A program made the translations under genes and the position numbers. A stretch of 64,000 nt of DNA from Microthyrium microscopicum. Taxonomy: Eukaryota. The stretch is from the NCBI GenBank assembly GCA_010405405.1, contig MU004236.1:570576-634575 (forward strand), written 5' to 3'. Positions 1-64,000 of the stretch are shown in pieces; the first letter of the stretch is position 1; each line of letters begins with the position of its first letter. The notes under the pieces were generated by a model. That model saw only the letters and a list, made by a program, of their open reading frames with translations, was not told the origin of the DNA and ran no database searches.

Positions 1-973
1 AGTGGAAACAACCCATGGGACAGTTCGCCAGTAAAGTGGCAAATAATGGCAGGTTTTACCAAGTCACCAATAATAATGAGCAATTGGATACTGCAGGCAT
101 GGGCAAGGACTTGTGCTCTAGCCAGGAATGTGGTGTGGCAGGCCCAGAGATGCCGCAAGAACTCTGAGCGCGAGGTCTTGCAGCTGCTCTGCATCAAAAG
201 TAGACGTGGATATGACAGCACTAAGCCTATAGGGTACCATAGGGGAGATTTGCCATGCATAAGCTGTCTACTACTGCTACTACTTGTAAGTACTTGGCCG
301 TGCTGGCTAACGTGTGTGTGCTCGCTAACAGGGCCTCTGGCGTCTCTGTGCTCCCGCTCAAGCCTTGTGTCTCCCCATGCCCTGCCTAGTCCAGCCTAGT
401 CTGCCATCTTACCGCGCATCTCCAACACCAAATCTTGGGCCTACAGGGCCTACCACGGTGCCACCACCCACCGCCAGCCTGTCTAATCATCTAATGCGCC
501 CCTTGTCTCTGGCGGGTTAAACCGAACAGCAGCTTTGTGCCGACAAGTCCAAGAATCTTCATTTCCCCTAACCCACGCCATTCTGAGGGTAACTGAGGGC
601 TCTGGGTCGTTTCTCCCCATCTCCTCCATTTCTCCCTCCTCCGCTCTTCTGCTTGCCTTCCCAACCAGATCCGATTCACCATCTTTGCATCACCAACCCA
701 TCATCTGTCCATCACCACTACCCTCCTCATCCATCCCTTCCCTACTCTTAGCACTTGTTCTTGCCTTGATCTACACTTCGTTGTCTCACCTGGCTTGTTA
801 GCTCAGGCTGCGTGCCGTTGCTCCCCCTTGGCGAGCTTCCGTGGTCGCGCCAGTATTCGAGTCCCGTCACTGCTGCTGACGGGCATCCCACAGTTCAAAG
901 TAGCTGCTGGCTGTATCCAACTTCATCATCCCCAGTTCTGTCTCACAGTGCTGTCATCCATTAAGTTGTGTCG

Positions 974-3900
974 ATGATGGCTACTCATCCCCACACTTCG
1001 CCGCAAGGCCCTCTTCCACCTCATGGTCCTCCTATGGTTGGCCATGAACCCAATGGTCATGCACCAATGAATCAGCCTGCGAATACTCTCCAACAGCGGA
1101 TTGCGCAGCTCAATGAAGAATCATGGCTTCGAATTGGTAAGATTTCTTATTATGCCCTTACCGCCAAGCGTTGATACTAACAAAACAATCTCGATAGGCT
1201 CTCTTTGTGAGCTCATGAATGACCCATCGGGAGCTTCTCACGCATATGAGTCTGCTCTTCGTCACAATCGGTTTTCTGTCACTGCGATGCTCAATATCGC
1301 AAACATTCTTCGCGCGCGAGATGCATTTCCCCCCGCGATTGAGTACTTGAAAGCCATCACCAAATTCGAAGAGCGCAATGGAGAAGTATGGGCCGCTTTG
1401 GGTAATTTCTCCTGCCAAATTGCTTCTACTATTATCTAATCAGTTCAAGGCCATTGTTTTCTCATGCTCGACAACCTACAAGATGCCTACCAAGCTTACC
1501 AGCAGGCTTTATATCACTTACCGGATTTGCGGGTAAGTTAATTCTTGATATATATAGCTCATTTCTGATTTATTTGTAGGAACCGCGACTCTGGTACGGA
1601 ATCGGCATTCTGTACGATCGTTATGGGTCCCTGGAGCATGCCGAAGAAGCTTTCTCACAAGTTATGCGCATGTCACGAGACTTTGAAAAGGCCAATGAAA
1701 TTTACTTCCGTCTGGGCATAATTTACAAACAGCAGACCAAATACAGCGCAAGTTTGGAGGTATGTCAATGCTTTTGTGGTACAAACTGTGCAAATCTAAC
1801 AGAATCAGTGTTTTCGCTACATTGTCAATGATCCACCCAAGCCTCTAACACAGGAAGATATCTGGTTCCAGATTGGACATGTTCATGAACAGCAAAAAGA
1901 CGTAAGAAAACTTGCTCAATTCTGGAAGCAGTCTCTAACGACAATTAGTATGATTCAGCAAAATCGGCATATACACGTGTGCTTGATAATGATCCAAAGC
2001 ACGCTAAAGTGCTTCAGCAACTTGGCTGGCTATTTCACCAGCAAAGCTCGGATTACCAAAGTCAAGACACCGCTATCGAGTATCTTGAGAAATCAGTCGC
2101 TTCTGGTCAGTTTTTCTCTTGTGTACGCAGTTACCAAACTAACAGACAACAGATCAAGGCGATGCTCAGAGCTGGTATCTGCTTGGCAGATGCTACATGC
2201 AACAGCAAAAATACCCTAGAGCATATGAGGCTTATCAGCAAGCCGTGTATCGAGATGGTCGCAACCCAACCTTTTGGTGCTCCATTGGTGTCCTTTATTA
2301 CCAAATTAACCAGTACAGAGATGCTCTAGATGCATACTCTCGTGCCATTCGACTGAATCCAAACATATCTGAAGTTTGGTATGATCTAGGAACTCTGGTA
2401 AGCACAATATCTCTTCCTTCAAAAGCCATTATCTAACAACAGAAACAGTATGAGTCGTGTAACAACCAGACTGCAGATGCCCTAGATGCATATCAACGTG
2501 CCGCTGAACTTGATCCAACCAATGTTCATATCAAGGCTAGATTAAATTTACTTCGTGACGGACAGCAACAGAATGGCATGTCAAGTCAACCTGCTGCTCC
2601 ATTGCCACCTCAAGATGTCCATCCTCAGGCTTATCAGCCAACTATGAATGGCCCCCCTGGTCCTCAATGGGGCGGTGGACCAGCTCCCGTAGCTCAACAG
2701 GGTCCACCTCCAACACTAGACTATAGTAGACGTCTAGCAGAGATCCAGTCCATTCCTCCACAGGGTCCTCAACAATTGCAACCATATGAGCCAAGAGAGG
2801 TACCTCGTCCTCAGACTCTCCCCGGACCTCCAAGACCGGGTAGTCCTCGTCAGGAGCCTCCAAGACAATATCAAGAACCTCCTCGTTCTGGTCCGGGAGG
2901 GCCAGGCCTGGGCCCGCGTCGTCTGTCGCCATCGCCCAAGACTAGACATGCCGCCCCATATCCAGGTCCTCAAGGACCCCAAGGCCACCCGCCTCCACCT
3001 CCACCTCCACCACCTCATATGCATGATCCTATTTCAGCTCATCAACAACCAAACAGGATTACCAATCCCAACTATGCTCCACAGCCAAATGGACCGCCGC
3101 CTCTTGGTGCCCCAAATGCTGGGCCTCCTCCACCTCCTCCACCACCAGGGCAACCTCCCATGAGCAGCTATGGCCGGATCACTCCCCCACCACAGAGCGA
3201 AAGCCGCACGATGATGGACCGACCGCCGTCGACTGGATCTAGTATGCATGCTCAACATTACCCACCACCTCGTCCAGCATCCGGCTTGCCGCCACCGCCT
3301 TCCCATGCTCAAGGATCTCATCCTCCGCCTCATGGACCTCCAGAAGGTCTTCGTGAGCGTGAAGATGCATCGCGGACCCCAATTCCACCAAAACGTCATC
3401 GGGAATGGGAGGATGAGCCCACTTCTGCCAAGACGCAAGAGGAAAAACGCCCTCGTCTTGACGAGCACCTCCCTCGTATCCCGTCGGTCCATGACAGACA
3501 GCCATCGCCACCTCGCTCGACTCACTCATCTCATACTCATATGGAGGATGTTCGTCGTGAGGATCACCGCCGCCACGAGTACCATCCATCCGAAGCGGCC
3601 CATCACCCGCCTCAACTTGGCCCTGTTCCTCCTCCACCCCAGCCACAACCTACTCCTCCTCAGGCTCAAGGACCGCCATCTCATGTATTTGGTCCTCCAC
3701 GGAGTGACTCTCGCCCAAAAGAGTCACCACCCCATGAGCCGGCTGCACGCAAGATGGAAGTTGATGAGAACTATGACGATGATGGTGAGGATGACAAGCG
3801 TGGCCAGTTAGCTGCAACTCCAACAAAACGTGAGAGCCCACGCAATGAGCGCACTGCTGGTCCCGAGTCCAACGGCGAGCCTACCAAAATGGAATCTTAG
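974..3900 (+). CDS. SSN6: General transcriptional corepressor Ssn6/Cyc8 (TPR repeats plus Pro/Gln-rich tail), multi-exon
   Basis: Spliced pieces give TPR text typical of Cyc8: LNEESWLRIG, EPRLWYGIGILYDRYG, EDIWFQIGHV, YEAYQQAVYRDGRNPTFWCSIGVLYYQINQYRDALDAYSRAIRLNP. About 7 short GT-AG introns; final exon ends at TAG 3900 with an EPAARKMEVDENYDD tail. Confidence 0.93.
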
Positions 3901-4114
3901 AAGGGATCATTACCTTATGAGCCGGCTGCCCGCAAGATCGATGTTGATGAAAACTACGATGATGAGAGCGAGGACGAAGAATGTGTTCAAGCAGCTGCGA
4001 TGAGGAGAGCGATGATGACGAGTGTGTTCAAGTAGCTGCGACATTAGATGACCACGCGAGCCCGCAAAGTCATTGTACCACTGGCTCCGACGAGTCCACT
4101 GAAAAGGAGTCTGA
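3901..4114 (+). repeat. Degenerate tandem duplicate of the last ~183 nt of SSN6 coding sequence (source 3718-3900), with an internal 41-bp sub-duplication
   Basis: GAGCCGGCTGCACGCAAGATGGAAGTTGATGAGAACTATGACGAT (~3736) recurs as GAGCCGGCTGCCCGCAAGATCGATGTTGATGAAAACTACGATGAT (~3919). GAGAGCGA...TGTGTTCAAG.AGCTGCGA occurs at 3964 and 4005. Confidence 0.85.
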
Positions 4115-4660
4115 CAAAAGCTCCGTTGATGTTGATAATTTGGTTGGTACTCTGATTGACACCTTAGAGCAGTGTTGGGAAGGCTTTTTTGACCACTAAT
4201 TTCGTTCCCTGTCTTTCGTTATGATTTCCTATGTCTATGAGAGGGCCGAGCAGGCGGCTATACCTCCAATGCTCAAGACGTGGTCTTATTACTGTTTATT
4301 CTTCATGTTCCGGTGTTTCTTTATGGCGCACCCGCTCTGTGATGTTTCGTTATATGCTTTCAAATGATGTTTTAGTAGGAGGGGATCATACCACGGGTAT
4401 TGGCTGGTCGCAGTATATGCGATGTCTTGATGATGGGAATTGGGCACTATTCCTTCGCGAAGAAAAGTAGTGTTGTGCTTGTGCTAGTACTAGTTAATGT
4501 GCCCAAATATATTATTTCACTTGATAGCTTATTGATCTGGATTGTTATTGTGACGCTAAGGACTCTTAATGATAGATATGCCTTTCTGATATCAACAATT
4601 CCCATAGTGCTCCCTGTGAACCTCCAGGTAAACTCCCTTCACCAAAACATCTTTTTCCGT

Positions 4661-5583
4661 CTAGATCTTCATCGATACAGGATTCAAATGCCCAGCCTTA
4701 TCATACTTCGCTTCTACTCCCAATTAGCATCCCACCCTCGCATATCAACCAAAAAACAGCAACTTACTAAAAAACGTATAATGCAACGTCACAGTCTCAA
4801 TCTTCCTCACATTCGGATCCAGCGCAAAATCCGGATCAATATAAAAAAACACCGGCATATCCACACTCTCCCCCGCATTCAACCTTTGCTCCTCAAAGCA
4901 AAAACACTGTATCTTACTAAAATACGGCGCCACCTTATCCGGCGTCACGCTATATGTTGCCACCCCAATGATGTCTTCCTTGCTATGGTTCGTCGCGGTG
5001 TAGAATGCTAGCGCCGTCTCGCCGGGAAGCACGCGCACTTCGCGCTGCTGCGGCGTGAAGGACCAGGGGAGAATGGAGGAGGTGGAGCCGGAGAAGGTGA
5101 TGCGGATTCGGTGCGCGTGGACGCTGGGGATGAGGCGTGAGGCGGGGTCTGTGGTTTCGGGGCCGAAGTGCGATTTCGATTTGATGGGTTGGCCGCCCCA
5201 GCCCATTTGTTGGCAGATCTGGCGTTGTTAGTTGGGTAGGTATGAGGAGGGGGTGGGATAGGTACGGTTTTGTAGAGGGGGACGGAGCCGTAGGAGCAGG
5301 CGACGACGCCGATTAGGAGGGAGAGGGTGTAGTAGCTGGCAGAAAGAGGTTATTGTTTGTTTCTCGTATATAAATAATGGGTGTAGGATTACCCTATGCT
5401 GCGGTTGCGGTATTTATAGTACTCTCGCGCGTCTTGGAATCGGGCGGGTGATGGGTATTCGCTGGCTGGTCGAAGACGGGCGGTGGTGGTGAATGAGCGG
5501 GGTGCGCGGAGGAGTTGGTGTTGACATGATTGACAAGTCCATTGACGGTAGAGGGAGAAGGGTCGTATACGGGTCCGCGACAT
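4661..5583 (-). CDS. COX11: Cytochrome c oxidase assembly copper chaperone Cox11/CtaG, 4 exons
   Basis: Contains YGSVPLYK..CQQMGWGGQP, PGETALAFY, YFSKIQCFCFEEQRL (CFCF Cu-binding motif), VDMPVFFYIDPDF and TLHYTFF; Arg-rich mitochondrial-type N-terminus. Confidence 0.95.
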
Positions 5584-5752
5584 GATTGTGGTTGGTGAGA
5601 AGGAAAAACTCTAGAACTGGTGGTTGTAGTTGGAATCGGATCATACATAAACTTTTGGTAGTAAGATGGAGGTCCAAGCTTTTTCTCATTGGCCTGGATC
5701 TTAAAGCTCCAGGTTGATCTTCAACACCATCTCCATCACCAGATCCAACGCC

Positions 5753-6409
5753 ATGTCTGAGCCACCAGAAGACGAGCCTGCAACGAATACCACCCAATGC
5801 ACCATATGCGACAAGCCCGAACCAAAATACAAATGTCCCCACTGTGAAATCCGCTAGTCCGTCCTCCCTCCTCCTCCACAACAACTACCATCTAACATCC
5901 CCAGCTGTTCAATCCCCTGCTTCAAAACCCACATCTCCACCGCCCACGACTCTCCAGACCCCAACACCACCAATGCCACCACCGATCCCTCACCCGCCAA
6001 GAACGCCGTCACCACCAACACCCCTTCAGTCGCCCTCACCGCCCATCCATCACCACAACCCCGCCCTATATCCCCAACTACCACACTCCTAACCGACCCC
6101 CGCCTTATCCAACTCCTAACACGCTATCCAACCCTCAAACCGACCCTCCGCACAATCTACCAAACTACCGTGCACCCAGAGCGCCTGCTAGACGAACACA
6201 GCGACGACTCAGATGTAGATGAAGATGCGTTAAAGCGCACATGGGGAGGCGCAGATTATAAGCGCTGGACGCAGGAGCGGGCAGACGAGAAGGCGTTGAA
6301 TGAGCTAGCTGAAATCTCTAAGGAGGATGAAGGAGTAGCGGAGTTCTTTGAGTTGGCGAGGATAATTTTCGCACAAGGGGATGAGATGGTTAAGGAGGAA
6401 GCAGATTGA
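5753..6409 (+). CDS. HIT-type zinc finger protein (Hit1/ZNHIT3-like), 2 exons
   Basis: ATG 5753 gives CTICDKPEPKYKCPHCEIRY; a GTCCGT...CTAAC...CAG intron follows, then CSIPCFKTH, completing the zf-HIT pattern. It continues in frame into ORF 6170..6409 (EGVAEFFELA). Confidence 0.85.
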
Positions 6410-6976
6410 AATGGAAAAAGGTGCGTAGGAATGGTAAGAGAGGGGGTGTACGATTACGAGTATGTATGATATTATGAAAAGTATAAGCGTGGAAGATGTT
6501 GTGAGATCAAGAGTATAGGATATTTTTCTGATCGTAGGATTTTTAGCTATTGATACATTATGTCTATGTACGGAGGGAGTTTTTCGGCCGCGCTGAATGG
6601 TGCCAAAGTTTAGAAATCTTAATATCGTCCCAAATCATTTCCTCAGTCCACGCCCATGCTAATGATTGTTCCAAAGAGAAAAGCAAAACTCCAAAACGTG
6701 ATCGATTGTGACCAGTAGAAAAACGCCTATGCTGATGCTAGCAGTACCGCCTGCTCCAACCTGATAAAGCGTTCAGGTGAGGTAGCTCGTCATATTGAAG
6801 AGCCAAAAACCAAATAATGTTGTAGAAGGACCAATTTTGAAAGGGAGAAGATTATAGATCTTCGGGCGGAAGCGTCGAGGAACTAGAGAAGCGCTGCTAA
6901 TATGTGGTGAAAATGTTGAGAATTAATATGCTGTAATTCGTAGGGAGACGCCAGAGGGGTTTGTGCGATCTGGGAA

Positions 6977-9249
6977 TTAGTCGACTTTGATGGCCCTGGA
7001 AGAACGTCAGTGAAAGCTTAGAAAGGTGAGTCGGGCATGACATACGTATAGATACGGCGCACAAAGGCGTATGCTGCAAGGAATCCAACTGTGCCTGTCA
7101 ACAGGCCATACACTCCACAAGCCAAGAAGCTGTATGAGAAGAACAGCATGCTCGAAACAAAGCCATGGATGTGAAGCTTAAAGTAGTAATAGTAGAGGCA
7201 ATAAGCGAAGATCCAAAAGGAGGAGCTGCCACCGACTAGGAATGATGTCCAATGCCACTGGTGGTTCTAAAGAATAGATTAGTGATGTGGCTAGGTGATA
7301 AGTTCATTGAAACCTTACTTCAGCGCATAATTGAAGGTAAACGGCGACGATGGTGACCTCCACAACAGAGAGAATGAGTATGACCCCAACTACAGAAAGG
7401 AATCCAAACATGTAGTAGAAACCACTCTTGTCGACCCAAAGACTCTTGAAAACGAACATGAGCTCGATCAGGATGATCAAGAATGGCATTATGCCGGCGA
7501 TCAGAATAAGCTGGAGTCGTCGCAGGTACCATGGCTGGGGTGGTATTTGTCGTGCAATCGATGTTGGCCGTACTGGATGTTCCCAAGCACCTGCACGATG
7601 TTGCCCATACCATCCGCCGCAATAGACTAGCGGCATTTGGATGAGAAGCCATAACGCGACAAGCGCAATCAGGGTTCCAAAGGGAATCGCGGAGCTCGAG
7701 GCGTGGCCCCAAACGAAAAGGTTGAGGATGAAGACAATCGAGAAAGCCAGTCCTGGAATCAGCGAGCCAGTAACAAACACATTGTGCTGCCATTGACGAC
7801 CGCCAAACGTCTTGTATACGCGTGCGGAAAAGTAGCCAGAGAATAGTCCGCAAAAGACGAACAATGATAGGCCGACACTGGTAAATCCGCCTCGGAAACT
7901 GGGGTTCAATACTCCAATGCAGCTGAGCAGCAATTGACCAGATGCCATGAAGACCAGTTGCATTCCAGAGCCGACAAGTGGCGCAAGAAGTGTACCGCAC
8001 TGGGGTGTGCGAAATACGTCTCCGTGAACCAGTTTCCAACCACTGCCGTCTTCCACCATATCTTCTTCTTCAGCAGATAAGCCATCCTCGCCATCAATAG
8101 GGTCGAAGATGCCAGTGGACTTGTCCAGACTTCTCCTAGGGGATGGTAAGCCTTTTCGGTACTTCATTTTCAATTTGCCATCTTCAAGACCAATTTCCGT
8201 AGTTCCTTTAATATCGCCACGAATGGTACGCGCAAAGACGACAGCGACCAAGGTGGTGAGAAATCCAGAGATGACCAAGGAATTGACAATGGCAAGCCAG
8301 TGAACGGTCCGGGAATCCTCATCGTGCACAAAGTATACGTTCCATCGATTTGACCAGCTTATAAAAGGATTCTCTTCTTCGCGGAAGTAGACGGAATATG
8401 AGTACGGGATTGTCAACTCGTCCGATTCAGTGGTTTGAACTGTACCGTCCTCGGAGGTGGTGTTTTTTCCGAAAGTCAACTCCATACCTGCCTCAATTGA
8501 ATAGATATCATGAGGGAGGCCACTAGTCATGTTTCTATTTCCCACTTCGACACTCTTTGGATATACCTCAAATCCGAGTATGACCTTTTCACCACGATTT
8601 CCCGCCTTGCCCATAGCAGTGCGATATCGAATAACCATGGTGATGTGGTTGTTGATGAAATATCGTGATCGCATCGAATGAGGATCAAACTCTTCATAGC
8701 CTAATCGGAAACCAGCGGCGTAGTATTTGCCGGACTTGTCCGTGGTTACGAAAGGAGTGGCGCCGGGTAGATTATCAACAATCCATTCCACCATATATCG
8801 GTCGCGTATGAGTTGCTGTGCCCATCGCACTCCTTTCCGGTCAACTGTATGGCTACAGAGAAATTTGGCTTCACTATCTTCACCCATGACAAGCTCATAG
8901 TCGGAGACTGTTATGCGATCGCCTCGAAGAACCTCGCCAAGATTCAAGGTCAAGCTGGTTCCGCTTGTTAAACGCGCCGAAGGATGTCGCCAGCCGCTTG
9001 GAGGACAGACGAAAGGAAGTTCGGAGTATGCATAGTGTAGTTCGGAGGAGTCGGAAAATATCTTGTTGTGGAAAAGGGGTATGAGGTCGCCATCTTTGAA
9101 TGTCTTTTCTGACCAGCCTACAGATTGTCAGTATTGTTTAGATGTAATCGGTCGAGATAGCATATACCTGGTATGTAAAAGGCATTGCAGATAGCGGAAA
9201 GGAGAAGGGTGATTAGGAGGCGTGCCGTATGCCTCACGTCGCCGGCCAT
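6977..9249 (-). CDS. Transmembrane 9 superfamily / endomembrane protein 70 (Tmn3-like)
   Basis: Signal peptide then AFYIPG; LNLGEVLRGDRI, WIVDNLPGAT, VHWLAIVNS, GWKLVHGDVFR, NHQWHWTSFLVG; many TM segments; C-terminal AIKVD (KxD/E motif). Confidence 0.93.
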
Positions 9250-11129
9250 TGTGAGAGTTGAGGAGCAGCGCAGGCGAAGGTGGAGGACACGGACAGGATA
9301 AGAGTAGGTGAGGATGGTATGGCAAAGATTCAGATGATAATTGGAACGAGTGACAGTGCAAAAGCAAGAGCGGGAGTTGGTGGAGTGAGAGTACAGAAAG
9401 AGTAATGGTGACAAGGCTCAGGCAGTGGCAGGCGCAATGTGCAAGGCAATCAGCAGCAGACTGCAGTAGGAGCAGCGTAGCGTCAGCACATGGATAGGAT
9501 TAGAGGACCCTGGCGATAAGACCAAAACAGCTAGTAACTCCTACTCCTGTACGCCGACGGGCTTGCAATACCATTTGATAAGCAATGATAATTCGTGCAG
9601 CAGCGCCAGCCAAGGGATAGATCCTTAACCAAGCTTACGGGCGCCACTAATCCTGCTGAGAGAACCGTTGGAAAAAGGAAACCGGCAATTCCCGATCCAT
9701 TTGATGATAATCAGTATCATACTGTATGGAAAGGTAGCGATCGACGGTGGACTCGAGAGTTGCTCAGCAAGCCTGCCAGCGGAGATTCTGGAGGTCAAAG
9801 ACAAGCATACGAGACAGCGAACGGCGCAGACCAAACGGGAAAATAAGGAAAGATATGAGAAAAGCAGTTACGGAGCCCGGTTGACAAGAAGGCTGCATGC
9901 GATCTAAGCCTATTTTGTTTTGATGCTTGGATATCCACGCGTTCACCATTTCTCCAACCACTGGCTTAGACGTCGCATTCAATCTACCGTAGGGTCGAAG
10001 GCCTAGAGTACAGTCAAGTATCGAAGGCGAGGTCTAAGACGCCATCGTTATTGAAGACCAAAGCCTTCACGAATAATGCAAGCACACGACCAGTTCGCTG
10101 ATCTGCTTCATACATGGTGAACGCTCTCAGTCTCAGGCAAAATAAAATGGAGAATCCAGGATGGTGGATGGCGTGGATAACTCCACCACGCGTGCAACTA
10201 ACCTTAGACGTGCAAGGGGGGCGTCTATCTTTAGCCCGACTTCAGTTCTTAACACCTTCTTTATTAATTTATATAAGCTGATCCTCCGCCAATCCTTCCG
10301 TGCTCTGGTCCATAATCCAACCTCTTGACTTGTTCAACTTGATGCTTTTTACTCAATGTTAATGCGCTGCAACCCAGGATACTCGTACCTCTAAAGTAGT
10401 TCATGTAAAACCTTTATCAATGTTTGTAACCTACAGATCCTGTTGTGTTTATCTTGTACAACTACCTGCGAATGCCCCGGGCACTTGCATATCAGCTGCT
10501 GCAGGCATCAAATGTCAGCCTCAGCACGCACGCTCGCGCCTGAGAGGATGCTTTTAAGTCGAGCAACCCGGTATCGCTTGTGTATCTCTCATTTTGCATG
10601 TACAACTTGATGTACTACAAACAAACAGATATATCAATGCTCTTGCCGATAGTTTGGATTTTGTTATCTGATTGTGCAAGTGAAACTAAAAGTATCAGCA
10701 ACGACCCAAAAAACTATCCCCTTCTAGTCTCATACTGGTCTTTTCTGGGGGACATTCAGGACAAGTCTATGTACCTTTTTTCTTCAAAAAGTTGAACTAT
10801 ACCACAATATCTTGATACTCTATATCGAATTCGGTTCATCAGAATCTTCAACTCCAGTAACATTTATACAGGTAGCAATGATGCCGCCCCCCGGATATTC
10901 TCTCCCACCATGATATATGAGCGCCCTTCGAACTACATGTACTCTACGTCATGATACAGCATATAACTTAGTTTGTCTCCGACATTATCTACAAATTCTG
11001 CATCAGAGCATCAGATTCAATTAAAAAATGACAGAGTGATTAGTTCTACACGAACCTTTAAACAACCACCGCCTTCTCAGATAACCTTCCCAACCTTACT
11101 CAAAACGTATCACCAGAAGCTACCAAAGT

Positions 11130-11906
11130 ATGACCATGTCATTCAATCCGCTCAAAGTAAAAGCTCTCTTCTTCGACATCTACGCAACCCTCATCGACTG
11201 GGAGTCCGGAATATACCCCCAACTCCTCCATCTATCCCAACAGCTCCCCCCATCATCCCCTCTTGCCTCAGACACACCGAAGACCCGCGAAACCCTCCTG
11301 CGCATGTACGCAGCCAACGAGAAAACAGTAGAACTCGAGAACCCCAAACTAGCCTATCCCCAAATCCTCGAACAAGTGTACGCCCGCATCGCCTCCGAAC
11401 TCAACGTCCCCTTCAGCACCTCCGACCAAATCTCCTTTGGCCAAAGTATAGGCACCTGGCCCGCCTTCCCAGACACTGTAGCCGCCATGCAAATACTCTC
11501 TAAACACTATAAGCTCTTCGTTCTCAGCAATGTGGTCAATGCGTCCTTTGCGCGCACTTGTGCTGGGCCATTGGATGGAGTGAATTGGGATGGCATATAT
11601 ACGGCTGAGCAAATTGGTTCGTATAAGCCGAATTCTGCCAACTATAATCTTGTGGTTACGCGGCTTCGTGAGGACTTTGGGATTGAGAAGGGGGGGATTG
11701 TGCAGGTGGCGCAGAGTTTGGATCTTGATCATGTTTCTGGGAAGAGACTCGGGTTTGAACCTGGTGTGTGGATTAAGAGGGGTGGGGCGGCGATGGGTGG
11801 GAACAGGGAGGAGTTGGAGGGTAAGGGGATGATTGAGTTGGGTGCTATTTATGGGACGTTGGGGGAGATGGCGGTGGCGGTGGAGGAGGCTTTTTCGAAG
11901 ACATAG
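11130..11906 (+). CDS. HAD-superfamily hydrolase, haloacid dehalogenase type II-like, intronless
   Basis: Motif I FFDIYATLIDWESG, WPAFPDTV, LSNV (motif II), TAEQIGSYKP (motif III), VAQSLDLDH. Confidence 0.88.
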   Translation: MTMSFNPLKVKALFFDIYATLIDWESGIYPQLLHLSQQLPPSSPLASDTPKTRETLLRMYAANEKTVELENPKLAYPQILEQVYARIASELNVPFSTSDQISFGQSIGTWPAFPDTVAAMQILSKHYKLFVLSNVVNASFARTCAGPLDGVNWDGIYTAEQIGSYKPNSANYNLVVTRLREDFGIEKGGIVQVAQSLDLDHVSGKRLGFEPGVWIKRGGAAMGGNREELEGKGMIELGAIYGTLGEMAVAVEEAFSKT

Positions 11907-12005
11907 ATAGTTGGGAGGAGTCCGGATGATTCAAAGTGAGGTTTGATTGCCGTGAACATCAGAAAAGGTTCGTTGAAAGACTGACTATTTTAAGTAATAG
12001 ACTAT

Positions 12006-13414
12006 CTACACTAAAGCATCTCTATATTCAGCTAGGAAGCCCTCAATGACCTTTCCAAATGTCTCCACATGCTCTTCTGTGTGCTCAATATTCATCGTGA
12101 TAAATCCTCTAGTGGCGATATAAATCCCATGTTCCAGCAGGTAATGATAGAAAACAGCATGCAAAACATCCTTCTCCGGCCCCGCAAAAGTAATGTTGAA
12201 CAAACTTCCAAGCCCCGTCGTATACATCTTAGGCGTAGCCGCCGCCCCAAGAAGTTTCTCGATCGACGTATCAATGAAATTCCTTAACCTTTCACCAAGC
12301 GCATTGAGCTTCTCAACCGTATCCTCATCCATGATCTTACACCCAGCAATGCCGGCAGCCATCGTAACAACATTATTATTAAACGTGCCCGAATGCGTCA
12401 ACTTACCATTCCGTGGATCAAACATCTCCATAATCTCACGCCTCCCACCAAAAGCACCGATTCCCATGCCGCCGCCAATCCACTTGCCAAGGGTCGTGAT
12501 ATCTGGGCTGATGCCGAGCGTTGACTGGAGTCCTCTGTAGGCTAGGCGGGAAGTCATGACTTCGTCTAGGATGAAGAGCGCTTCGTAGTCGGTAGCTGCC
12601 ATGCGCAGGTAGTGAAGGAAATCCAGCTGTCCTGGAATGGAGCCGCCTGCTCCTTGCATTCCCTCTACTAGGATTGCGGCGAGAGAGTCTGGTGGGAGGC
12701 CGGAGAGGATGGCTTTGGTGGCTTTGATGTCGTTGTAGGGCGCGAGGATGAAGTCGTATTTGGCGTTCATGCTGTATTTGGGGGATGCTTCTGGGAAGGA
12801 TAATGGACCGCCGTGATATCCTCCGATGAAAGCAAGGATCTAGTATTTCGATTAGTGAAATGGAAGAAGGTCCATGGTTCTGGAAACTAAACCTTTTGCT
12901 TTCCAGTGAAGCCAATCGCTGCTCCTATAGCCATCAGATTCGCTTCCGTACCGGAATTGCAGAATCGAATCATATCCATGCCGTTCCCAAATCGCTCGAC
13001 CAAGATCTTTGCAAGTTCACCCTCATATTGGTTCTTACCACCAAAGTTCCAACCTCCGTCCAAGGCTTTCACAATTGCTGCTTTGATCGTCGCATTGCTG
13101 TGGCCGTAGATGCCAGCAGAATATTCGCTCAGGAAATCGATGTACGAGTGTCCGTCAACAGAGAAGAGTGTAGTCGATTGGCCATGCGATATCGTCAAAG
13201 GAAATGGCAATGCGTGCAATACAGTCCGAGTGTTCGCGCCAGGCATATGCTTCAGAGTCTCATTGTAGAAAGCTAGAGATTTGGGGTTGCGATTCGCATA
13301 TCTGCGCTGCATGCTCTCCAGCGTTGTTTGGAGAGCAGATAGTGGCGGCTGTATCTTATCTGCTTGGCCATTGTTTTCAGGCTTGATAATTGGAAGCTTT
13401 AGACCTTTATCCAT
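12006..13414 (-). CDS. PLP-dependent class III aminotransferase (GSA-aminomutase-like fold, beta-amino-acid transaminase-like), 2 exons
   Basis: MPGANTRTVL, NSGTEANL, intron 12840-12892, then GGYHGG, FILDEVMTSRL, TLGKWIGGG (PLP Lys) and HSGTFNNN. Confidence 0.9.
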
Positions 13415-14365
13415 GATGTTGTGTGAAACTTGAGTGATGAAATTGGACCAAATTGGGCGATATTAGCTTCGAGGCGCTTATATCTGTATATCAGCTAACT
13501 TCACGAGACGAGTAGAGTATTTTGATGTTACGTCGACTAGCTTCGCAAGTTGAGCTGCAGCCTCACACGGCAACGTCTGAGTTCGGCAGTTTATCGCGGG
13601 ATATTCTATTCTAGCACTTTAGTGATTGCAAATGCTTTTGGTATCTGGGTAGACTAGAATTCTCACGAGGATACAATGTAGACATTTTAAGGGAGTCTTG
13701 ATGCGAATATTTTCAAGATTATATTCTGGTAAGGCTTGCCATGGTACCTCAGTGATAGTAGCAGGTACTCCCCGATCGATTTATGCCTCCTACTACGCCT
13801 TTGCGTAGATGTTTTGGAGGTCAAAGTGAACATAGAAGATTCAAGGAAATATTGAATAAGCTGTTGGACTTGTCGTGAGCTGGAATAGAAATGCCATGTC
13901 GGTAGACTTGTGAATGTGCCATTGATCTTGCCGCCTGACTCTTCTGCGCAGGTTGACTGCGCGAGTGCCCACTAGCTGAATGAATGCTATCGAGCTTCGA
14001 ACGCCATCTGTCGACTACAAAGAACTCGATCGTGAAGTACGCTCAATCGCCGAATCGGGGATGTAAGAAGTCGTGGTGAGCGCTGAGACATCGCGACAGG
14101 CATGGCTCAATAAGGCTAGCGCCAAAAGTGACGTCGATTTGCTTCATTTCCAGCCTGAATGTTGCGCGTAACCAACAAACAGCTCGACTTTCTGCAAGTA
14201 AACTTGATGAAATCGGCTTTTACATTTCTCCAGAGGACAAAATCTCCATCCCACGCCGGCAAGCGCCTGTTAAGCATACCAAGAAGACCCCCAAGATTCC
14301 AACTACCAGTGCCTTTCTTCAGCCAAGCAAATTGTTCAAAGCAACCATCAAAATACATACACGAA

Positions 14366-14867
14366 ATGTCAGACCAAGACTACGAGTCATTCCTTGACAA
14401 GGCAAACCAAGATACTGGAGCCTCCAAGGATCAGGCCCAATCCAAGTCCAAGTCAGTCGGTATCAAATCTGTAGACACAGATGTCCCCGTGGAACTGGAG
14501 AAAGTTGATGAGATTTACGTCTCTGACGCGGACGAGCCGTTCGAGCCACTTAGCCTGAAGTATAAGGGCGATGGGCTACCCAGCGCTGGTAAGTTTCGAA
14601 CCTTTTGTCTTGAAAGTGTTGCGCTGACGAGGTGTAGATGAGTTTGGCAAACTAGTGGGAGAAACGGTCGAGAGCATCAAGCAAAAGGACTTTGATCCGA
14701 GGGGCCAGTACAAAAAGGTGATTGATGCAGTCAAGAAGGCTGGCGACGGCGATGTTTCGTTCTTCAGAGCTGAGCTGGATAGCACACGGGTGCAATATCT
14801 TATCGTTAGCCTTGACTCCAAGAACAACAAACTTGTTGGTTTGAAGGCTTTAGCTATAGAATCATGA
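14366..14867 (+). CDS. Small acidic protein, NuiA (nuclease A inhibitor)-like, 2 exons
   Basis: ATG 14366 (MSDQDYESFLDKANQD); GTAAGT intron at ~14589-14638 joins to ORF 14655..14867. Motifs IYVSDADEPFEP and C-terminal LVGLKALAIES. The gene is well supported; the family call is from recall. Confidence 0.7.
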
Positions 14868-15178
14868 AATAACGATGGCAATGATACTGCTCACGATACC
14901 AGCATACACTTACTGAGTTTACTTTCTTTTGCAAAATGACGAAGAGTACAATAGTTCGCGTAGTATTCGCAGTCACTGTCAACGGCACATGTGTCAGGAT
15001 TACATTTCTCATTGTCTATCGTACAAAATCTCTAGGCAACTCGCACGATCGACCGCTGAAAAGTTCCAACGCAGTATGGTACAATCAAGGTGCCTCAAAA
15101 TCTCAATCTCTGGAAAATCGCACCTGCTCCGCTCCAGAACATTCCGCAGCAGGACTACAAGACACATAGCCTAGCACA

Positions 15179-17868
15179 TTAAGTCTTCAAACTGGCCAGC
15201 AGTCCACCCTCCGTTCGACTGTCAACAGCAGTGAAGGCGGCACCAGAATCCAGACCACGCTCAGCCCGCTCGTAGGCCTCCTCGCTACGATCAGTCAGGA
15301 TGCGAACGTCCTTATCTGTCAAAACCTGACCATCGCCAATCTCAACCTCCTCACCATCATCCTTGTCAATGCGAGCACGCAGCTCCGCCAACGTCTCGTT
15401 GTTGATACCTCCACGTACTCCGCCTTCTCGAATAACCAGCTTCTCCAGCCGACGCTTGCCTGCGGCCTTCTCCAGCAACTCTTCTTCCACGGTATTACGG
15501 GTAGCGAGGCGGTATACGATCACGTTGCGGGTTTGCCCGATTCGGTGAGCGCGATCTTGCGCTTGGAGATCCTGCTGAGGGTTCCAGTCGGAGTCATAGA
15601 GGACGACGGTGTCTGCAGCAACGAGATTGATGCCCTGTCCGCCAGCGCGAGTGGACAGGAGGAAGATGTCGGACTTCTCTGCGGAGGTGGTGGAGGTGTT
15701 ACTGAAAGCAGCGATTTGAAAAGCACGTTCAGCCTGTGGAGTGTCGCCGTCAATACGGGAGAAGGACCAATTGCGGATGGAGCAATAGGTCTCAAGAATG
15801 TCCAATTGTGTTTTGAACTGAGAAAAGATCAGCACCTTATGACCTCCTGCGAAGAGGGATGGCAGGAGGGCATCCAGAAGCATCATTTTGCCGGAACTTG
15901 TGATGACACTTTCATCTGGCGTAGTCTCTATGAGTTCCCCTTGGTCATCCAGCTCCAAGAAAGGGTTGAAGAAGTTGTAAGGAGAATCGCAGCAGAGTCG
16001 CAGTTGCATCATTGGATTGTCCAACTTCTTTTGCCCGATGTATTTCTTTGCAAGAGCAAGAGTCGAGGCGGTAACACGATCGTGTTCATCCTCAGAGTTG
16101 AAGGATTCTGTATCTTCTCGGTCGGGCGAGTTTTCCAACTCCTCAAAGTAAGCTCTGTCTGAGAGCTCAGCGTAATTGCGACGGCCAACTTTACGGCTTC
16201 CGCGAACACTAGACGCAGGAGTCGAATCGCGAGAGGTACGCGAACTCTTATTAGGAGTTTCGAGACCACTCGCGTTGAGTTTGCGCTTCAAGCTACCTGT
16301 GCTAGTCCGAACACTATTCGGAGTCGAAGAACGACTGACTGAGAGGCGTTGAAACATCTTGTCTTCTAGATAAGCGCGGCTTTTACGATCGATAATAGCC
16401 TTGTACAGCTCCTTCTGCACTGGAGTGAGATGCGCGAACAGTACATACTCACGCTTCTTGGGCAGTGATTTCTCTACGTCAGCTTTGATGCGTCGAAGCA
16501 GGAAAGGCTTTAGGATGGCGTGTAGAGATGCAACCAGCTTTGATTGGCGATCCTCCGAGAAGAGCTTGTTGTATGACTTCTTGTCCTTGACGTCAGAGAA
16601 GTCGAACCAAGATTGAAACTGGTCCAGTTTGTCAAATACTTCTGGCATTAGAAAATGTAGCAACGACCATAGCTCATTAAGGTTGTTCTGCAATGGTGTT
16701 CCTGTAATCAAGAGCCGATTGGAAGATTGATAACTCATTAGATCCCGAATGAGTTTGCAATCTAGATTCTTCAATCTATGACCTTCATCCTGAGAAGTGT
16801 TAAAACAGTGCTGAAGCCGTTAAACATGAAGTGACAGAAGACTCACAATAATCAAGAACGACCACGGATAGTTTTGCAGAAACTTCTTGTCGTTCATGCA
16901 TATTTCATAGCTCGTGATGACAACTGGAAATGTGGGCGTGCCTGGTGACTTCAGTTTCTTGGCCCGAATCTGGGCTCGCTCCGCCTTGCTGCCATGGTAG
17001 AGCACTGTTGGAATTTCCGGTGTCCACTTTGAGAACTCATTGACCCAGTTGGACGTCGTACTCAGAGGGGCAGCGATTAGGAACGGGCCATAGGCCTCCT
17101 TCTCGCGCAAAAAGGCCAGAAGAGAAATAGTCTGTATCGTCTTGCCCAAGCCCATCTCGTCTGCTAGAATGCCGTTGAGTCCATTCTCGTACAAGGATAT
17201 CATCCACTCCAGCCCTTCAAGCTGGTATTTTCTCATGGCGCCACCTGTAACAAGCGATGGCTGACGGGCCGATTTGAGGTTCTGGATCCCGATATCACCT
17301 GCGCGAATATCTTCTTCTACCGCTTCCTGAATGGCATCGTTGACAGTGCCTTGGCCAGCCTTCGCGGCGACGTCTTCTTTGCTGAAGAAGCTGGTCAGTT
17401 TACCAGTCTGTGGGGCACCCGACTTCTTAGGCCGACCGCGACCACGCTTAGTAGTCGAGGCTTTGCCGTCGTCTTCCAAAGCACCTCCACGGGCACTACG
17501 GCGCTGCGCATCCTCGGCGACTTTTTCAGCCACGTCTTCTTTTCTCTGGGCCTTCTTCATGGAGCGATCGGTTTTGGCTGCATCGGCTTCATCTTGTTTC
17601 TGCATGTTCTCGAGCATAATCGTCGAGAAAAGCTACAGATTGTAAGCTTAATTCAGGTAAACACACTCGAGGGTAGACAAACCTTGCTTTGGTTGAGCAA
17701 GAAGTCCAGCGCCTTGAACTTCTTGTCAAGGGCTTCGGATCCTTCACCAAGAACCTTCTTACGCTCTGCCTCCATTGCTTCATCATTCTTGGCCTTCTCT
17801 GCTTCGAGTTGCTTGCGAATTTTCTCCTCTTCTTGACGCATAGCGTCAGTTACGGAAGCGCCCTCCAT
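15179..17868 (-). CDS. SNF2-family chromatin remodelling ATPase, Lsh/HELLS/Irc5/DDM1 subfamily, 3 exons
   Basis: N-terminal ALDFLLNQSK..STI, QPSLVTGGAMRKYQLEGLEW, GILADEMGLGKTIQ, IIDEGHRLKN (spliced), LLITGTPLQNNL, FLLSTRAGGQGINL, QDLQAQDRAHRIGQ. Confidence 0.92.
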
Positions 17869-18187
17869 AATCAACGACTGTGATTTCAATGAAAGAGAGT
17901 CCTCCGGTATCAGTAGTATGTTGAAGTAAAACAGGAGAGGAATTTCAAATGGAGCGACCACCGAAAAGCCACAACACGACTAAGAAGTCGAGGACGTCAT
18001 GGGGAATGTGTAAAAGGAAAGATGTAGGACTTCAAGAGGGGTTGAATGTTCAAATTGAAGAAAGATACTGTAGTAGGAATGACTCAAAGAGCACAGTTTA
18101 CCTTGTATGGCAATATCGGACCTGTTGAAAGTTCAGAGGTTATCGTCGCCTCCTCGAGTCCTCGTTGCTCCTGAATGTGGCAACAAG

Positions 18188-18233
18188 GCGCGTCGCGTGC
18201 TAAAATCGCGAAATGCTGACGCGAAGTCACGTG
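18188..18233. promoter_or_regulatory. Cluster of CGCG (MCB/SCB-like) elements upstream of the Lsh/Irc5 helicase
   Basis: GCGCGTCGCGTGCTAAAATCGCGAAATGCTGACGCGAAGTCACGTG: four CGCG cores in ~40 bp, including CGCGAAA. Confidence 0.45.
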
Positions 18234-19197
18234 CGGCTCATTAGACCAACAATTTCCAACTTCAGTCGTTCATCGAAGTTGAGATCAAGTGTGCAATTCG
18301 TGTTATCAGGGAGATTTCATCTCCAATGGCTCAGGCATACTGGTTCTGTAAATGATCTTGTTCGGAGATGATGAGTCAAAACAATAGCTCACTAAGTAGG
18401 TATCTTGAGGGAGATGAGGCTGCAGGACTTCAACGCTCGATAGTGTCAATTCATAGGTAATTGACTTCTCTGATATAAATCTGACGCGAGTTGAAAGCAC
18501 GTCTTGTTTCTTCGGGATAGATGAGTTGATATTCTTTAGCAAAACAGGAAGAATCCGCACATCGCTCCTACCTTAAGATGCTCAAACCACACAACTAGGG
18601 AAGGAACATGATGGCCCAAACAACTCGTTCTTACCAAAGCTTGCTTCAAACAGCAACTAGAGAATGCATCATCCCTTGAACTGTTTCACAATGTTCAGTT
18701 GGGGAAGGTGCTACTTCCGATAAATACCAACACCACACTGTTTTTGGACATGATTTCCACAAACGAAGGCTTGATTAAGATACCGCAGCCAAAATATGAA
18801 TGAGCGACTGGTAGAAACAGCGCTAAAGACAGGCGGAAATTACTTCTACAGTCTAGTCCCTACCTCAGGAGTAGTCAGGCACTCAACTAGCAAGCAAATT
18901 GGGACTGCACAGCTCAGTGATTGGCAGTTTGTAACGATATGATGAGGTGAAAACCACCCTCAAATCTTATCGTGACTTCCGAAAGCTACAGCTTAGCCTC
19001 AAGTTACGGCCGGAGGTTATTCCGAAGCACAATCTTGTTGGTATTTAACCTTTTCGCAGCTTCGATTCTTCCTCCACTTCTTCTTCTTCTTCACCACCAT
19101 TTCACAGAAGATTTTTCACAACACCAAATCCAAAGCTCTTTTCTTACCAAACAATCAACTACCACTACCCGTTCTTTGAACACCCACATCAAGCAAG

Positions 19198-19999
19198 ATG
19201 CGTTTCTCCATCGCTACCATTCTGGCCTTGGCCACTTCGTTCGTCGCTGAAACTGCTGCTTTCTCGATCTACGACCCAAAATTCCAGGCCTCATGTGTCC
19301 AGGTAAGTCCAAGTTAGCTCGCAACACTTGTCCATCATGAAATTGACAAACTGCACAGGCCCACAACGATTGTCGTTCCAAGCATTGCTCTCCCAATGTC
19401 AACTGGAACAATGACCTTGCCGTAGCTGCTCAGAGCAGCGCCAATCAGTGTGTTTTCAAGCACATTGTAAGTCTACTTATGACCTTTGCTAGTGAATCTT
19501 CTCTAACATCAACCAGGGCTCAGGCTATGGTCAGAACTTGTTGGGCGTAACAACCACTACCGGTTATGCCGATTTCGACTTCAATCAGTACGACGGTATT
19601 GCCAAGGCCTGGTACGGCGAGGTATGTTCCCAGAATCCGTTTTTGATTTGAACGATTATGCTTATTTTTGAAAGGGTGCGAAATACAACTACAGCCGTCC
19701 TGGTTGGTTGGGAGACGCCAGCACCGGAGAGTTGGGCCACTTCACTCAGGTGGTCTGGAAGGCATCGGTCAACATTGGCTGTGCATGGTGAGTGGCTTCC
19801 TTTTGCCTCGCATATGATCGACCAGACACTAACAAATCACAGGAACTCCAAGCCCTGCCCAGCTGGCGATGGCAAATGGAGCTACTACTTCTACTGCAAC
19901 TACACCCCTCAAGGCAATGTGTACACCAATGGACCGGATCCCAACATCTTGTTCGAACAAAATGTTCTTCCAGAGGGATGTGGTGGCCATAAGTACTAG
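19198..19999 (+). CDS. Secreted CAP/PR-1/SCP (Pry1-like) protein, ~5 exons
   Basis: Signal peptide MRFSIATILALATSFVA; AHNDCRSKH, WNNDLA, YGQNL, AWYGE, GHFTQVVWK (CAP1), YFYCNYTPQGN (CAP2). Confidence 0.9.
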
Positions 20000-20335
20000 C
20001 CAACAGATGGCAGTACCTCCCTCTCCACTTCACGGTTGTTACTGATGACAATGATGGGGTTGGTGTTTGTGGTGTTTATGTGTCGGGGCCTGTAAATTAT
20101 ATTTCTGTGTGAGATGTCTCACCACGCCCTACATAGGTTTGATCTTGAAAGTCCACTGGACATTTCTGAGTCTCAATGAAGATGATAATCCATTTAACAA
20201 CTGTTTCCTCATGCGTGAACTTGATGATTGAAGAGAATGGCAATTTCAGACGCTGTTGTGGAATCGCATCGCCTGTGATGGTAGCCAGCCATAGAGGGTG
20301 GCGGTGAGTTCGGAAAACGTTGATATTTGTATATA

Positions 20336-21864
20336 CTAGACTTTCTGCTTCCCCTTCTTCACAGCCGAACCATTCGATTTCTTCTTTGCACTTTTTGCTG
20401 GCGTTTCCACCTCTGTGGGCGCAGGCGTAGGCATCTCAGTAGTAGCTCGCGGCGTGCCCCCATAGCTCTGCGGTCTACTTTGTCCCAACGGCATTCTTGA
20501 CGTCGCCCTTGACACTAATCCCATCTCTTCGAGCGCCGTAATCTCCAGATCCTGCTCCTCTGTCAATAAGGAGCCCTCAATACTGACGACTGTGCGCTCA
20601 TCGCGTTCCATTGTCAAATCAAAATCTCGTGCGCGGAAGTCTAGCATCCCACCCACTGGATTTCCATTCCCATCATGCCATGCCCCTGCTCCACCAAGTC
20701 GTAGGTTCATTACGTCCACATCTTCTCCGCCGATGGAAGATGCATCATCGGACAGGTCGGCAATCCAGCGCCAAGACTTGGGAAGACGCGAGCGCGCGAT
20801 ACTGGCATTCCAGAGACCTTTGACGATGAGCGCAATATGTGATTCTGTCTGCAGTGTGACTTGGCCGGACAGCCAAGCACCTTTATTGGGGCGGAAGACG
20901 AGTAACTCGGCTGAGACCCAGATGTACGAGTCCGCGTAACCGTCCGTGAGTTGAGCGAGACTAAGATCATGTTTCTTCGGCGGAGCTGACACTGCGGCAT
21001 TGCGGTAGGCGACAACAATACCTTTCACCGGTGGGTGGTAGCCGAGGAGGGCGGTGGAGAGGGAGTTTGCGCATGATGCCTCGAAAGTGTAGCTGTTGCC
21101 GACGGGAGGAACGGGAAGGTACATTTTGGCGGTGATGAGTTTGAATGAGCTGTTAGCTGGACTGCTCGTGGGTCTGGTAAGGGTCCCCTCCAGTGTCACC
21201 GTGGAGTCGAAAGGTTTGTGTTGGAACGCGTTCTGATATGTCGTAGGATGGATAAGATATCGGCTTGGGGTCTTCTCGGGAGTTGGTTCGCCCATTTCTA
21301 TATCTTGCATAGTACCATTTGTTGCTTGGGTTTCTGTTATGTTTTCATCCTTCCGTTTCGATTTCTTGGTATCCTTCTTGGCTTTGGACTTTTTCTCTTT
21401 TCCTGGAGTTGCACTTTCATCCTTGTCCTTTTTCTTCTTCTTCTTGGTCGTCGAATCTGCTGATGGTACGGGTACAGCTGATTTGGGGATAGTGGGCAAT
21501 GAAATTTTGGTAGTTGGAACGCTACTTGGGCCCGGGCTTGCTTGTGATGTAGATGTGGTGGGCATCGGTGATTCTGAAGGGATGTGAGGAAGTGGTACTT
21601 GCGACGGATTTGAGATAGGTGCGGGAGCTAGTTATGGTGAGTTTGATTCGTTTCATAGTCGCGGCAATGGAATAAGAGCTTACTGCCGGAACCTGATATG
21701 AGCTCTGAGGGTAGAGGGACTCGAGAAGTTTTCAGTAGAACAGGTGTATCCTCAGACCGGACCTTTCGCTTCTTGGGCCTTGAATCAGTGTTCTCCTCAC
21801 CCTCAGTCTTCCGCCTCTTCTTCGAACCATCTTTTGATTTTCGAGGTTTTTCTTCTTCCGACAT
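20336..21864 (-). CDS. RPA43: RNA polymerase I subunit A43 (Rpa43)-like with long Lys-rich N-terminus, 2 exons
   Basis: MYLPVPP, LLGYHPPVKGIVVAY, YIWVSAELLVFRP..GAWLSGQVTLQTESHIALIVKGLWNASI, VSIEGSL; intron ~21628-21683 links the upstream MSEEEKPRK exon. Confidence 0.8.
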
Positions 21865-22672
21865 GTTTCCTGAGGGCAAAGGTGGATAAGAAGAAGAGAT
21901 ATAGCGATATCGTAAGGTTTTTGGGTGCACAAGTAGCGATCCGAACTTTTCTTTGCGACTCGCAGAAAAAAAGAGTCGGCTTTGAAGTTGAGTCCCGCAC
22001 CAATTGAGTGGGACCGTGCGCTGCCAAGGATCTGATCAGCCTTGCGATAAGGTTCTATCAGGCTGAGAACTCCAACCTCAACCTTATTGCATTGCCTTGA
22101 TGGATGGTCTTCATAATATTTGCCAGATATTCGAATCATTTGAATTGCTTAACTCCGATCTACGTGCCGCATGACCGTATATGGCATCTTTTCATGAACG
22201 ACGATGGTTGTCGTCGTGTCGATAATAGCGTTTCCTTATTCAGCAAAGAGGTTTTATTTCTCGTCATCATGAAAGGCTAAGAATTGAAAATAATCTCTGA
22301 GAGATAAAGCATTTCGATTAAGAGTGTAGCATATGGGAGCCAATGATGCTGGTGGGACCGCGCCACTTAACAGGTACTGCCTTGACCCGATGCCATCCTT
22401 CGCACCTGCTATTATAATCGCACACTAGACCTATCATGAGCAAGTATACTCAGAAGCTCTTCCCTCTGGGACACCGCGAATCTCCACTTGCAACTGATGA
22501 CCTGATCAGTTTTGCTGCTAGGGAAGGCACAGGCTGATTCCCCACCAGGCAATTAGTGAGATCCTCGACTTTCAAGTTGGCTCTGGAATCCTTCTCTAAC
22601 TTCAACTTTTACCTTTCACACTCTGCTTCGCTATTTGACAGAAATCGCTAAAAAATCACCTACCCGGTCAAG

Positions 22673-23746
22673 ATGAAGCTCTCTACCACCATCTTCATTG
22701 TCTCTATGGCTACAATTGCTATCGCAATTCCTACTTCCGAAACCATTACCAAGCACTGTCTGAACACTTGTTTCTCCGAACAGAAAGGTCATTTCACTGG
22801 TATTGACGAGAACGGTTGTGCTACGAACCTCGCTGGCTTTGTGAACTGCACCATCGCCTACCCAATCGACATCGTCCCACAGCAGCTTGCTTGTCGTCGT
22901 CTCTGCGATCACTGCGTTATCTCCAATTGCGCCGAAGATTATTGTCCCACTGACGGTCCATATACCGAAGTCTGCTCTGACAAGAACCATCCTCAGCTCG
23001 CAACCAAATTCCCACTTCTAGTTCAGGAATTGACCGCAGGTGTTTTGGAAACATCTATCGACATTCCACAGGCAGGTAAGAGTTCTTTATGAAAATGACT
23101 CCTCTTGATGCCATTGCGTATCATGACTTTGCAATCAATGGACAACATAAATGGCGTGGCCCCCGTCAGCTTCTTTGGCTGCCATTCCCATCGAGTATGA
23201 TGGGAACCAAAATGTGTGTTCCCTTATAAGGCCCAGTGGTAGACAAGGCGTCCGATGGAAATGTGCCATTTATTTTGTGGAGCCGTCGGCTTTGATGAAT
23301 AACACTTTTTGGCAAACTTGCGCTAATCAATATCAGGAATCTTTTCTTCTCTCGGAGCTTCTTACGACCAGTCCTCTACATCTTCCACTCCCGAAGTTCC
23401 TGTCGCTGAGCCTTCTCTTAGCGCAGGAGGTGCCATCATTGCCACGGCTGTCAGTGCTGGAGTTGCCGCTGCTGGAACCTCAACCATCAATTCTTCAGGT
23501 TCTCTGATCGAACGTGCTGCTGCTTGTAAAGCACCACCTTCCGATACCATCTGCGGTGATCTTGGCTTCGGCGACGGACCAGGAAATTGCGCACCAGTCA
23601 ACTCGGGTTTCATTGTTTGTATGCTTGCTTTTCAGGGCAATGCGATTTGTATCGAGGATTGCCTTAGTTGTGTGAACAGCTCGTGTGGTGAGTACTTTTG
23701 TAGTACTGGTCCTTGGAATCACATCTGTGGTCCTGGCGCCAATTAG
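22673..23746 (+). CDS. Secreted cysteine-rich protein with two homologous 10-Cys modules, 2 exons
   Basis: Signal peptide MKLSTTIFIVSMATIAIA. Donor GTAAGA at 23076, branch GCTAAT and acceptor CAG at 23336 give an open second exon ending ...CSTGPWNHICGPGAN* at 23746. Confidence 0.75.
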
Positions 23747-23829
23747 CTGTGTCACAAGAAGAGGAGAAATCGTTGTTGATCAACGAATTCGCGGGTTGGG
23801 TTTCTGTTGGTAGCAAGAATGGTGTCTAT

Positions 23830-24105
23830 ACCATGAACACTGTTGAGGTCCAGAAATACCATTAACTCCCATGGACATTGCTTACCTCTTCGAACAACGT
23901 AGAATCTCATAGATATCGTTGACTTCAATAGACACTGTTGACTCCCATAAGCACCGTTGACGCCCATGAACACTATTGAGTCCCATGCAACGTACTCACT
24001 ATCTTAACCAGATTTGGATTCCATAGGTATTGTTGACTTCCATGGGCGTCGTAGACTTCCATAGATATTGTTCGCTTCCATGGACCATAAGCACTATTCA
24101 TTCCG
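23830..24105. repeat. Degenerate ~19-bp minisatellite (consensus approx. ATRGACACTGTTGACTYCC)
   Basis: Units include ATAGATATCGTTGACTTCA, ATAGACACTGTTGACTCCC, ATAAGCACCGTTGACGCCC, ATGAACACTATTGAGTCCC, ATAGGTATTGTTGACTTCC, ATGGGCGTCGTAGACTTCC and ATAGATATTGTTCGCTTCC. Confidence 0.8.
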
Positions 24106-24411
24106 GTTTAGCACTTTACATGATCGTGGTCCACGGGAGTGTGCTTTGCTATGCCTATTGGGATACTTTAGGCCCCGATGCTTCCCACTAAATAACCACG
24201 AGGCTGATGTTGCTATGTGATAAGTAGAGTTCTTTGAGCACAAACTACACAAGACGAAGAATCACGTTACAGGAATGAACAGAATAGTAAAGTTGTGAGC
24301 TGATCGGCTCAATATGCTTTCATGCCTATCGAAAACAGCAAAGGGACAAGACCCATGATTCCTCTAACTCCTCTTTTGAATCCCCAGTGTCATGACTTAG
24401 TAGCCAGAATC

Positions 24412-25371
24412 CTATTCCTGCTGGAAAGTCTCACCCTCTTCACCTTGCTCCGCATCCCGTTGCTGCTGAGCTGCCTGTTGAGCAGCAAGGGCCTTTGCGC
24501 CATAATCCTGACTCATAGGCTGGACAATTGGCTGCTCATCCTTTGGCTCGATGATGGTGACGGAATCTGGAAGAGTCTTTTGTGGTCCAGCCTTGCCTTC
24601 TGGGTCGGATCCGCGCATAATCTTGACCTTGATACCAAGCACACCTTGACGAAGTAGAACGTGACGAGTGGCGTGGTCGATGAAGTCCTTAGCTGGCTGA
24701 CCAGAGTGGATCATGAATCCGTCCTAAGCACATGTTAACAAAGCATCCATCGTCTTCTGCGCAATTGATCTTACGGTGAACTTCATGCTCTTGGCACGGG
24801 CCGCTCTGAGCTTTCCGCTGACAACAACCTCGCAACCTTTGGCACCACTCTCCATAATGAAGCGTAGCACACCATAGCATGCACGACGGACAGCAAGACC
24901 GTTGAGAAGCTTATAGCGGAGGGATTCGCACTGGGCGACGGCGGAGAGACCACGGTTTTGGACTTTGGCGGCGTAAAGTGTGACGGAGTTATCGGGGAAC
25001 TTGAACCGCTTCTGAATGAGAGAAGTGAGTTCGCGAATGCGACGGCCTTGCTCTCCGAGAACTTCCTGCGTGTGGGTTGCGCGGATGATGATGTCGGTGA
25101 CGGTAGGAGTAACGCGGACCTCGACACCAGAGTAGCCCTCCTCGGCGAGTTCGCGTTGGAAGAATTCGTTGAGTTCGGCGTAGAAGACACCATCTGAGGA
25201 CTAGGTATTAGTATTTTTGGCACAGTAGTCGTCGTCGCATAGAAGCGATTGAATCTTGTGGGTGAACATACCAGCTACGAACTTTCTCCGCTTGGACCTG
25301 GGCATTGTTAGACAGATTATGAGGATGAAGAGTTTTGGAGAAACGTACATAGCACCACTTGCAGCAGCCAT
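24412..25371 (-). CDS. RPS3: 40S ribosomal protein S3 (uS3), 4 exons
   Basis: [115 protein letters not shown]. Confidence 0.97.
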
Positions 25372-25687
25372 GATTGCGATCGGTGGATAGAAGGGATTTT
25401 GGTTAAGTGGACTGAGGGAGTGAGTTGAGCGTTCTATGTCAAGATTAAGTTGCTGTTGGTGGGCATTTTTGGATTGTCGTTGTGGGGGAAGGCGATTGGT
25501 GTTGATTAGATTGATTAGATCAGATGGCAACTTAGCTTTGATTAGATAACCTCTCATATGCTCATCCCAACCCCCAGTCAAGGCCGAGGTTCAACATTTC
25601 CATAAGTTTTTACCTACTGACACTTATGCAATGATTACAATAATCAGATACTGAAACCAATTCACAGACGACCTTCCTCAGCGCAAC

Positions 25688-26863
25688 ATGGCTAAAGACG
25701 ACGCCTCCATACCCGCCTGGCAACGCGCCTCCGCTAGTCCAAGTCAAGCAGCACCAGAAGATGGCAAAGGCCAGACGTTGAAAGAAGCCGAAGAGTCTGA
25801 CATGCCAGAGTTTGACTTCAAGGACTCTGATGGAATGTCGGTACCTCCGACACGCGAGGAAGCTGCAAAGTTTCTACAACATCCAGGAACTGAGAAAGCC
25901 GGGGCTGAGGAAAAGATCAGATTCCTCGAAGTCAAAGGCGTAAAACAGGATGATATTGAGGCACTTATACCGGAAGCTCAGGAATACTTTCAAGCAGTAA
26001 GATTAGTATCATCTCAAGCTATGCAACAATGGCTAACGCTGTGATAGGAACAGCAGAGAGAGGCTGCCGAGCTTGCGCGAGAGTCGGAACCGCAATCAAG
26101 ACCACAGTCAATACCAGAAGCTCGACGCGACGTCCCTCCACTCGTAACATATCCCGAGTTTCTTGTACAGAGGCAAAAGCCAGCACCACTTATCACCACA
26201 AACTTCCTTCTCAATACCATGTATGGCACTGTCGGAGCCATTGCTGGCATGTACGGTCTATCGAAATACTATCTCCAACCTATGCACCAGGAGCTATCAG
26301 AAGCGCGACATGAGTTCTTTGGACATGCCTCATCCAAACTCGATGATCTTACCGAAAAACTCTCCAAAGTAACGACCTTGCCCCCCAAGAACAAGCCGCA
26401 CGACGATAAAGACGCTAACGGGAGTGATAATGAATCTGACGGATCTGATGGCGATCCAACTGAGCTATTTCATCGAGACATTGGTGTCCAAACATCACCG
26501 TCTCTTTCTAGGCCACAGTCCTCTTGGTCGATCGCCGACTCACAAGAGGGTACAGCTCCAGATCCTCTATCTCTACAAACATCTCGAATTGCTTCTTTGG
26601 CATCGCAAATCCGAAATCTAGAGCAATCGCGAACCGCCAGTGGAGGTAAAGAGAAGGACATCAGCGATCAACTAGGCACATTCAGCACATATTTGAATGA
26701 GCTGATGTACTCGAGCCCATACTACTCGTATAAAAACACCGTTCCGACCTGGAACAATACTTCCTCTACTCCAAGCGACGAGTTCGATCGATTACGGCAA
26801 GAGATCCGTTCAATGAAAGGCGTTATGTTAAGCGCAAGGAATTTCCCAAGAAGAGGCACATGA
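25688..26863 (+). CDS. Peroxin Pex14/17 (Pex33)-like, 2 exons
   Basis: Pex14_N-like REEAAKFLQHP...EEKIRFLEVKGV; PPLVTYPEFL; TM-like segment; DPTELFHRDIGVQTS; C-terminal EIRSMKGVMLSARNFP. Confidence 0.8.
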
Positions 26864-26966
26864 ATCACAAATGAATAAACGATCAGATGAACAATTTTTC
26901 GGTCATGACATGTCATACTGCATTGCAGTGATAATGATTCAACACTATGTCTAAGGTTATGTATGC

Positions 26967-28212
26967 TCAACCAATGATGGGTGCTACAGCCTTCATGAAC
27001 AAGGAAGCACCTGGAGAAGTGAAGATTCCCGTTTGCGCCGTTTGGTACAATGGGTAGTTTTGCTCGAATGCACCAGCAGCCCACATTGTCACACCCATAA
27101 AGACGTCGGAGTTGGCACTGTCATTGGGTTAGTCAAGGTACGAACAGACGTTGGTGTGACTACTTACTTGACAGCGGTCAATTCCTGTGTAACGGATGAG
27201 ATGCAGTCTGGTGTGTTACCACCACCGGTTTCAAGCAACATTGCCTTACGGCCATTGTTTCGCAACCAAGTGGCTACATAGTTGACGTTGCCTGCACCTG
27301 TGACAGCTTGCGCGGCTGGGCAGCTTGTGGCAGTTCCGCTCATGTCGGCATCCAGATATTGGTGCATGGTGAACACCTGCGAAACAGTCAGATCAAGATT
27401 AGAAAATGAGAACCACTTTTTGCTTACCAGTTTGTCAGTTCCACCGGCGGGATCGGTGACTTTAAGTAGACTTGGACCGCTTTCATTGGGGAATGCGCCC
27501 AGAGACGAGTAGCTGGTTCCTGGGATGAATATGGTGTTGGCATTGGCACCGGCACCACGAATTTCGTTGACAGTGGCTTGGACGGTGTTGGCCCAGGTTC
27601 CAATGTTAAGGTCGTGGGGTTCATTCATGAGATCGAATGCGACCTTGGGGTTGTTGGCATATTTGCCAGCGAGAGTAGCCCAGAAGTGAGCGAATTGGGC
27701 GTCTGTTGGTCCACCTTGACCAACGATTCCACCGTTGTATCGCGCATAGTTGTGACTATCAAAATCAGTTTTTTTGTCCACCAACAGCCCGCACTGTCTA
27801 TAACTTACACATCTACGATACACATTCCAGCTCCAGAGCTGAGGCATTGCTGCACCAACTGGTCGTAAGCTGCCCAGTTATTGGGATCTAGGACGCTCGG
27901 GTCGCCGTTGTTGGTAAGATATGTCCATCCGACTGGAAGACGGAAAGTGTTCATCCCAGCCTGAACGAATTGAGTCATTTGCGCGGCACCAGTGCCTCCT
28001 GCAACATCTACGGATGGCGATCCACTAGGACAGGCGCCTTGTTGATTTGTACAGAAATCGAACCCGGCAATGTTGACACCGGCGAACTGGACCTTCCCGC
28101 CACCAACTTTGGTATATGTAGTTGGAGGGCCATACGCAATCGGCGCCGCGATGGCTGAGATTGCGAGGCTTGCCGTCAAGGCAGTTTGAAATAGCTTGCT
28201 CCAGGCATGCAT
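26967..28212 (-). CDS. Secreted glycoside hydrolase family 5 endo-beta-1,4-glucanase (GH5_5-like), 4 exons
   Basis: Signal peptide; AGVNIAGFDF, GMNTFRLPVGW, CIVDVHNYARYNG, FDLMNEPH (acid/base Glu), MHQYLD, LLETGGG (nucleophile), WAAGAF. Confidence 0.92.
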
Positions 28213-28991
28213 TTTGAAAGATTTCAAGGAGTGTGATGGTTGAAAAACCTAAAGGAGTGTGGGTATAAAAAAAAGAAGAAGAAACAAGAAACAAGGAGTG
28301 ACAGTCAAAGGACGACCTGAACAAACGTACAACGTGTTGGATCACAGCAGTATCATGGCGGGAGACGACTGGGGGTACTTATGCGATATCTCACGTAGGA
28401 TTAGGGGTGGGGACTTTTCAAACGACATGTACAGAGTAACCACATTGGGAAGATGAAGTTGGCAATGTCACTCTAGTGGCGCGCAAAGGCTCAGGCAAAG
28501 GCTGCAAAGCACTGCCAAAGCACACAGTTTGAGCCTGCTCCAGCTGGTCTCAGCAATGCCCAACACCAACACCAACAGAAGGGTGACTAGCATCCGCAGT
28601 TAGCTGCATATTCTAGAGGGGTCTTGACCTGTTCCTGAAATCTCGACGCATCTCAGTTGGGGAAATGATTGGCCGCGAGGCAGTGTCAGCCAACCAGTCG
28701 CGCCGGAGAAGCAGTTGGAGAGCCAAAAGTGGAATTAACTGGACCCTGGGAGTGATATGCCCCTTTGCCGCGGCCGTGTAGCCTATCGATATCTAGCTTC
28801 TTAGTGGGCACTCACTTTCTGCTTTGAGACTGATGCGAATGATTGCAAGCCGTTGACTGTGAGCCGCGCATCTTGCACCTGCATAAGGCCCTCATGGACC
28901 CCCTGCAGCCTTTGTTTCAACCCCTAAAGTCGCCAAAGCAAGCATTAAATCCAACTCTCCCTTTCCACTCTGCAGCCACTGACCATCCCCC

Positions 28992-30510
28992 ATGGACCGC
29001 CAGCCGGATCAGCAGCGCGATAAGAAACAAGCTTTCTCTAGGGGGGCGTCTCGTCAAAGTCGCCACAGCCAAAGTCCTACTTGTAATTCAGACGACAATC
29101 GCGGGGATGGCTCTGATTCCGCCCGTCCCCGTCGGCGCAGAAGAGTCGTTCGACGGCATCATCGCCATCGTCGCAGACCAAGTACAGATAATGCGAGTCA
29201 TACTGAAAAGCGGGACATCTACGACAGTGATACAACCTCTGTAAGACAAGGTAGGGACGCAAGGCATAGAATTCGGAAAGATCACAACGACCCCCAACAT
29301 GTTGGTGTTGGTGGTGGCTCAAGGTTGGGCGGTGCACATCGTTCTCGTAATTCGTCCACCCATAAAAGTAGTAAGGAACGGAGTCTAGTCCCATGGCAGA
29401 CACCAACTCCAAAGAACTCGCTGGCTACCAAGCGGCGTGACCGGTTATTTGGTCATTTTAGATCTCCTTCAGGCAAAGAAAACTCTTCGAAGGACGCGAC
29501 TTCATCCCAGCACGGGCCGAGCCCAGGTCGTAAGAAGGATGAGTGGATCAACGAGCTTAAAGCCACGTTGCTGGGATTGGCGATCGAGCTGGTTCTGAAA
29601 GAAGTTCAACGACTTTTCGGAGTGGAACGAACCAAACCTAAACCAGATGACAAATCTGGCACCAAACAAGAACCAACTCACACAAAAATTGCATCTGAAA
29701 TTTTGAAGAAACTAACTCATGAGAGCGCATCAGATCATACAGAGCGCGCTCCAAATGGTGATACGAGAGAAGTTGGGGAATCTTCCACAGCTCCCTCTCG
29801 CCCCCACAACTCCACTTCTGAACACCTCCGAAATACTGATATCAGTGGATATATTGAAGACTACGTCCGCCGCGAAGTGAGGCGACAGTTGAATGAAATG
29901 GGCTTTATCACTCACGACGATGATCATTTACACCGTGAAGACGCCCAAGGACGTGGGCGTTCTCATCAATATTCCCGAAGAAATGCAGTAAGATTATGAT
30001 ATTTCCACGATTCCACTGATGATAGCTGAAATGACCTCGTCTCAGGTACCAGCTCGGCCATCGAGATCATTAACGCCACCAAGACACAAAAGAGGCGAAT
30101 CTCCCATTTCAGTTCGACGACTTCGAGAGCGGGAACGGGAACAAGAGACTGGTGTTTTACGAAGCATCTCTCGCCATGAGCGTAGGTATGGTGATTCATC
30201 TGATGCAGAACAGAGACCTCGTACGATCACTTCGCGACGTGTACAACAATTCGATACAGATCGTGACAGTTATTCTTCTAGTCCTTCAAGTTCCAGTTAT
30301 TCTAGCGATGAAGCAAGAAGTCGTCGCAGAGGTTCAACTAGACCCCGGCCAACTCGTGAACGCGCCAAATCAGCAAGTCCAGCTCGCAGGCGAAGAAAAA
30401 ATGAAAAATCCTCATGGGTTCCCATTGATGTCGCGAGTGCTGCCGTAGAACGATATTTTGGCGCAAAAAAAGATTCGAAACAAAAGTCGAAACATTCAAG
30501 GCGCCCATGA
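28992..30510 (+). CDS. Hypothetical Arg/Ser-rich low-complexity protein, probably one 2-exon gene
   Basis: 335-aa ORF and 163-aa ORF separated by GTAAGA...CTGATGATAG (~29988-30025), which looks like an intron. No recognisable domain. Confidence 0.55.
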
Positions 30511-30747
30511 GTAAATCTGTACAAGAAGGCATATTGCAAACTTTGTTTGTTTCATTATTTCACAAAATACCTCTTCTAGAACATGAAGAACAATTGGATG
30601 CTCTTTCAAGATCTACAATCTTCCCTGTACTCTTTAGCCGTCCTGGTGAAACATATTCCAACTACCCGCAATCCCAAAGATCCTGCATGTCTATCATAGT
30701 TCGCTGACATAGTCTCACAGGCAATTTCAACCTTAAGCTAAACAAAT

Positions 30748-32217
30748 TCAAGATTTCTTTTTCGCAATCAAATTCTTCAACAACAAACCTTTTCCGCTCA
30801 ACAATTCAGCATCTGGCCTTGGACCCAGCTTGTACCGCGCTTTGTCCCGTTCCTCAGACATCATCTTGTTGACAAAAGCCTCGAAATTACCATTCATCTC
30901 AGACAGGCCTTGTGCGCACCAATCACACAATTTCAAACCACAACCATTTGCCTTTTCGTCCCGTGGATCCAGTTTGTTGCCAAATCCATCATGATGCCGT
31001 TTCGCCTGGCACGTATGTATTGCCAAATTGGGGCAGACTGAGCACCAAACATCCGATTCTTTCATCTCGTTACGGAGCAGCCGACTGAAAGCCGCTTGAT
31101 ACTGAGACCGAGATGCTTTGGACATGTGCATGGCGCCTGGAATCTCTTTGATGTCGTGTCTGCGTGGACACGCTATGATACTGATGCGGGTTTCGCAGCA
31201 GTCAAGACACATTTTGCTCGGTGGATGGCCTACGGATCGATTTCCGGAATTGTCGCTGGCTTCGTGCCATTGGAGACCGTCTGCTGTTGGACGGACTGTG
31301 ACGTTTGTTTTGAAGCCTGGCATGAGGACGCCGTAGCTGGTGTGCATGCACCACTTGCAGTCTGCGCTGCGGCAGAAGAAAGATACTGGATGCGCAAGGC
31401 CGGTGTTGACGGAAATGCTCGGTAGACTGGTATCCTCTGGCTCCTCTGCTGCACTGTCCTCGCTTTCCTCTGAGCTGTCGGTACTAGTAGACATCTCGGC
31501 TCCCTTTGTTGTTGCTTTTGATTTGCCTTTGTTGGCTGCGCCGAGTTTTCTTTTGACGTCCCTCAGACCCAGGAAGGTACATGCAATATCCGCATCAGCG
31601 CATGATTCACATGGCGGCTCGTCAGACCATTCTTTCAAGGAACATTCCTCTTCAGCGAGCCGGCATTCAGTGCAAGTTTTGAATTTGCGAGTCCTGGACT
31701 CATCGCCTGATGGCTTTTTCCGCTTGCGCTTCTTCTCAGGATGAGGATTGAATGTGCCGGATTTGTCTTCATCGTAGTATGAGATTGGGACGTTCTTGAT
31801 ACGTTTGCGCAGGCGCTCTTTGACATTAAACCAATTATCTTCGCCTTCCTCGCCTCGGTATTTGTCGATGTCCTCGTCGTCTTCGGATCCAAATAGGTCC
31901 TCAATTCCAAATCCAGTGTCATCGTCATCTTCCAGTGTTTCGAAGACGTCTTGCTTCTCGAGATCGTCTTCGCTATCAGGTCTCTCAGAGCTAAGACTAC
32001 TGGAATAGTCGATGTTGGCTACATCGTCTTCGGCATCGTTGACTTGATCTGCTTTGGAGCTCTTGGTGGGGATCTTTGCGGAACCCGGGATCGTAACTTT
32101 GTGTTGGTCCTGATCGTCTGGCTCTGGAAGTCCAAAGATACTCGTAGGCTGGCCAGCCATAATGGCACTGTCACCACTTGAAAGCCCGTCCTGGTTATGC
32201 TCTGGGATGTTGTTCAT
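30748..32217 (-). CDS. Hypothetical nuclear protein with Zn2Cys6-like finger and Cys-rich C-terminal region
   Basis: 489-aa open frame; acidic N-terminus, KKRKRKK NLS-like, CTECRLAEEECSL...PPCESCADADIAC, then several CxxC pairs (CKWC, CLDC, CSVC, CDWC) and RPDAELL. Confidence 0.75.
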   Translation of the reverse strand: MNNIPEHNQDGLSSGDSAIMAGQPTSIFGLPEPDDQDQHKVTIPGSAKIPTKSSKADQVNDAEDDVANIDYSSSLSSERPDSEDDLEKQDVFETLEDDDDTGFGIEDLFGSEDDEDIDKYRGEEGEDNWFNVKERLRKRIKNVPISYYDEDKSGTFNPHPEKKRKRKKPSGDESRTRKFKTCTECRLAEEECSLKEWSDEPPCESCADADIACTFLGLRDVKRKLGAANKGKSKATTKGAEMSTSTDSSEESEDSAAEEPEDTSLPSISVNTGLAHPVSFFCRSADCKWCMHTSYGVLMPGFKTNVTVRPTADGLQWHEASDNSGNRSVGHPPSKMCLDCCETRISIIACPRRHDIKEIPGAMHMSKASRSQYQAAFSRLLRNEMKESDVWCSVCPNLAIHTCQAKRHHDGFGNKLDPRDEKANGCGLKLCDWCAQGLSEMNGNFEAFVNKMMSEERDKARYKLGPRPDAELLSGKGLLLKNLIAKKKS

Positions 32218-33938
32218 GGTATGTATAGTAGATTCTTCAAGTCCGTCGATATGCCAAAGGTTTTGTTTGTGGGCATAAAGTCAGATTATGTCCAAGGTTG
32301 AAAGCCTCATGTGCGCCTAGTGTGGATCTGACGGCCTGAGGCAGGTGTAACTTCCGTGCTAGAATTGAGGTTTGGGAGCCTAGTAGAGGTAGGAGGGGGA
32401 TGGCCTGTAGTCAACAAGGGCGCGCTTTCTTACATGGAGGTGAAAGATATTAATGGCATTCGTTAGTTTGACTCCGAGTTTGTGTTTGTTGTGCGCTTGG
32501 CCTCGCTGGTTCTGATATTTTATATTCCAAACAAATTTGGAGGGTACCTTCCCATATCAGAAGCTTCGTTTGAGCGAGAGCTTACTCATAACAGTATCAT
32601 CACCTGAGATCTCTGGTTTTGGTCATCGAAACATTCGAGCTATACTTGCTGATACGTTAGCGGCAGCGGAATCGATCTTGTCTGACAGAAGCACATAACT
32701 TCGAAGCGCTATGGCCAATTCCCTCCTTCCGAATGGGCATCGACAGAGTATTGGTCTTGAGCACTTTACGTGAACAGACAGAACTGATCAGTACTGAGGA
32801 CCGTCGAACTAGCAGTTCAAATGCAGTGTTCCTACAACGGCATTAGCTTCCAGCAGCGCTACTCAAGAAAGGATACTCTACTCCCCATCTAACTCGGTAA
32901 ACCATCAGGATCTGAACGTCCTTCTTGAGAGATAGAGTACTCGATGAACACGCCTGCTGGATAAGAAGCCTTGTAAATAATGGAAAAACCCAAGCCAAGG
33001 AGTTCACCTGTTCTGAAGCCCGGGAGCCTGCTGCCACTTAACTCGCCTCTCTCGTTTCTAGAACAGCGCCTCCGGTTGATTTGGCTCTCATTGTTTCCAG
33101 AAATTGAAACCCGGCCACTGGAATTTCTAGTGCCTATTTAGCAGTGGTTGTCCTTCAAAGATATTAGAGCAGATGGAGTGATGTTTTGCGCATGGTTAGG
33201 CTGGCCATCCAGATGCACTTATCAGATTACGGTGATACTAAACCATATCCACAGTAACCAGTACATCACAGTTTCTGTCTACCGTCTGGGAATGCTCTTA
33301 TACGGAAGAGACTTCCATACTTTGTTGTCACTACGAGAGTCAACCGATAATATTTGGTTTCGTCTAAGCAGGGCGCAATGTGCGGCTCAATATTCTACCC
33401 AACACATGCAGAAGAGGCTTTATGAAGGCTGATCTGGCCCATCCAGCAAGGCATAAATTTGAGGCTGACCAAATTCTCTATGGTGTTCATCAGGCTAAAT
33501 TTTCAGAACATGCACCACCTGTCCTCTCCATGTGGAAGATTGCAACATAAATGAGTATATACGATCTTGCAACACATCATTGGGCCATCGAAGATTCGAC
33601 CTGTCTCTGAAAACGAGCTGTCCAAGATATGCAACATCGTCCGCAAGCGGCCATATTATATAGGTAGGGAATCGAGGCATGAGGACGCACTCAGCGACAG
33701 TTTATCTTCATTCTTCATGTCTATGACGAATCTCAGCCTCATGAGAGAGCCTCATGAGCTAACGCATCTCCTTTGTCAAATCGGAGCGACGCTCGAAGCA
33801 GTCACAAGTTGGGATCACGAGATTTCTTCACATTCAATAATACTCCTGGAACAGTGGTGCCAGGGTGACATCGCCTAGCTCTTGCACAGTTCTAAAAACC
33901 TCGCTTTTGCCTTGAGTCGACCATTGAGTTTCTTTCCT

Positions 33939-34370
33939 ATGCTTGCCATCACGCTGCTCATCCTCTTCAAGAAATCCGCCGCAATCTACTGCAAGAATCA
34001 CAATTGGCTTTGCCTTATCAACAGCCTGGACTGCGGTCCGAACTGCACAGACGGAGTTTCCATGTGCGATCTCGACACCTGAGTGTGTCTGAACGACAAA
34101 TTCAGCGGATGTTCCAGCACGACTCCAGCCATGGTAGCAACTACGGCCGCTGCTCCTACCCAGGTTGTGCAACAGACACAGATAGTCATTCAGAATTCAG
34201 TCACGGTAACCCAGAACGCGTCTCAAGATCCAGTCACTGTAACAACAGCTCCAAGTGCGGCGTCTCAATCAAACTCGAAGAGTATGATACTCGCTCCGGG
34301 CGGCTTCATTTTGCCCTTTGAAATGCTCCTCTTGCTTGATCTTTCACCGGGGGTTTTGTGCATGTGGTAG
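33939..34370 (+). pseudogene. Small secreted or GPI-anchored-like Cys + Thr/Ser-rich ORF interrupted by one in-frame TGA (34080-34082)
   Basis: ORFs 33882..34082 and 34083..34370 share a frame. Joined they read: hydrophobic N-terminus, 7-Cys region, Thr/Ser/Ala-rich stalk, hydrophobic C-terminus. Confidence 0.45.
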
Positions 34371-35589
34371 GGTGCTCCTTACGACGATGGTTTTACGAGT
34401 TGCTGTAGGCCAGATTGGCGCAGGCAAAGCGACGAAATGGTTTTAGACGGCGTGATTCCATCAGCTTCACACACGGAGGGTTCAATAAGTAGGTAGTGAT
34501 GACAAATCGGAATCTTGTTTAGTGTGGATCTGGAACAGCCTGATAGCTTGTAGCAGCTGCAGGTTTTCCTGGTTTGATATCCAACCTCTTCTTTCTCGGT
34601 CTCGGCTGGTCAGCCTCGCAACTTGCAGAATGATATTATGCTCTAACCCGCGTTCATGAAATCATTGGTATAAGCTTGTTCCATGTTTCTCTGCTGACAA
34701 TCGAAGATATGATCGTGCTTGTGGTAATTGAATAATTGGAATAGTGTCGGGAAGGGTGCTGTCACGCTTCAAATCAGAATATCTCTACCCCAAGCTTCCA
34801 GAAGAGCGTAGCTTAGCAATAACTTGGCTACCTGACTACTGCGCTCAGCAAAAGCTTGACTCTTTCAAGCTCTGGATTAAAGACGAGTATGCAATAATTG
34901 TCGAATGAGGGAGGCGCGATCGACCACGCAACCCAACGTTCCAGACTGCTCTCCAGATTCCCAACAGATGTATTCCCACTACTGCATGAACGATTTCGTA
35001 AGGCAGCTCCAAAGGTGGGACATGTTTGGCCCCGGCATCAAAAGCTGGGCAATGAGATGATGCTCGCAAGGCACAAGGGCCCTTCAGACTGTTGTGGAAG
35101 GTACCTCGTACCCAACGTTGCATTGATCAAGCTGTCATTGACGAAAGTGGCTTGTCTATGAGCTCCCAGGTCCCCACGTCAACCTTCCAGAATTTCGGTC
35201 AGATTTTGCAGAATTTCGAGTAGTTACTGTAGTTCCAAATTGGTTCATTGAGCCCCCTTCCAATGGAGCAATGCACGTGGGAAGGTAGAGCGAAAATGCG
35301 GTTAGGCGGATGCATCCGTTCACGCCTTCGGATCCTGCCCCTCCCTCCATCATCCTTCCCCAACTCCAACAACACGGATACTATGGATATGCTAGGGATT
35401 ATTCCTGCTCCTTGGAGCACAATAAATGCAAGAGCCGACATGTACCTCCGGTGATCAACGCTCATCCATGAGCAACCTGCTTACCGGGTAGGATGCTGTC
35501 GTCGAGCTACAAAAACCGGGCAATGTCCCCTGGCTTAGAGACAACCGTAAGCGGAGTCGTTTTCAAAATTTGTGCAAGAAATTAAAGTC

Positions 35590-37311
35590 ATGATCTTTGA
35601 AATAGCTCTCGTTTTCGCCAGTATTGGCTGTGCCCAAGCCTCTTGGATTGATGGTGCATGGCTAGGAAAGCGACAGGCTACAGCGACCAGCGCTTCCAGC
35701 ACCGCTACGCCAGCATATTTCCAAACTGTGCCAGAACTTCTTGCTGGTAGGTAGAAACAGCATCATGTTATTTGACTCTCCTCTAACAGCTCCATAGGAC
35801 CCACGCCGACAGGAGATGCTCCATTTCTTCCAGAATACAACCCAGCACCATTTCCATCAGTGTCATACATTCCACCACAACCTCTGGAAACTCAAGTACC
35901 AATCTCTGGAAATACTGCAAACAACAATATCTTTCAACTGTTTGGCCAGCTGAGTCATTATTTTGCCAATCCTACAGGATTTGGTGCAAATGAATATCGC
36001 CTTCCTGCAGGAGCCAACATTTCGGCCGTCTATACTCTACATCGCCATGGAAGCAGATACCCAACAACAGGCAGTGGAGCTCCAACTACTGGTGCGAAGA
36101 TTATCAATGCTACAGGAACATTCAACGCCACTGGTTCGCTGGCATTCTTGAACACCTGGAAATATCAGCTCGGCGCTGAAATTCTGGTTCCAATCGGCAA
36201 GCAGGAACTGTTTGATAGTGGTGTCTCTCACTACTACAACTACGGACATTTGTATCCTAACAATGGCTCCAAGATCATTGTTCGATCAACAACTCAAGAC
36301 CGTATGACTCAGTCTGCTGAGTACTTCTTGGCCGGATTCTTTGGCCTAACATGGACCCAAAATGCTACTCTAGAGCTCATCATTGAACAGAATGGATTCA
36401 ACAACAGTTTGGCCGGATATTATGATTGCCCAAATAATAACAATGCCACCTTGGCCTATGGTAACCTTGCTTTGACCCAATGGTCAAACATCTACCTTGC
36501 CAACGCCACTTCCCGAATCAACTCTATGATCAGTGGAAAACTAAACTTTACTGTATCCGATGTCTACAATATGCAATCTCTCTGTGCTTATGAGACTGTC
36601 GCTCTTGGTTACTCTCCGTTCTGTGGTTTATTCACCTATGACGAATGGCAAGGATATGAATATTCTGTTGATATCAACTTCTACGGAAACAACATGTTCG
36701 GTGGTCCTTCTTCCCGAGGAACTGGTATCGGTTGGGTCTTGGAGACCGTTGCTCGAATTCAGCACAAGTTCGTTTCTAGTGCTCAGGGACCACTCAATTA
36801 TACCCTTGACAGCATGGCCAGCACATTCCCAACAAATCAAGCTTTGAACTTTGACTTCACCCACGACACCAACATTGCAGCAATTCTGACAGCTTTCGGC
36901 CTCACTCAATTCGCTCCTTTCTTGCCAGCCACCGCAATCCAGAACAACCGCTCCTTGATCGTTTCACACATGGAGCCATTCGGCGCTCGTCTTGACATCG
37001 AGATCATCCAAGCACCAAAGCCAGTCTCAGCATCCCGCAATGGTACCGCTGCAACGGATTATGCAAGTGGCAACGCCACAACCTACGTGCACTTCCTCTT
37101 GAACCAGCGTACCATCCCACTTGGCGCCAGCTGGTCACAATGTGGAAACCGAACGGATGGTTGGTGCGAAATGGGAGCTTTCTTGAACACCATGTCGACC
37201 AAATTCACCGAGAGCCAGTTCCAATACGCTTGCTTCGGAAGTTACCCTAACGTCACCTACTCCGCCAGTGGAGTAACAAATGGTGTTCCTCAGGTCCCTC
37301 AAAAGAAGTAG
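35590..37311 (+). CDS. Secreted histidine acid phosphatase / 3-phytase-like, 2 exons
   Basis: Signal peptide, KR|Q Kex2-like site, YFQTVPELLAGPTPTG, catalytic RHGSRYP and THD motifs, many N-glycosylation sequons. Confidence 0.93.
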
Positions 37312-37842
37312 ATTTGACGATTTGAAGTTTGTTGACATATTTAATGCATAATGCCTAATCACGCTCATTCATATAGATCTGTATATATCGTTGCTATATC
37401 AAATACATACCAAAATGGTTGAATTCCCCGGTTTTGCACGTGTACTTGCAAACTCGGCATCAATGTCGTGCAGTCCTGAACAGACAATGCCCAACATAGC
37501 ACGACCCCGTCACGAGATAGATCTCTTTAGGAAATATTGATACCCATCCAGTCGATTGGTACGTGAGTATCTTGTCACTCTCAAGTGAAATCAGCTTGAT
37601 ATCAGGCTGAATTCACAAGGCCAAAGCCAATGCTTTTAGCTATTGGCTGGTTTGTGAAGTGGCTGCCGCCACCAAAAGGCTAATCTCCTACGCGTTGTTG
37701 ATGATGACATGTCAAGAGACGCGTAAAGAAGCTGTAATTTACTATTTGCCCATCTTTACGGCAGTCTTCCTTTCATTCATAGCTCCAGAGCAATTTCGAG
37801 ACTCTAATCAATCAATCGCGACGCGTTTGTCCGAACTCCGGC

Positions 37843-38864
37843 ATGCCTCCACCACCCTTGAGGGGAGATGTTTCAAGACAAGAAGAGCTTTTCCGTGCTG
37901 TTCGAAGTGTGGATAGATGGACTTTAATAGACTGTCTTTTCAATGTCATCCGCCAGAGTCCTCGGGCGCAGGAAGTGATTGCTCAATTGTTATTTACAGA
38001 GACCTATTACGAGACGGACGACACCCGATCCGCATCATCTGAATATGAGCCTGAAGAAGAGGACGGTTGGACCGCCGACGAGAAAGAGGAGGAGGAAGCT
38101 GAGGCAGAGCGAGAAGCTGAAGCAGAGCGAGCAGCCGAAGCAGAGCGGCGAGCAAGGGAACAGGAATCTGAGCAGGAAGATGAAGAATATCCGGAAGCAT
38201 TTGACGAAGATGAAGGCCATTATGATGAAGTTGATGAAGAGGAAGAGGAAGAAGAAGCGGCTCCAATTACAACCTATAAACGGAAGCGCGTGGCCAGCGG
38301 AGCTGCTATCTATCAAATAGCTCAAACAAAGCGTGCAAAGATTGCTAATGACAGGGCTGCCACTTATCAACCAGTGCATCCGATATGTCGCTTGCGATAT
38401 CAACTTTGTCGCAATTGCAAAACACAATTTGATCATGAAGGTGGGTTGTCTATCAAAGTGGCCCTCAAGAGGTCTATTCAGCACTTCTCCTCTATTCTGA
38501 ATGGCTCTGGCCAACCTTTGTATACGTCTGCGACCAATATTATGGACTCACAGCGCACGGATGTCTGTGCCTTGATCTTATACTAACGCAAACCAGATAA
38601 CCATAGGAACTCTTGTCTTCGACATCGAGGTGAGTTCACAACCTTAGATCAACGTGAAAGTAATCCAGCTGATATATTTCGCCTTTGTGTCTAGGCCATA
38701 AAGAGGCTATCCAAGAAGCTGAAGTATGGGATGGTATGGACGATTGTCGTGGACGTCTCATTGATTGGGCTGATGACGAGGAATATGCGGAGGGTTTTGA
38801 GTGGACTTGCTGCGGACGTTTTGGGAGTAATCTAGGATGTGTAGTCTCCCAGCACAGAGGTTGA
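37843..38864 (+). CDS. Zinc-binding hypothetical protein, tandem paralog 1 of 3 (3 exons)
   Basis: YETDDTRSASSEYEP, acidic tract, KRKR, CRNCKTQFD; spliced NHRNSCLRHRG and YAEGFEWTCC...GCVVSQH. Confidence 0.75.
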
Positions 38865-39362
38865 AGTGGTAGCACCAGTCAGAAAAACGTTTCATACTTG
38901 TAGAATTCCTTTGGCTGTTGAAGATGCATGGCTGATCCTGTTTCCTTGAAATTCCAGACCTTTGAAGCGGTTGCTGAAACTTGGAGGTGTAACGGCTTTG
39001 CGTTTAATTGTGAACAATTCTACAACACACATTTCTCTAATCTCATATTTATGCCTTATCTGTGCTTGCCTCCACTGGCAACGAAATATGGTTTAGAGAG
39101 ATGTGGTTGGGCATCAGGCTGAGCAGACGAGGCTGCATTGATCGATTATCCTTATGATTGGTCAAATTATCTGGGCCCGAGCTACAGTAAGTATTTACAG
39201 TAGGGACCGACGCGTCAGTACAGGTAAGCGCGCCGCACTCCTTAAAGTACTTACACACAGAATCGCGCAGCTCTATACGTCATATGAATCGGTATATCAT
39301 TACATCTTCTTATAAATACTATTCTGTGACGCGTTTGCTTCATCAAAAGGACATTTGACCAC

Positions 39363-40363
39363 ATGGAGAGATCATCCCAGCTCACTGAGCTCAGCGAGGC
39401 AGTCCGAAGTCTCAGCCGAGATAGGCTGGTGAACTGTCTACTCCAAGTTATTACCGAAAATCAAAAGGCTGAGAAGACAGTTTCGCACCTGATCATGACT
39501 GAGGAGTCATATAGCTCTGATGAAACCCGGTCCGCCGCTTCCGATTACGACCCTGACGCCGAAGAAGGAATGACAGAAGAGGAGAAGGATGGCGAGGACG
39601 TGGAACAAGATTTAGACGACGACGATGATATCTCTGTAGATAGCTGTGGAGTACCTACTGAGAGATACAATAGAAGCTGGAAAAGAAAGCGGGCGGACAG
39701 CTGGGCTTCCCATCAGCAAAAGCGCGGAAAGCGTTTCGAAAGATGTTGCAACTGCAAGGAGGAATTTGACACTATTGGTACGTTTTTATGGTCTGAACCA
39801 TGAGGCTTTGAGCCCTTTATTGCTACTTGAATTCAAGAAGATCAGGATATCGCTATGTTTATCTTGGACATCGGTATCATTTTGCTGCTTAGCGCGCATC
39901 TGAGATAGAGTAGTACTGTCACTAACAAGCTTTCTAGATAATCATAGGAACTCCTGCCTCAGACATCACGGCAAGTCCCGATACGAACAATGGTTAAGAT
40001 CTCATATAGCTAACTCAATGTTTGGTATCCAGGAATCAAACAGGTAGATAACGAGAACGGTTTTTGGGACGACCATGAAGCAGGCTTCGGAGAACCCGAG
40101 ACCTTGGAAGATGAAATTGACTATGCTGAAGGGTAGGTCATCGATACTAAAAGCTTCTTCCCTCTGCAATCAGCATATGTTTATGGACGAGACGTCGTGC
40201 ATGCACATCTTCGATGAATCTACAATTAGGTCAATGTCTGTAACATTGGCCTTGAACGTTCAATGAAAGCTGTGCTAACATGTGGCGTTATAGATTTATC
40301 TGGACATGCTGTAATAGACTCAGCCCAAATGAAGGCTGTTTGGTGAGCAAGCATAAGGCATGA
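39363..40363 (+). CDS. Zinc-binding hypothetical protein, tandem paralog 2 of 3 (4 exons)
   Basis: YSSDETRSAASDYDP, KRKR, CCNCKEEFD; spliced NHRNSCLRHHG, FWDDHEAGFG, YAEGFIWTCC...GCLVSKH. Confidence 0.72.
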
Positions 40364-40981
40364 AGTGGTACTCGTACCGCTGTAGAGAAGGACAGACAAA
40401 CTTGAGCTTTTATTGAGACTTGTGGAATGATTAACCAGGTACCTACTACAAATTAGTACTAGAGTCTACATCTGTACATAGTGATCACTAGATACTGAAA
40501 AGTTACTAAATGCTAGAATCATTCCCCAATACATGAGCTTTGAACAGACTCGTTAATCAATGACATTGCACTCCTAGAACGGCTTTAGCTATCCTCAACC
40601 GCTATGCAAAAAGTGCCGATTTCCCTTCAAAATCTACCATCCATCGAGAGGTAAGCAACTAATATGGCGATCAACGCGCTCAATATAGTACATACCTAGG
40701 TACCTGGTCAATGATTAGTCAATGCTATGTCTGACGGCATCAGGCTGGGCTGACAAGGCTGGAGGCTACGCGTGCAATGATTGGCTTGGATTTCCCGGGG
40801 GCTGTTGTAAGTGGCTAGCCTAATATTGGACTGCAGTGTATGGAAGGAACGCGTTGATTCAACTTGCAAGCGGTCTCTCGTGACAGAGTAAGTTTGGTGG
40901 GGCTTTTGCGTTAGAGTCTTCTCAAAAAATTCACTTATCATGTCGTAGGTTCGTAACACGCCATACGACTAATCAACCTCA

Positions 40982-41881
40982 ATGCCGCGAAACAATGGAC
41001 CCGCCGGTGCAGCAGAAGTCTGCAATGCTATTCGCAATCTCAGCCAAGAAAAACTGGTCGAATGCCTGACCGCGGCTGTTTGCGCAAGCAAGCAAGCAGA
41101 AGCTGTGGTCGCGGACATGGTCATTACCACTGTCTCTTATGACAGCGATGAAACTCGATCTGCTGCTTCAGATTTTGACCCCGATGAGGACGACGAAAGC
41201 GAATCAGACGATGACGAAAGCGACAGCGACAGTGTCATACTGGTGGATAGCAAAGGGGTGCCGACCAAAGAACAGATCTCTGGATCCAAGCGAAAACGTG
41301 CTGAGAGCATGGCTGTTCATGACCCGAAACGTCGAAAGCGATTCGAGATTTGCAAGAACTGCAATGAAGAATTTGATCACGAAAGTAAGACATACTCTCT
41401 TTATCCTGGGCTCGACCAGAGGATTCTATCATCTGACTAACATGCTTAGACAACAGCAGGAACTCTTGCCTGCGACATGAAGGTAGGCGAGCATAAACAA
41501 TGACAAGCCCTTTAAAGCAACTAACTCCTCTTTGCTAGACATGAAAGTTGTGGACACTGACTCCAGTGTTTGGGCTGACCACGATGAGGCATGCCATGGC
41601 AATTACGAACACTTCATTGACGATCCTGTGTACGCTGATGGGTAAGAAGATCCTGCTATAATCCCTTCTCATTTGCTGGCATTACTTGAAATCACGTGCA
41701 GTTCCGTGTGCCATTGCTCTGGCTTAATGCTGGAAACAGACATATCTTCAGGTGTCTGATAGCTTAATGCCGACACCATTCTTGAGACGAGAAGTATACT
41801 GACGAGTCAAGTTTCATGTGGGAATGCTGTGACCGTCCCTCCACGAGCAAAGGCTGCAAGGTGAGCCAGCACCGGGCTTGA
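40982..41881 (+). CDS. Zinc-binding hypothetical protein, tandem paralog 3 of 3 (4 exons)
   Basis: YDSDETRSAASDFDP, KRKR, CKNCNEEFD; spliced NSRNSCLRHE, WADHDEACHG, YADGFMWECC...GCKVSQH. Confidence 0.75.
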
Positions 41882-42376
41882 AGGGCGATAAGATATGTAT
41901 ATGATATGATATGATAGGGAGCGGGAGAGCTTCTTAATTACAGGCAACACGATCATTCTACACATATGCTCTATCGGGGACCTGTATTTACGGACATTCA
42001 CTACGCCCACGAACACCAAATTGTACCAATTGTGATACTTTATATCTATGATTATAGTATTCAATCTCTGAGATCTTTCTCCAGCCTGAAAGTTTCAATT
42101 CTATCTCATGTCCGTTGCGTCTTGAACCTCTAAGTCGATGAAAACCTTTTACCCCTATTGCCAGACCATCGCCATCACGCTGATATTCTAACAACCAAAT
42201 ATATGCCTCTTTACGAGAGGCGGCTCTTCTGAACAAAATGTGCCTTTCTATTCATGTTGGTACCGAGCTTCGAGAATTTGTGTGAAGCCATAGGTCAATT
42301 CCAGCTGAACAAATCTCCTATGCCTTGGTCTTTACATTCCTCAGAAAAGTTGTGCTGATTCCTGATCACCAACCTC

Positions 42377-43963
42377 TCACGAAGAGATCGGCAGACTTGA
42401 AATTATCTTTTTCAGGTCCCAAATAGACTCTGGTGTTTCTAATGATTCAAAGCGAGTCGCACGAACCTCTCCTTGGGGACTTGCTGGAGCGCTCGACCAC
42501 CGATGTCCCGTATATGTGTAGAGAAACTCATACACAACAGAAGTATCTCCGGGATTGCGAAGAACTACTCCAGTCAGCTTTTGCCAGATCTTCGACGACT
42601 GTTCCCGAAAATTGATGAAGCATTGACGCCGGAACCTGGAAGGTTGCGAATAATCAAGCATGATGATTTCTTTGGGCTTCAATGTGAGAGAGTATCGGGC
42701 GATGCTGAACGGCTCGGTCAATGCAAACAGAACGCAAGACTGTCCAATATCCGCAGATACAATCCATTCATTAGTCGGAAACTTCTTGGCATAGTGTGCG
42801 TAGACTGGCTTGCCATCGTATGGGCCGGGGACATTGTTGTGAATCGTGGAATCGAAGAGTTTCATAGCAAAGTCGGGAAAGATGCTCGCCACGTCGCTAT
42901 ATGAAAGATTCAGCATTGCTTCAGCTTTTGTGTCGTGCTGGCCCATATTGATGACAAGATTATTGATCTGTTTCAACGTCCAGCCTTGGTTGCTAAGGTA
43001 TTGGAAAAGCACTGCTGCGCCATAACTCTGCTTAAAGAGAGATTCGGAAGGAAGATAAGACACAATGGAACCTTTGCCCGGTACTTGATGTCGAGGGACG
43101 GCTTGTCGGCTAAAAAACTCAGCTGCCCCTTCCAGCCACCACTGAGTCCAATCCCCGCCGTAAAATTTGAGTTTCCAGGAAAACTGAATGCAATGATAAA
43201 ATTCGTGGGCAACAACAAGGTGTAATTCGATGTCTCGAGTCGCCTTCTTAGGTCGCTGCGCAATCGTGACGTTGAAGCTCTCACACTGCGTGTCACTTTT
43301 CTTATAGTCTCCTAGGGATATTCCTGGTTGGGCATGGCCAAGTACGCCTTTTACGGCTACATCAGTGTAGAGTATTCTGATTAGTGACGGACCCGAGTCA
43401 TTGAATAATCCATCAAACGTCTTGAGGGCGCGAAGAGATCCTCTTTGAATCGATTTGACTGCAGCCAAAGGATCTTCGACTTCAGGGGGGCTCACCGCCC
43501 AATTTGCTACGGAATGCCATACTTTGATGGGGAAGCGATCATGGACTTGGAAGAGAGTACATCCGTTTCTCGAGCATTGATGGGGTAGGTAAACGTAAGC
43601 TTTGGTCAACTCACAGCTACCTGGATCAGAAGCTCCGCTGACGGGGCCTAGAAGAGTGGCTCCGTTCTCGTGGTCTGGATGAGTTGTTCCTTTCTCGGGG
43701 TCTGGATTGGATTTCTTTTTCTTCGAGGCGCGATCAAATTTCCCTTTCTTCGAGGCGCGATCAGATCTCCCTTTCTTGGAGGCACCATTAGATTTCTCTT
43801 TCTTGGAGGCGCCATCAAAGTTCTCTTCCTTCCAGAGGCTGACAAATAGCATGACTGATAGCAGCAGGACACCGATGAATGTCCAGGATTCCTCAAATGA
43901 CTTGAGCGATGATAACATCTTGAGCAACATATGTGTGATGGACATGCTGAAAGCGACAAGCAT
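42377..43963 (-). CDS. Intronless putative gluzincin-type zinc metallopeptidase with N-terminal membrane anchor, paralog A
   Basis: First ATG at 43963; hydrophobic N-terminus; AHEFYHCIQF followed ~20 aa later by WWLEGAAEFF (HExxH plus ExxA third ligand). Confidence 0.7.
   Translation of the reverse strand: MLVAFSMSITHMLLKMLSSLKSFEESWTFIGVLLLSVMLFVSLWKEENFDGASKKEKSNGASKKGRSDRASKKGKFDRASKKKKSNPDPEKGTTHPDHENGATLLGPVSGASDPGSCELTKAYVYLPHQCSRNGCTLFQVHDRFPIKVWHSVANWAVSPPEVEDPLAAVKSIQRGSLRALKTFDGLFNDSGPSLIRILYTDVAVKGVLGHAQPGISLGDYKKSDTQCESFNVTIAQRPKKATRDIELHLVVAHEFYHCIQFSWKLKFYGGDWTQWWLEGAAEFFSRQAVPRHQVPGKGSIVSYLPSESLFKQSYGAAVLFQYLSNQGWTLKQINNLVINMGQHDTKAEAMLNLSYSDVASIFPDFAMKLFDSTIHNNVPGPYDGKPVYAHYAKKFPTNEWIVSADIGQSCVLFALTEPFSIARYSLTLKPKEIIMLDYSQPSRFRRQCFINFREQSSKIWQKLTGVVLRNPGDTSVVYEFLYTYTGHRWSSAPASPQGEVRATRFESLETPESIWDLKKIISSLPISS
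43715..43818 (-). repeat. Coding 27-bp tandem repeat (~4 units) in paralog A
   Basis: Encodes DGASKKEKS-NGASKKGRS-DRASKKGKF-DRASKKKKS. Confidence 0.8.
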
Positions 43964-45432
43964 TATGATCGCGAGGAAAGGGCAATTGCTGACTTGTGGA
44001 CTGTATATTGAAACCACAGGATTGGTGTCAATGTGGGTTTTGGGTATAGAGAGAGCTGAGGAGCCACGGTCCTATCATTGTCTGACTATATACTTTGGGA
44101 ATCTCAGCTGCCTGGCGAGCATCACTCGAAGTGACTGGAGACTGCACCTCAGATAGTCGGGTACAAAGACATGGTTCGTGTTGCATGTTGCTCACTTGGA
44201 GATTATGTCTTTAATGCTCAGAGTGACTGATATTCACCTTGCCTGCTGAGGTTGATAGAGGCATTGTCTTTGAACAAAGACATTGTTCTAGAACCATGAT
44301 CTTTTTGTACTTTGTGGTATTAGCTTAAGGGAATGGGAGAGTTGATGTTCGCACACGCGAGCGTGGGCATAATAGTGTATTCTGCATTGCATTCTATAGA
44401 TCCACGTAACTCATGACTAGTAAGAACACTGACCACGAGCAGGTAAAAGGAATAGCATGGTCTCCTCGACTTAGTTGGCTGGCTCTTTATGAAAAGTCAA
44501 GGATGAGCTCTTTATATACCGCAATGCTTAGAGAAACAACATGTGGGCTATGCCGGTCGTCCAGCCCAGCGTTCAGTCGCACTCTTATAAAGAATAACAG
44601 GTCAGCTCTGGGAAGTGATACGTGATGACCGACACCATAGTCCACAGTTTTCTCAAAACAAAGCCTAGAGAACAAAGCTGATAGCAAAAGAGCTATATGG
44701 GTACCACGCTTCTATAAAATTGTTAGCAATGAATATGATTAAGATAGTGTAGATTAAGAACAGAGGTGAGAAAGAACATAGCAGTTTCTAGAGATTGCTC
44801 ACATCACAGTGGCATGATACGGCGAGTGTACTCGAGATCCTGATCCACTGGTCTCTTATCGTTGGCACATTGAGATTTCCACTTCCTACAATCGATTGCT
44901 TACATAGTTGAGAAGTACCGAAACATTGACCAAGCAAAGAACGCTGTTAGTCCATCATATTTAGCACATCAAAATATGAAACGATCAGGCCTATATCTAG
45001 GTTGTTTCCCATTTGTAACTTGCAGCTATTGATAATAAAATTCCAGTCCTATTTCTAACTCGGAATCCGATTCCACGAAGAGACCAAGCTCGAATCTGCT
45101 GTGATGTTTTGTCAACTTCTGAAAGTACTGATGAAACCTCTCCTCCAGTATTAGGCGGTCTGCCTATTATATTGTGTTGGCAATTGTAACTCATGTTCTA
45201 TGAATGGGGACGTATGACTGAGACACGGGGCCCGAAACCATGCCAGCGATCTGCGAAGAGCATGCATTGACGACAATAGCTCATCTCCAGTCAAGATGGA
45301 CGCTGCAACTGAATTTATGAAGCGCTTCATGAGATCCACGAACAGTGTGCTCTCAACAAATGCAGCATGGCGATATTTTTCAAACTAGGATAAAACGTGA
45401 TAGAACATCATTGAGCGACAATCCACTCCTCA

Positions 45433-46911
45433 CTACCAGAAACGCCAGTCACGGGTACCGATTGGCTTGCGAATTTGGTTTTCAATCACTACAAGACCAG
45501 GGAAAGTCTGTTTGACGCGGGTAGCGTGGATTTTCACCCGCGGAGCCTCCGAAGCGGAGAGATTGCCAGTATAGGTGTAAAGTAAATCATACCCGACAGA
45601 GGTTTTATCATCAGCTTCAAGAATGGCTTCATCAAGGACCTGCCAGTTACGATCCAAGCGTTGACGAAATTGGATCAAGCATTGGCTGTGGCAGATATCC
45701 GGTTGCTTGTACTTCAGCTTGATTGTTTCATTTGGCTGTACCCAGAGAGAATAGCGAGCAATGCTGAACGACTCGGTGGAAGCTTCCAATGAGTATTGCT
45801 CAACGTTGGCAAGTCTATTCCATCTACTCCATACGTTGCGGGTGAACCGCTGGTCGTAGTCCGACCGCACTGGCTGATGGTGTGACCCTTGTGCGTCGTA
45901 GTAAATCGCCGAGTCAAATAGTTGTGCAGCGAATCTAGGAAACAGGCCAGCCAGGTCGCTATGGGCAAGACGGTTGATAGCTTCCTGCTCGTCTTTCAGT
46001 TTTTCCGCACTGTTTCCTAAGCCGTCGATCTTCTTGAACGACCAGCCTTGATTGCTAAGGAACTGGAAGAAGATTCCTGCATCATGCCTATGGCGGTAGA
46101 GAGGCTTTTGCGGATCGTATACATCAAACCAACTTCTGAATGTTCTACAACCTGGAGAGACTTGTTCGCCGAAGAACATTGCTGCTCCTTCAACCCACCA
46201 TTCTGACCAGAGCTCAATAGGTTGCATTTGATGAGATTTCTCGAGGTTGAAATACTGAGTGCAATGATAAATCTCATGCGCGATTATGTGTTGTAAGCAT
46301 ATGTCACGAGACAAGTCGTTGGGTCGAGCAAATACCGCAACCTCGCAACTCTCTAGATCGAGCTTTCCAGGAATGATCGTCAAGGTTCTCGGGTGCAATC
46401 CTTTCATGGTATGTCCCGCAGATGCATGGCCTGAGCTATCACTTCTAATGCTGACGTCGGTATAGAGTATTCTAATTGTCTTAGAGCTCAAGCTTGGTAT
46501 CAATCCATCGAAGGTTTGGAGAGCAGCGATAGCTCCATTTTCGACCGAAGTCATTGCAACTGAATGGTCCGCGTAGCTCAGATGACTTAGCGACCATTCT
46601 GGACTCCTAGAATGCCATAATCTGACAGGGTAGCTGTCGAGTCTCGACCAGAACGCACAAATGTGGTAGCTTGAAGTATGTTGTACGTAGGAAAAGGATG
46701 TACATCCGGTTCTAGTGAGTATGTCCCACTGATTTCGACGGGAAACTTCTCCTATGAACGGCTTGGTTGATGCTACTGGTAAGAGGTAATAAGCTGTTAG
46801 GTTGTATACGATCAAGCCGACAGTGGCGCATGTGAACAAATAAAGCCAATATCTTAGCAAGCGATCGATGATGCGACCAAAGCGTCGTACGATGTCCATG
46901 AAAGAGGGCAT
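45433..46911 (-). CDS. Intronless putative gluzincin-type zinc metallopeptidase with N-terminal TM helix, paralog B
   Basis: TM WLYLFTCATVGLIVYNLTAYYLL; AHEIYHCTQYF and WWVEGAAMFF. Shares ALxTFDGL, IRILYTDV, FQxLSNQGW, FSIARYSL and LYTYTG with paralog A. Confidence 0.72.
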   Translation of the reverse strand: MPSFMDIVRRFGRIIDRLLRYWLYLFTCATVGLIVYNLTAYYLLPVASTKPFIGEVSRRNQWDILTRTGCTSFSYVQHTSSYHICAFWSRLDSYPVRLWHSRSPEWSLSHLSYADHSVAMTSVENGAIAALQTFDGLIPSLSSKTIRILYTDVSIRSDSSGHASAGHTMKGLHPRTLTIIPGKLDLESCEVAVFARPNDLSRDICLQHIIAHEIYHCTQYFNLEKSHQMQPIELWSEWWVEGAAMFFGEQVSPGCRTFRSWFDVYDPQKPLYRHRHDAGIFFQFLSNQGWSFKKIDGLGNSAEKLKDEQEAINRLAHSDLAGLFPRFAAQLFDSAIYYDAQGSHHQPVRSDYDQRFTRNVWSRWNRLANVEQYSLEASTESFSIARYSLWVQPNETIKLKYKQPDICHSQCLIQFRQRLDRNWQVLDEAILEADDKTSVGYDLLYTYTGNLSASEAPRVKIHATRVKQTFPGLVVIENQIRKPIGTRDWRFW

Positions 46912-47115
46912 ATCTGTGGCTCAGAAGTGATTGGCAAGAAATCCGAATTGCAAAACTGGCGGTGAGATGGTTTCGCGGGTACTTGAGAGTGTTGGAGCTG
47001 TTTTAAATCGGGAGCTATACGCTAAGACAATATATCCGGGAGAGAATGACAGTTACCTTGCAGACACGAGTAACATTGATCGGAGTGAAAGGAGACTTCA
47101 CCTCAGAACTGTCCA

Positions 47116-47217
47116 AGACAAAAGACATGATGGGCATACGGGTGGAAATGATAGCTGCCTTGCAGACAAAAGACATGATGGGCATACGGGTGGAAATGAT
47201 AGCTGCCTTGCAGACAA
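47116..47217. repeat. Perfect 48-bp tandem direct repeat (2 copies plus partial)
   Basis: AGACAAAAGACATGATGGGCATACGGGTGGAAATGATAGCTGCCTTGC at 47116 and 47164. Confidence 0.9.
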
Positions 47218-47426
47218 GATAGACCTCTACCGGAGTGACAGGAGACTTCAGATCAGACCTGTCCCATACAAAGATATGAATGGCTTTGTACTTTCTTTCT
47301 TATGCACAATGGTATTGTGTCAAAGACAGCGTAATGACAGTTAAGACATGAATATATCGCATCACGTCCTGGAGGTATCAAGCCCCTATCCCAACACCCG
47401 CATACATTCTAGACAGTATTTTAGCA

Positions 47427-48014
47427 ATGGACCAAAGCATAGATTACACAGAGCTCTTGGGACTCGAGCTAACCTATAACCCAGATGGGCTCCTGAAATG
47501 CATAGGAACCCGCGATGTCAACGGACAAGAAGTACCATGCCCCAACCTTGCCCAGGGAACTTGGAATCCAGCCCAAATCCAAGGCTACTGGAAACGTTGC
47601 GCCGAGGATCCCATTCCCGACGAACCAATCCCCGGATACGAAGATCGCTACTACAACATTGGACAGTTCGTCTACACCTTGTTCTGCCTAGACGATGAGT
47701 GCAACGAAACACGGTGGTTTATCTACAAAAAGGTAACAGCCAGGTGGCAGACGCTCGGAGTAATTCTTCGCAAGCGAGGGCTTGCAGCCCACAAGCCAGT
47801 CGGTGCTGACGATGAGTGTCCTATTTGCCGTGAGGATATGGCAAATGAAGGAGAGCTGACCTGGTGTAGCAAACAGTGTGGAAACAACTTCCACAAGGAG
47901 TGTATTGATGAGTGGCATCATGTTTCCAACACAAAGACTTGTCCTTTGTGTAAGTCTGCATGGAGAGGCATTCAATGGTTCGATTATTTGAAAATGTCTT
48001 TCAGCTGGATTTGA
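47427..48014 (+). CDS. RING-finger protein (putative E3 ubiquitin ligase), intronless
   Basis: C-terminal CPICREDM...LTWCSKQCGNNFHKECIDEW...TCPLCKSAW; N-terminal CIG...PCPN motif. Confidence 0.82.
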   Translation: MDQSIDYTELLGLELTYNPDGLLKCIGTRDVNGQEVPCPNLAQGTWNPAQIQGYWKRCAEDPIPDEPIPGYEDRYYNIGQFVYTLFCLDDECNETRWFIYKKVTARWQTLGVILRKRGLAAHKPVGADDECPICREDMANEGELTWCSKQCGNNFHKECIDEWHHVSNTKTCPLCKSAWRGIQWFDYLKMSFSWI

Positions 48015-48311
48015 ATAGGACTAGAGCCTTTGATGCTGGTCCATCAAAGCCTTTGTCTTCAATAGCTGATTGCTTTATAATTAATCTGTGTTGTTATTAG
48101 CAAACGTTGAGGAAGAAACCGGTCAAATAACCAGAAATAAAAACGTGTTCAGAAAATAATAATGTGTTCAAAAATGACAATGTGACCGTCGTATGATCTA
48201 GAGTAAGAAATCGTTATGTCTATGCCCAAGGGTAGTGGTGAGTATTATTCTAATGTGGTATCACCAAGTGCTTTGATCTCCGTCTACATATATCGTACAA
48301 TCCATGGAGTA

Positions 48312-49332
48312 TCAAACCTTCTTTTGAGAGTTTCGGTGAGACATCTGGTCCCACCAATATACCCCCTTCTTTTGCTCATCATCAGCTTTCTTCTCGTCGT
48401 TTCCAGCGGTACCTGAGTCATTTGGATCTTTGGAAATGATCTTTTCCACCTGTTCTACAGCTCTTTCAATCTCAACTGCCATTTCTTCGACGCCATATGC
48501 AGTCGCAATGGTTCTCCCACTGTTTATGTTCAGAAGCAATACATCAGCCTCTCCGCTTTCTAGACGCTTCTTGGCGTCCAACTCGGCGTTTATGGCAGAT
48601 CCATCGGCATCTGGAAATTCTTTGGTGTAAATATCATCCAGTTTTGGGGAAGCTTTGGCTGTGAACAGATTGTTCTTGACCAGAAATTCTAGATGCCGTG
48701 AGCCGAACAGAGCTCGATAATGTGACCATGCTCGGAACAACAGGTAGAAGCCGGGTATGTTTGGAATTCTGCAATCTGTTAGTCTTTGATATGGAGTAGC
48801 AAGAATGGGAGACAAACACTGGCAAAAGCGCAAATGGCAGTGTCAATGGTGCTCCTATGCCACATTGTATCATACGCGTCCGATGTAAATCCTGTCTCTC
48901 TGTCGCCAGTTTCCGTAAAATCTCAGGCACTTCAGCACGCGCCAGGAACGTAGGTGGAAAGAAAACAGGAACTGGGTTCTGTCCATATTTCACGAGCAAC
49001 TCCTCCTCGCGCTTCTGACTATGTGGCGGTATGCTTTTGAGTCCCCATTCTTGGTATGGTATTCGACGCAGGGCAGCGTTGCCATATGTAGTGAGGGTTT
49101 TACGCCAGCCTCCGTCGGCCTTCTCCCATGTTGTCCATGTTGTTGCCGCCTTGTTGGTTGCGCGGTCTACGAGGTTTGAGATCTTTGCAGATGCTGATGT
49201 GTCTGGCGGTGTCTGAGTTTTCGTATTATCGCCGGGGCCATTCTGGAGAGCTTTTAGAGCAGCGGGTTTGAACTGTTTGTCGCAATAAATCAAGGTCCGA
49301 CGCGCCGAGATGGGGAGGAGAAAGAGCCGCAT
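48312..49332 (-). CDS. Mitochondrial K+/H+ exchange-related protein (Mit_KHE1, YDL183C-like), 2 exons
   Basis: MRLFLLPISARRTLIYC, KAATTWTTWEK, RIPYQEWGLKSIP, PLTLPFALLPV-IPNIPGFYLLFRAWSHYRAL, EIERAVEQV. Confidence 0.85.
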
Positions 49333-49779
49333 TGGAGCCAAGCGTATGATGCAAAAAAGAGGGAAGTGAACCCTCAATGGGCTGTGGAGAATATCAAAAG
49401 GTCCAGTACTGAACGGACGGGCATGGCATAAACAAGGAAAAGGAGAAGTTGATGATGGGAATTTGTTTGGGGCCTTGGAATCTTTGACATGACGATGGTG
49501 GTTAGATCTTTGCAGGGATCCCTGTCCAGGATTTAAACAGGGATGGTCGATCTGGCTAGGCGGAAATCATCAACATTCAACCTTGGAAATTCAACACTAA
49601 GTCTATCACGACCAACAACGTGATCTTGAATTGTGGACCATACTCCAACCTCTCTCTCCGCCGCCACGCGTCCTCTCACAATGCCCAGATCATGACACGA
49701 GAACCTCGCTCCTCTCTATTATCCTCTCAATACCATCCTAATTCAACCACAACGACCGTCCCTACAAACAACCGCCATC

Positions 49780-50692
49780 ATGTCCTGGCTCCCACGCAGC
49801 CTAACCGCCAAACCCGGCAATGCAAAACTCGACGCCCAACTAGCCCACCTGCACAACGCAGAAATGCGCGAAGTCCCCTTCCCGACCCCAGTAACCCCCG
49901 CCATCGCCCGTGATGCCACCGCGCTCTTCCGCACCGAAGGCCCACGCCCACGCTTCGCAAAGAGCGAGGAGGAGCAGGCCCTGCGCGACGAATTCATGGA
50001 CCGGTACTTCAGCGAGGCGCAACTCAACGAGCTTCCAGATATAATGGCGCAGCGCGATGTCGTCGAGCCCGGAATGTGGCGACGACGGTGGAAGGTAATC
50101 ACATCCCCAAACTCCCCAGCCAATGTATGATATTAACAAAATATAGCGCCATATTCTCTCCAACCCACTAGTCCCCCTCCTCCTCCGAATCCTAATCCTC
50201 TCATTCATCCTCGGCGCCCTCTCCCTCGCCGTCAACCTGCACCGCACCGCCTCAACCTCCACCTGCACCCGCGGTCCCGACATAACCTACCTCGTCACCA
50301 TCCCCACCCTAACCGCCTTCCTCCTCCTAATAATCGCCGTCGACGAAGTCCGCGCACCGCCAATCGGCTTGCGAAAACGCATGACGAAATTCATGCTAAC
50401 GCTAATCGACGTGCTCTTCAACCTCCTGCTTGCCGCCGCCACCGCAATCGGCTGGAGCATGTATATTGGCGCGCACTGTGCAGATGAGGGCGCGAATGCG
50501 AAGATGCATCGGTTGGCGAGGGCGTTGAGTAGTTTGTTGACGGTGTGTTCGGTGCTGTGGACGGGGATGTTTGGGATTACGATTGCGCGGTTGTTGGCGC
50601 ATACGATGGGTGTGCCGGGGGGTGGGTCGAATCCGGTGACGATGAGGAGGAGGGGGACGGTTAGGAGCCGGAGGATGAGTGTTAGGTGGTGA
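49780..50692 (+). CDS. Srf1-like (phospholipase D regulator) multi-pass membrane protein, 2 exons
   Basis: Intron 50095-50146 joins to ILSNPLVPLLLRILIL, DEVRAPPIGLR, KFMLTLIDVLF, ARALSSLL; four TM segments. Confidence 0.65.
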
Positions 50693-51133
50693 AGAAGGAG
50701 AGCAAGAATGGGTTGCGTAATGATTGTTTTTTCCATAAGCGTTGGCGTTTTTGGATTCGGGTTTGGAAGGTTTATACCCCCATTGGAAGACATATGGCAT
50801 AGTTGGCTGGTTATGGTTTATATTTAATCCTGGTATAGTACAACTGGACTCGTACGAGTCGTAATATACACATAATATGTTTACATCAAAAGTTACAGTT
50901 GTGTGAAGAGCTTGAAGACTGGTTGTTTGATTATGATATGTTCATTTTTTTGCTATCGAAAGCGGGTATCATATAGCTACAGTTTTATATACAGTTGACC
51001 AAGTTGAAAACCCTTCATAAACAACATGAAGAAACTCAGGGAGGTTCCCAGATTAGGAACCTAAAACTAACTCGTCAACTGGCGAACATCAAGACATCCT
51101 TCATAATCATACACGTCCCATTTCCATGCCCAC

Positions 51134-53996
51134 TCAGCCCTCAGCTTCGTAGTTGTTGCTCTTGTGCTTTGGCGTAAAGCGAAATCCATCATTCGCCTTG
51201 CCCAAGAACATCTCACTAATCTTGATCCAATCCCTATGACTCGCACTCGCCATCAACGTCTCCAGATCATCGCGACCATGATAGGCTGGTGGACGCTCAT
51301 TCATAGCAGGCGGCATATGCTCAAGTAGGCCAATCGGAATATAGCGACAGCTGAACGACAACCATTCCAGCAAGAAGCGTCGAGTAGTGCCAATGCCCAT
51401 CTCATCCGAGCCCCAGCACTCGAGACCAAACTTGACGAACTGCTTGATGTATTCCAAACGTTCAGTGGCGCTCTTGTCTAGATACTGGCCAGCCTGGATC
51501 TCCTCAAAGAGCCATGGCTTGATGAGTGCGCCTCGACCAATCATGACAGCGTCGACCTTGGAATCTTTGATATGTTGGTTGTAGACTTCGTGGGAGTAAA
51601 TATCGCCGTTGCCGACAAAGAGGACGCGGCCTCCATTTGGCTGGTCTCGTGCATCAGCTTCGCGGATGGTGTCAGCTTGTTCTGCTTGCTCAGTTCGAAG
51701 ACGTTCGATGAGAGCAGAGCATTCGGCAATGTAAGGCCAGTCTGCAAGGCGAGTGTAGCGCTGCTGTCGGGTACGGCCGTGTAGAGTGATGGCAGCGACT
51801 CCGCAAGGACCTATACCTGACTCAATGGCATCTCGACCGCCTAAGACGAGACGTTTGATTGTGTTCGTAGCGGTCAGGGTTCTATCATGAGTTCCAGTAC
51901 GAAGTTTGGCAGTGATCGGTATTTCACCGGAGAGAGTGTTCATGCCGCGGATGATCTTCTCTAGTTTGGATGGTGCATCCAGCAAGGCGGACCCTGCTCC
52001 GGTTTTGAACAGCATGTCAATTGGACACCCGCAGTTGAGATCGATAGCTCGAACATAAGGGCAAAATTGGTTGAGAACGTCTGCAGCCTTGATTGCAACC
52101 CATGGTTTAGCAGCAGCAACTTGGACGCCAAATCGCATATCTTTCGAGTTATCGTATCCAGGAACAATGTTCGAAGCGTTTTGAGAAACAGTTGGTGGCT
52201 CAATCTCGCTTTTATGTGCTTTCATCAAGGCCCATTCCTTTTCGCCTGCAACAAGTGGAAGACCCAAAGCCATTTCAGAAAAGGTCATCTGAGCTCCCAG
52301 AGAGACACAAAGTCTACGAAATGGAAGGTTTCCTTGAGTCGTAAGAGGAGCCAAAATTGGAGTTTCAGGGCCATAGTAGAGACGACGTTTCTCTGAAGGA
52401 CGGAATGGCGGTTCAGTGTAGGAAGCTCGGTGATCTTCAGCTGCGGTTTTCTTCTCGGAGCTATCTTTAGCCTTCGCCTGAATATCGGATGTGGTGGCTT
52501 GCTTCTCCGCCGGAGTCTCGGCATCGTTGGTCGACTCGCTGATCGTGGCATCTTCCTGCTTTGGAGCAATGGAGGTAGTGTTTGTAGTGCCATCGACATT
52601 ACCCTCAGTCTTTGCTTCCTTGATTGAAGATCGAAGTGGTTCACGGATATTGTCGATTGTTGTGACGCTCCCGTCAGAGGTCTTAGGTCGTTTAGCATTC
52701 TCTTTTCCAGTAGTTGTAGCTTGGGCTGGAGTCTTTTTGGTCAAAGAGTTCCAACGATCAGCGACCGCTTGCTCTTTTTCTGTTAGAGTAGGCTGAATCT
52801 TGTTATGACGTCGGTCCATCTCCTTGTTCCAAGAATCGTTTTCCCATTGGATATATCGGTCCGATTTTGCTAGCACGATCCGACGACGATTGAGATCCTG
52901 AGTATGTTAGTGCAAGTTCAACCAAGATTATACAATAAGCTTTGAGGGGTGTCAGCTTACGATCTTGATCTGGTTGGGGAGGACATTGTAGACATCACTA
53001 TCCTTGCCACGAATTCCACTAGTTGCGCCGCCGGATTTCTGCTCGTCTACAATAAGCACAAGCTCCTTGCGACCATCCTCGTGCTCAACTTCTTTTGAAT
53101 GTGATCCAGCGAAACGACACTTCCATCCAGCAGGGCAAAAGCCTCGAGCATCGAATATGGGGCATTTGCCCTCGAATGTTTCCATGTCCTTGGCTTTGCC
53201 TTCAGCTAGATATTTGCGAAGGTTGTGTTCCAGTCGACAATTTTCGCCATACTGACACTCTCCAGGTGTGAACTCTGGAGAGAGGGCACGCGAGTTGCAG
53301 AGTGATATTTTGTCTCCCCAGGTACCAAATGCGCGCTCTTTGTTTTGACCACCTCCCTTCTTGCGGTCTTGCCAGTTGTCTTTACCACGTCCACCTCGTC
53401 CGCCTCGTCCACCGCGGCCTCCACGGCTTCCATAGGAATCGCGAGACTCGCGAGAATGTTCTTGGCGTTCGGAAGACTTTGCAGCTTCGGCTTCGTCGTC
53501 GTCACGATAGGTAGAAGTTTCAGCCGGAGGGCGCTGTATAAGGAATCTGTTTGTAATTAGTCTATTGGGTGATAAGTCAACTAAGCAAGGGTTGAACCTA
53601 CTCTTGTTTGATTGAGGCTACACCTTTTGGTCTAGAGTCGTTGCGCTCTGGTGGCTTGAAGTCGCTGCTTATTGGATTCAATGCCGAAGTAGCGGCTCCG
53701 TTAAAATTTTGATTATTCGAATGGCTAGTCGAACGACCATTAGATTTGCTGCCCTCCGCATTGAAAGATGCATCCGCAGAGCCATTGGGGTTGTTGTTCT
53801 TCGAGTTATGAGGGGCAGCAGCGGGTGCATTGGCTTCGGTGGACTTGCTCTCAGCCTTCTCTCCCGAATGTGACATTGTGCGTTGGCGCTTAGCTGGCGG
53901 AATGTCAAATTCGACAGAGTCAGAAGCAGGTCTATGATGAGACTCGAGAGAAGGGTTTTGGTGATCGGGTTGCATTTTGTCCTGTGAATTTCCCAT
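51134..53996 (-). CDS. DUS3: tRNA-dihydrouridine(47) synthase Dus3, 3 exons
   Basis: GVASIKQE exon, CCCH zinc fingers ([22 protein letters not shown]), [51 protein letters not shown], terminal FTPKHKSN. Confidence 0.95.
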
Positions 53997-54533
53997 GGTG
54001 GACAAATTGCAAAGTTTCGAAATGGATATTTTGAGAATGTGGGGATGTAGCTTCGCCTAGCGTTGAGTCGTGAATTGATTTCAGGTGCTCTGGTCGCATG
54101 CAACGCGCTATTTCAGATGTGAAGCGACCAAATTTCACGACTCGACTCAAGAACTCCCCAGTCACCTCGCAAAGAAAGAGTTAAAGGTTGTAGCTGCGAG
54201 AATTGTTGAGCATCACATCGAAGAGTTGAAAAGCCGAGTACCTGGTCATGCATTGCTGCCTGAGGCATTAGTAAGGCACAAGGAAGGAGCACTGTGGAGC
54301 CATGACGTGGGTCGCACTTGCCAATCACTCAGTCGCTCCTGCCACTTTCCAAGGTTGTCAAGCTCAGTCTGTCACTCTGTCTCCAAGTTCCAACACCCTC
54401 CAGAGTCCAGTCGCTCTTGCCTTTTAAAGCTCTTGCTTCATCCAACATTTGCTTCATCTACTTCCTCTAAATCCTTGATCTTGTAAACACTCATCCTACA
54501 TTCCAAACATCGAAATCTCTTCAACCGCCCATC

Positions 54534-55332
54534 ATGACGCTCTACTATACTCTCGTCTTCTTCCTCTTGATGGCTGAGATGGCTGGTATGTCTATACCCA
54601 ATCTTTTCGTCTCAAGCAAGCTAACTGACACATTTCAGTCTTCCTCACATTGGTTTTGCCCATGCCATTCGCCGTTCGTCGACGACTCTTCGTCTTTCTC
54701 TCCGAGAATCCCATCATAGCCAAGATACAATACGGCTTGAAGGTACATCTCAATAGTCCTCAATCACATGCCATCTAGTCTCTAACCAACATTTTAACAG
54801 ATCACTTTCATCTTCATCCTGATCTTGTTCGTTGACAGCGTTAACCGCGTCTACCGTGTTCAGCTTGAGGTCTCCAACGCCAACAATGATGGTCGTGGTT
54901 CGGCGTATGTGTACCACTCTATATCTACTAAACGCAATCTAATTTGACAGCAGAGCTGAAACTCTTGGAGGTGGTGTCCGAGCTGAAGTCCAAGCCCGCA
55001 AATTCTATGCTCAACGCAACATGTACCTCTGCGGCTTCACTTTATTCCTCTCTCTCATCCTCAACCGTACCTACGTCATGATTCTGGATACTCTTCGCCT
55101 AGAGGAAGAAGTCAAGCGCATGAAGGGTGACTCAGCCGCTGGAGGAAAGACTGGCAAGCAACTAGCAAGCGCTGGAGAGCCTGGCGAGATTGCCCGCCTC
55201 AAGAAGGAGCTACAGGCCGCACGATCAGACCTCTCCTCCATGAAGAGCCAAAGTGAGGGACTACAACGCGAGTACAATCGTCTTGGAGATGAGAAATCGC
55301 CCGTCGATGGCGTTGTCAAGAAGGATCGCTGA
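54534..55332 (+). CDS. BAP29/BAP31 family ER membrane protein (Yet-like), 4 exons
   Basis: MTLYYTLVFFLLMAEM, ITFIFILILFVDSVNRVYRVQ, EVQARKFYAQRNMYLCGFTLFLSLILNRT, coiled coil, C-terminal KKDR (KKxx ER retrieval). Confidence 0.93.
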
Positions 55333-55941
55333 ACATGACGAGCTCACCAACACTGGATGATCAAACCCAATGAGCCGGATGAAGCACAAGTGCAATCCCG
55401 AACGATGAACAGTGTCCTACCAAAAGTTATGCTGCGGGCACGTTCATGGATTTGAATATTATAATGGCATTCTAGCCTTTGTTGGAGTTGGGTTACAAAA
55501 GAGCCAAGGCGAGGCTGAATTATACTGTCAGGATTGAAGATGCATTTGATACTGTGTAAAGATACTGGGTGGTTTGCAGCAGGTTCATTGGAACGACTCA
55601 GACAGGAATATGATTTTACTACTTATACCACTATTGCCCTCTAAATTGCTCGACAAAGAACTGTGAGGGCCTGGTAATGTTGTTGTAAAGGCCACGACAC
55701 TGGTCAGCGATACCAGGCAACCAGGTCTAGGCCCTGTCAACCAAACCCTGTCAAAGCTCAAGCTCAGCTCCCCAGACCTTGAAACTTCCAGCATCAACCT
55801 GCAACCATCAACTTTGATCGTCAGGCTTAAATCAGATGTTGCCGAACCCCAATCCTTATATACCCCGACGCGTCCTTATCCTGTTGACATACTTTCCCTT
55901 CATCATTCGCTCATCACTTCTGACGGCTTCACTCCCTCAAT

Positions 55942-57927
55942 ATGGCTTTACCAAACCGCGAATACACAAATTGGCCCAACTCGCTCGAATGTAAACTTCC
56001 ATACGTTCCGCCTCCCAAGGGCGCCAACCCGGCTGTTCGTGGTACCATTTTAGCTGCTGGAGCTCCTCTGGTCGAAACGTTTGGCTTTGTAGCCAAGTAC
56101 CTCTATAATAATGCCGGCTTTAATACTCTTCGCGGCCACAAGGCTCTCAAGGATACGGAGAACCGATGGGATCCAACTGTTACACCATTACCTACAGCTG
56201 AAGAGAAGGACGTGTCAAGCTTGAATTATACTTCTCCCGATACGCTTTCCAAAAGTCTCCTCAATACTACGAATGGCGCGCCATTATATTGGAGTATTCG
56301 CGATTATCATCAGGCCTACAAGTCTGGCGAGATTACTCCAACTCAAGTCGTCAATGCCCTACTTCCTATCATCCGACGAGACGTAGCAAACAGGTCTGAG
56401 CACAGCACCGCGTTTCTCACTACAAAAGTCGACATCGTCCTCGCTGCGGCAGAAGCATCCACCAAACGATGGGCAGAGGGAAAGCCTCTAGGTCTTTTAG
56501 ACGGAGTCCCAGTAGCTGTCAAGGATGAAGTCGAGCTTGCCAACTACCCCCAGACTTTCGGCAGCAAGAAAGTCTTCGTCGCAAACAGCAGCGAAACTAC
56601 CTGGGCTATCCGCAAATGGGAAGAGCTCGGTGCTGTCGTCGTTGGCAAGACAAACATGCACGAAGTCGGCATGGACACCACCAACAACAACTGCGTCACC
56701 GGCACACCCCTCAACCCCTACAACGACCGCTACTACACTGGCGGTTCTTCTGGAGGTAGCGGCTATGCTGTGAGCACCGGTCTCGTGCCGTTCGCTCTAG
56801 GCAGTGATGGAGGCGGAAGCATTCGCATTCCCAGCAACTACTGCGGCGTCTTTGGCCTCAAGCCCTCGCAATCCCGCGTCTCCATTCGACCCTCCGTCAA
56901 CGTCGCCAATTCAGTCGTCGTCGCTGGCCCTATGGCCCCCGACGTGGAATCCCTCGAAGTAGCCTATCGCGTCATGGCCACGCCAGACCCAGAATACTCT
57001 GCCTCCGCACGATTCGCAGCGCCACGCCCACTCTCCGCACCACGCAAAAAGGTCCTAGGAATCCCAACAAAATGGTTCAACCAAGCAGATGAGCCCGTCC
57101 GTGCCGCATGTCAAGCCGCAGTCGACTGGTTCGTCAAAGAAAGCGGCTACACCGCCGTTGACATTGACATCCCACTCCTCAACGAAGGCCAGACCGCCCA
57201 CGCGCTCACCATCCTCCTTGAAGCACGCAACGGCATGCCAGCGCCCATGACCTACTTACAACCCGCAAACCGTATCCTAATGGCATTGGCAAAGGTTGCC
57301 CCAGCCAAAGATCTCTTCGCGGCCCAAAAAGTACGCCAAGTCATCATGCAGCATCTCGCTTACCTCTATGACACCCACGGCCACGACATGATTATCGTGC
57401 ACCCCACAACACCCAACGCTGGATGGTCCCATACGCCCGCTGATCTAAAGAAGGGCATATCAGATGGCGATATGACGCTGAAGAGCATGATGTATGTGTG
57501 GATGGCGAACTTCTGCGGCAACCCGTGCATGCAGATGCCAGTGGGCTTTGTGCCGCCGACAGTGGGTCATGGTGAGATTCCAGTTGGTATCTCGGGGATG
57601 GGTGTTTGGGGTGGAGAAGAGGGACTGATTGAGTGGGCGTACGAGGGCGAGAAGTATTTGCATGAGGTAAGGGCAGGTGGACGGTTGAAGAGCCCGAAGT
57701 GGGTGGATGTTATTGCTTTGGCTAAGGGTGGGCAGGAGAAGGGAAAGGAGTCTGTTGATTCGGTTTCTGGAGCGAAAGAGTCCACAGAGCCCAGTGTTGT
57801 TGCCGAGCCGGCAAAGGTTACTAACGGCGCGAAGACGGAGACTTTTGTGCCTGCGGAGACTGCTGAGACTACAGCAACGAAGACTCCTGACGTCGCGGCA
57901 CCAATTGCAGATGCAAAGGCTGCTTAG
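55942..57927 (+). CDS. Amidase signature family protein (fatty acid amide hydrolase-like), intronless
   Basis: LDGVPVAVKD (Lys), GKTNMHEVG, GGSSGGS, GSDGGGSIRIP (Ser-cisSer-Lys triad), GVFGLKPS. Confidence 0.92.
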   Translation: MALPNREYTNWPNSLECKLPYVPPPKGANPAVRGTILAAGAPLVETFGFVAKYLYNNAGFNTLRGHKALKDTENRWDPTVTPLPTAEEKDVSSLNYTSPDTLSKSLLNTTNGAPLYWSIRDYHQAYKSGEITPTQVVNALLPIIRRDVANRSEHSTAFLTTKVDIVLAAAEASTKRWAEGKPLGLLDGVPVAVKDEVELANYPQTFGSKKVFVANSSETTWAIRKWEELGAVVVGKTNMHEVGMDTTNNNCVTGTPLNPYNDRYYTGGSSGGSGYAVSTGLVPFALGSDGGGSIRIPSNYCGVFGLKPSQSRVSIRPSVNVANSVVVAGPMAPDVESLEVAYRVMATPDPEYSASARFAAPRPLSAPRKKVLGIPTKWFNQADEPVRAACQAAVDWFVKESGYTAVDIDIPLLNEGQTAHALTILLEARNGMPAPMTYLQPANRILMALAKVAPAKDLFAAQKVRQVIMQHLAYLYDTHGHDMIIVHPTTPNAGWSHTPADLKKGISDGDMTLKSMMYVWMANFCGNPCMQMPVGFVPPTVGHGEIPVGISGMGVWGGEEGLIEWAYEGEKYLHEVRAGGRLKSPKWVDVIALAKGGQEKGKESVDSVSGAKESTEPSVVAEPAKVTNGAKTETFVPAETAETTATKTPDVAAPIADAKAA

Positions 57928-58184
57928 GTTCGTATTGTACAGTATATTGTTCACATTTCGTTGTTTATATCTGCTTCTTATACCCTGAGCACCAAGTTAC
58001 GGTTCGATTTTGATAAAGTTTATTTAGTACACAATGCTTCCAAACGCAAGTCCTTTCTGCCATTACGATTGCCTAAAAGAAATGCTACTACATTATGCGT
58101 TTACAGGAACGATGCCAAAAGCTAAAGCTACTACAAAGTGTATCATACAAGGCCCCAGATCCAAGAAAACAAGTGTCTCCCCAT

Positions 58185-60113
58185 CTAATACGTTCCCAAA
58201 ATCTCCGGCAACTCATCCCCATCCCTCCTTAAATTAACCGCCGTCGCACTAGGAAACGGATTCGTCTTCGCATAATCATTAACAATCACCCTCTGACAAT
58301 GAAACATGCCAAACACAATCTGATGATACGGAATCCCATGTTCCTCCAACTGCTTCAGCGTCGCCTCTCTAAACGCCTCCGTCCGCGACGTCGTCAAAAT
58401 AATCTGCGTCCGTCCCTTCTCATACAAGCCTCGTAAGTGCTCTACGCTGCGGTTCAGCGGCGGCTTTTGGCCCCATATTTGCCCGAAATAGCCGCCGGCG
58501 TTCTTGACGAGTGTGCCGTCTATGTCGACGAAGAGGGAACGGAAGGTCCGGCAGTACGCTTCCCAGGCGCCGACGGTGCCCCAGTCTTCGTAGGCGTGGA
58601 CGGGGATGGAGAGGAAGTTTAGAGGTTTGGCGTCGGTGGTGGTGGTTATACCGAGCCAGGAGGTTATCATTTTTAGCCATACTACATCAGAGACGGCAAG
58701 TTCGACTTTTGTGGCGTATGAGATTCGTTGGAAATTTCGCGCTTTCGCTACGTGGTCGAGAAAATCTCGTGCCTCTCCAAATGAATATCCACCTACACAA
58801 AAGTTTGGGCCAAGGATGACTTTTTCGACAATGTTGTGGATTACGCCTTGGCGATCTACGTCGGCGTAGGATTTGCCGCCGGGGATGTTGAGGTTTTGCA
58901 TGTCCTTGTCGATTTCGAGGGTGGCGATTGCGTCGACGCCGGGGATGGCGCAGGCGAATTGGTTGTCGCAGTCTTTGAGGAAGATTGGACCGCTTACTTT
59001 GGCGTGCTTGAGGATACATTCGACGGTTTGTACTTGGTCGATTGTTTCAGTGTCGATTACGACGATTGTTAGGTCGAGGTTTGCGATTTCGGGGGACCCG
59101 TCTTCAAAGGCGCGGATTAGCGCTGAGACGTCGGAGGAGCAGTATTTTTCGACGTGTTCTTTTAGGACGCCGAGGACGATGCGGTGGACTTGGGTGAGGT
59201 TTAGTTTGGCGATGGCGTCGACGACCATTAGCAGGCCGTTGGGCATGGTTAGCAGCCATTTGGGCTTGTGGCCGGGGAAGCGCGAGCTGCGGCCGGCGGA
59301 GGGGATTACGAGGGTGGATGTTGGGGATGAGGTGGACTCGCGCTCGATGCGTGCTGGGCGGGTTACGACGATGGCGCCGGGGATGGGCTTGATGGCTGGG
59401 TGGTTGTCGCGGACGCCGAGATACATTTGCCGGCCAGAGTCTGATCGCTTGTGGCGGTTGACGAGGAGGCCGGTGTCTTCGAGTCTGGTTTCGTTTTTGA
59501 CGGATACTTCGTCTTCTTCGTTGATTGATATATCTTCGAGGGCGGCGAGAGCATCGGCTCCATGTTGGATTGAATCGCCGGCGAGACCATTAGTCTTTGT
59601 AAGGAGGCGCTTTTGGATTGCGAGGAGAGCAGTGAGGGTTGTGAGTTTGGATCGAACTTTGGTAGCTTTTGCTTTGGGGTCGTTGGTTACGGCGTTTGCC
59701 CGATCGAGACTGAGAGCAGAAAGACCGCCTAGGAAGAGGGAGACTGCTCTTGTGCTTGGTGTTTGATCGCTTTCGGGCCATGCGATATGTCGCCGTCCCA
59801 TATCTACAGGAACGTTCTCTGGAAGCCATACTGATTCCTTGATGCTCTTTTGGCCGCTTGAAGCACCGGCAGACGTGGCATTGAGTTTGACAGCCAAGAA
59901 GTTTGCAGTTTCCTCAATTGCCCATTCTAGCTCGTATCTTGAGCAGACTCGAAAGAAGTCTGCAAATGTGAAGCTGTATGATGGCTGTGTCTGTCCGTTC
60001 GTCACTGGACCACCAGACTTGACACCATTTCCATTCAGAAACCCATTTGCGATTTCCATTTTGATAGAAGCACTTCGTTGGCGAGCATCGGTGTCAATGG
60101 TATGACCGGCCAT
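58185..60113 (-). CDS. Fusion protein: unknown N-terminal region + nucleotidyltransferase (NTP_transferase/GT-A fold) + C-terminal HAD phosphatase, intronless
   Basis: LVIPSAGRSSRFPGHKPKWLL (AGxxxRF..PK signature), GPIFLKDCDNQF, NFCVGGYSF, YEDWGT, then FVDIDGTLV (HAD motif I DxD), ILTTSR, GIPYHQIVFG, VIVND. Confidence 0.85.
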   Translation of the reverse strand: MAGHTIDTDARQRSASIKMEIANGFLNGNGVKSGGPVTNGQTQPSYSFTFADFFRVCSRYELEWAIEETANFLAVKLNATSAGASSGQKSIKESVWLPENVPVDMGRRHIAWPESDQTPSTRAVSLFLGGLSALSLDRANAVTNDPKAKATKVRSKLTTLTALLAIQKRLLTKTNGLAGDSIQHGADALAALEDISINEEDEVSVKNETRLEDTGLLVNRHKRSDSGRQMYLGVRDNHPAIKPIPGAIVVTRPARIERESTSSPTSTLVIPSAGRSSRFPGHKPKWLLTMPNGLLMVVDAIAKLNLTQVHRIVLGVLKEHVEKYCSSDVSALIRAFEDGSPEIANLDLTIVVIDTETIDQVQTVECILKHAKVSGPIFLKDCDNQFACAIPGVDAIATLEIDKDMQNLNIPGGKSYADVDRQGVIHNIVEKVILGPNFCVGGYSFGEARDFLDHVAKARNFQRISYATKVELAVSDVVWLKMITSWLGITTTTDAKPLNFLSIPVHAYEDWGTVGAWEAYCRTFRSLFVDIDGTLVKNAGGYFGQIWGQKPPLNRSVEHLRGLYEKGRTQIILTTSRTEAFREATLKQLEEHGIPYHQIVFGMFHCQRVIVNDYAKTNPFPSATAVNLRRDGDELPEILGTY

Positions 60114-61345
60114 TATGGAAGAGGATATACGATGATAGGGATTTGGGATATGTCGTGTGGATGGAATCAGGATCGCTGTCAAGAACAAAGCGGAGTTAGG
60201 CTGATTATTGAAAGTTCGAATGAGTACAAAAAATTTAGAGTATGTGGTCAGGTAATTAGACCGACTGTATTACAGCCTTGTGAGTATCTAAACAAGCAAG
60301 GCGGCCCCTATTCTTCGCTAGTAACCCCTGAAAAGAGGAGTTGGAAAAGTCTAGAATCCTTCCACACTAAATTCTAAAGCGAGCTACGACTTGGCTGTGA
60401 ATTAAAATTGGCTTACGACTTCTCCACTGAAATGTCAAATGCGTCGTCGTCACCAATATAGAAATAAAAAACCTTAAAAAAGAACGAGAATACGGGTGTA
60501 CAAGTACAATGAAACATGAAGCTTTCCCAGAGACCAGGAATGGTATTGGTGACCATATTTGGTGTATCATACCACGCAGTGAAACCCTCTCCCTTCGACG
60601 TTGTGTAATTCCGCATGACTGTCCCTCACATCAGGCTATCGGCAAGGGAACAATGAAGTGACAAGAGCCTGTTTTTGCAAATTTTATGTCGCTCACAATG
60701 ATCACAGTGATCAATCACGGAGTCGCCGGAGTGAATGAACATCGAAATCAGTCCACACAACGGCAGCACAAACAGAAAACTATTCTCACACGGTGCTTTT
60801 CCTACCGCTCAAATACTGGCAGGATGTTCTGTCTTGATCTGCTGGAATAATAAGGGGAACGCTTTGTTAAGAACTCAAGTTGGACACGCTGTAGCTTTTG
60901 GATGGACGCCACGTTTAAGGCTGAGAAGCATTCCACTCCCACGCAAGTTCATTCGCCGAAACTACTTCCTTGTATCAATATTGGGATCGCACCAAACTGA
61001 ATCCGGCAGCGAGGGAGATCGGGTAGCAGGGGATTAAACCAGGAATGGAAGCATGGCGTGCATGGCTTGCACAATTAGACATGATTTGTTGTCGGGCTGT
61101 TATTTTTTTTGATACCGTATCTATCCACCGCTACTCTTAATTTGGTTCCGTTTCTCGTTGCGCGCTAGATTTATGGCTTTGATCTTTGACTTGGAAGGAA
61201 GATGGCCAGACCGCTTTGACTTTTAAAGCTTTCTATACCCGTAGAATCAAAATTTCCTCGAGATTTTGCAATACCTATCCCAACAAACGATTTACGACTT
61301 TCTATCTGGACCTTGGCAATTTCTCCGGCTTCAAAGATATCCAAC

Positions 61346-63692
61346 ATGGCTCCTGGCGCAATTGCAATCACTACTTCACTTCCTCCAGCTACGTCTAATG
61401 GTCTAGCCAAGAAAGGAAGGATAAGGCATGGTAGTGTTGGTCAAAGAGAAGCAGAAGCACATGTTCCTACTCTCAAGAATCAGGGAAAATCTGATTGTGC
61501 TGTTCGAATTATCGGCATAACAGAGGTCAAGGCTGGAATTCCAACAGAGAAGTTATCAAACTCGAAAAACGGTGAATGTAAGCTGTCAATTTCATTGTCG
61601 CAATTGAAGTCTACCTAACAATTCCTGCAGTTTGGAAAGATCCAGAGATCAATTTGATATTATCAAATGCTGGATCAACTGTCCAAGTGTCCCCAACTTC
61701 CTCAAGTTTTGCGATCAAGCGGTCAAGAGCTTTGCAGGCCAAGAAAGAATCGCGGCGCCCAGCACTTACCATGCGAACAAGTTCTTCGCAAAATGTAAAG
61801 AAATTTCACTACGGTGGTCCTCACGTAGTCGCAAATGACGCTACTGTTCGTCGCTTAACCTCTGGCATGTGGGCTGTTCGAAAGGAAGCCTTTGTCGGCG
61901 CCAAGCAAGATGGTGGACGACTTCTCAAGCAGATTGAAAAGCAAATACTCTTCTCTTCGCGATGCCGGACTGGTAATTTGCAGTATGTCAGTGCTCCGGA
62001 AATCTACGGCATCAACCTTCCAGGAAAGGATGTAGCAGCTGGAAGCATTGGAATCGACATGGAATACATTCCGTTCAGCGATGCAAAATTCATCATGCTC
62101 GAGAAGGATCGTGCAACCAACGAGTGGGTAGCTGAGACTGCCATTGAACTTGTGGACTATAACTTTTCAATGAGCAAAACGGCACCTTTGGGAGAACTAC
62201 TTCCAGAATTCGAGAAGAAAGCTCTCAGTATCAAATCCGCCATGTTAAAATCTAAAATGGTTGCCGACAACGAGGCCCTTTTGGTCACACATCAAATAGA
62301 CCGAGTTTTGGAGCATTATCGTCAAATGCCCTCCGCCGAAGTTCCTGTGGGATTCTGTCATGGAGATTTAACATTGGCCAATATGCTGATCGATCCTGAG
62401 AATCGAGAGTTGTGCGTCTTTGATTTCCTCGACTCCTTTGTGGTAAGTCCGTTGGTGCAACAAATAGTCGCAAACTAATCATTTTAGGAATCGCCGTTAC
62501 AAGATATTGCAAAGCTTCTTCAAGATGTTCGTCATCAGTGGTTTCTGACACAAACAACCGTGCCTGAAGATCGTAGACCTCGCATGGTTTCACTGCTCTC
62601 CATGTACTACGAAAAGGTCAAAGCCGCATATTGCGACTACGCTCTCTGGGATCTTGTTCCACTTTTTGAGTTTTTCTGTCTTGCACGCATATTGCCTTAT
62701 TTCACCGAACTGAAAGAAAAGCATTGTATCCTGAACGGACTGGAGCGCATTTACAACGATCTCTTCGGCGACCTGGATTCGAAACGCGCCAACGAGCTAC
62801 TTGAACCCCGTCATGTAGACTTGGAGCGGCCATACTCTCCTCATGATCGTAAAGTCACTGTAATTGTGCCAGCGCTAGGGCCTGCCATGGAAACACAATA
62901 CGCATCTGGATCAGTCAAGCTTCTGACGCTTAATGTAGGTCTGCTGTCCATGAAAAGTTGTACATCTCTAACTTCATACAGAGCAACGGGCGCCCAATCA
63001 TTGTCAACAGCATAGCAAGCCTTGATACCACTAATGTATCACGAATCGTGGTTGTGGTATTGAACTCACTGGTAGAGACCAAATGTGGCTCAACAACCGG
63101 TTTTGAGAATCTCTTTGATGGCCTTGAAGCATGCAAAAGAAGTAAGATGGAGTTCATCTATTCTTCAACACAGTCATCCGATGCTTGCGAGTCCGTAACA
63201 TTGGCCATCCATGAGGCCAAGATCACCGGTCCAATCTTTATCAAAGATGCAGACAACGACTTCAAGACTGAGGTCATGGATGGCAACTACGTCAACTTTA
63301 CAAGTGTAGTACGCGAAGATCACCCAGCAAACCCATGGCAACAATCACTACGACCAGACCTCGTGGATGCTATGAAGAAGAGTTACGTTTCATTTGTGTA
63401 TGATAACGTCATCTCCAATGTTGCATACGGATCATTCATCTCCTCCAACTTTTGTTGTGGTGGCTGGAGTTTTCTCAGTGCCGGGCTCTTCTTGGACGCT
63501 GTCAACTCTTTGCGCGATCTGCTTGCTACGTCAGGCTTGGAGCATGGCAGTAAACGAGGTGAGTTGCGCGTTGTTGACGTTCTTTGGCAATTGGTATCTG
63601 AAGGCCATCTGTTCTTTGGAATCAAGGCCGAGGACTATCAGGATTGGGGATCGAATGCAGCGTGGCTTGCTTCCATCAATACTCGGCTTTAA
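61346..63692 (+). CDS. Fusion protein: APH/choline-kinase-like phosphotransferase + C-terminal degenerate nucleotidyltransferase-fold domain, 4 exons
   Basis: Introns 61578-61630, 62443-62487 and 62935-62981 join in frame. Kinase motifs VRK, RLLKQIEKQ, MEYI, CHGDLTLANML, FDFLDSFVESPLQDIAKLLQD; then VIVPALG, GPIFIKDADNDF, NFCCGGWSF, YQDWGS. Confidence 0.85.
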
Positions 63693-64000
63693 GCGAGACA
63701 TTGGCATTATTGGTGCGATCTAGATTTGACATTCAGCATTTTTATAGCTTCGCTCTTTCTCCTTCTGGCTACCTGTGGCGTCTATTGGGACCACAAACAC
63801 GTATGCATTGGATTTAGCTAGGTATTGTAGAATAATATGAACCTTACAGGCCAGCTAATACCATTTGGTGATGACCCATGTATGACAGTATTCCATCGAC
63901 AAAGCAAGTTCTATGCATAGCAATTCCTTGTACTTGCAAATGAAACGATGTAGCAGTATCCAGAAGCCGTTTTGGGCAATTCTTATCTTATATGGATTGC

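Follow-up and report, generated by a model that had tools for sequence, protein, structure and literature searches.

Our analysis of a divergent gene pair in a 64,000-nucleotide stretch of DNA from the Dothideomycete Microthyrium microscopicum (hereafter the window) makes it moderately likely that the two genes, A and B, are two halves of one bacterial-type small-molecule activation module that makes an NDP-sugar. The pair is best read as a laterally related module for nucleotide-sugar activation that has undergone duplication and subfunctionalisation; judged from protein sequence, its product is probably a nucleotide-activated sugar, and we infer a sugar, ketose, or polyol as substrate and an NDP-sugar as product. 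The three domain types that a first-pass annotation of the window had named, kinase, nucleotidyltransferase (NTase), and HAD phosphatase, are confirmed across A and B by profile, motif, and fold matches.

The genes lie head to head at the places first described, about 1.2 kb apart, with 1232 bp between the two ATG codons. Gene A (minus strand, coding sequence 58185–60113, stop codon 58185–58187) is a single exon encoding 642 aa plus stop; the ORF list and translation place it in a stop-to-stop frame of 58185–60269 with an ATG at 60113, and its product is letter-identical to database protein P0001 (642 aa). Gene B (plus strand, 61346–63692) has four exons encoding 733 aa, and the translation of its kinase exon is 100% identical to database protein P0111 (BT63DRAFT_440515, Microthyrium microscopicum, 733 aa); both proteins are annotated as hypothetical in this species. 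Specifically, exon 1 (61346–61577) encodes residues 1–77 plus 1 nt, by comparison with P0111; exon 2 (61631–62442) extends to residue 348 and carries the kinase core, including HGDLTLAN (62359–62382) and DFLD; exon 3 (62488–62934; residues 349–497, from junctions and translation) runs from the kinase C-lobe through a linker into the first part of the NTase-like domain, with its degenerate loop; and exon 4 (62982–63692) encodes residues 498–733 plus stop, comprising the remainder of the degenerate NTase-fold domain. Translation confirmed introns 2 and 3, both of the GT..AG type, and exon 1 and intron 1 were placed by eye against P0111. All motifs named in the first pass were located: AGRSSRF, PK, and DIDGT in A, and HGDLTLAN and DFLDSFV/ESPLQD in B, the last interrupted by intron 2. 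The divergent intergenic region common to A and B (60114–61345) has a regional GC of 0.445, versus 0.52 in gene A, and a repeat check of it revealed nothing notable.

In the protein of gene A, an intact NTase of sugar-phosphate type is joined to a HAD phosphatase that is likewise intact and lacks a cap. As single sequences, the two domains match Pfam weakly and below cut-off (E = 0.012 and 0.0014, respectively); the family profile bears out the NTase-HAD architecture, matching PDB 4evw in the NTase (E = 2.6e-10) and Pnkp1 in the HAD (E = 2.7e-4; E = 4.4e-6 to Pnkp1 4xrp in another profile run). The NTase domain (residues ~262–525; minus strand, 58539–59330), identified by motif alignment, profile, and Foldseek, retains intact AGRSSRF, KPKW, KDCDN, KSY, VEK, GGYSF, and DWGT motifs; in alignments of 47 and 30 homologues, the motif columns are invariant or nearly so. 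The AF2 model of A (pLDDT 82, pTM 0.83) matches 4evw in Foldseek (E = 6e-9, TM 0.71 normalised to target), and the neighbours of its NTase also include UGPases, GlmU, RmlA, and IPCT. The short HAD domain (residues ~526–642; minus strand, 58188–58538) contains DIDGT, TTSR, and NDY; residues D530, D532, R577, N612, and D613 are near-invariant, and motif I, DxDG[TV], is conserved in A homologues together with the remaining HAD motifs. Its Pfam matches, to HAD_SAK_2, HAD_PNKP, and Acid_phosphat_B, are weak, and its nearest solved relatives are polynucleotide 3′-phosphatases (Pnkp1, T4 PNK), not sugar-phosphate phosphatases. A helical domain (residues ~45–200; minus strand, 59514–59981), modelled as a block with pLDDT mostly 80–98, is found among homologues in fungal ones only; it has no Pfam match, a probability below 1% in hhalign against kinase profiles, and no look-alike in an Atlas search (best TM 0.38).

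The small-molecule kinase of gene B is intact and of the APH fold; it matches Pfam APH with E = 5e-7 (30.2 bits versus a cut-off of 23.2). The Brenner HGDxxxxN and DFxD motifs are conserved in its homologues; in particular, H321 and G322 are invariant, and D323, N328, D342, and D345 are near-invariant. The kinase N-lobe loop GKSDCAV, encoded by exon 1, was matched by eye to SHSGA of the bacterial kinases and GHSGC of the 539-aa forms. Foldseek neighbours of the kinase, searched with a model of moderate quality (mean pLDDT 63), are MaK, glucosamine kinase, MTR kinase, NahK, FN3K, and choline kinase.

The second NTase-fold domain proposed for B is real as a domain, aligning with A (BLASTP of A residues 253–523 against B residues 455–731: 27% identity, E = 1e-25) and with 4evw (Foldseek E = 8e-8, TM 0.64 to target), but two of its catalytic motifs have decayed, a point missing from the first-pass annotation. 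Motif alignment gives a degenerate loop, ALGPAMETQY, followed by KDADND, KSY, AYG in place of VEK, GGWSF, and DWGS, and alignment with A shows that the arginine of the NTP-binding loop and the EK motif are missing. In an unrooted domain tree of three clades, the B NTase-fold domains form one clade on a long branch (length 2.22, SH-aLRT support 100). We read this C-terminal domain, which lacks the loop arginine and EK pair, as a putative non-catalytic paralogue that may serve as a scaffold or regulator, and because it is a degenerate paralogue, the pair contains one credible NTase, not two. GMPPB and GMPPA are an active NTase and its inactive paralogue; the active sugar NTase of A likewise has a paralogue in which catalytic motifs have been lost, with the difference that the degenerate paralogue is here fused to the pathway kinase.

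The nearest non-fungal relatives of A and B are bacterial, and by Atlas labels also phage, kinase and NTase-HAD gene pairs, in line with the bacterial or viral relatedness suggested at first. These are true homologues: the ~354-aa short forms are 33–43% identical to the core of A, and share its motifs throughout, the upstream kinase is homologous to the B kinase, and kinase, NTase, and HAD follow one another in the same order in both. In contrast to the bacterial proteins, A has an extra N-terminal region of ~250 aa that includes the folded helical domain, and B has its kinase fused to a degenerate NTase copy and its gene interrupted by three introns; the bacterial pairs are co-linear, whereas the fungal pair is divergent. 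Among 26 bacterial loci collected with the NTase-HAD profile, a kinase homologue of ~290 aa lies immediately upstream of, and on the same strand as, the ~350-aa NTase-HAD gene in 25 (the kinase frame being split in two in L023 and cut at a contig end in L021 and L024), and the 26th locus ends at a contig edge.

The bacterial pairs are located within LPS-core, O-antigen, or capsule clusters, next to waaA and genes for heptosyltransferases, Kdo kinase, O-antigen ligase, GT2, GT4, flippases, and KpsS-like proteins. Nine of the 26 loci have, between the kinase and NTase-HAD genes, an orthologue of an NDP-sugar-type extended-SDR epimerase/dehydratase (Pfam, NCBIfam), a class that acts on nucleotide sugars. 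Of 23 loci scanned, 11 have a gene of the WavE family no more than about 5 kb away; in L002, L008, and L009 it comes immediately downstream. The 64-kb fungal window has no SDR or WavE homologue and, as noted at first, no glycosyltransferase domain among its long ORFs.

Rearranged fusions, also predicted in the first pass, occur as triple fusions of kinase, NTase, and HAD in one protein (P0276, 647 aa, with intact kinase and NTase motifs and HAD motifs DIDGV and INDF, the TTSR pattern not being found; P0283, 798 aa, in which the NTase-loop pattern was not found) and as kinase plus NTase-like forms of 535–547 aa. Atlas look-alikes include NTase+HAD fusions, in clusters carrying PF00483 with Hydrolase_like or HAD_2. 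The NTase part of the bacterial pairs is related to a "nucleoside-diphosphate-sugar pyrophosphorylase" from Vibrio cholerae (PDB 4EVW); a search for its published function found none, and neither a curated Pfam or NCBIfam model nor, in the literature searched, an experimental study of the kinase/NTase-HAD family was found.

Linkage of A and B in other fungi is likewise borne out. For 10 of 18 fungal B homologues, the longest contig is equal in size to that of an A homologue (24464 and 32622 bp included), and in Dothideomycetidae sp. 11243 the two homologues have adjacent locus tags (056460 and 056470). The other 8 lack such a contig match among the A homologues listed; the A and B searches each scored 8000 word-sharing candidates, and absence from these lists means little.

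In the mechanism that we propose, the B kinase would phosphorylate a sugar; the likeliest site is the anomeric position, the one used by MaK, NahK, and MTR kinase, which are sugar kinases of the APH fold. The A NTase would join the sugar-1-phosphate with an NTP to yield the NDP-sugar. The step at which the A HAD acts is our guess: it may take a second phosphate off a precursor (MupP-like, sugar-6-phosphate to free sugar) or off a bisphosphate intermediate (GmhB-like), or it may hydrolyse a phosphorylated by-product and so pull the NTase reaction forward. What the module makes would go into a glycan or glycoconjugate.

The module might instead activate a phospho-alcohol or amino-alcohol in the manner of LicA/LicC, CDP-inositol, CDP-ribitol, or CDP-glycerol, with a CDP-X donor adding a phosphodiester-linked group to a glycan or lipid, which we consider rather unlikely. 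The top solved-sequence match of the B kinase profile is Streptococcus pneumoniae choline kinase LicA (E = 1e-5), but this match is limited to the catalytic-loop region common to the whole APH superfamily; Pfam Choline_kinase matches B with E = 2e-4, yet by fold the kinase has sugar kinases as its closest neighbours. The N-terminal NTase motif is weakly similar to the cytidylyltransferases IspD, KdsB, and MocA, and Foldseek relates A to CTP:inositol-1-phosphate cytidylyltransferase (TM to target 0.72) and PntC, and B to TarI; the EK, GGY, and DWG motifs, however, resemble those of the sugar-1-phosphate NTases RmlA, GalU, and GMPP. LPS-core clusters, home of the bacterial pair, often have phosphodiester decorations, and the pair is followed in L001 by a phosphotransferase resembling EptA; against this, no LicD-family match is listed among the scanned bacterial neighbours, and the extended SDR within the operon in nine loci is of NDP-sugar type. 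LicA/LicC resembles A/B in combining an APH-fold kinase with a sugar-NTase-fold cytidylyltransferase for bacterial surface glycan decoration and differs in having no known HAD partner.

A variant of the nucleotide-sugar reading, which we regard as improbable, is a linear route from free sugar through sugar-1-phosphate to NDP-sugar in which the HAD drives the NTase by hydrolysing pyrophosphate or another phosphorylated by-product. Bacterial proteins, fungal proteins, and triple fusions all have the HAD fused immediately after the NTase, which favours this variant, as does its size: a cap-less HAD of ~115 aa would probably not be able to surround a small sugar phosphate by itself. Matches to HAD-family inorganic pyrophosphatases (3qub, 3quc, 3qu2) are not significant (E = 0.56–0.73), and the significant matches are instead to polynucleotide 3′-phosphatase HADs.

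That A and B are chance neighbours, or merely share a promoter, with unrelated roles (for example, B an antibiotic or xenobiotic APH kinase and A an unrelated hydrolase) is very improbable and strongly disfavoured: the database names ("aminoglycoside phosphotransferase" for B, "HAD-like protein" or "hypothetical protein" for A) and the location of the chytrid homologues on different contigs would fit such a reading, but the A NTase has a paralogue inside B, the kinase adjoins or is fused to the NTase-HAD in bacterial loci and triple fusions, and the pair is linked in other fungi. An RNA/DNA end-healing set of polynucleotide kinase, 3′-phosphatase, and nucleotidyltransferase, like PNKP or "Swiss Army Knife" repair proteins, is disfavoured and has a negligible chance of being correct: the top HAD matches (HAD_SAK_2, HAD_PNKP, and Pnkp1) point that way, but the NTase fold is of sugar-phosphate type, not polymerase-beta or ligase type, the kinase has the APH fold rather than that of P-loop polynucleotide kinases, and the bacterial context is polysaccharide synthesis.

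Among known nucleotide-sugar systems, the GDP-D-glycero-alpha-D-manno-heptose pathway, encoded in surface-glycan loci, comprises the kinase HddA, the HAD phosphatase GmhB, and the NTase HddC, and resembles the proposed module in having three chemical steps in series: anomeric phosphorylation, HAD-catalysed cleavage of a distal phosphate, and nucleotidyl transfer. HddA is a GHMP kinase, a fold different from that of the APH-fold B kinase, and the A HAD, unlike GmhB, groups with PNKP-type phosphatases, the HAD-IIIA signal being a single weak match (P0086, E = 0.0018); the pair does not belong to the families of the GDP-heptose pathway. MupP is a HAD phosphatase, AmgK an APH-like anomeric kinase, and MurU a sugar-1-phosphate uridylyltransferase. 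Compared by description, they place a HAD, an APH-like kinase, and an NTase in series, leading from a sugar 6-phosphate to an NDP-sugar with the mutase bypassed; they differ from A/B in being three separate proteins and in serving a peptidoglycan sugar that fungi lack. Together they make up the Pseudomonas route to UDP-MurNAc (PMC5371407).

BcbE/BcbF/BcbG (EcbE/F) of Pasteurella multocida capsule types B and E are a candidate parallel to A/B. Their link to fructose side chains, named in the first-pass annotation, is in print (PMC13552107). The accompanying suggestion that the A HAD resembles capsule-biosynthesis phosphatases is not supported: NCBIfam TIGR01689 gave no match at E <= 1, nor at E <= 0.01 in a second search, and the fold matches to phage "capsule biosynthesis phosphatase" proteins are marginal (E = 1.1e-3 and 1.8e-3).

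As to the history of the pair, we infer that a kinase-NTase-HAD gene related to those of bacteria and, by Atlas taxon labels, phages may have been duplicated head to head in an early fungus. After duplication, the B copy would have retained the kinase and the A copy the NTase and HAD. A chytrid B homologue (P0120) has C-terminal THWIDLER where A has TLFVDIDG (motif alignment), and this stretch, placed after the NTase-like domain, looks like a degenerate HAD.

The gene pair comprises a single-exon gene A (58185-60113, minus strand), whose 642-aa translation is identical to the database protein P0001, and a divergent gene B (plus strand), whose product P0111 is the 733-aa protein BT63DRAFT_440515 of the Dothideomycete Microthyrium microscopicum and is 100% identical to the gene B kinase exon. 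Gene B consists of exon 1 (61346-61577), exon 2 (61631-62442), exon 3 (62488-62934), and exon 4 (62982-63692). Introns 2 and 3, which follow exons 2 and 3, are bounded by GT..AG and confirmed by translation; exon 1 and intron 1 were placed by eye, by reading the sequence against P0111. The genes lie head to head with an ATG-to-ATG spacing of 1232 bp, the intergenic region contains no repeats of note, and the GC content of the gene-pair region is unremarkable relative to the window. The motifs quoted by the first-pass annotation, which had described the pair as a module resembling those for NDP-sugar activation, are all present in genes A and B. Our analysis of the gene-pair family reveals one kinase, one nucleotidyltransferase (NTase), and one HAD domain that are predicted from their motifs to be intact, and these three domains are genetically coupled in three arrangements: an operon, a fusion, and a divergent pair.

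Searched as a single sequence, gene A gives only sub-threshold Pfam matches (NTP_transf_3, E 0.012; HAD models, from E 0.0014; an NTP_transferase-type score of 16.2 bits, below the cut-off of 27) and nothing significant in NCBIfam or in a PDB sequence search. Bacterial homologues exceed the same NTase cut-off (36.9, 35.8, 28.8, and 28.4 bits for loci L019, L022, L001, and L002). The NTase fold is marked by a glycine-rich NTP-binding loop with an arginine, followed by a lysine (G-x-G-x-R ... K). Gene A carries such a loop (SAGRSSRF...KPKW), in which residues A273, S276, F279, P284, K285, and W286 are invariant and G274 and R278 near-invariant among 47 homologues; across the 47-sequence alignment, the invariant or near-invariant elements are AGxSSRF, PKW, KDCDN, EK, GGY, and DWGT. 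A profile of NTase-HAD proteins from bacteria and fungi matches PDB 4evw across the whole NTase domain (E 2.6e-10), and 4evw is also the top Foldseek neighbour (E 6e-9, TM to target 0.71) of the gene A AF2 model, which is of good quality (mean pLDDT 82.4, pTM 0.83). This structure is annotated as a Vibrio cholerae "nucleoside-diphosphate-sugar pyrophosphorylase", and we found no published function for it. Further fold neighbours in the PDB include YngB, UDP-glucose pyrophosphorylases, GlmU, RmlA, CTP:inositol-1-phosphate cytidylyltransferase (IPCT), and PntC. Judged by loop and modelled fold, and with a Pfam score below cut-off, the domain is predicted to be a sugar-phosphate nucleotidyltransferase.

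The HAD part of gene A spans ~115 residues and is therefore cap-less. It contains DIDGT (motif I), TTSR, and NDY, with D530, D532, R577, N612, and D613 near-invariant among the 47 homologues, and all Pfam HAD models score below cut-off (at most 19.4 bits vs 27.5). Carrying motifs I, II, and IV of the HAD phosphatase superfamily, it is a putative phosphatase. The phosphatase domain of Pnkp1 is matched by the NTase-HAD profile at E 2.7e-4, and a profile search also gives a Pnkp1 match at E 4.4e-6. Residues ~45-200 of gene A form a helical domain that AF2 models with confidence and that is seen in fungal homologues alone; it has no recognisable relatives among look-alikes in the Atlas, a collection of predicted-structure clusters, or by hhalign to kinase profiles. 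The possibility that this domain is a decayed kinase was dropped: BLASTP against gene B gives E >= 0.9, hhalign to both kinase profiles gives a probability of <1%, there is no Atlas look-alike, and an HMM of the gene B kinase region matches the N-terminus of no A protein except P0082 (E 7.5e-9), which is kinase-like there.

Gene B scores above the cut-off for Pfam APH (PF01636; 30.2 bits vs 23.2) and contains the Brenner motif HGDLTLAN and the metal-binding motif DFLD, both conserved among 19 homologues, with H321 and G322 invariant and D323, N328, D342, and D345 near-invariant. With both motifs and this score, gene B is predicted to encode an APH small-molecule kinase. By reading, exon 1 appears to encode the kinase N-lobe loop, GKSDCAV, whose counterparts appear to be SHSGA (bacterial kinases) and GHSGC (539-aa forms). 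The AF2 model of gene B is of moderate quality (pLDDT 63.1, pTM 0.49). Fold neighbours of its kinase are maltokinase, glucosamine kinase, methylthioribose kinase, NahK, FN3K, and choline kinase, several of which are anomeric sugar kinases; for the profile of the bacterial kinases, the best match among solved sequences is the choline kinase LicA (E 1e-5, catalytic-loop region only).

The C-terminal 270 residues of gene B are a paralogue of the gene A NTase domain (27% identity, E 1e-25), again with 4evw as top fold match (E 8e-8, TM to target 0.64). In this copy, the loop reads ALGPAMETQY, having lost the arginine and gained a 2-residue insert, and the EK pair is replaced by AYG; KDADND, KSY, GGW, and DWG are kept. 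In an unrooted domain tree, the gene B NTase-like domains form a single long-branch clade (branch length 2.22, support 100). We read the domain, from these substitutions, as probably non-catalytic.

When bacterial and archaeal species were scanned with one genome each, 26 loci encoding ~350-aa NTase-HAD proteins emerged, in hosts including Vibrio, Psychromonas, Burkholderiales, Pelagibacterales, and Prochlorococcus. In 25 of them, the NTase-HAD gene is preceded on its own strand by a homologue of the gene B kinase (~280-300 aa; one frame split, two cut off by contig ends), and the 26th locus ends at a contig edge. In 9 of the 26 loci, an orthologous extended-SDR epimerase/dehydratase gene is inserted between the kinase and NTase-HAD genes. 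Pfam annotation of 23 loci shows neighbouring LPS-core genes (waaA, heptosyltransferases, Kdo kinase, O-antigen ligase) together with GT2 and GT4 transferases, flippases, and capsule or ABC-export genes. Of the 23 scanned loci, 11 have a WavE-family gene (PF07507, "WavE lipopolysaccharide synthesis") no more than about 5 kb from the pair, and that gene is directly downstream of the pair in the Vibrio loci L002 (11044-12045), L008 (11096-12010), and L009 (11096-12016). The WavE-family protein is a candidate transferase for the product; we found no function for WavE in the literature. In one gammaproteobacterial locus, L011, a SIS-domain (GmhA-like isomerase) gene is located three ORFs upstream of the kinase (6496-7077), an arrangement that would fit a ketose-phosphate or heptose-type route. 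This neighbour is confined to L011 among the scanned loci, the close relative L012 lying outside the scan.

The NTase-HAD family is large: in a whole-library profile search, the number of clusters (50% identity) is 588 at E <= 1e-30 and rises to 1960 when the threshold is relaxed to E <= 1e-10. The best 150 include 142 representatives listed for the first time, of which 128 have a length of 320-380 aa. Atlas look-alike clusters are labelled mostly Uroviricota or Pseudomonadota, a plasmid search gave three weak matches to "NTP transferase domain-containing protein", E. coli genomes gave no DNA match, and the names attached to members in two cluster look-ups were uninformative. No member scores above cut-off for any NCBIfam family, and a search of the literature and curated families found no publication on, and no model for, the kinase/NTase-HAD family.

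Searches that scored the 8000 candidates sharing most words listed at least 93 homologues for A and at least 64 for B; among the matches listed, named fungal carriers are Dothideomycetes, Leotiomycetes, lichen-forming Lecanoromycetes, and the chytrid Irineochytrium. A and B homologues were assigned to one contig in 10 of the 18 fungal B cases among the matches listed, where assignment means equal size of the longest contig (2415436, 219148, 1490246, 2686473, 142977, 1261071, 208904, 24464, and 32622, with the window as the tenth case). The A and B genes of Dothideomycetidae sp. 11243 bear consecutive locus tags, 056460 and 056470. Linkage in other fungi, which the first-pass annotation had proposed as a check, is found in part, in the shared contigs and the consecutive tags; in the chytrid, the A and B copies are on separate contigs.

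Fused proteins, several of metagenome origin (P0276, P0283, P0130, and P0131), bear on how the two genes arose. P0276 (647 aa) contains kinase, NTase, and HAD in that order; its kinase and NTase motifs are intact, and its HAD shows motifs I and IV. This domain order is shared by P0283 (798 aa), in which the NTase-loop pattern was not found. In about 45 proteins from outside the fungi, 532-569 aa long (mostly 535-547), the kinase is fused to an NTase-like domain in which the loop motif is already lost and EK is kept. P0130 (938 aa) and P0131 (920 aa) contain a kinase, an NTase-like domain (SSRY loop, PKW, and VEK kept; KDVHC in place of KDCDN), and a further NTase with the loop GGLGSRF. The chytrid B protein P0120 (841 aa) continues for ~100 residues past its NTase-like domain; this tail aligns at the start of the gene A HAD, is without the DxD catalytic aspartates, and looks like a decayed HAD. 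A second Irineochytrium protein, P0118 (863 aa), is of comparable length. Because of the fusions and the P0120 tail, taken together, the comparison suggests that an ancestral kinase-NTase-HAD gene was duplicated and its functions divided between A and B. The domain tree, being unrooted, with three clades and a long B branch, does not prove this history or a fungal origin of the B NTase-like domain; in it, P0084 and P0086-P0093 (nine rows labelled "fungalA") group in the clade with the bacterial loci.

A series of kinase, phosphatase, and NTase is a standard bacterial way to rare nucleotide sugars, and the logic of the A/B module is therefore not new. The chemistry parallels HddA/GmhB/HddC and MupP/AmgK/MurU, whereas the protein families differ. 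Specifically, the kinase here is APH-fold rather than of the GHMP family of the GDP-heptose pathway, and the HAD groups with PNKP-type rather than GmhB-type (HAD-IIIA) domains, one weak HAD-IIIA match (E 0.0018) occurring in P0086. The first-pass annotation had likened the module to the fructose-linked Pasteurella multocida capsule genes BcbE/BcbF; the fructose link stands in print, as the source states that a fructose side chain depends on BcbE and BcbG and predicts an involvement of BcbF (PMC13552107). The EcbF/BcbF model TIGR01689, whose presence in the NCBIfam library used is unconfirmed, gave no row for gene A at E <= 1 or for bacterial homologues at E <= 0.01, and phage proteins named "capsule biosynthesis phosphatase" are marginal fold matches (E 1.1e-3 and 1.8e-3; TM to target 0.52 and 0.45).

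In the proposed route, the gene B kinase would form a sugar phosphate, probably an anomeric one, the gene A NTase would form the NDP-sugar, and the gene A HAD would strip a second phosphate from a precursor or bisphosphate intermediate, or would help pull the reaction forward. A nucleotide-sugar product is favoured by the SDR gene that a third of the bacterial operons contain as an insert and by the glycosyltransferases around these operons. The main rival, which we keep alive, is that the product is a CDP-alcohol, in line with resemblances to LicA, IPCT, and TarI; gene B scores 21.2 bits against the Pfam Choline_kinase cut-off of 29, outside the LicA/LicC choline kinase family, and no LicD-family match is listed among the neighbours scanned in 23 bacterial loci. 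A role in phage DNA hypermodification was set aside, since the curated phage collection holds just one near-full-length match (Marine virus AG-345-E15, 36.7% identity) and two partial ones.

What is new is a family combining an APH-fold kinase, a 4EVW-like NTase, and a PNKP-like cap-less HAD, for which we found no curated model and no studied member, and its presence in fungi, where introns and domains confined to fungi accompany it. The fungal form resembles a duplicated enzyme whose activities are split over two divergent genes, with a dead NTase domain kept. A joint reading of the nucleotide-sugar route, speculative and rather unlikely to hold as a whole, is as follows. A patchy set of fungi (several Dothideomycetes, Leotiomycetes, lichen-forming Lecanoromycetes, and a chytrid) would have a bacterial/phage-related pathway to an activated sugar new to fungal metabolism (fructose or another ketose, a heptose, or some other rare sugar), in which A and B form a heteromer from a duplicated triple fusion, B supplying the kinase and a dead NTase scaffold and A the live NTase and phosphatase; the wall or exopolysaccharide of these fungi would carry the product as a decoration, and surface glycans of Vibrio, SAR11, and Prochlorococcus would owe an uncharacterised decoration to the same chemistry, with WavE-family proteins probably attaching it. 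The large kinase/NTase-HAD family lies in surface-glycan loci of abundant marine bacteria and Vibrio. The identity of the product would name a fungal glycan building block and a bacterial LPS or capsule decoration together.

The first-pass annotation had noted no cognate glycosyltransferase in the window, and we likewise find no glycosyltransferase, SDR, or WavE homologue in the 64 kb. The other genes look like housekeeping genes. Those for EMP70 (7307-9127, minus strand), a class-III aminotransferase (12009-13462, minus), a SNF2 helicase (15182-17632, minus), an RPA43-like protein (20339-21631, minus), a GH5 cellulase (27167-28248, minus), and a branch-2 histidine phosphatase (35776-37308, plus) have no evident tie to the A/B pair. 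Four long frames of 487-564 aa have no Pfam match, at E <= 1e-5 for 2437-3897 (plus) and 30751-32280 (minus) and at E <= 1e-3 for 42377-44071 (minus) and 45433-46920 (minus). Nearer the pair are genes for a RING-H2 finger protein (47352-48014, plus), an intron-split Mit_KHE1 mitochondrial K+/H+ exchange-related protein (48312-49566, minus), and a Dus3-like tRNA dihydrouridine synthase with a CCCH zinc finger (51134-53617, minus). An amidase-family gene (55924-57927, plus; Pfam Amidase, E 2.5e-72) lies tail to tail with gene A, and its product has a low-complexity C-terminal tail rich in Ala, Thr, and Pro.
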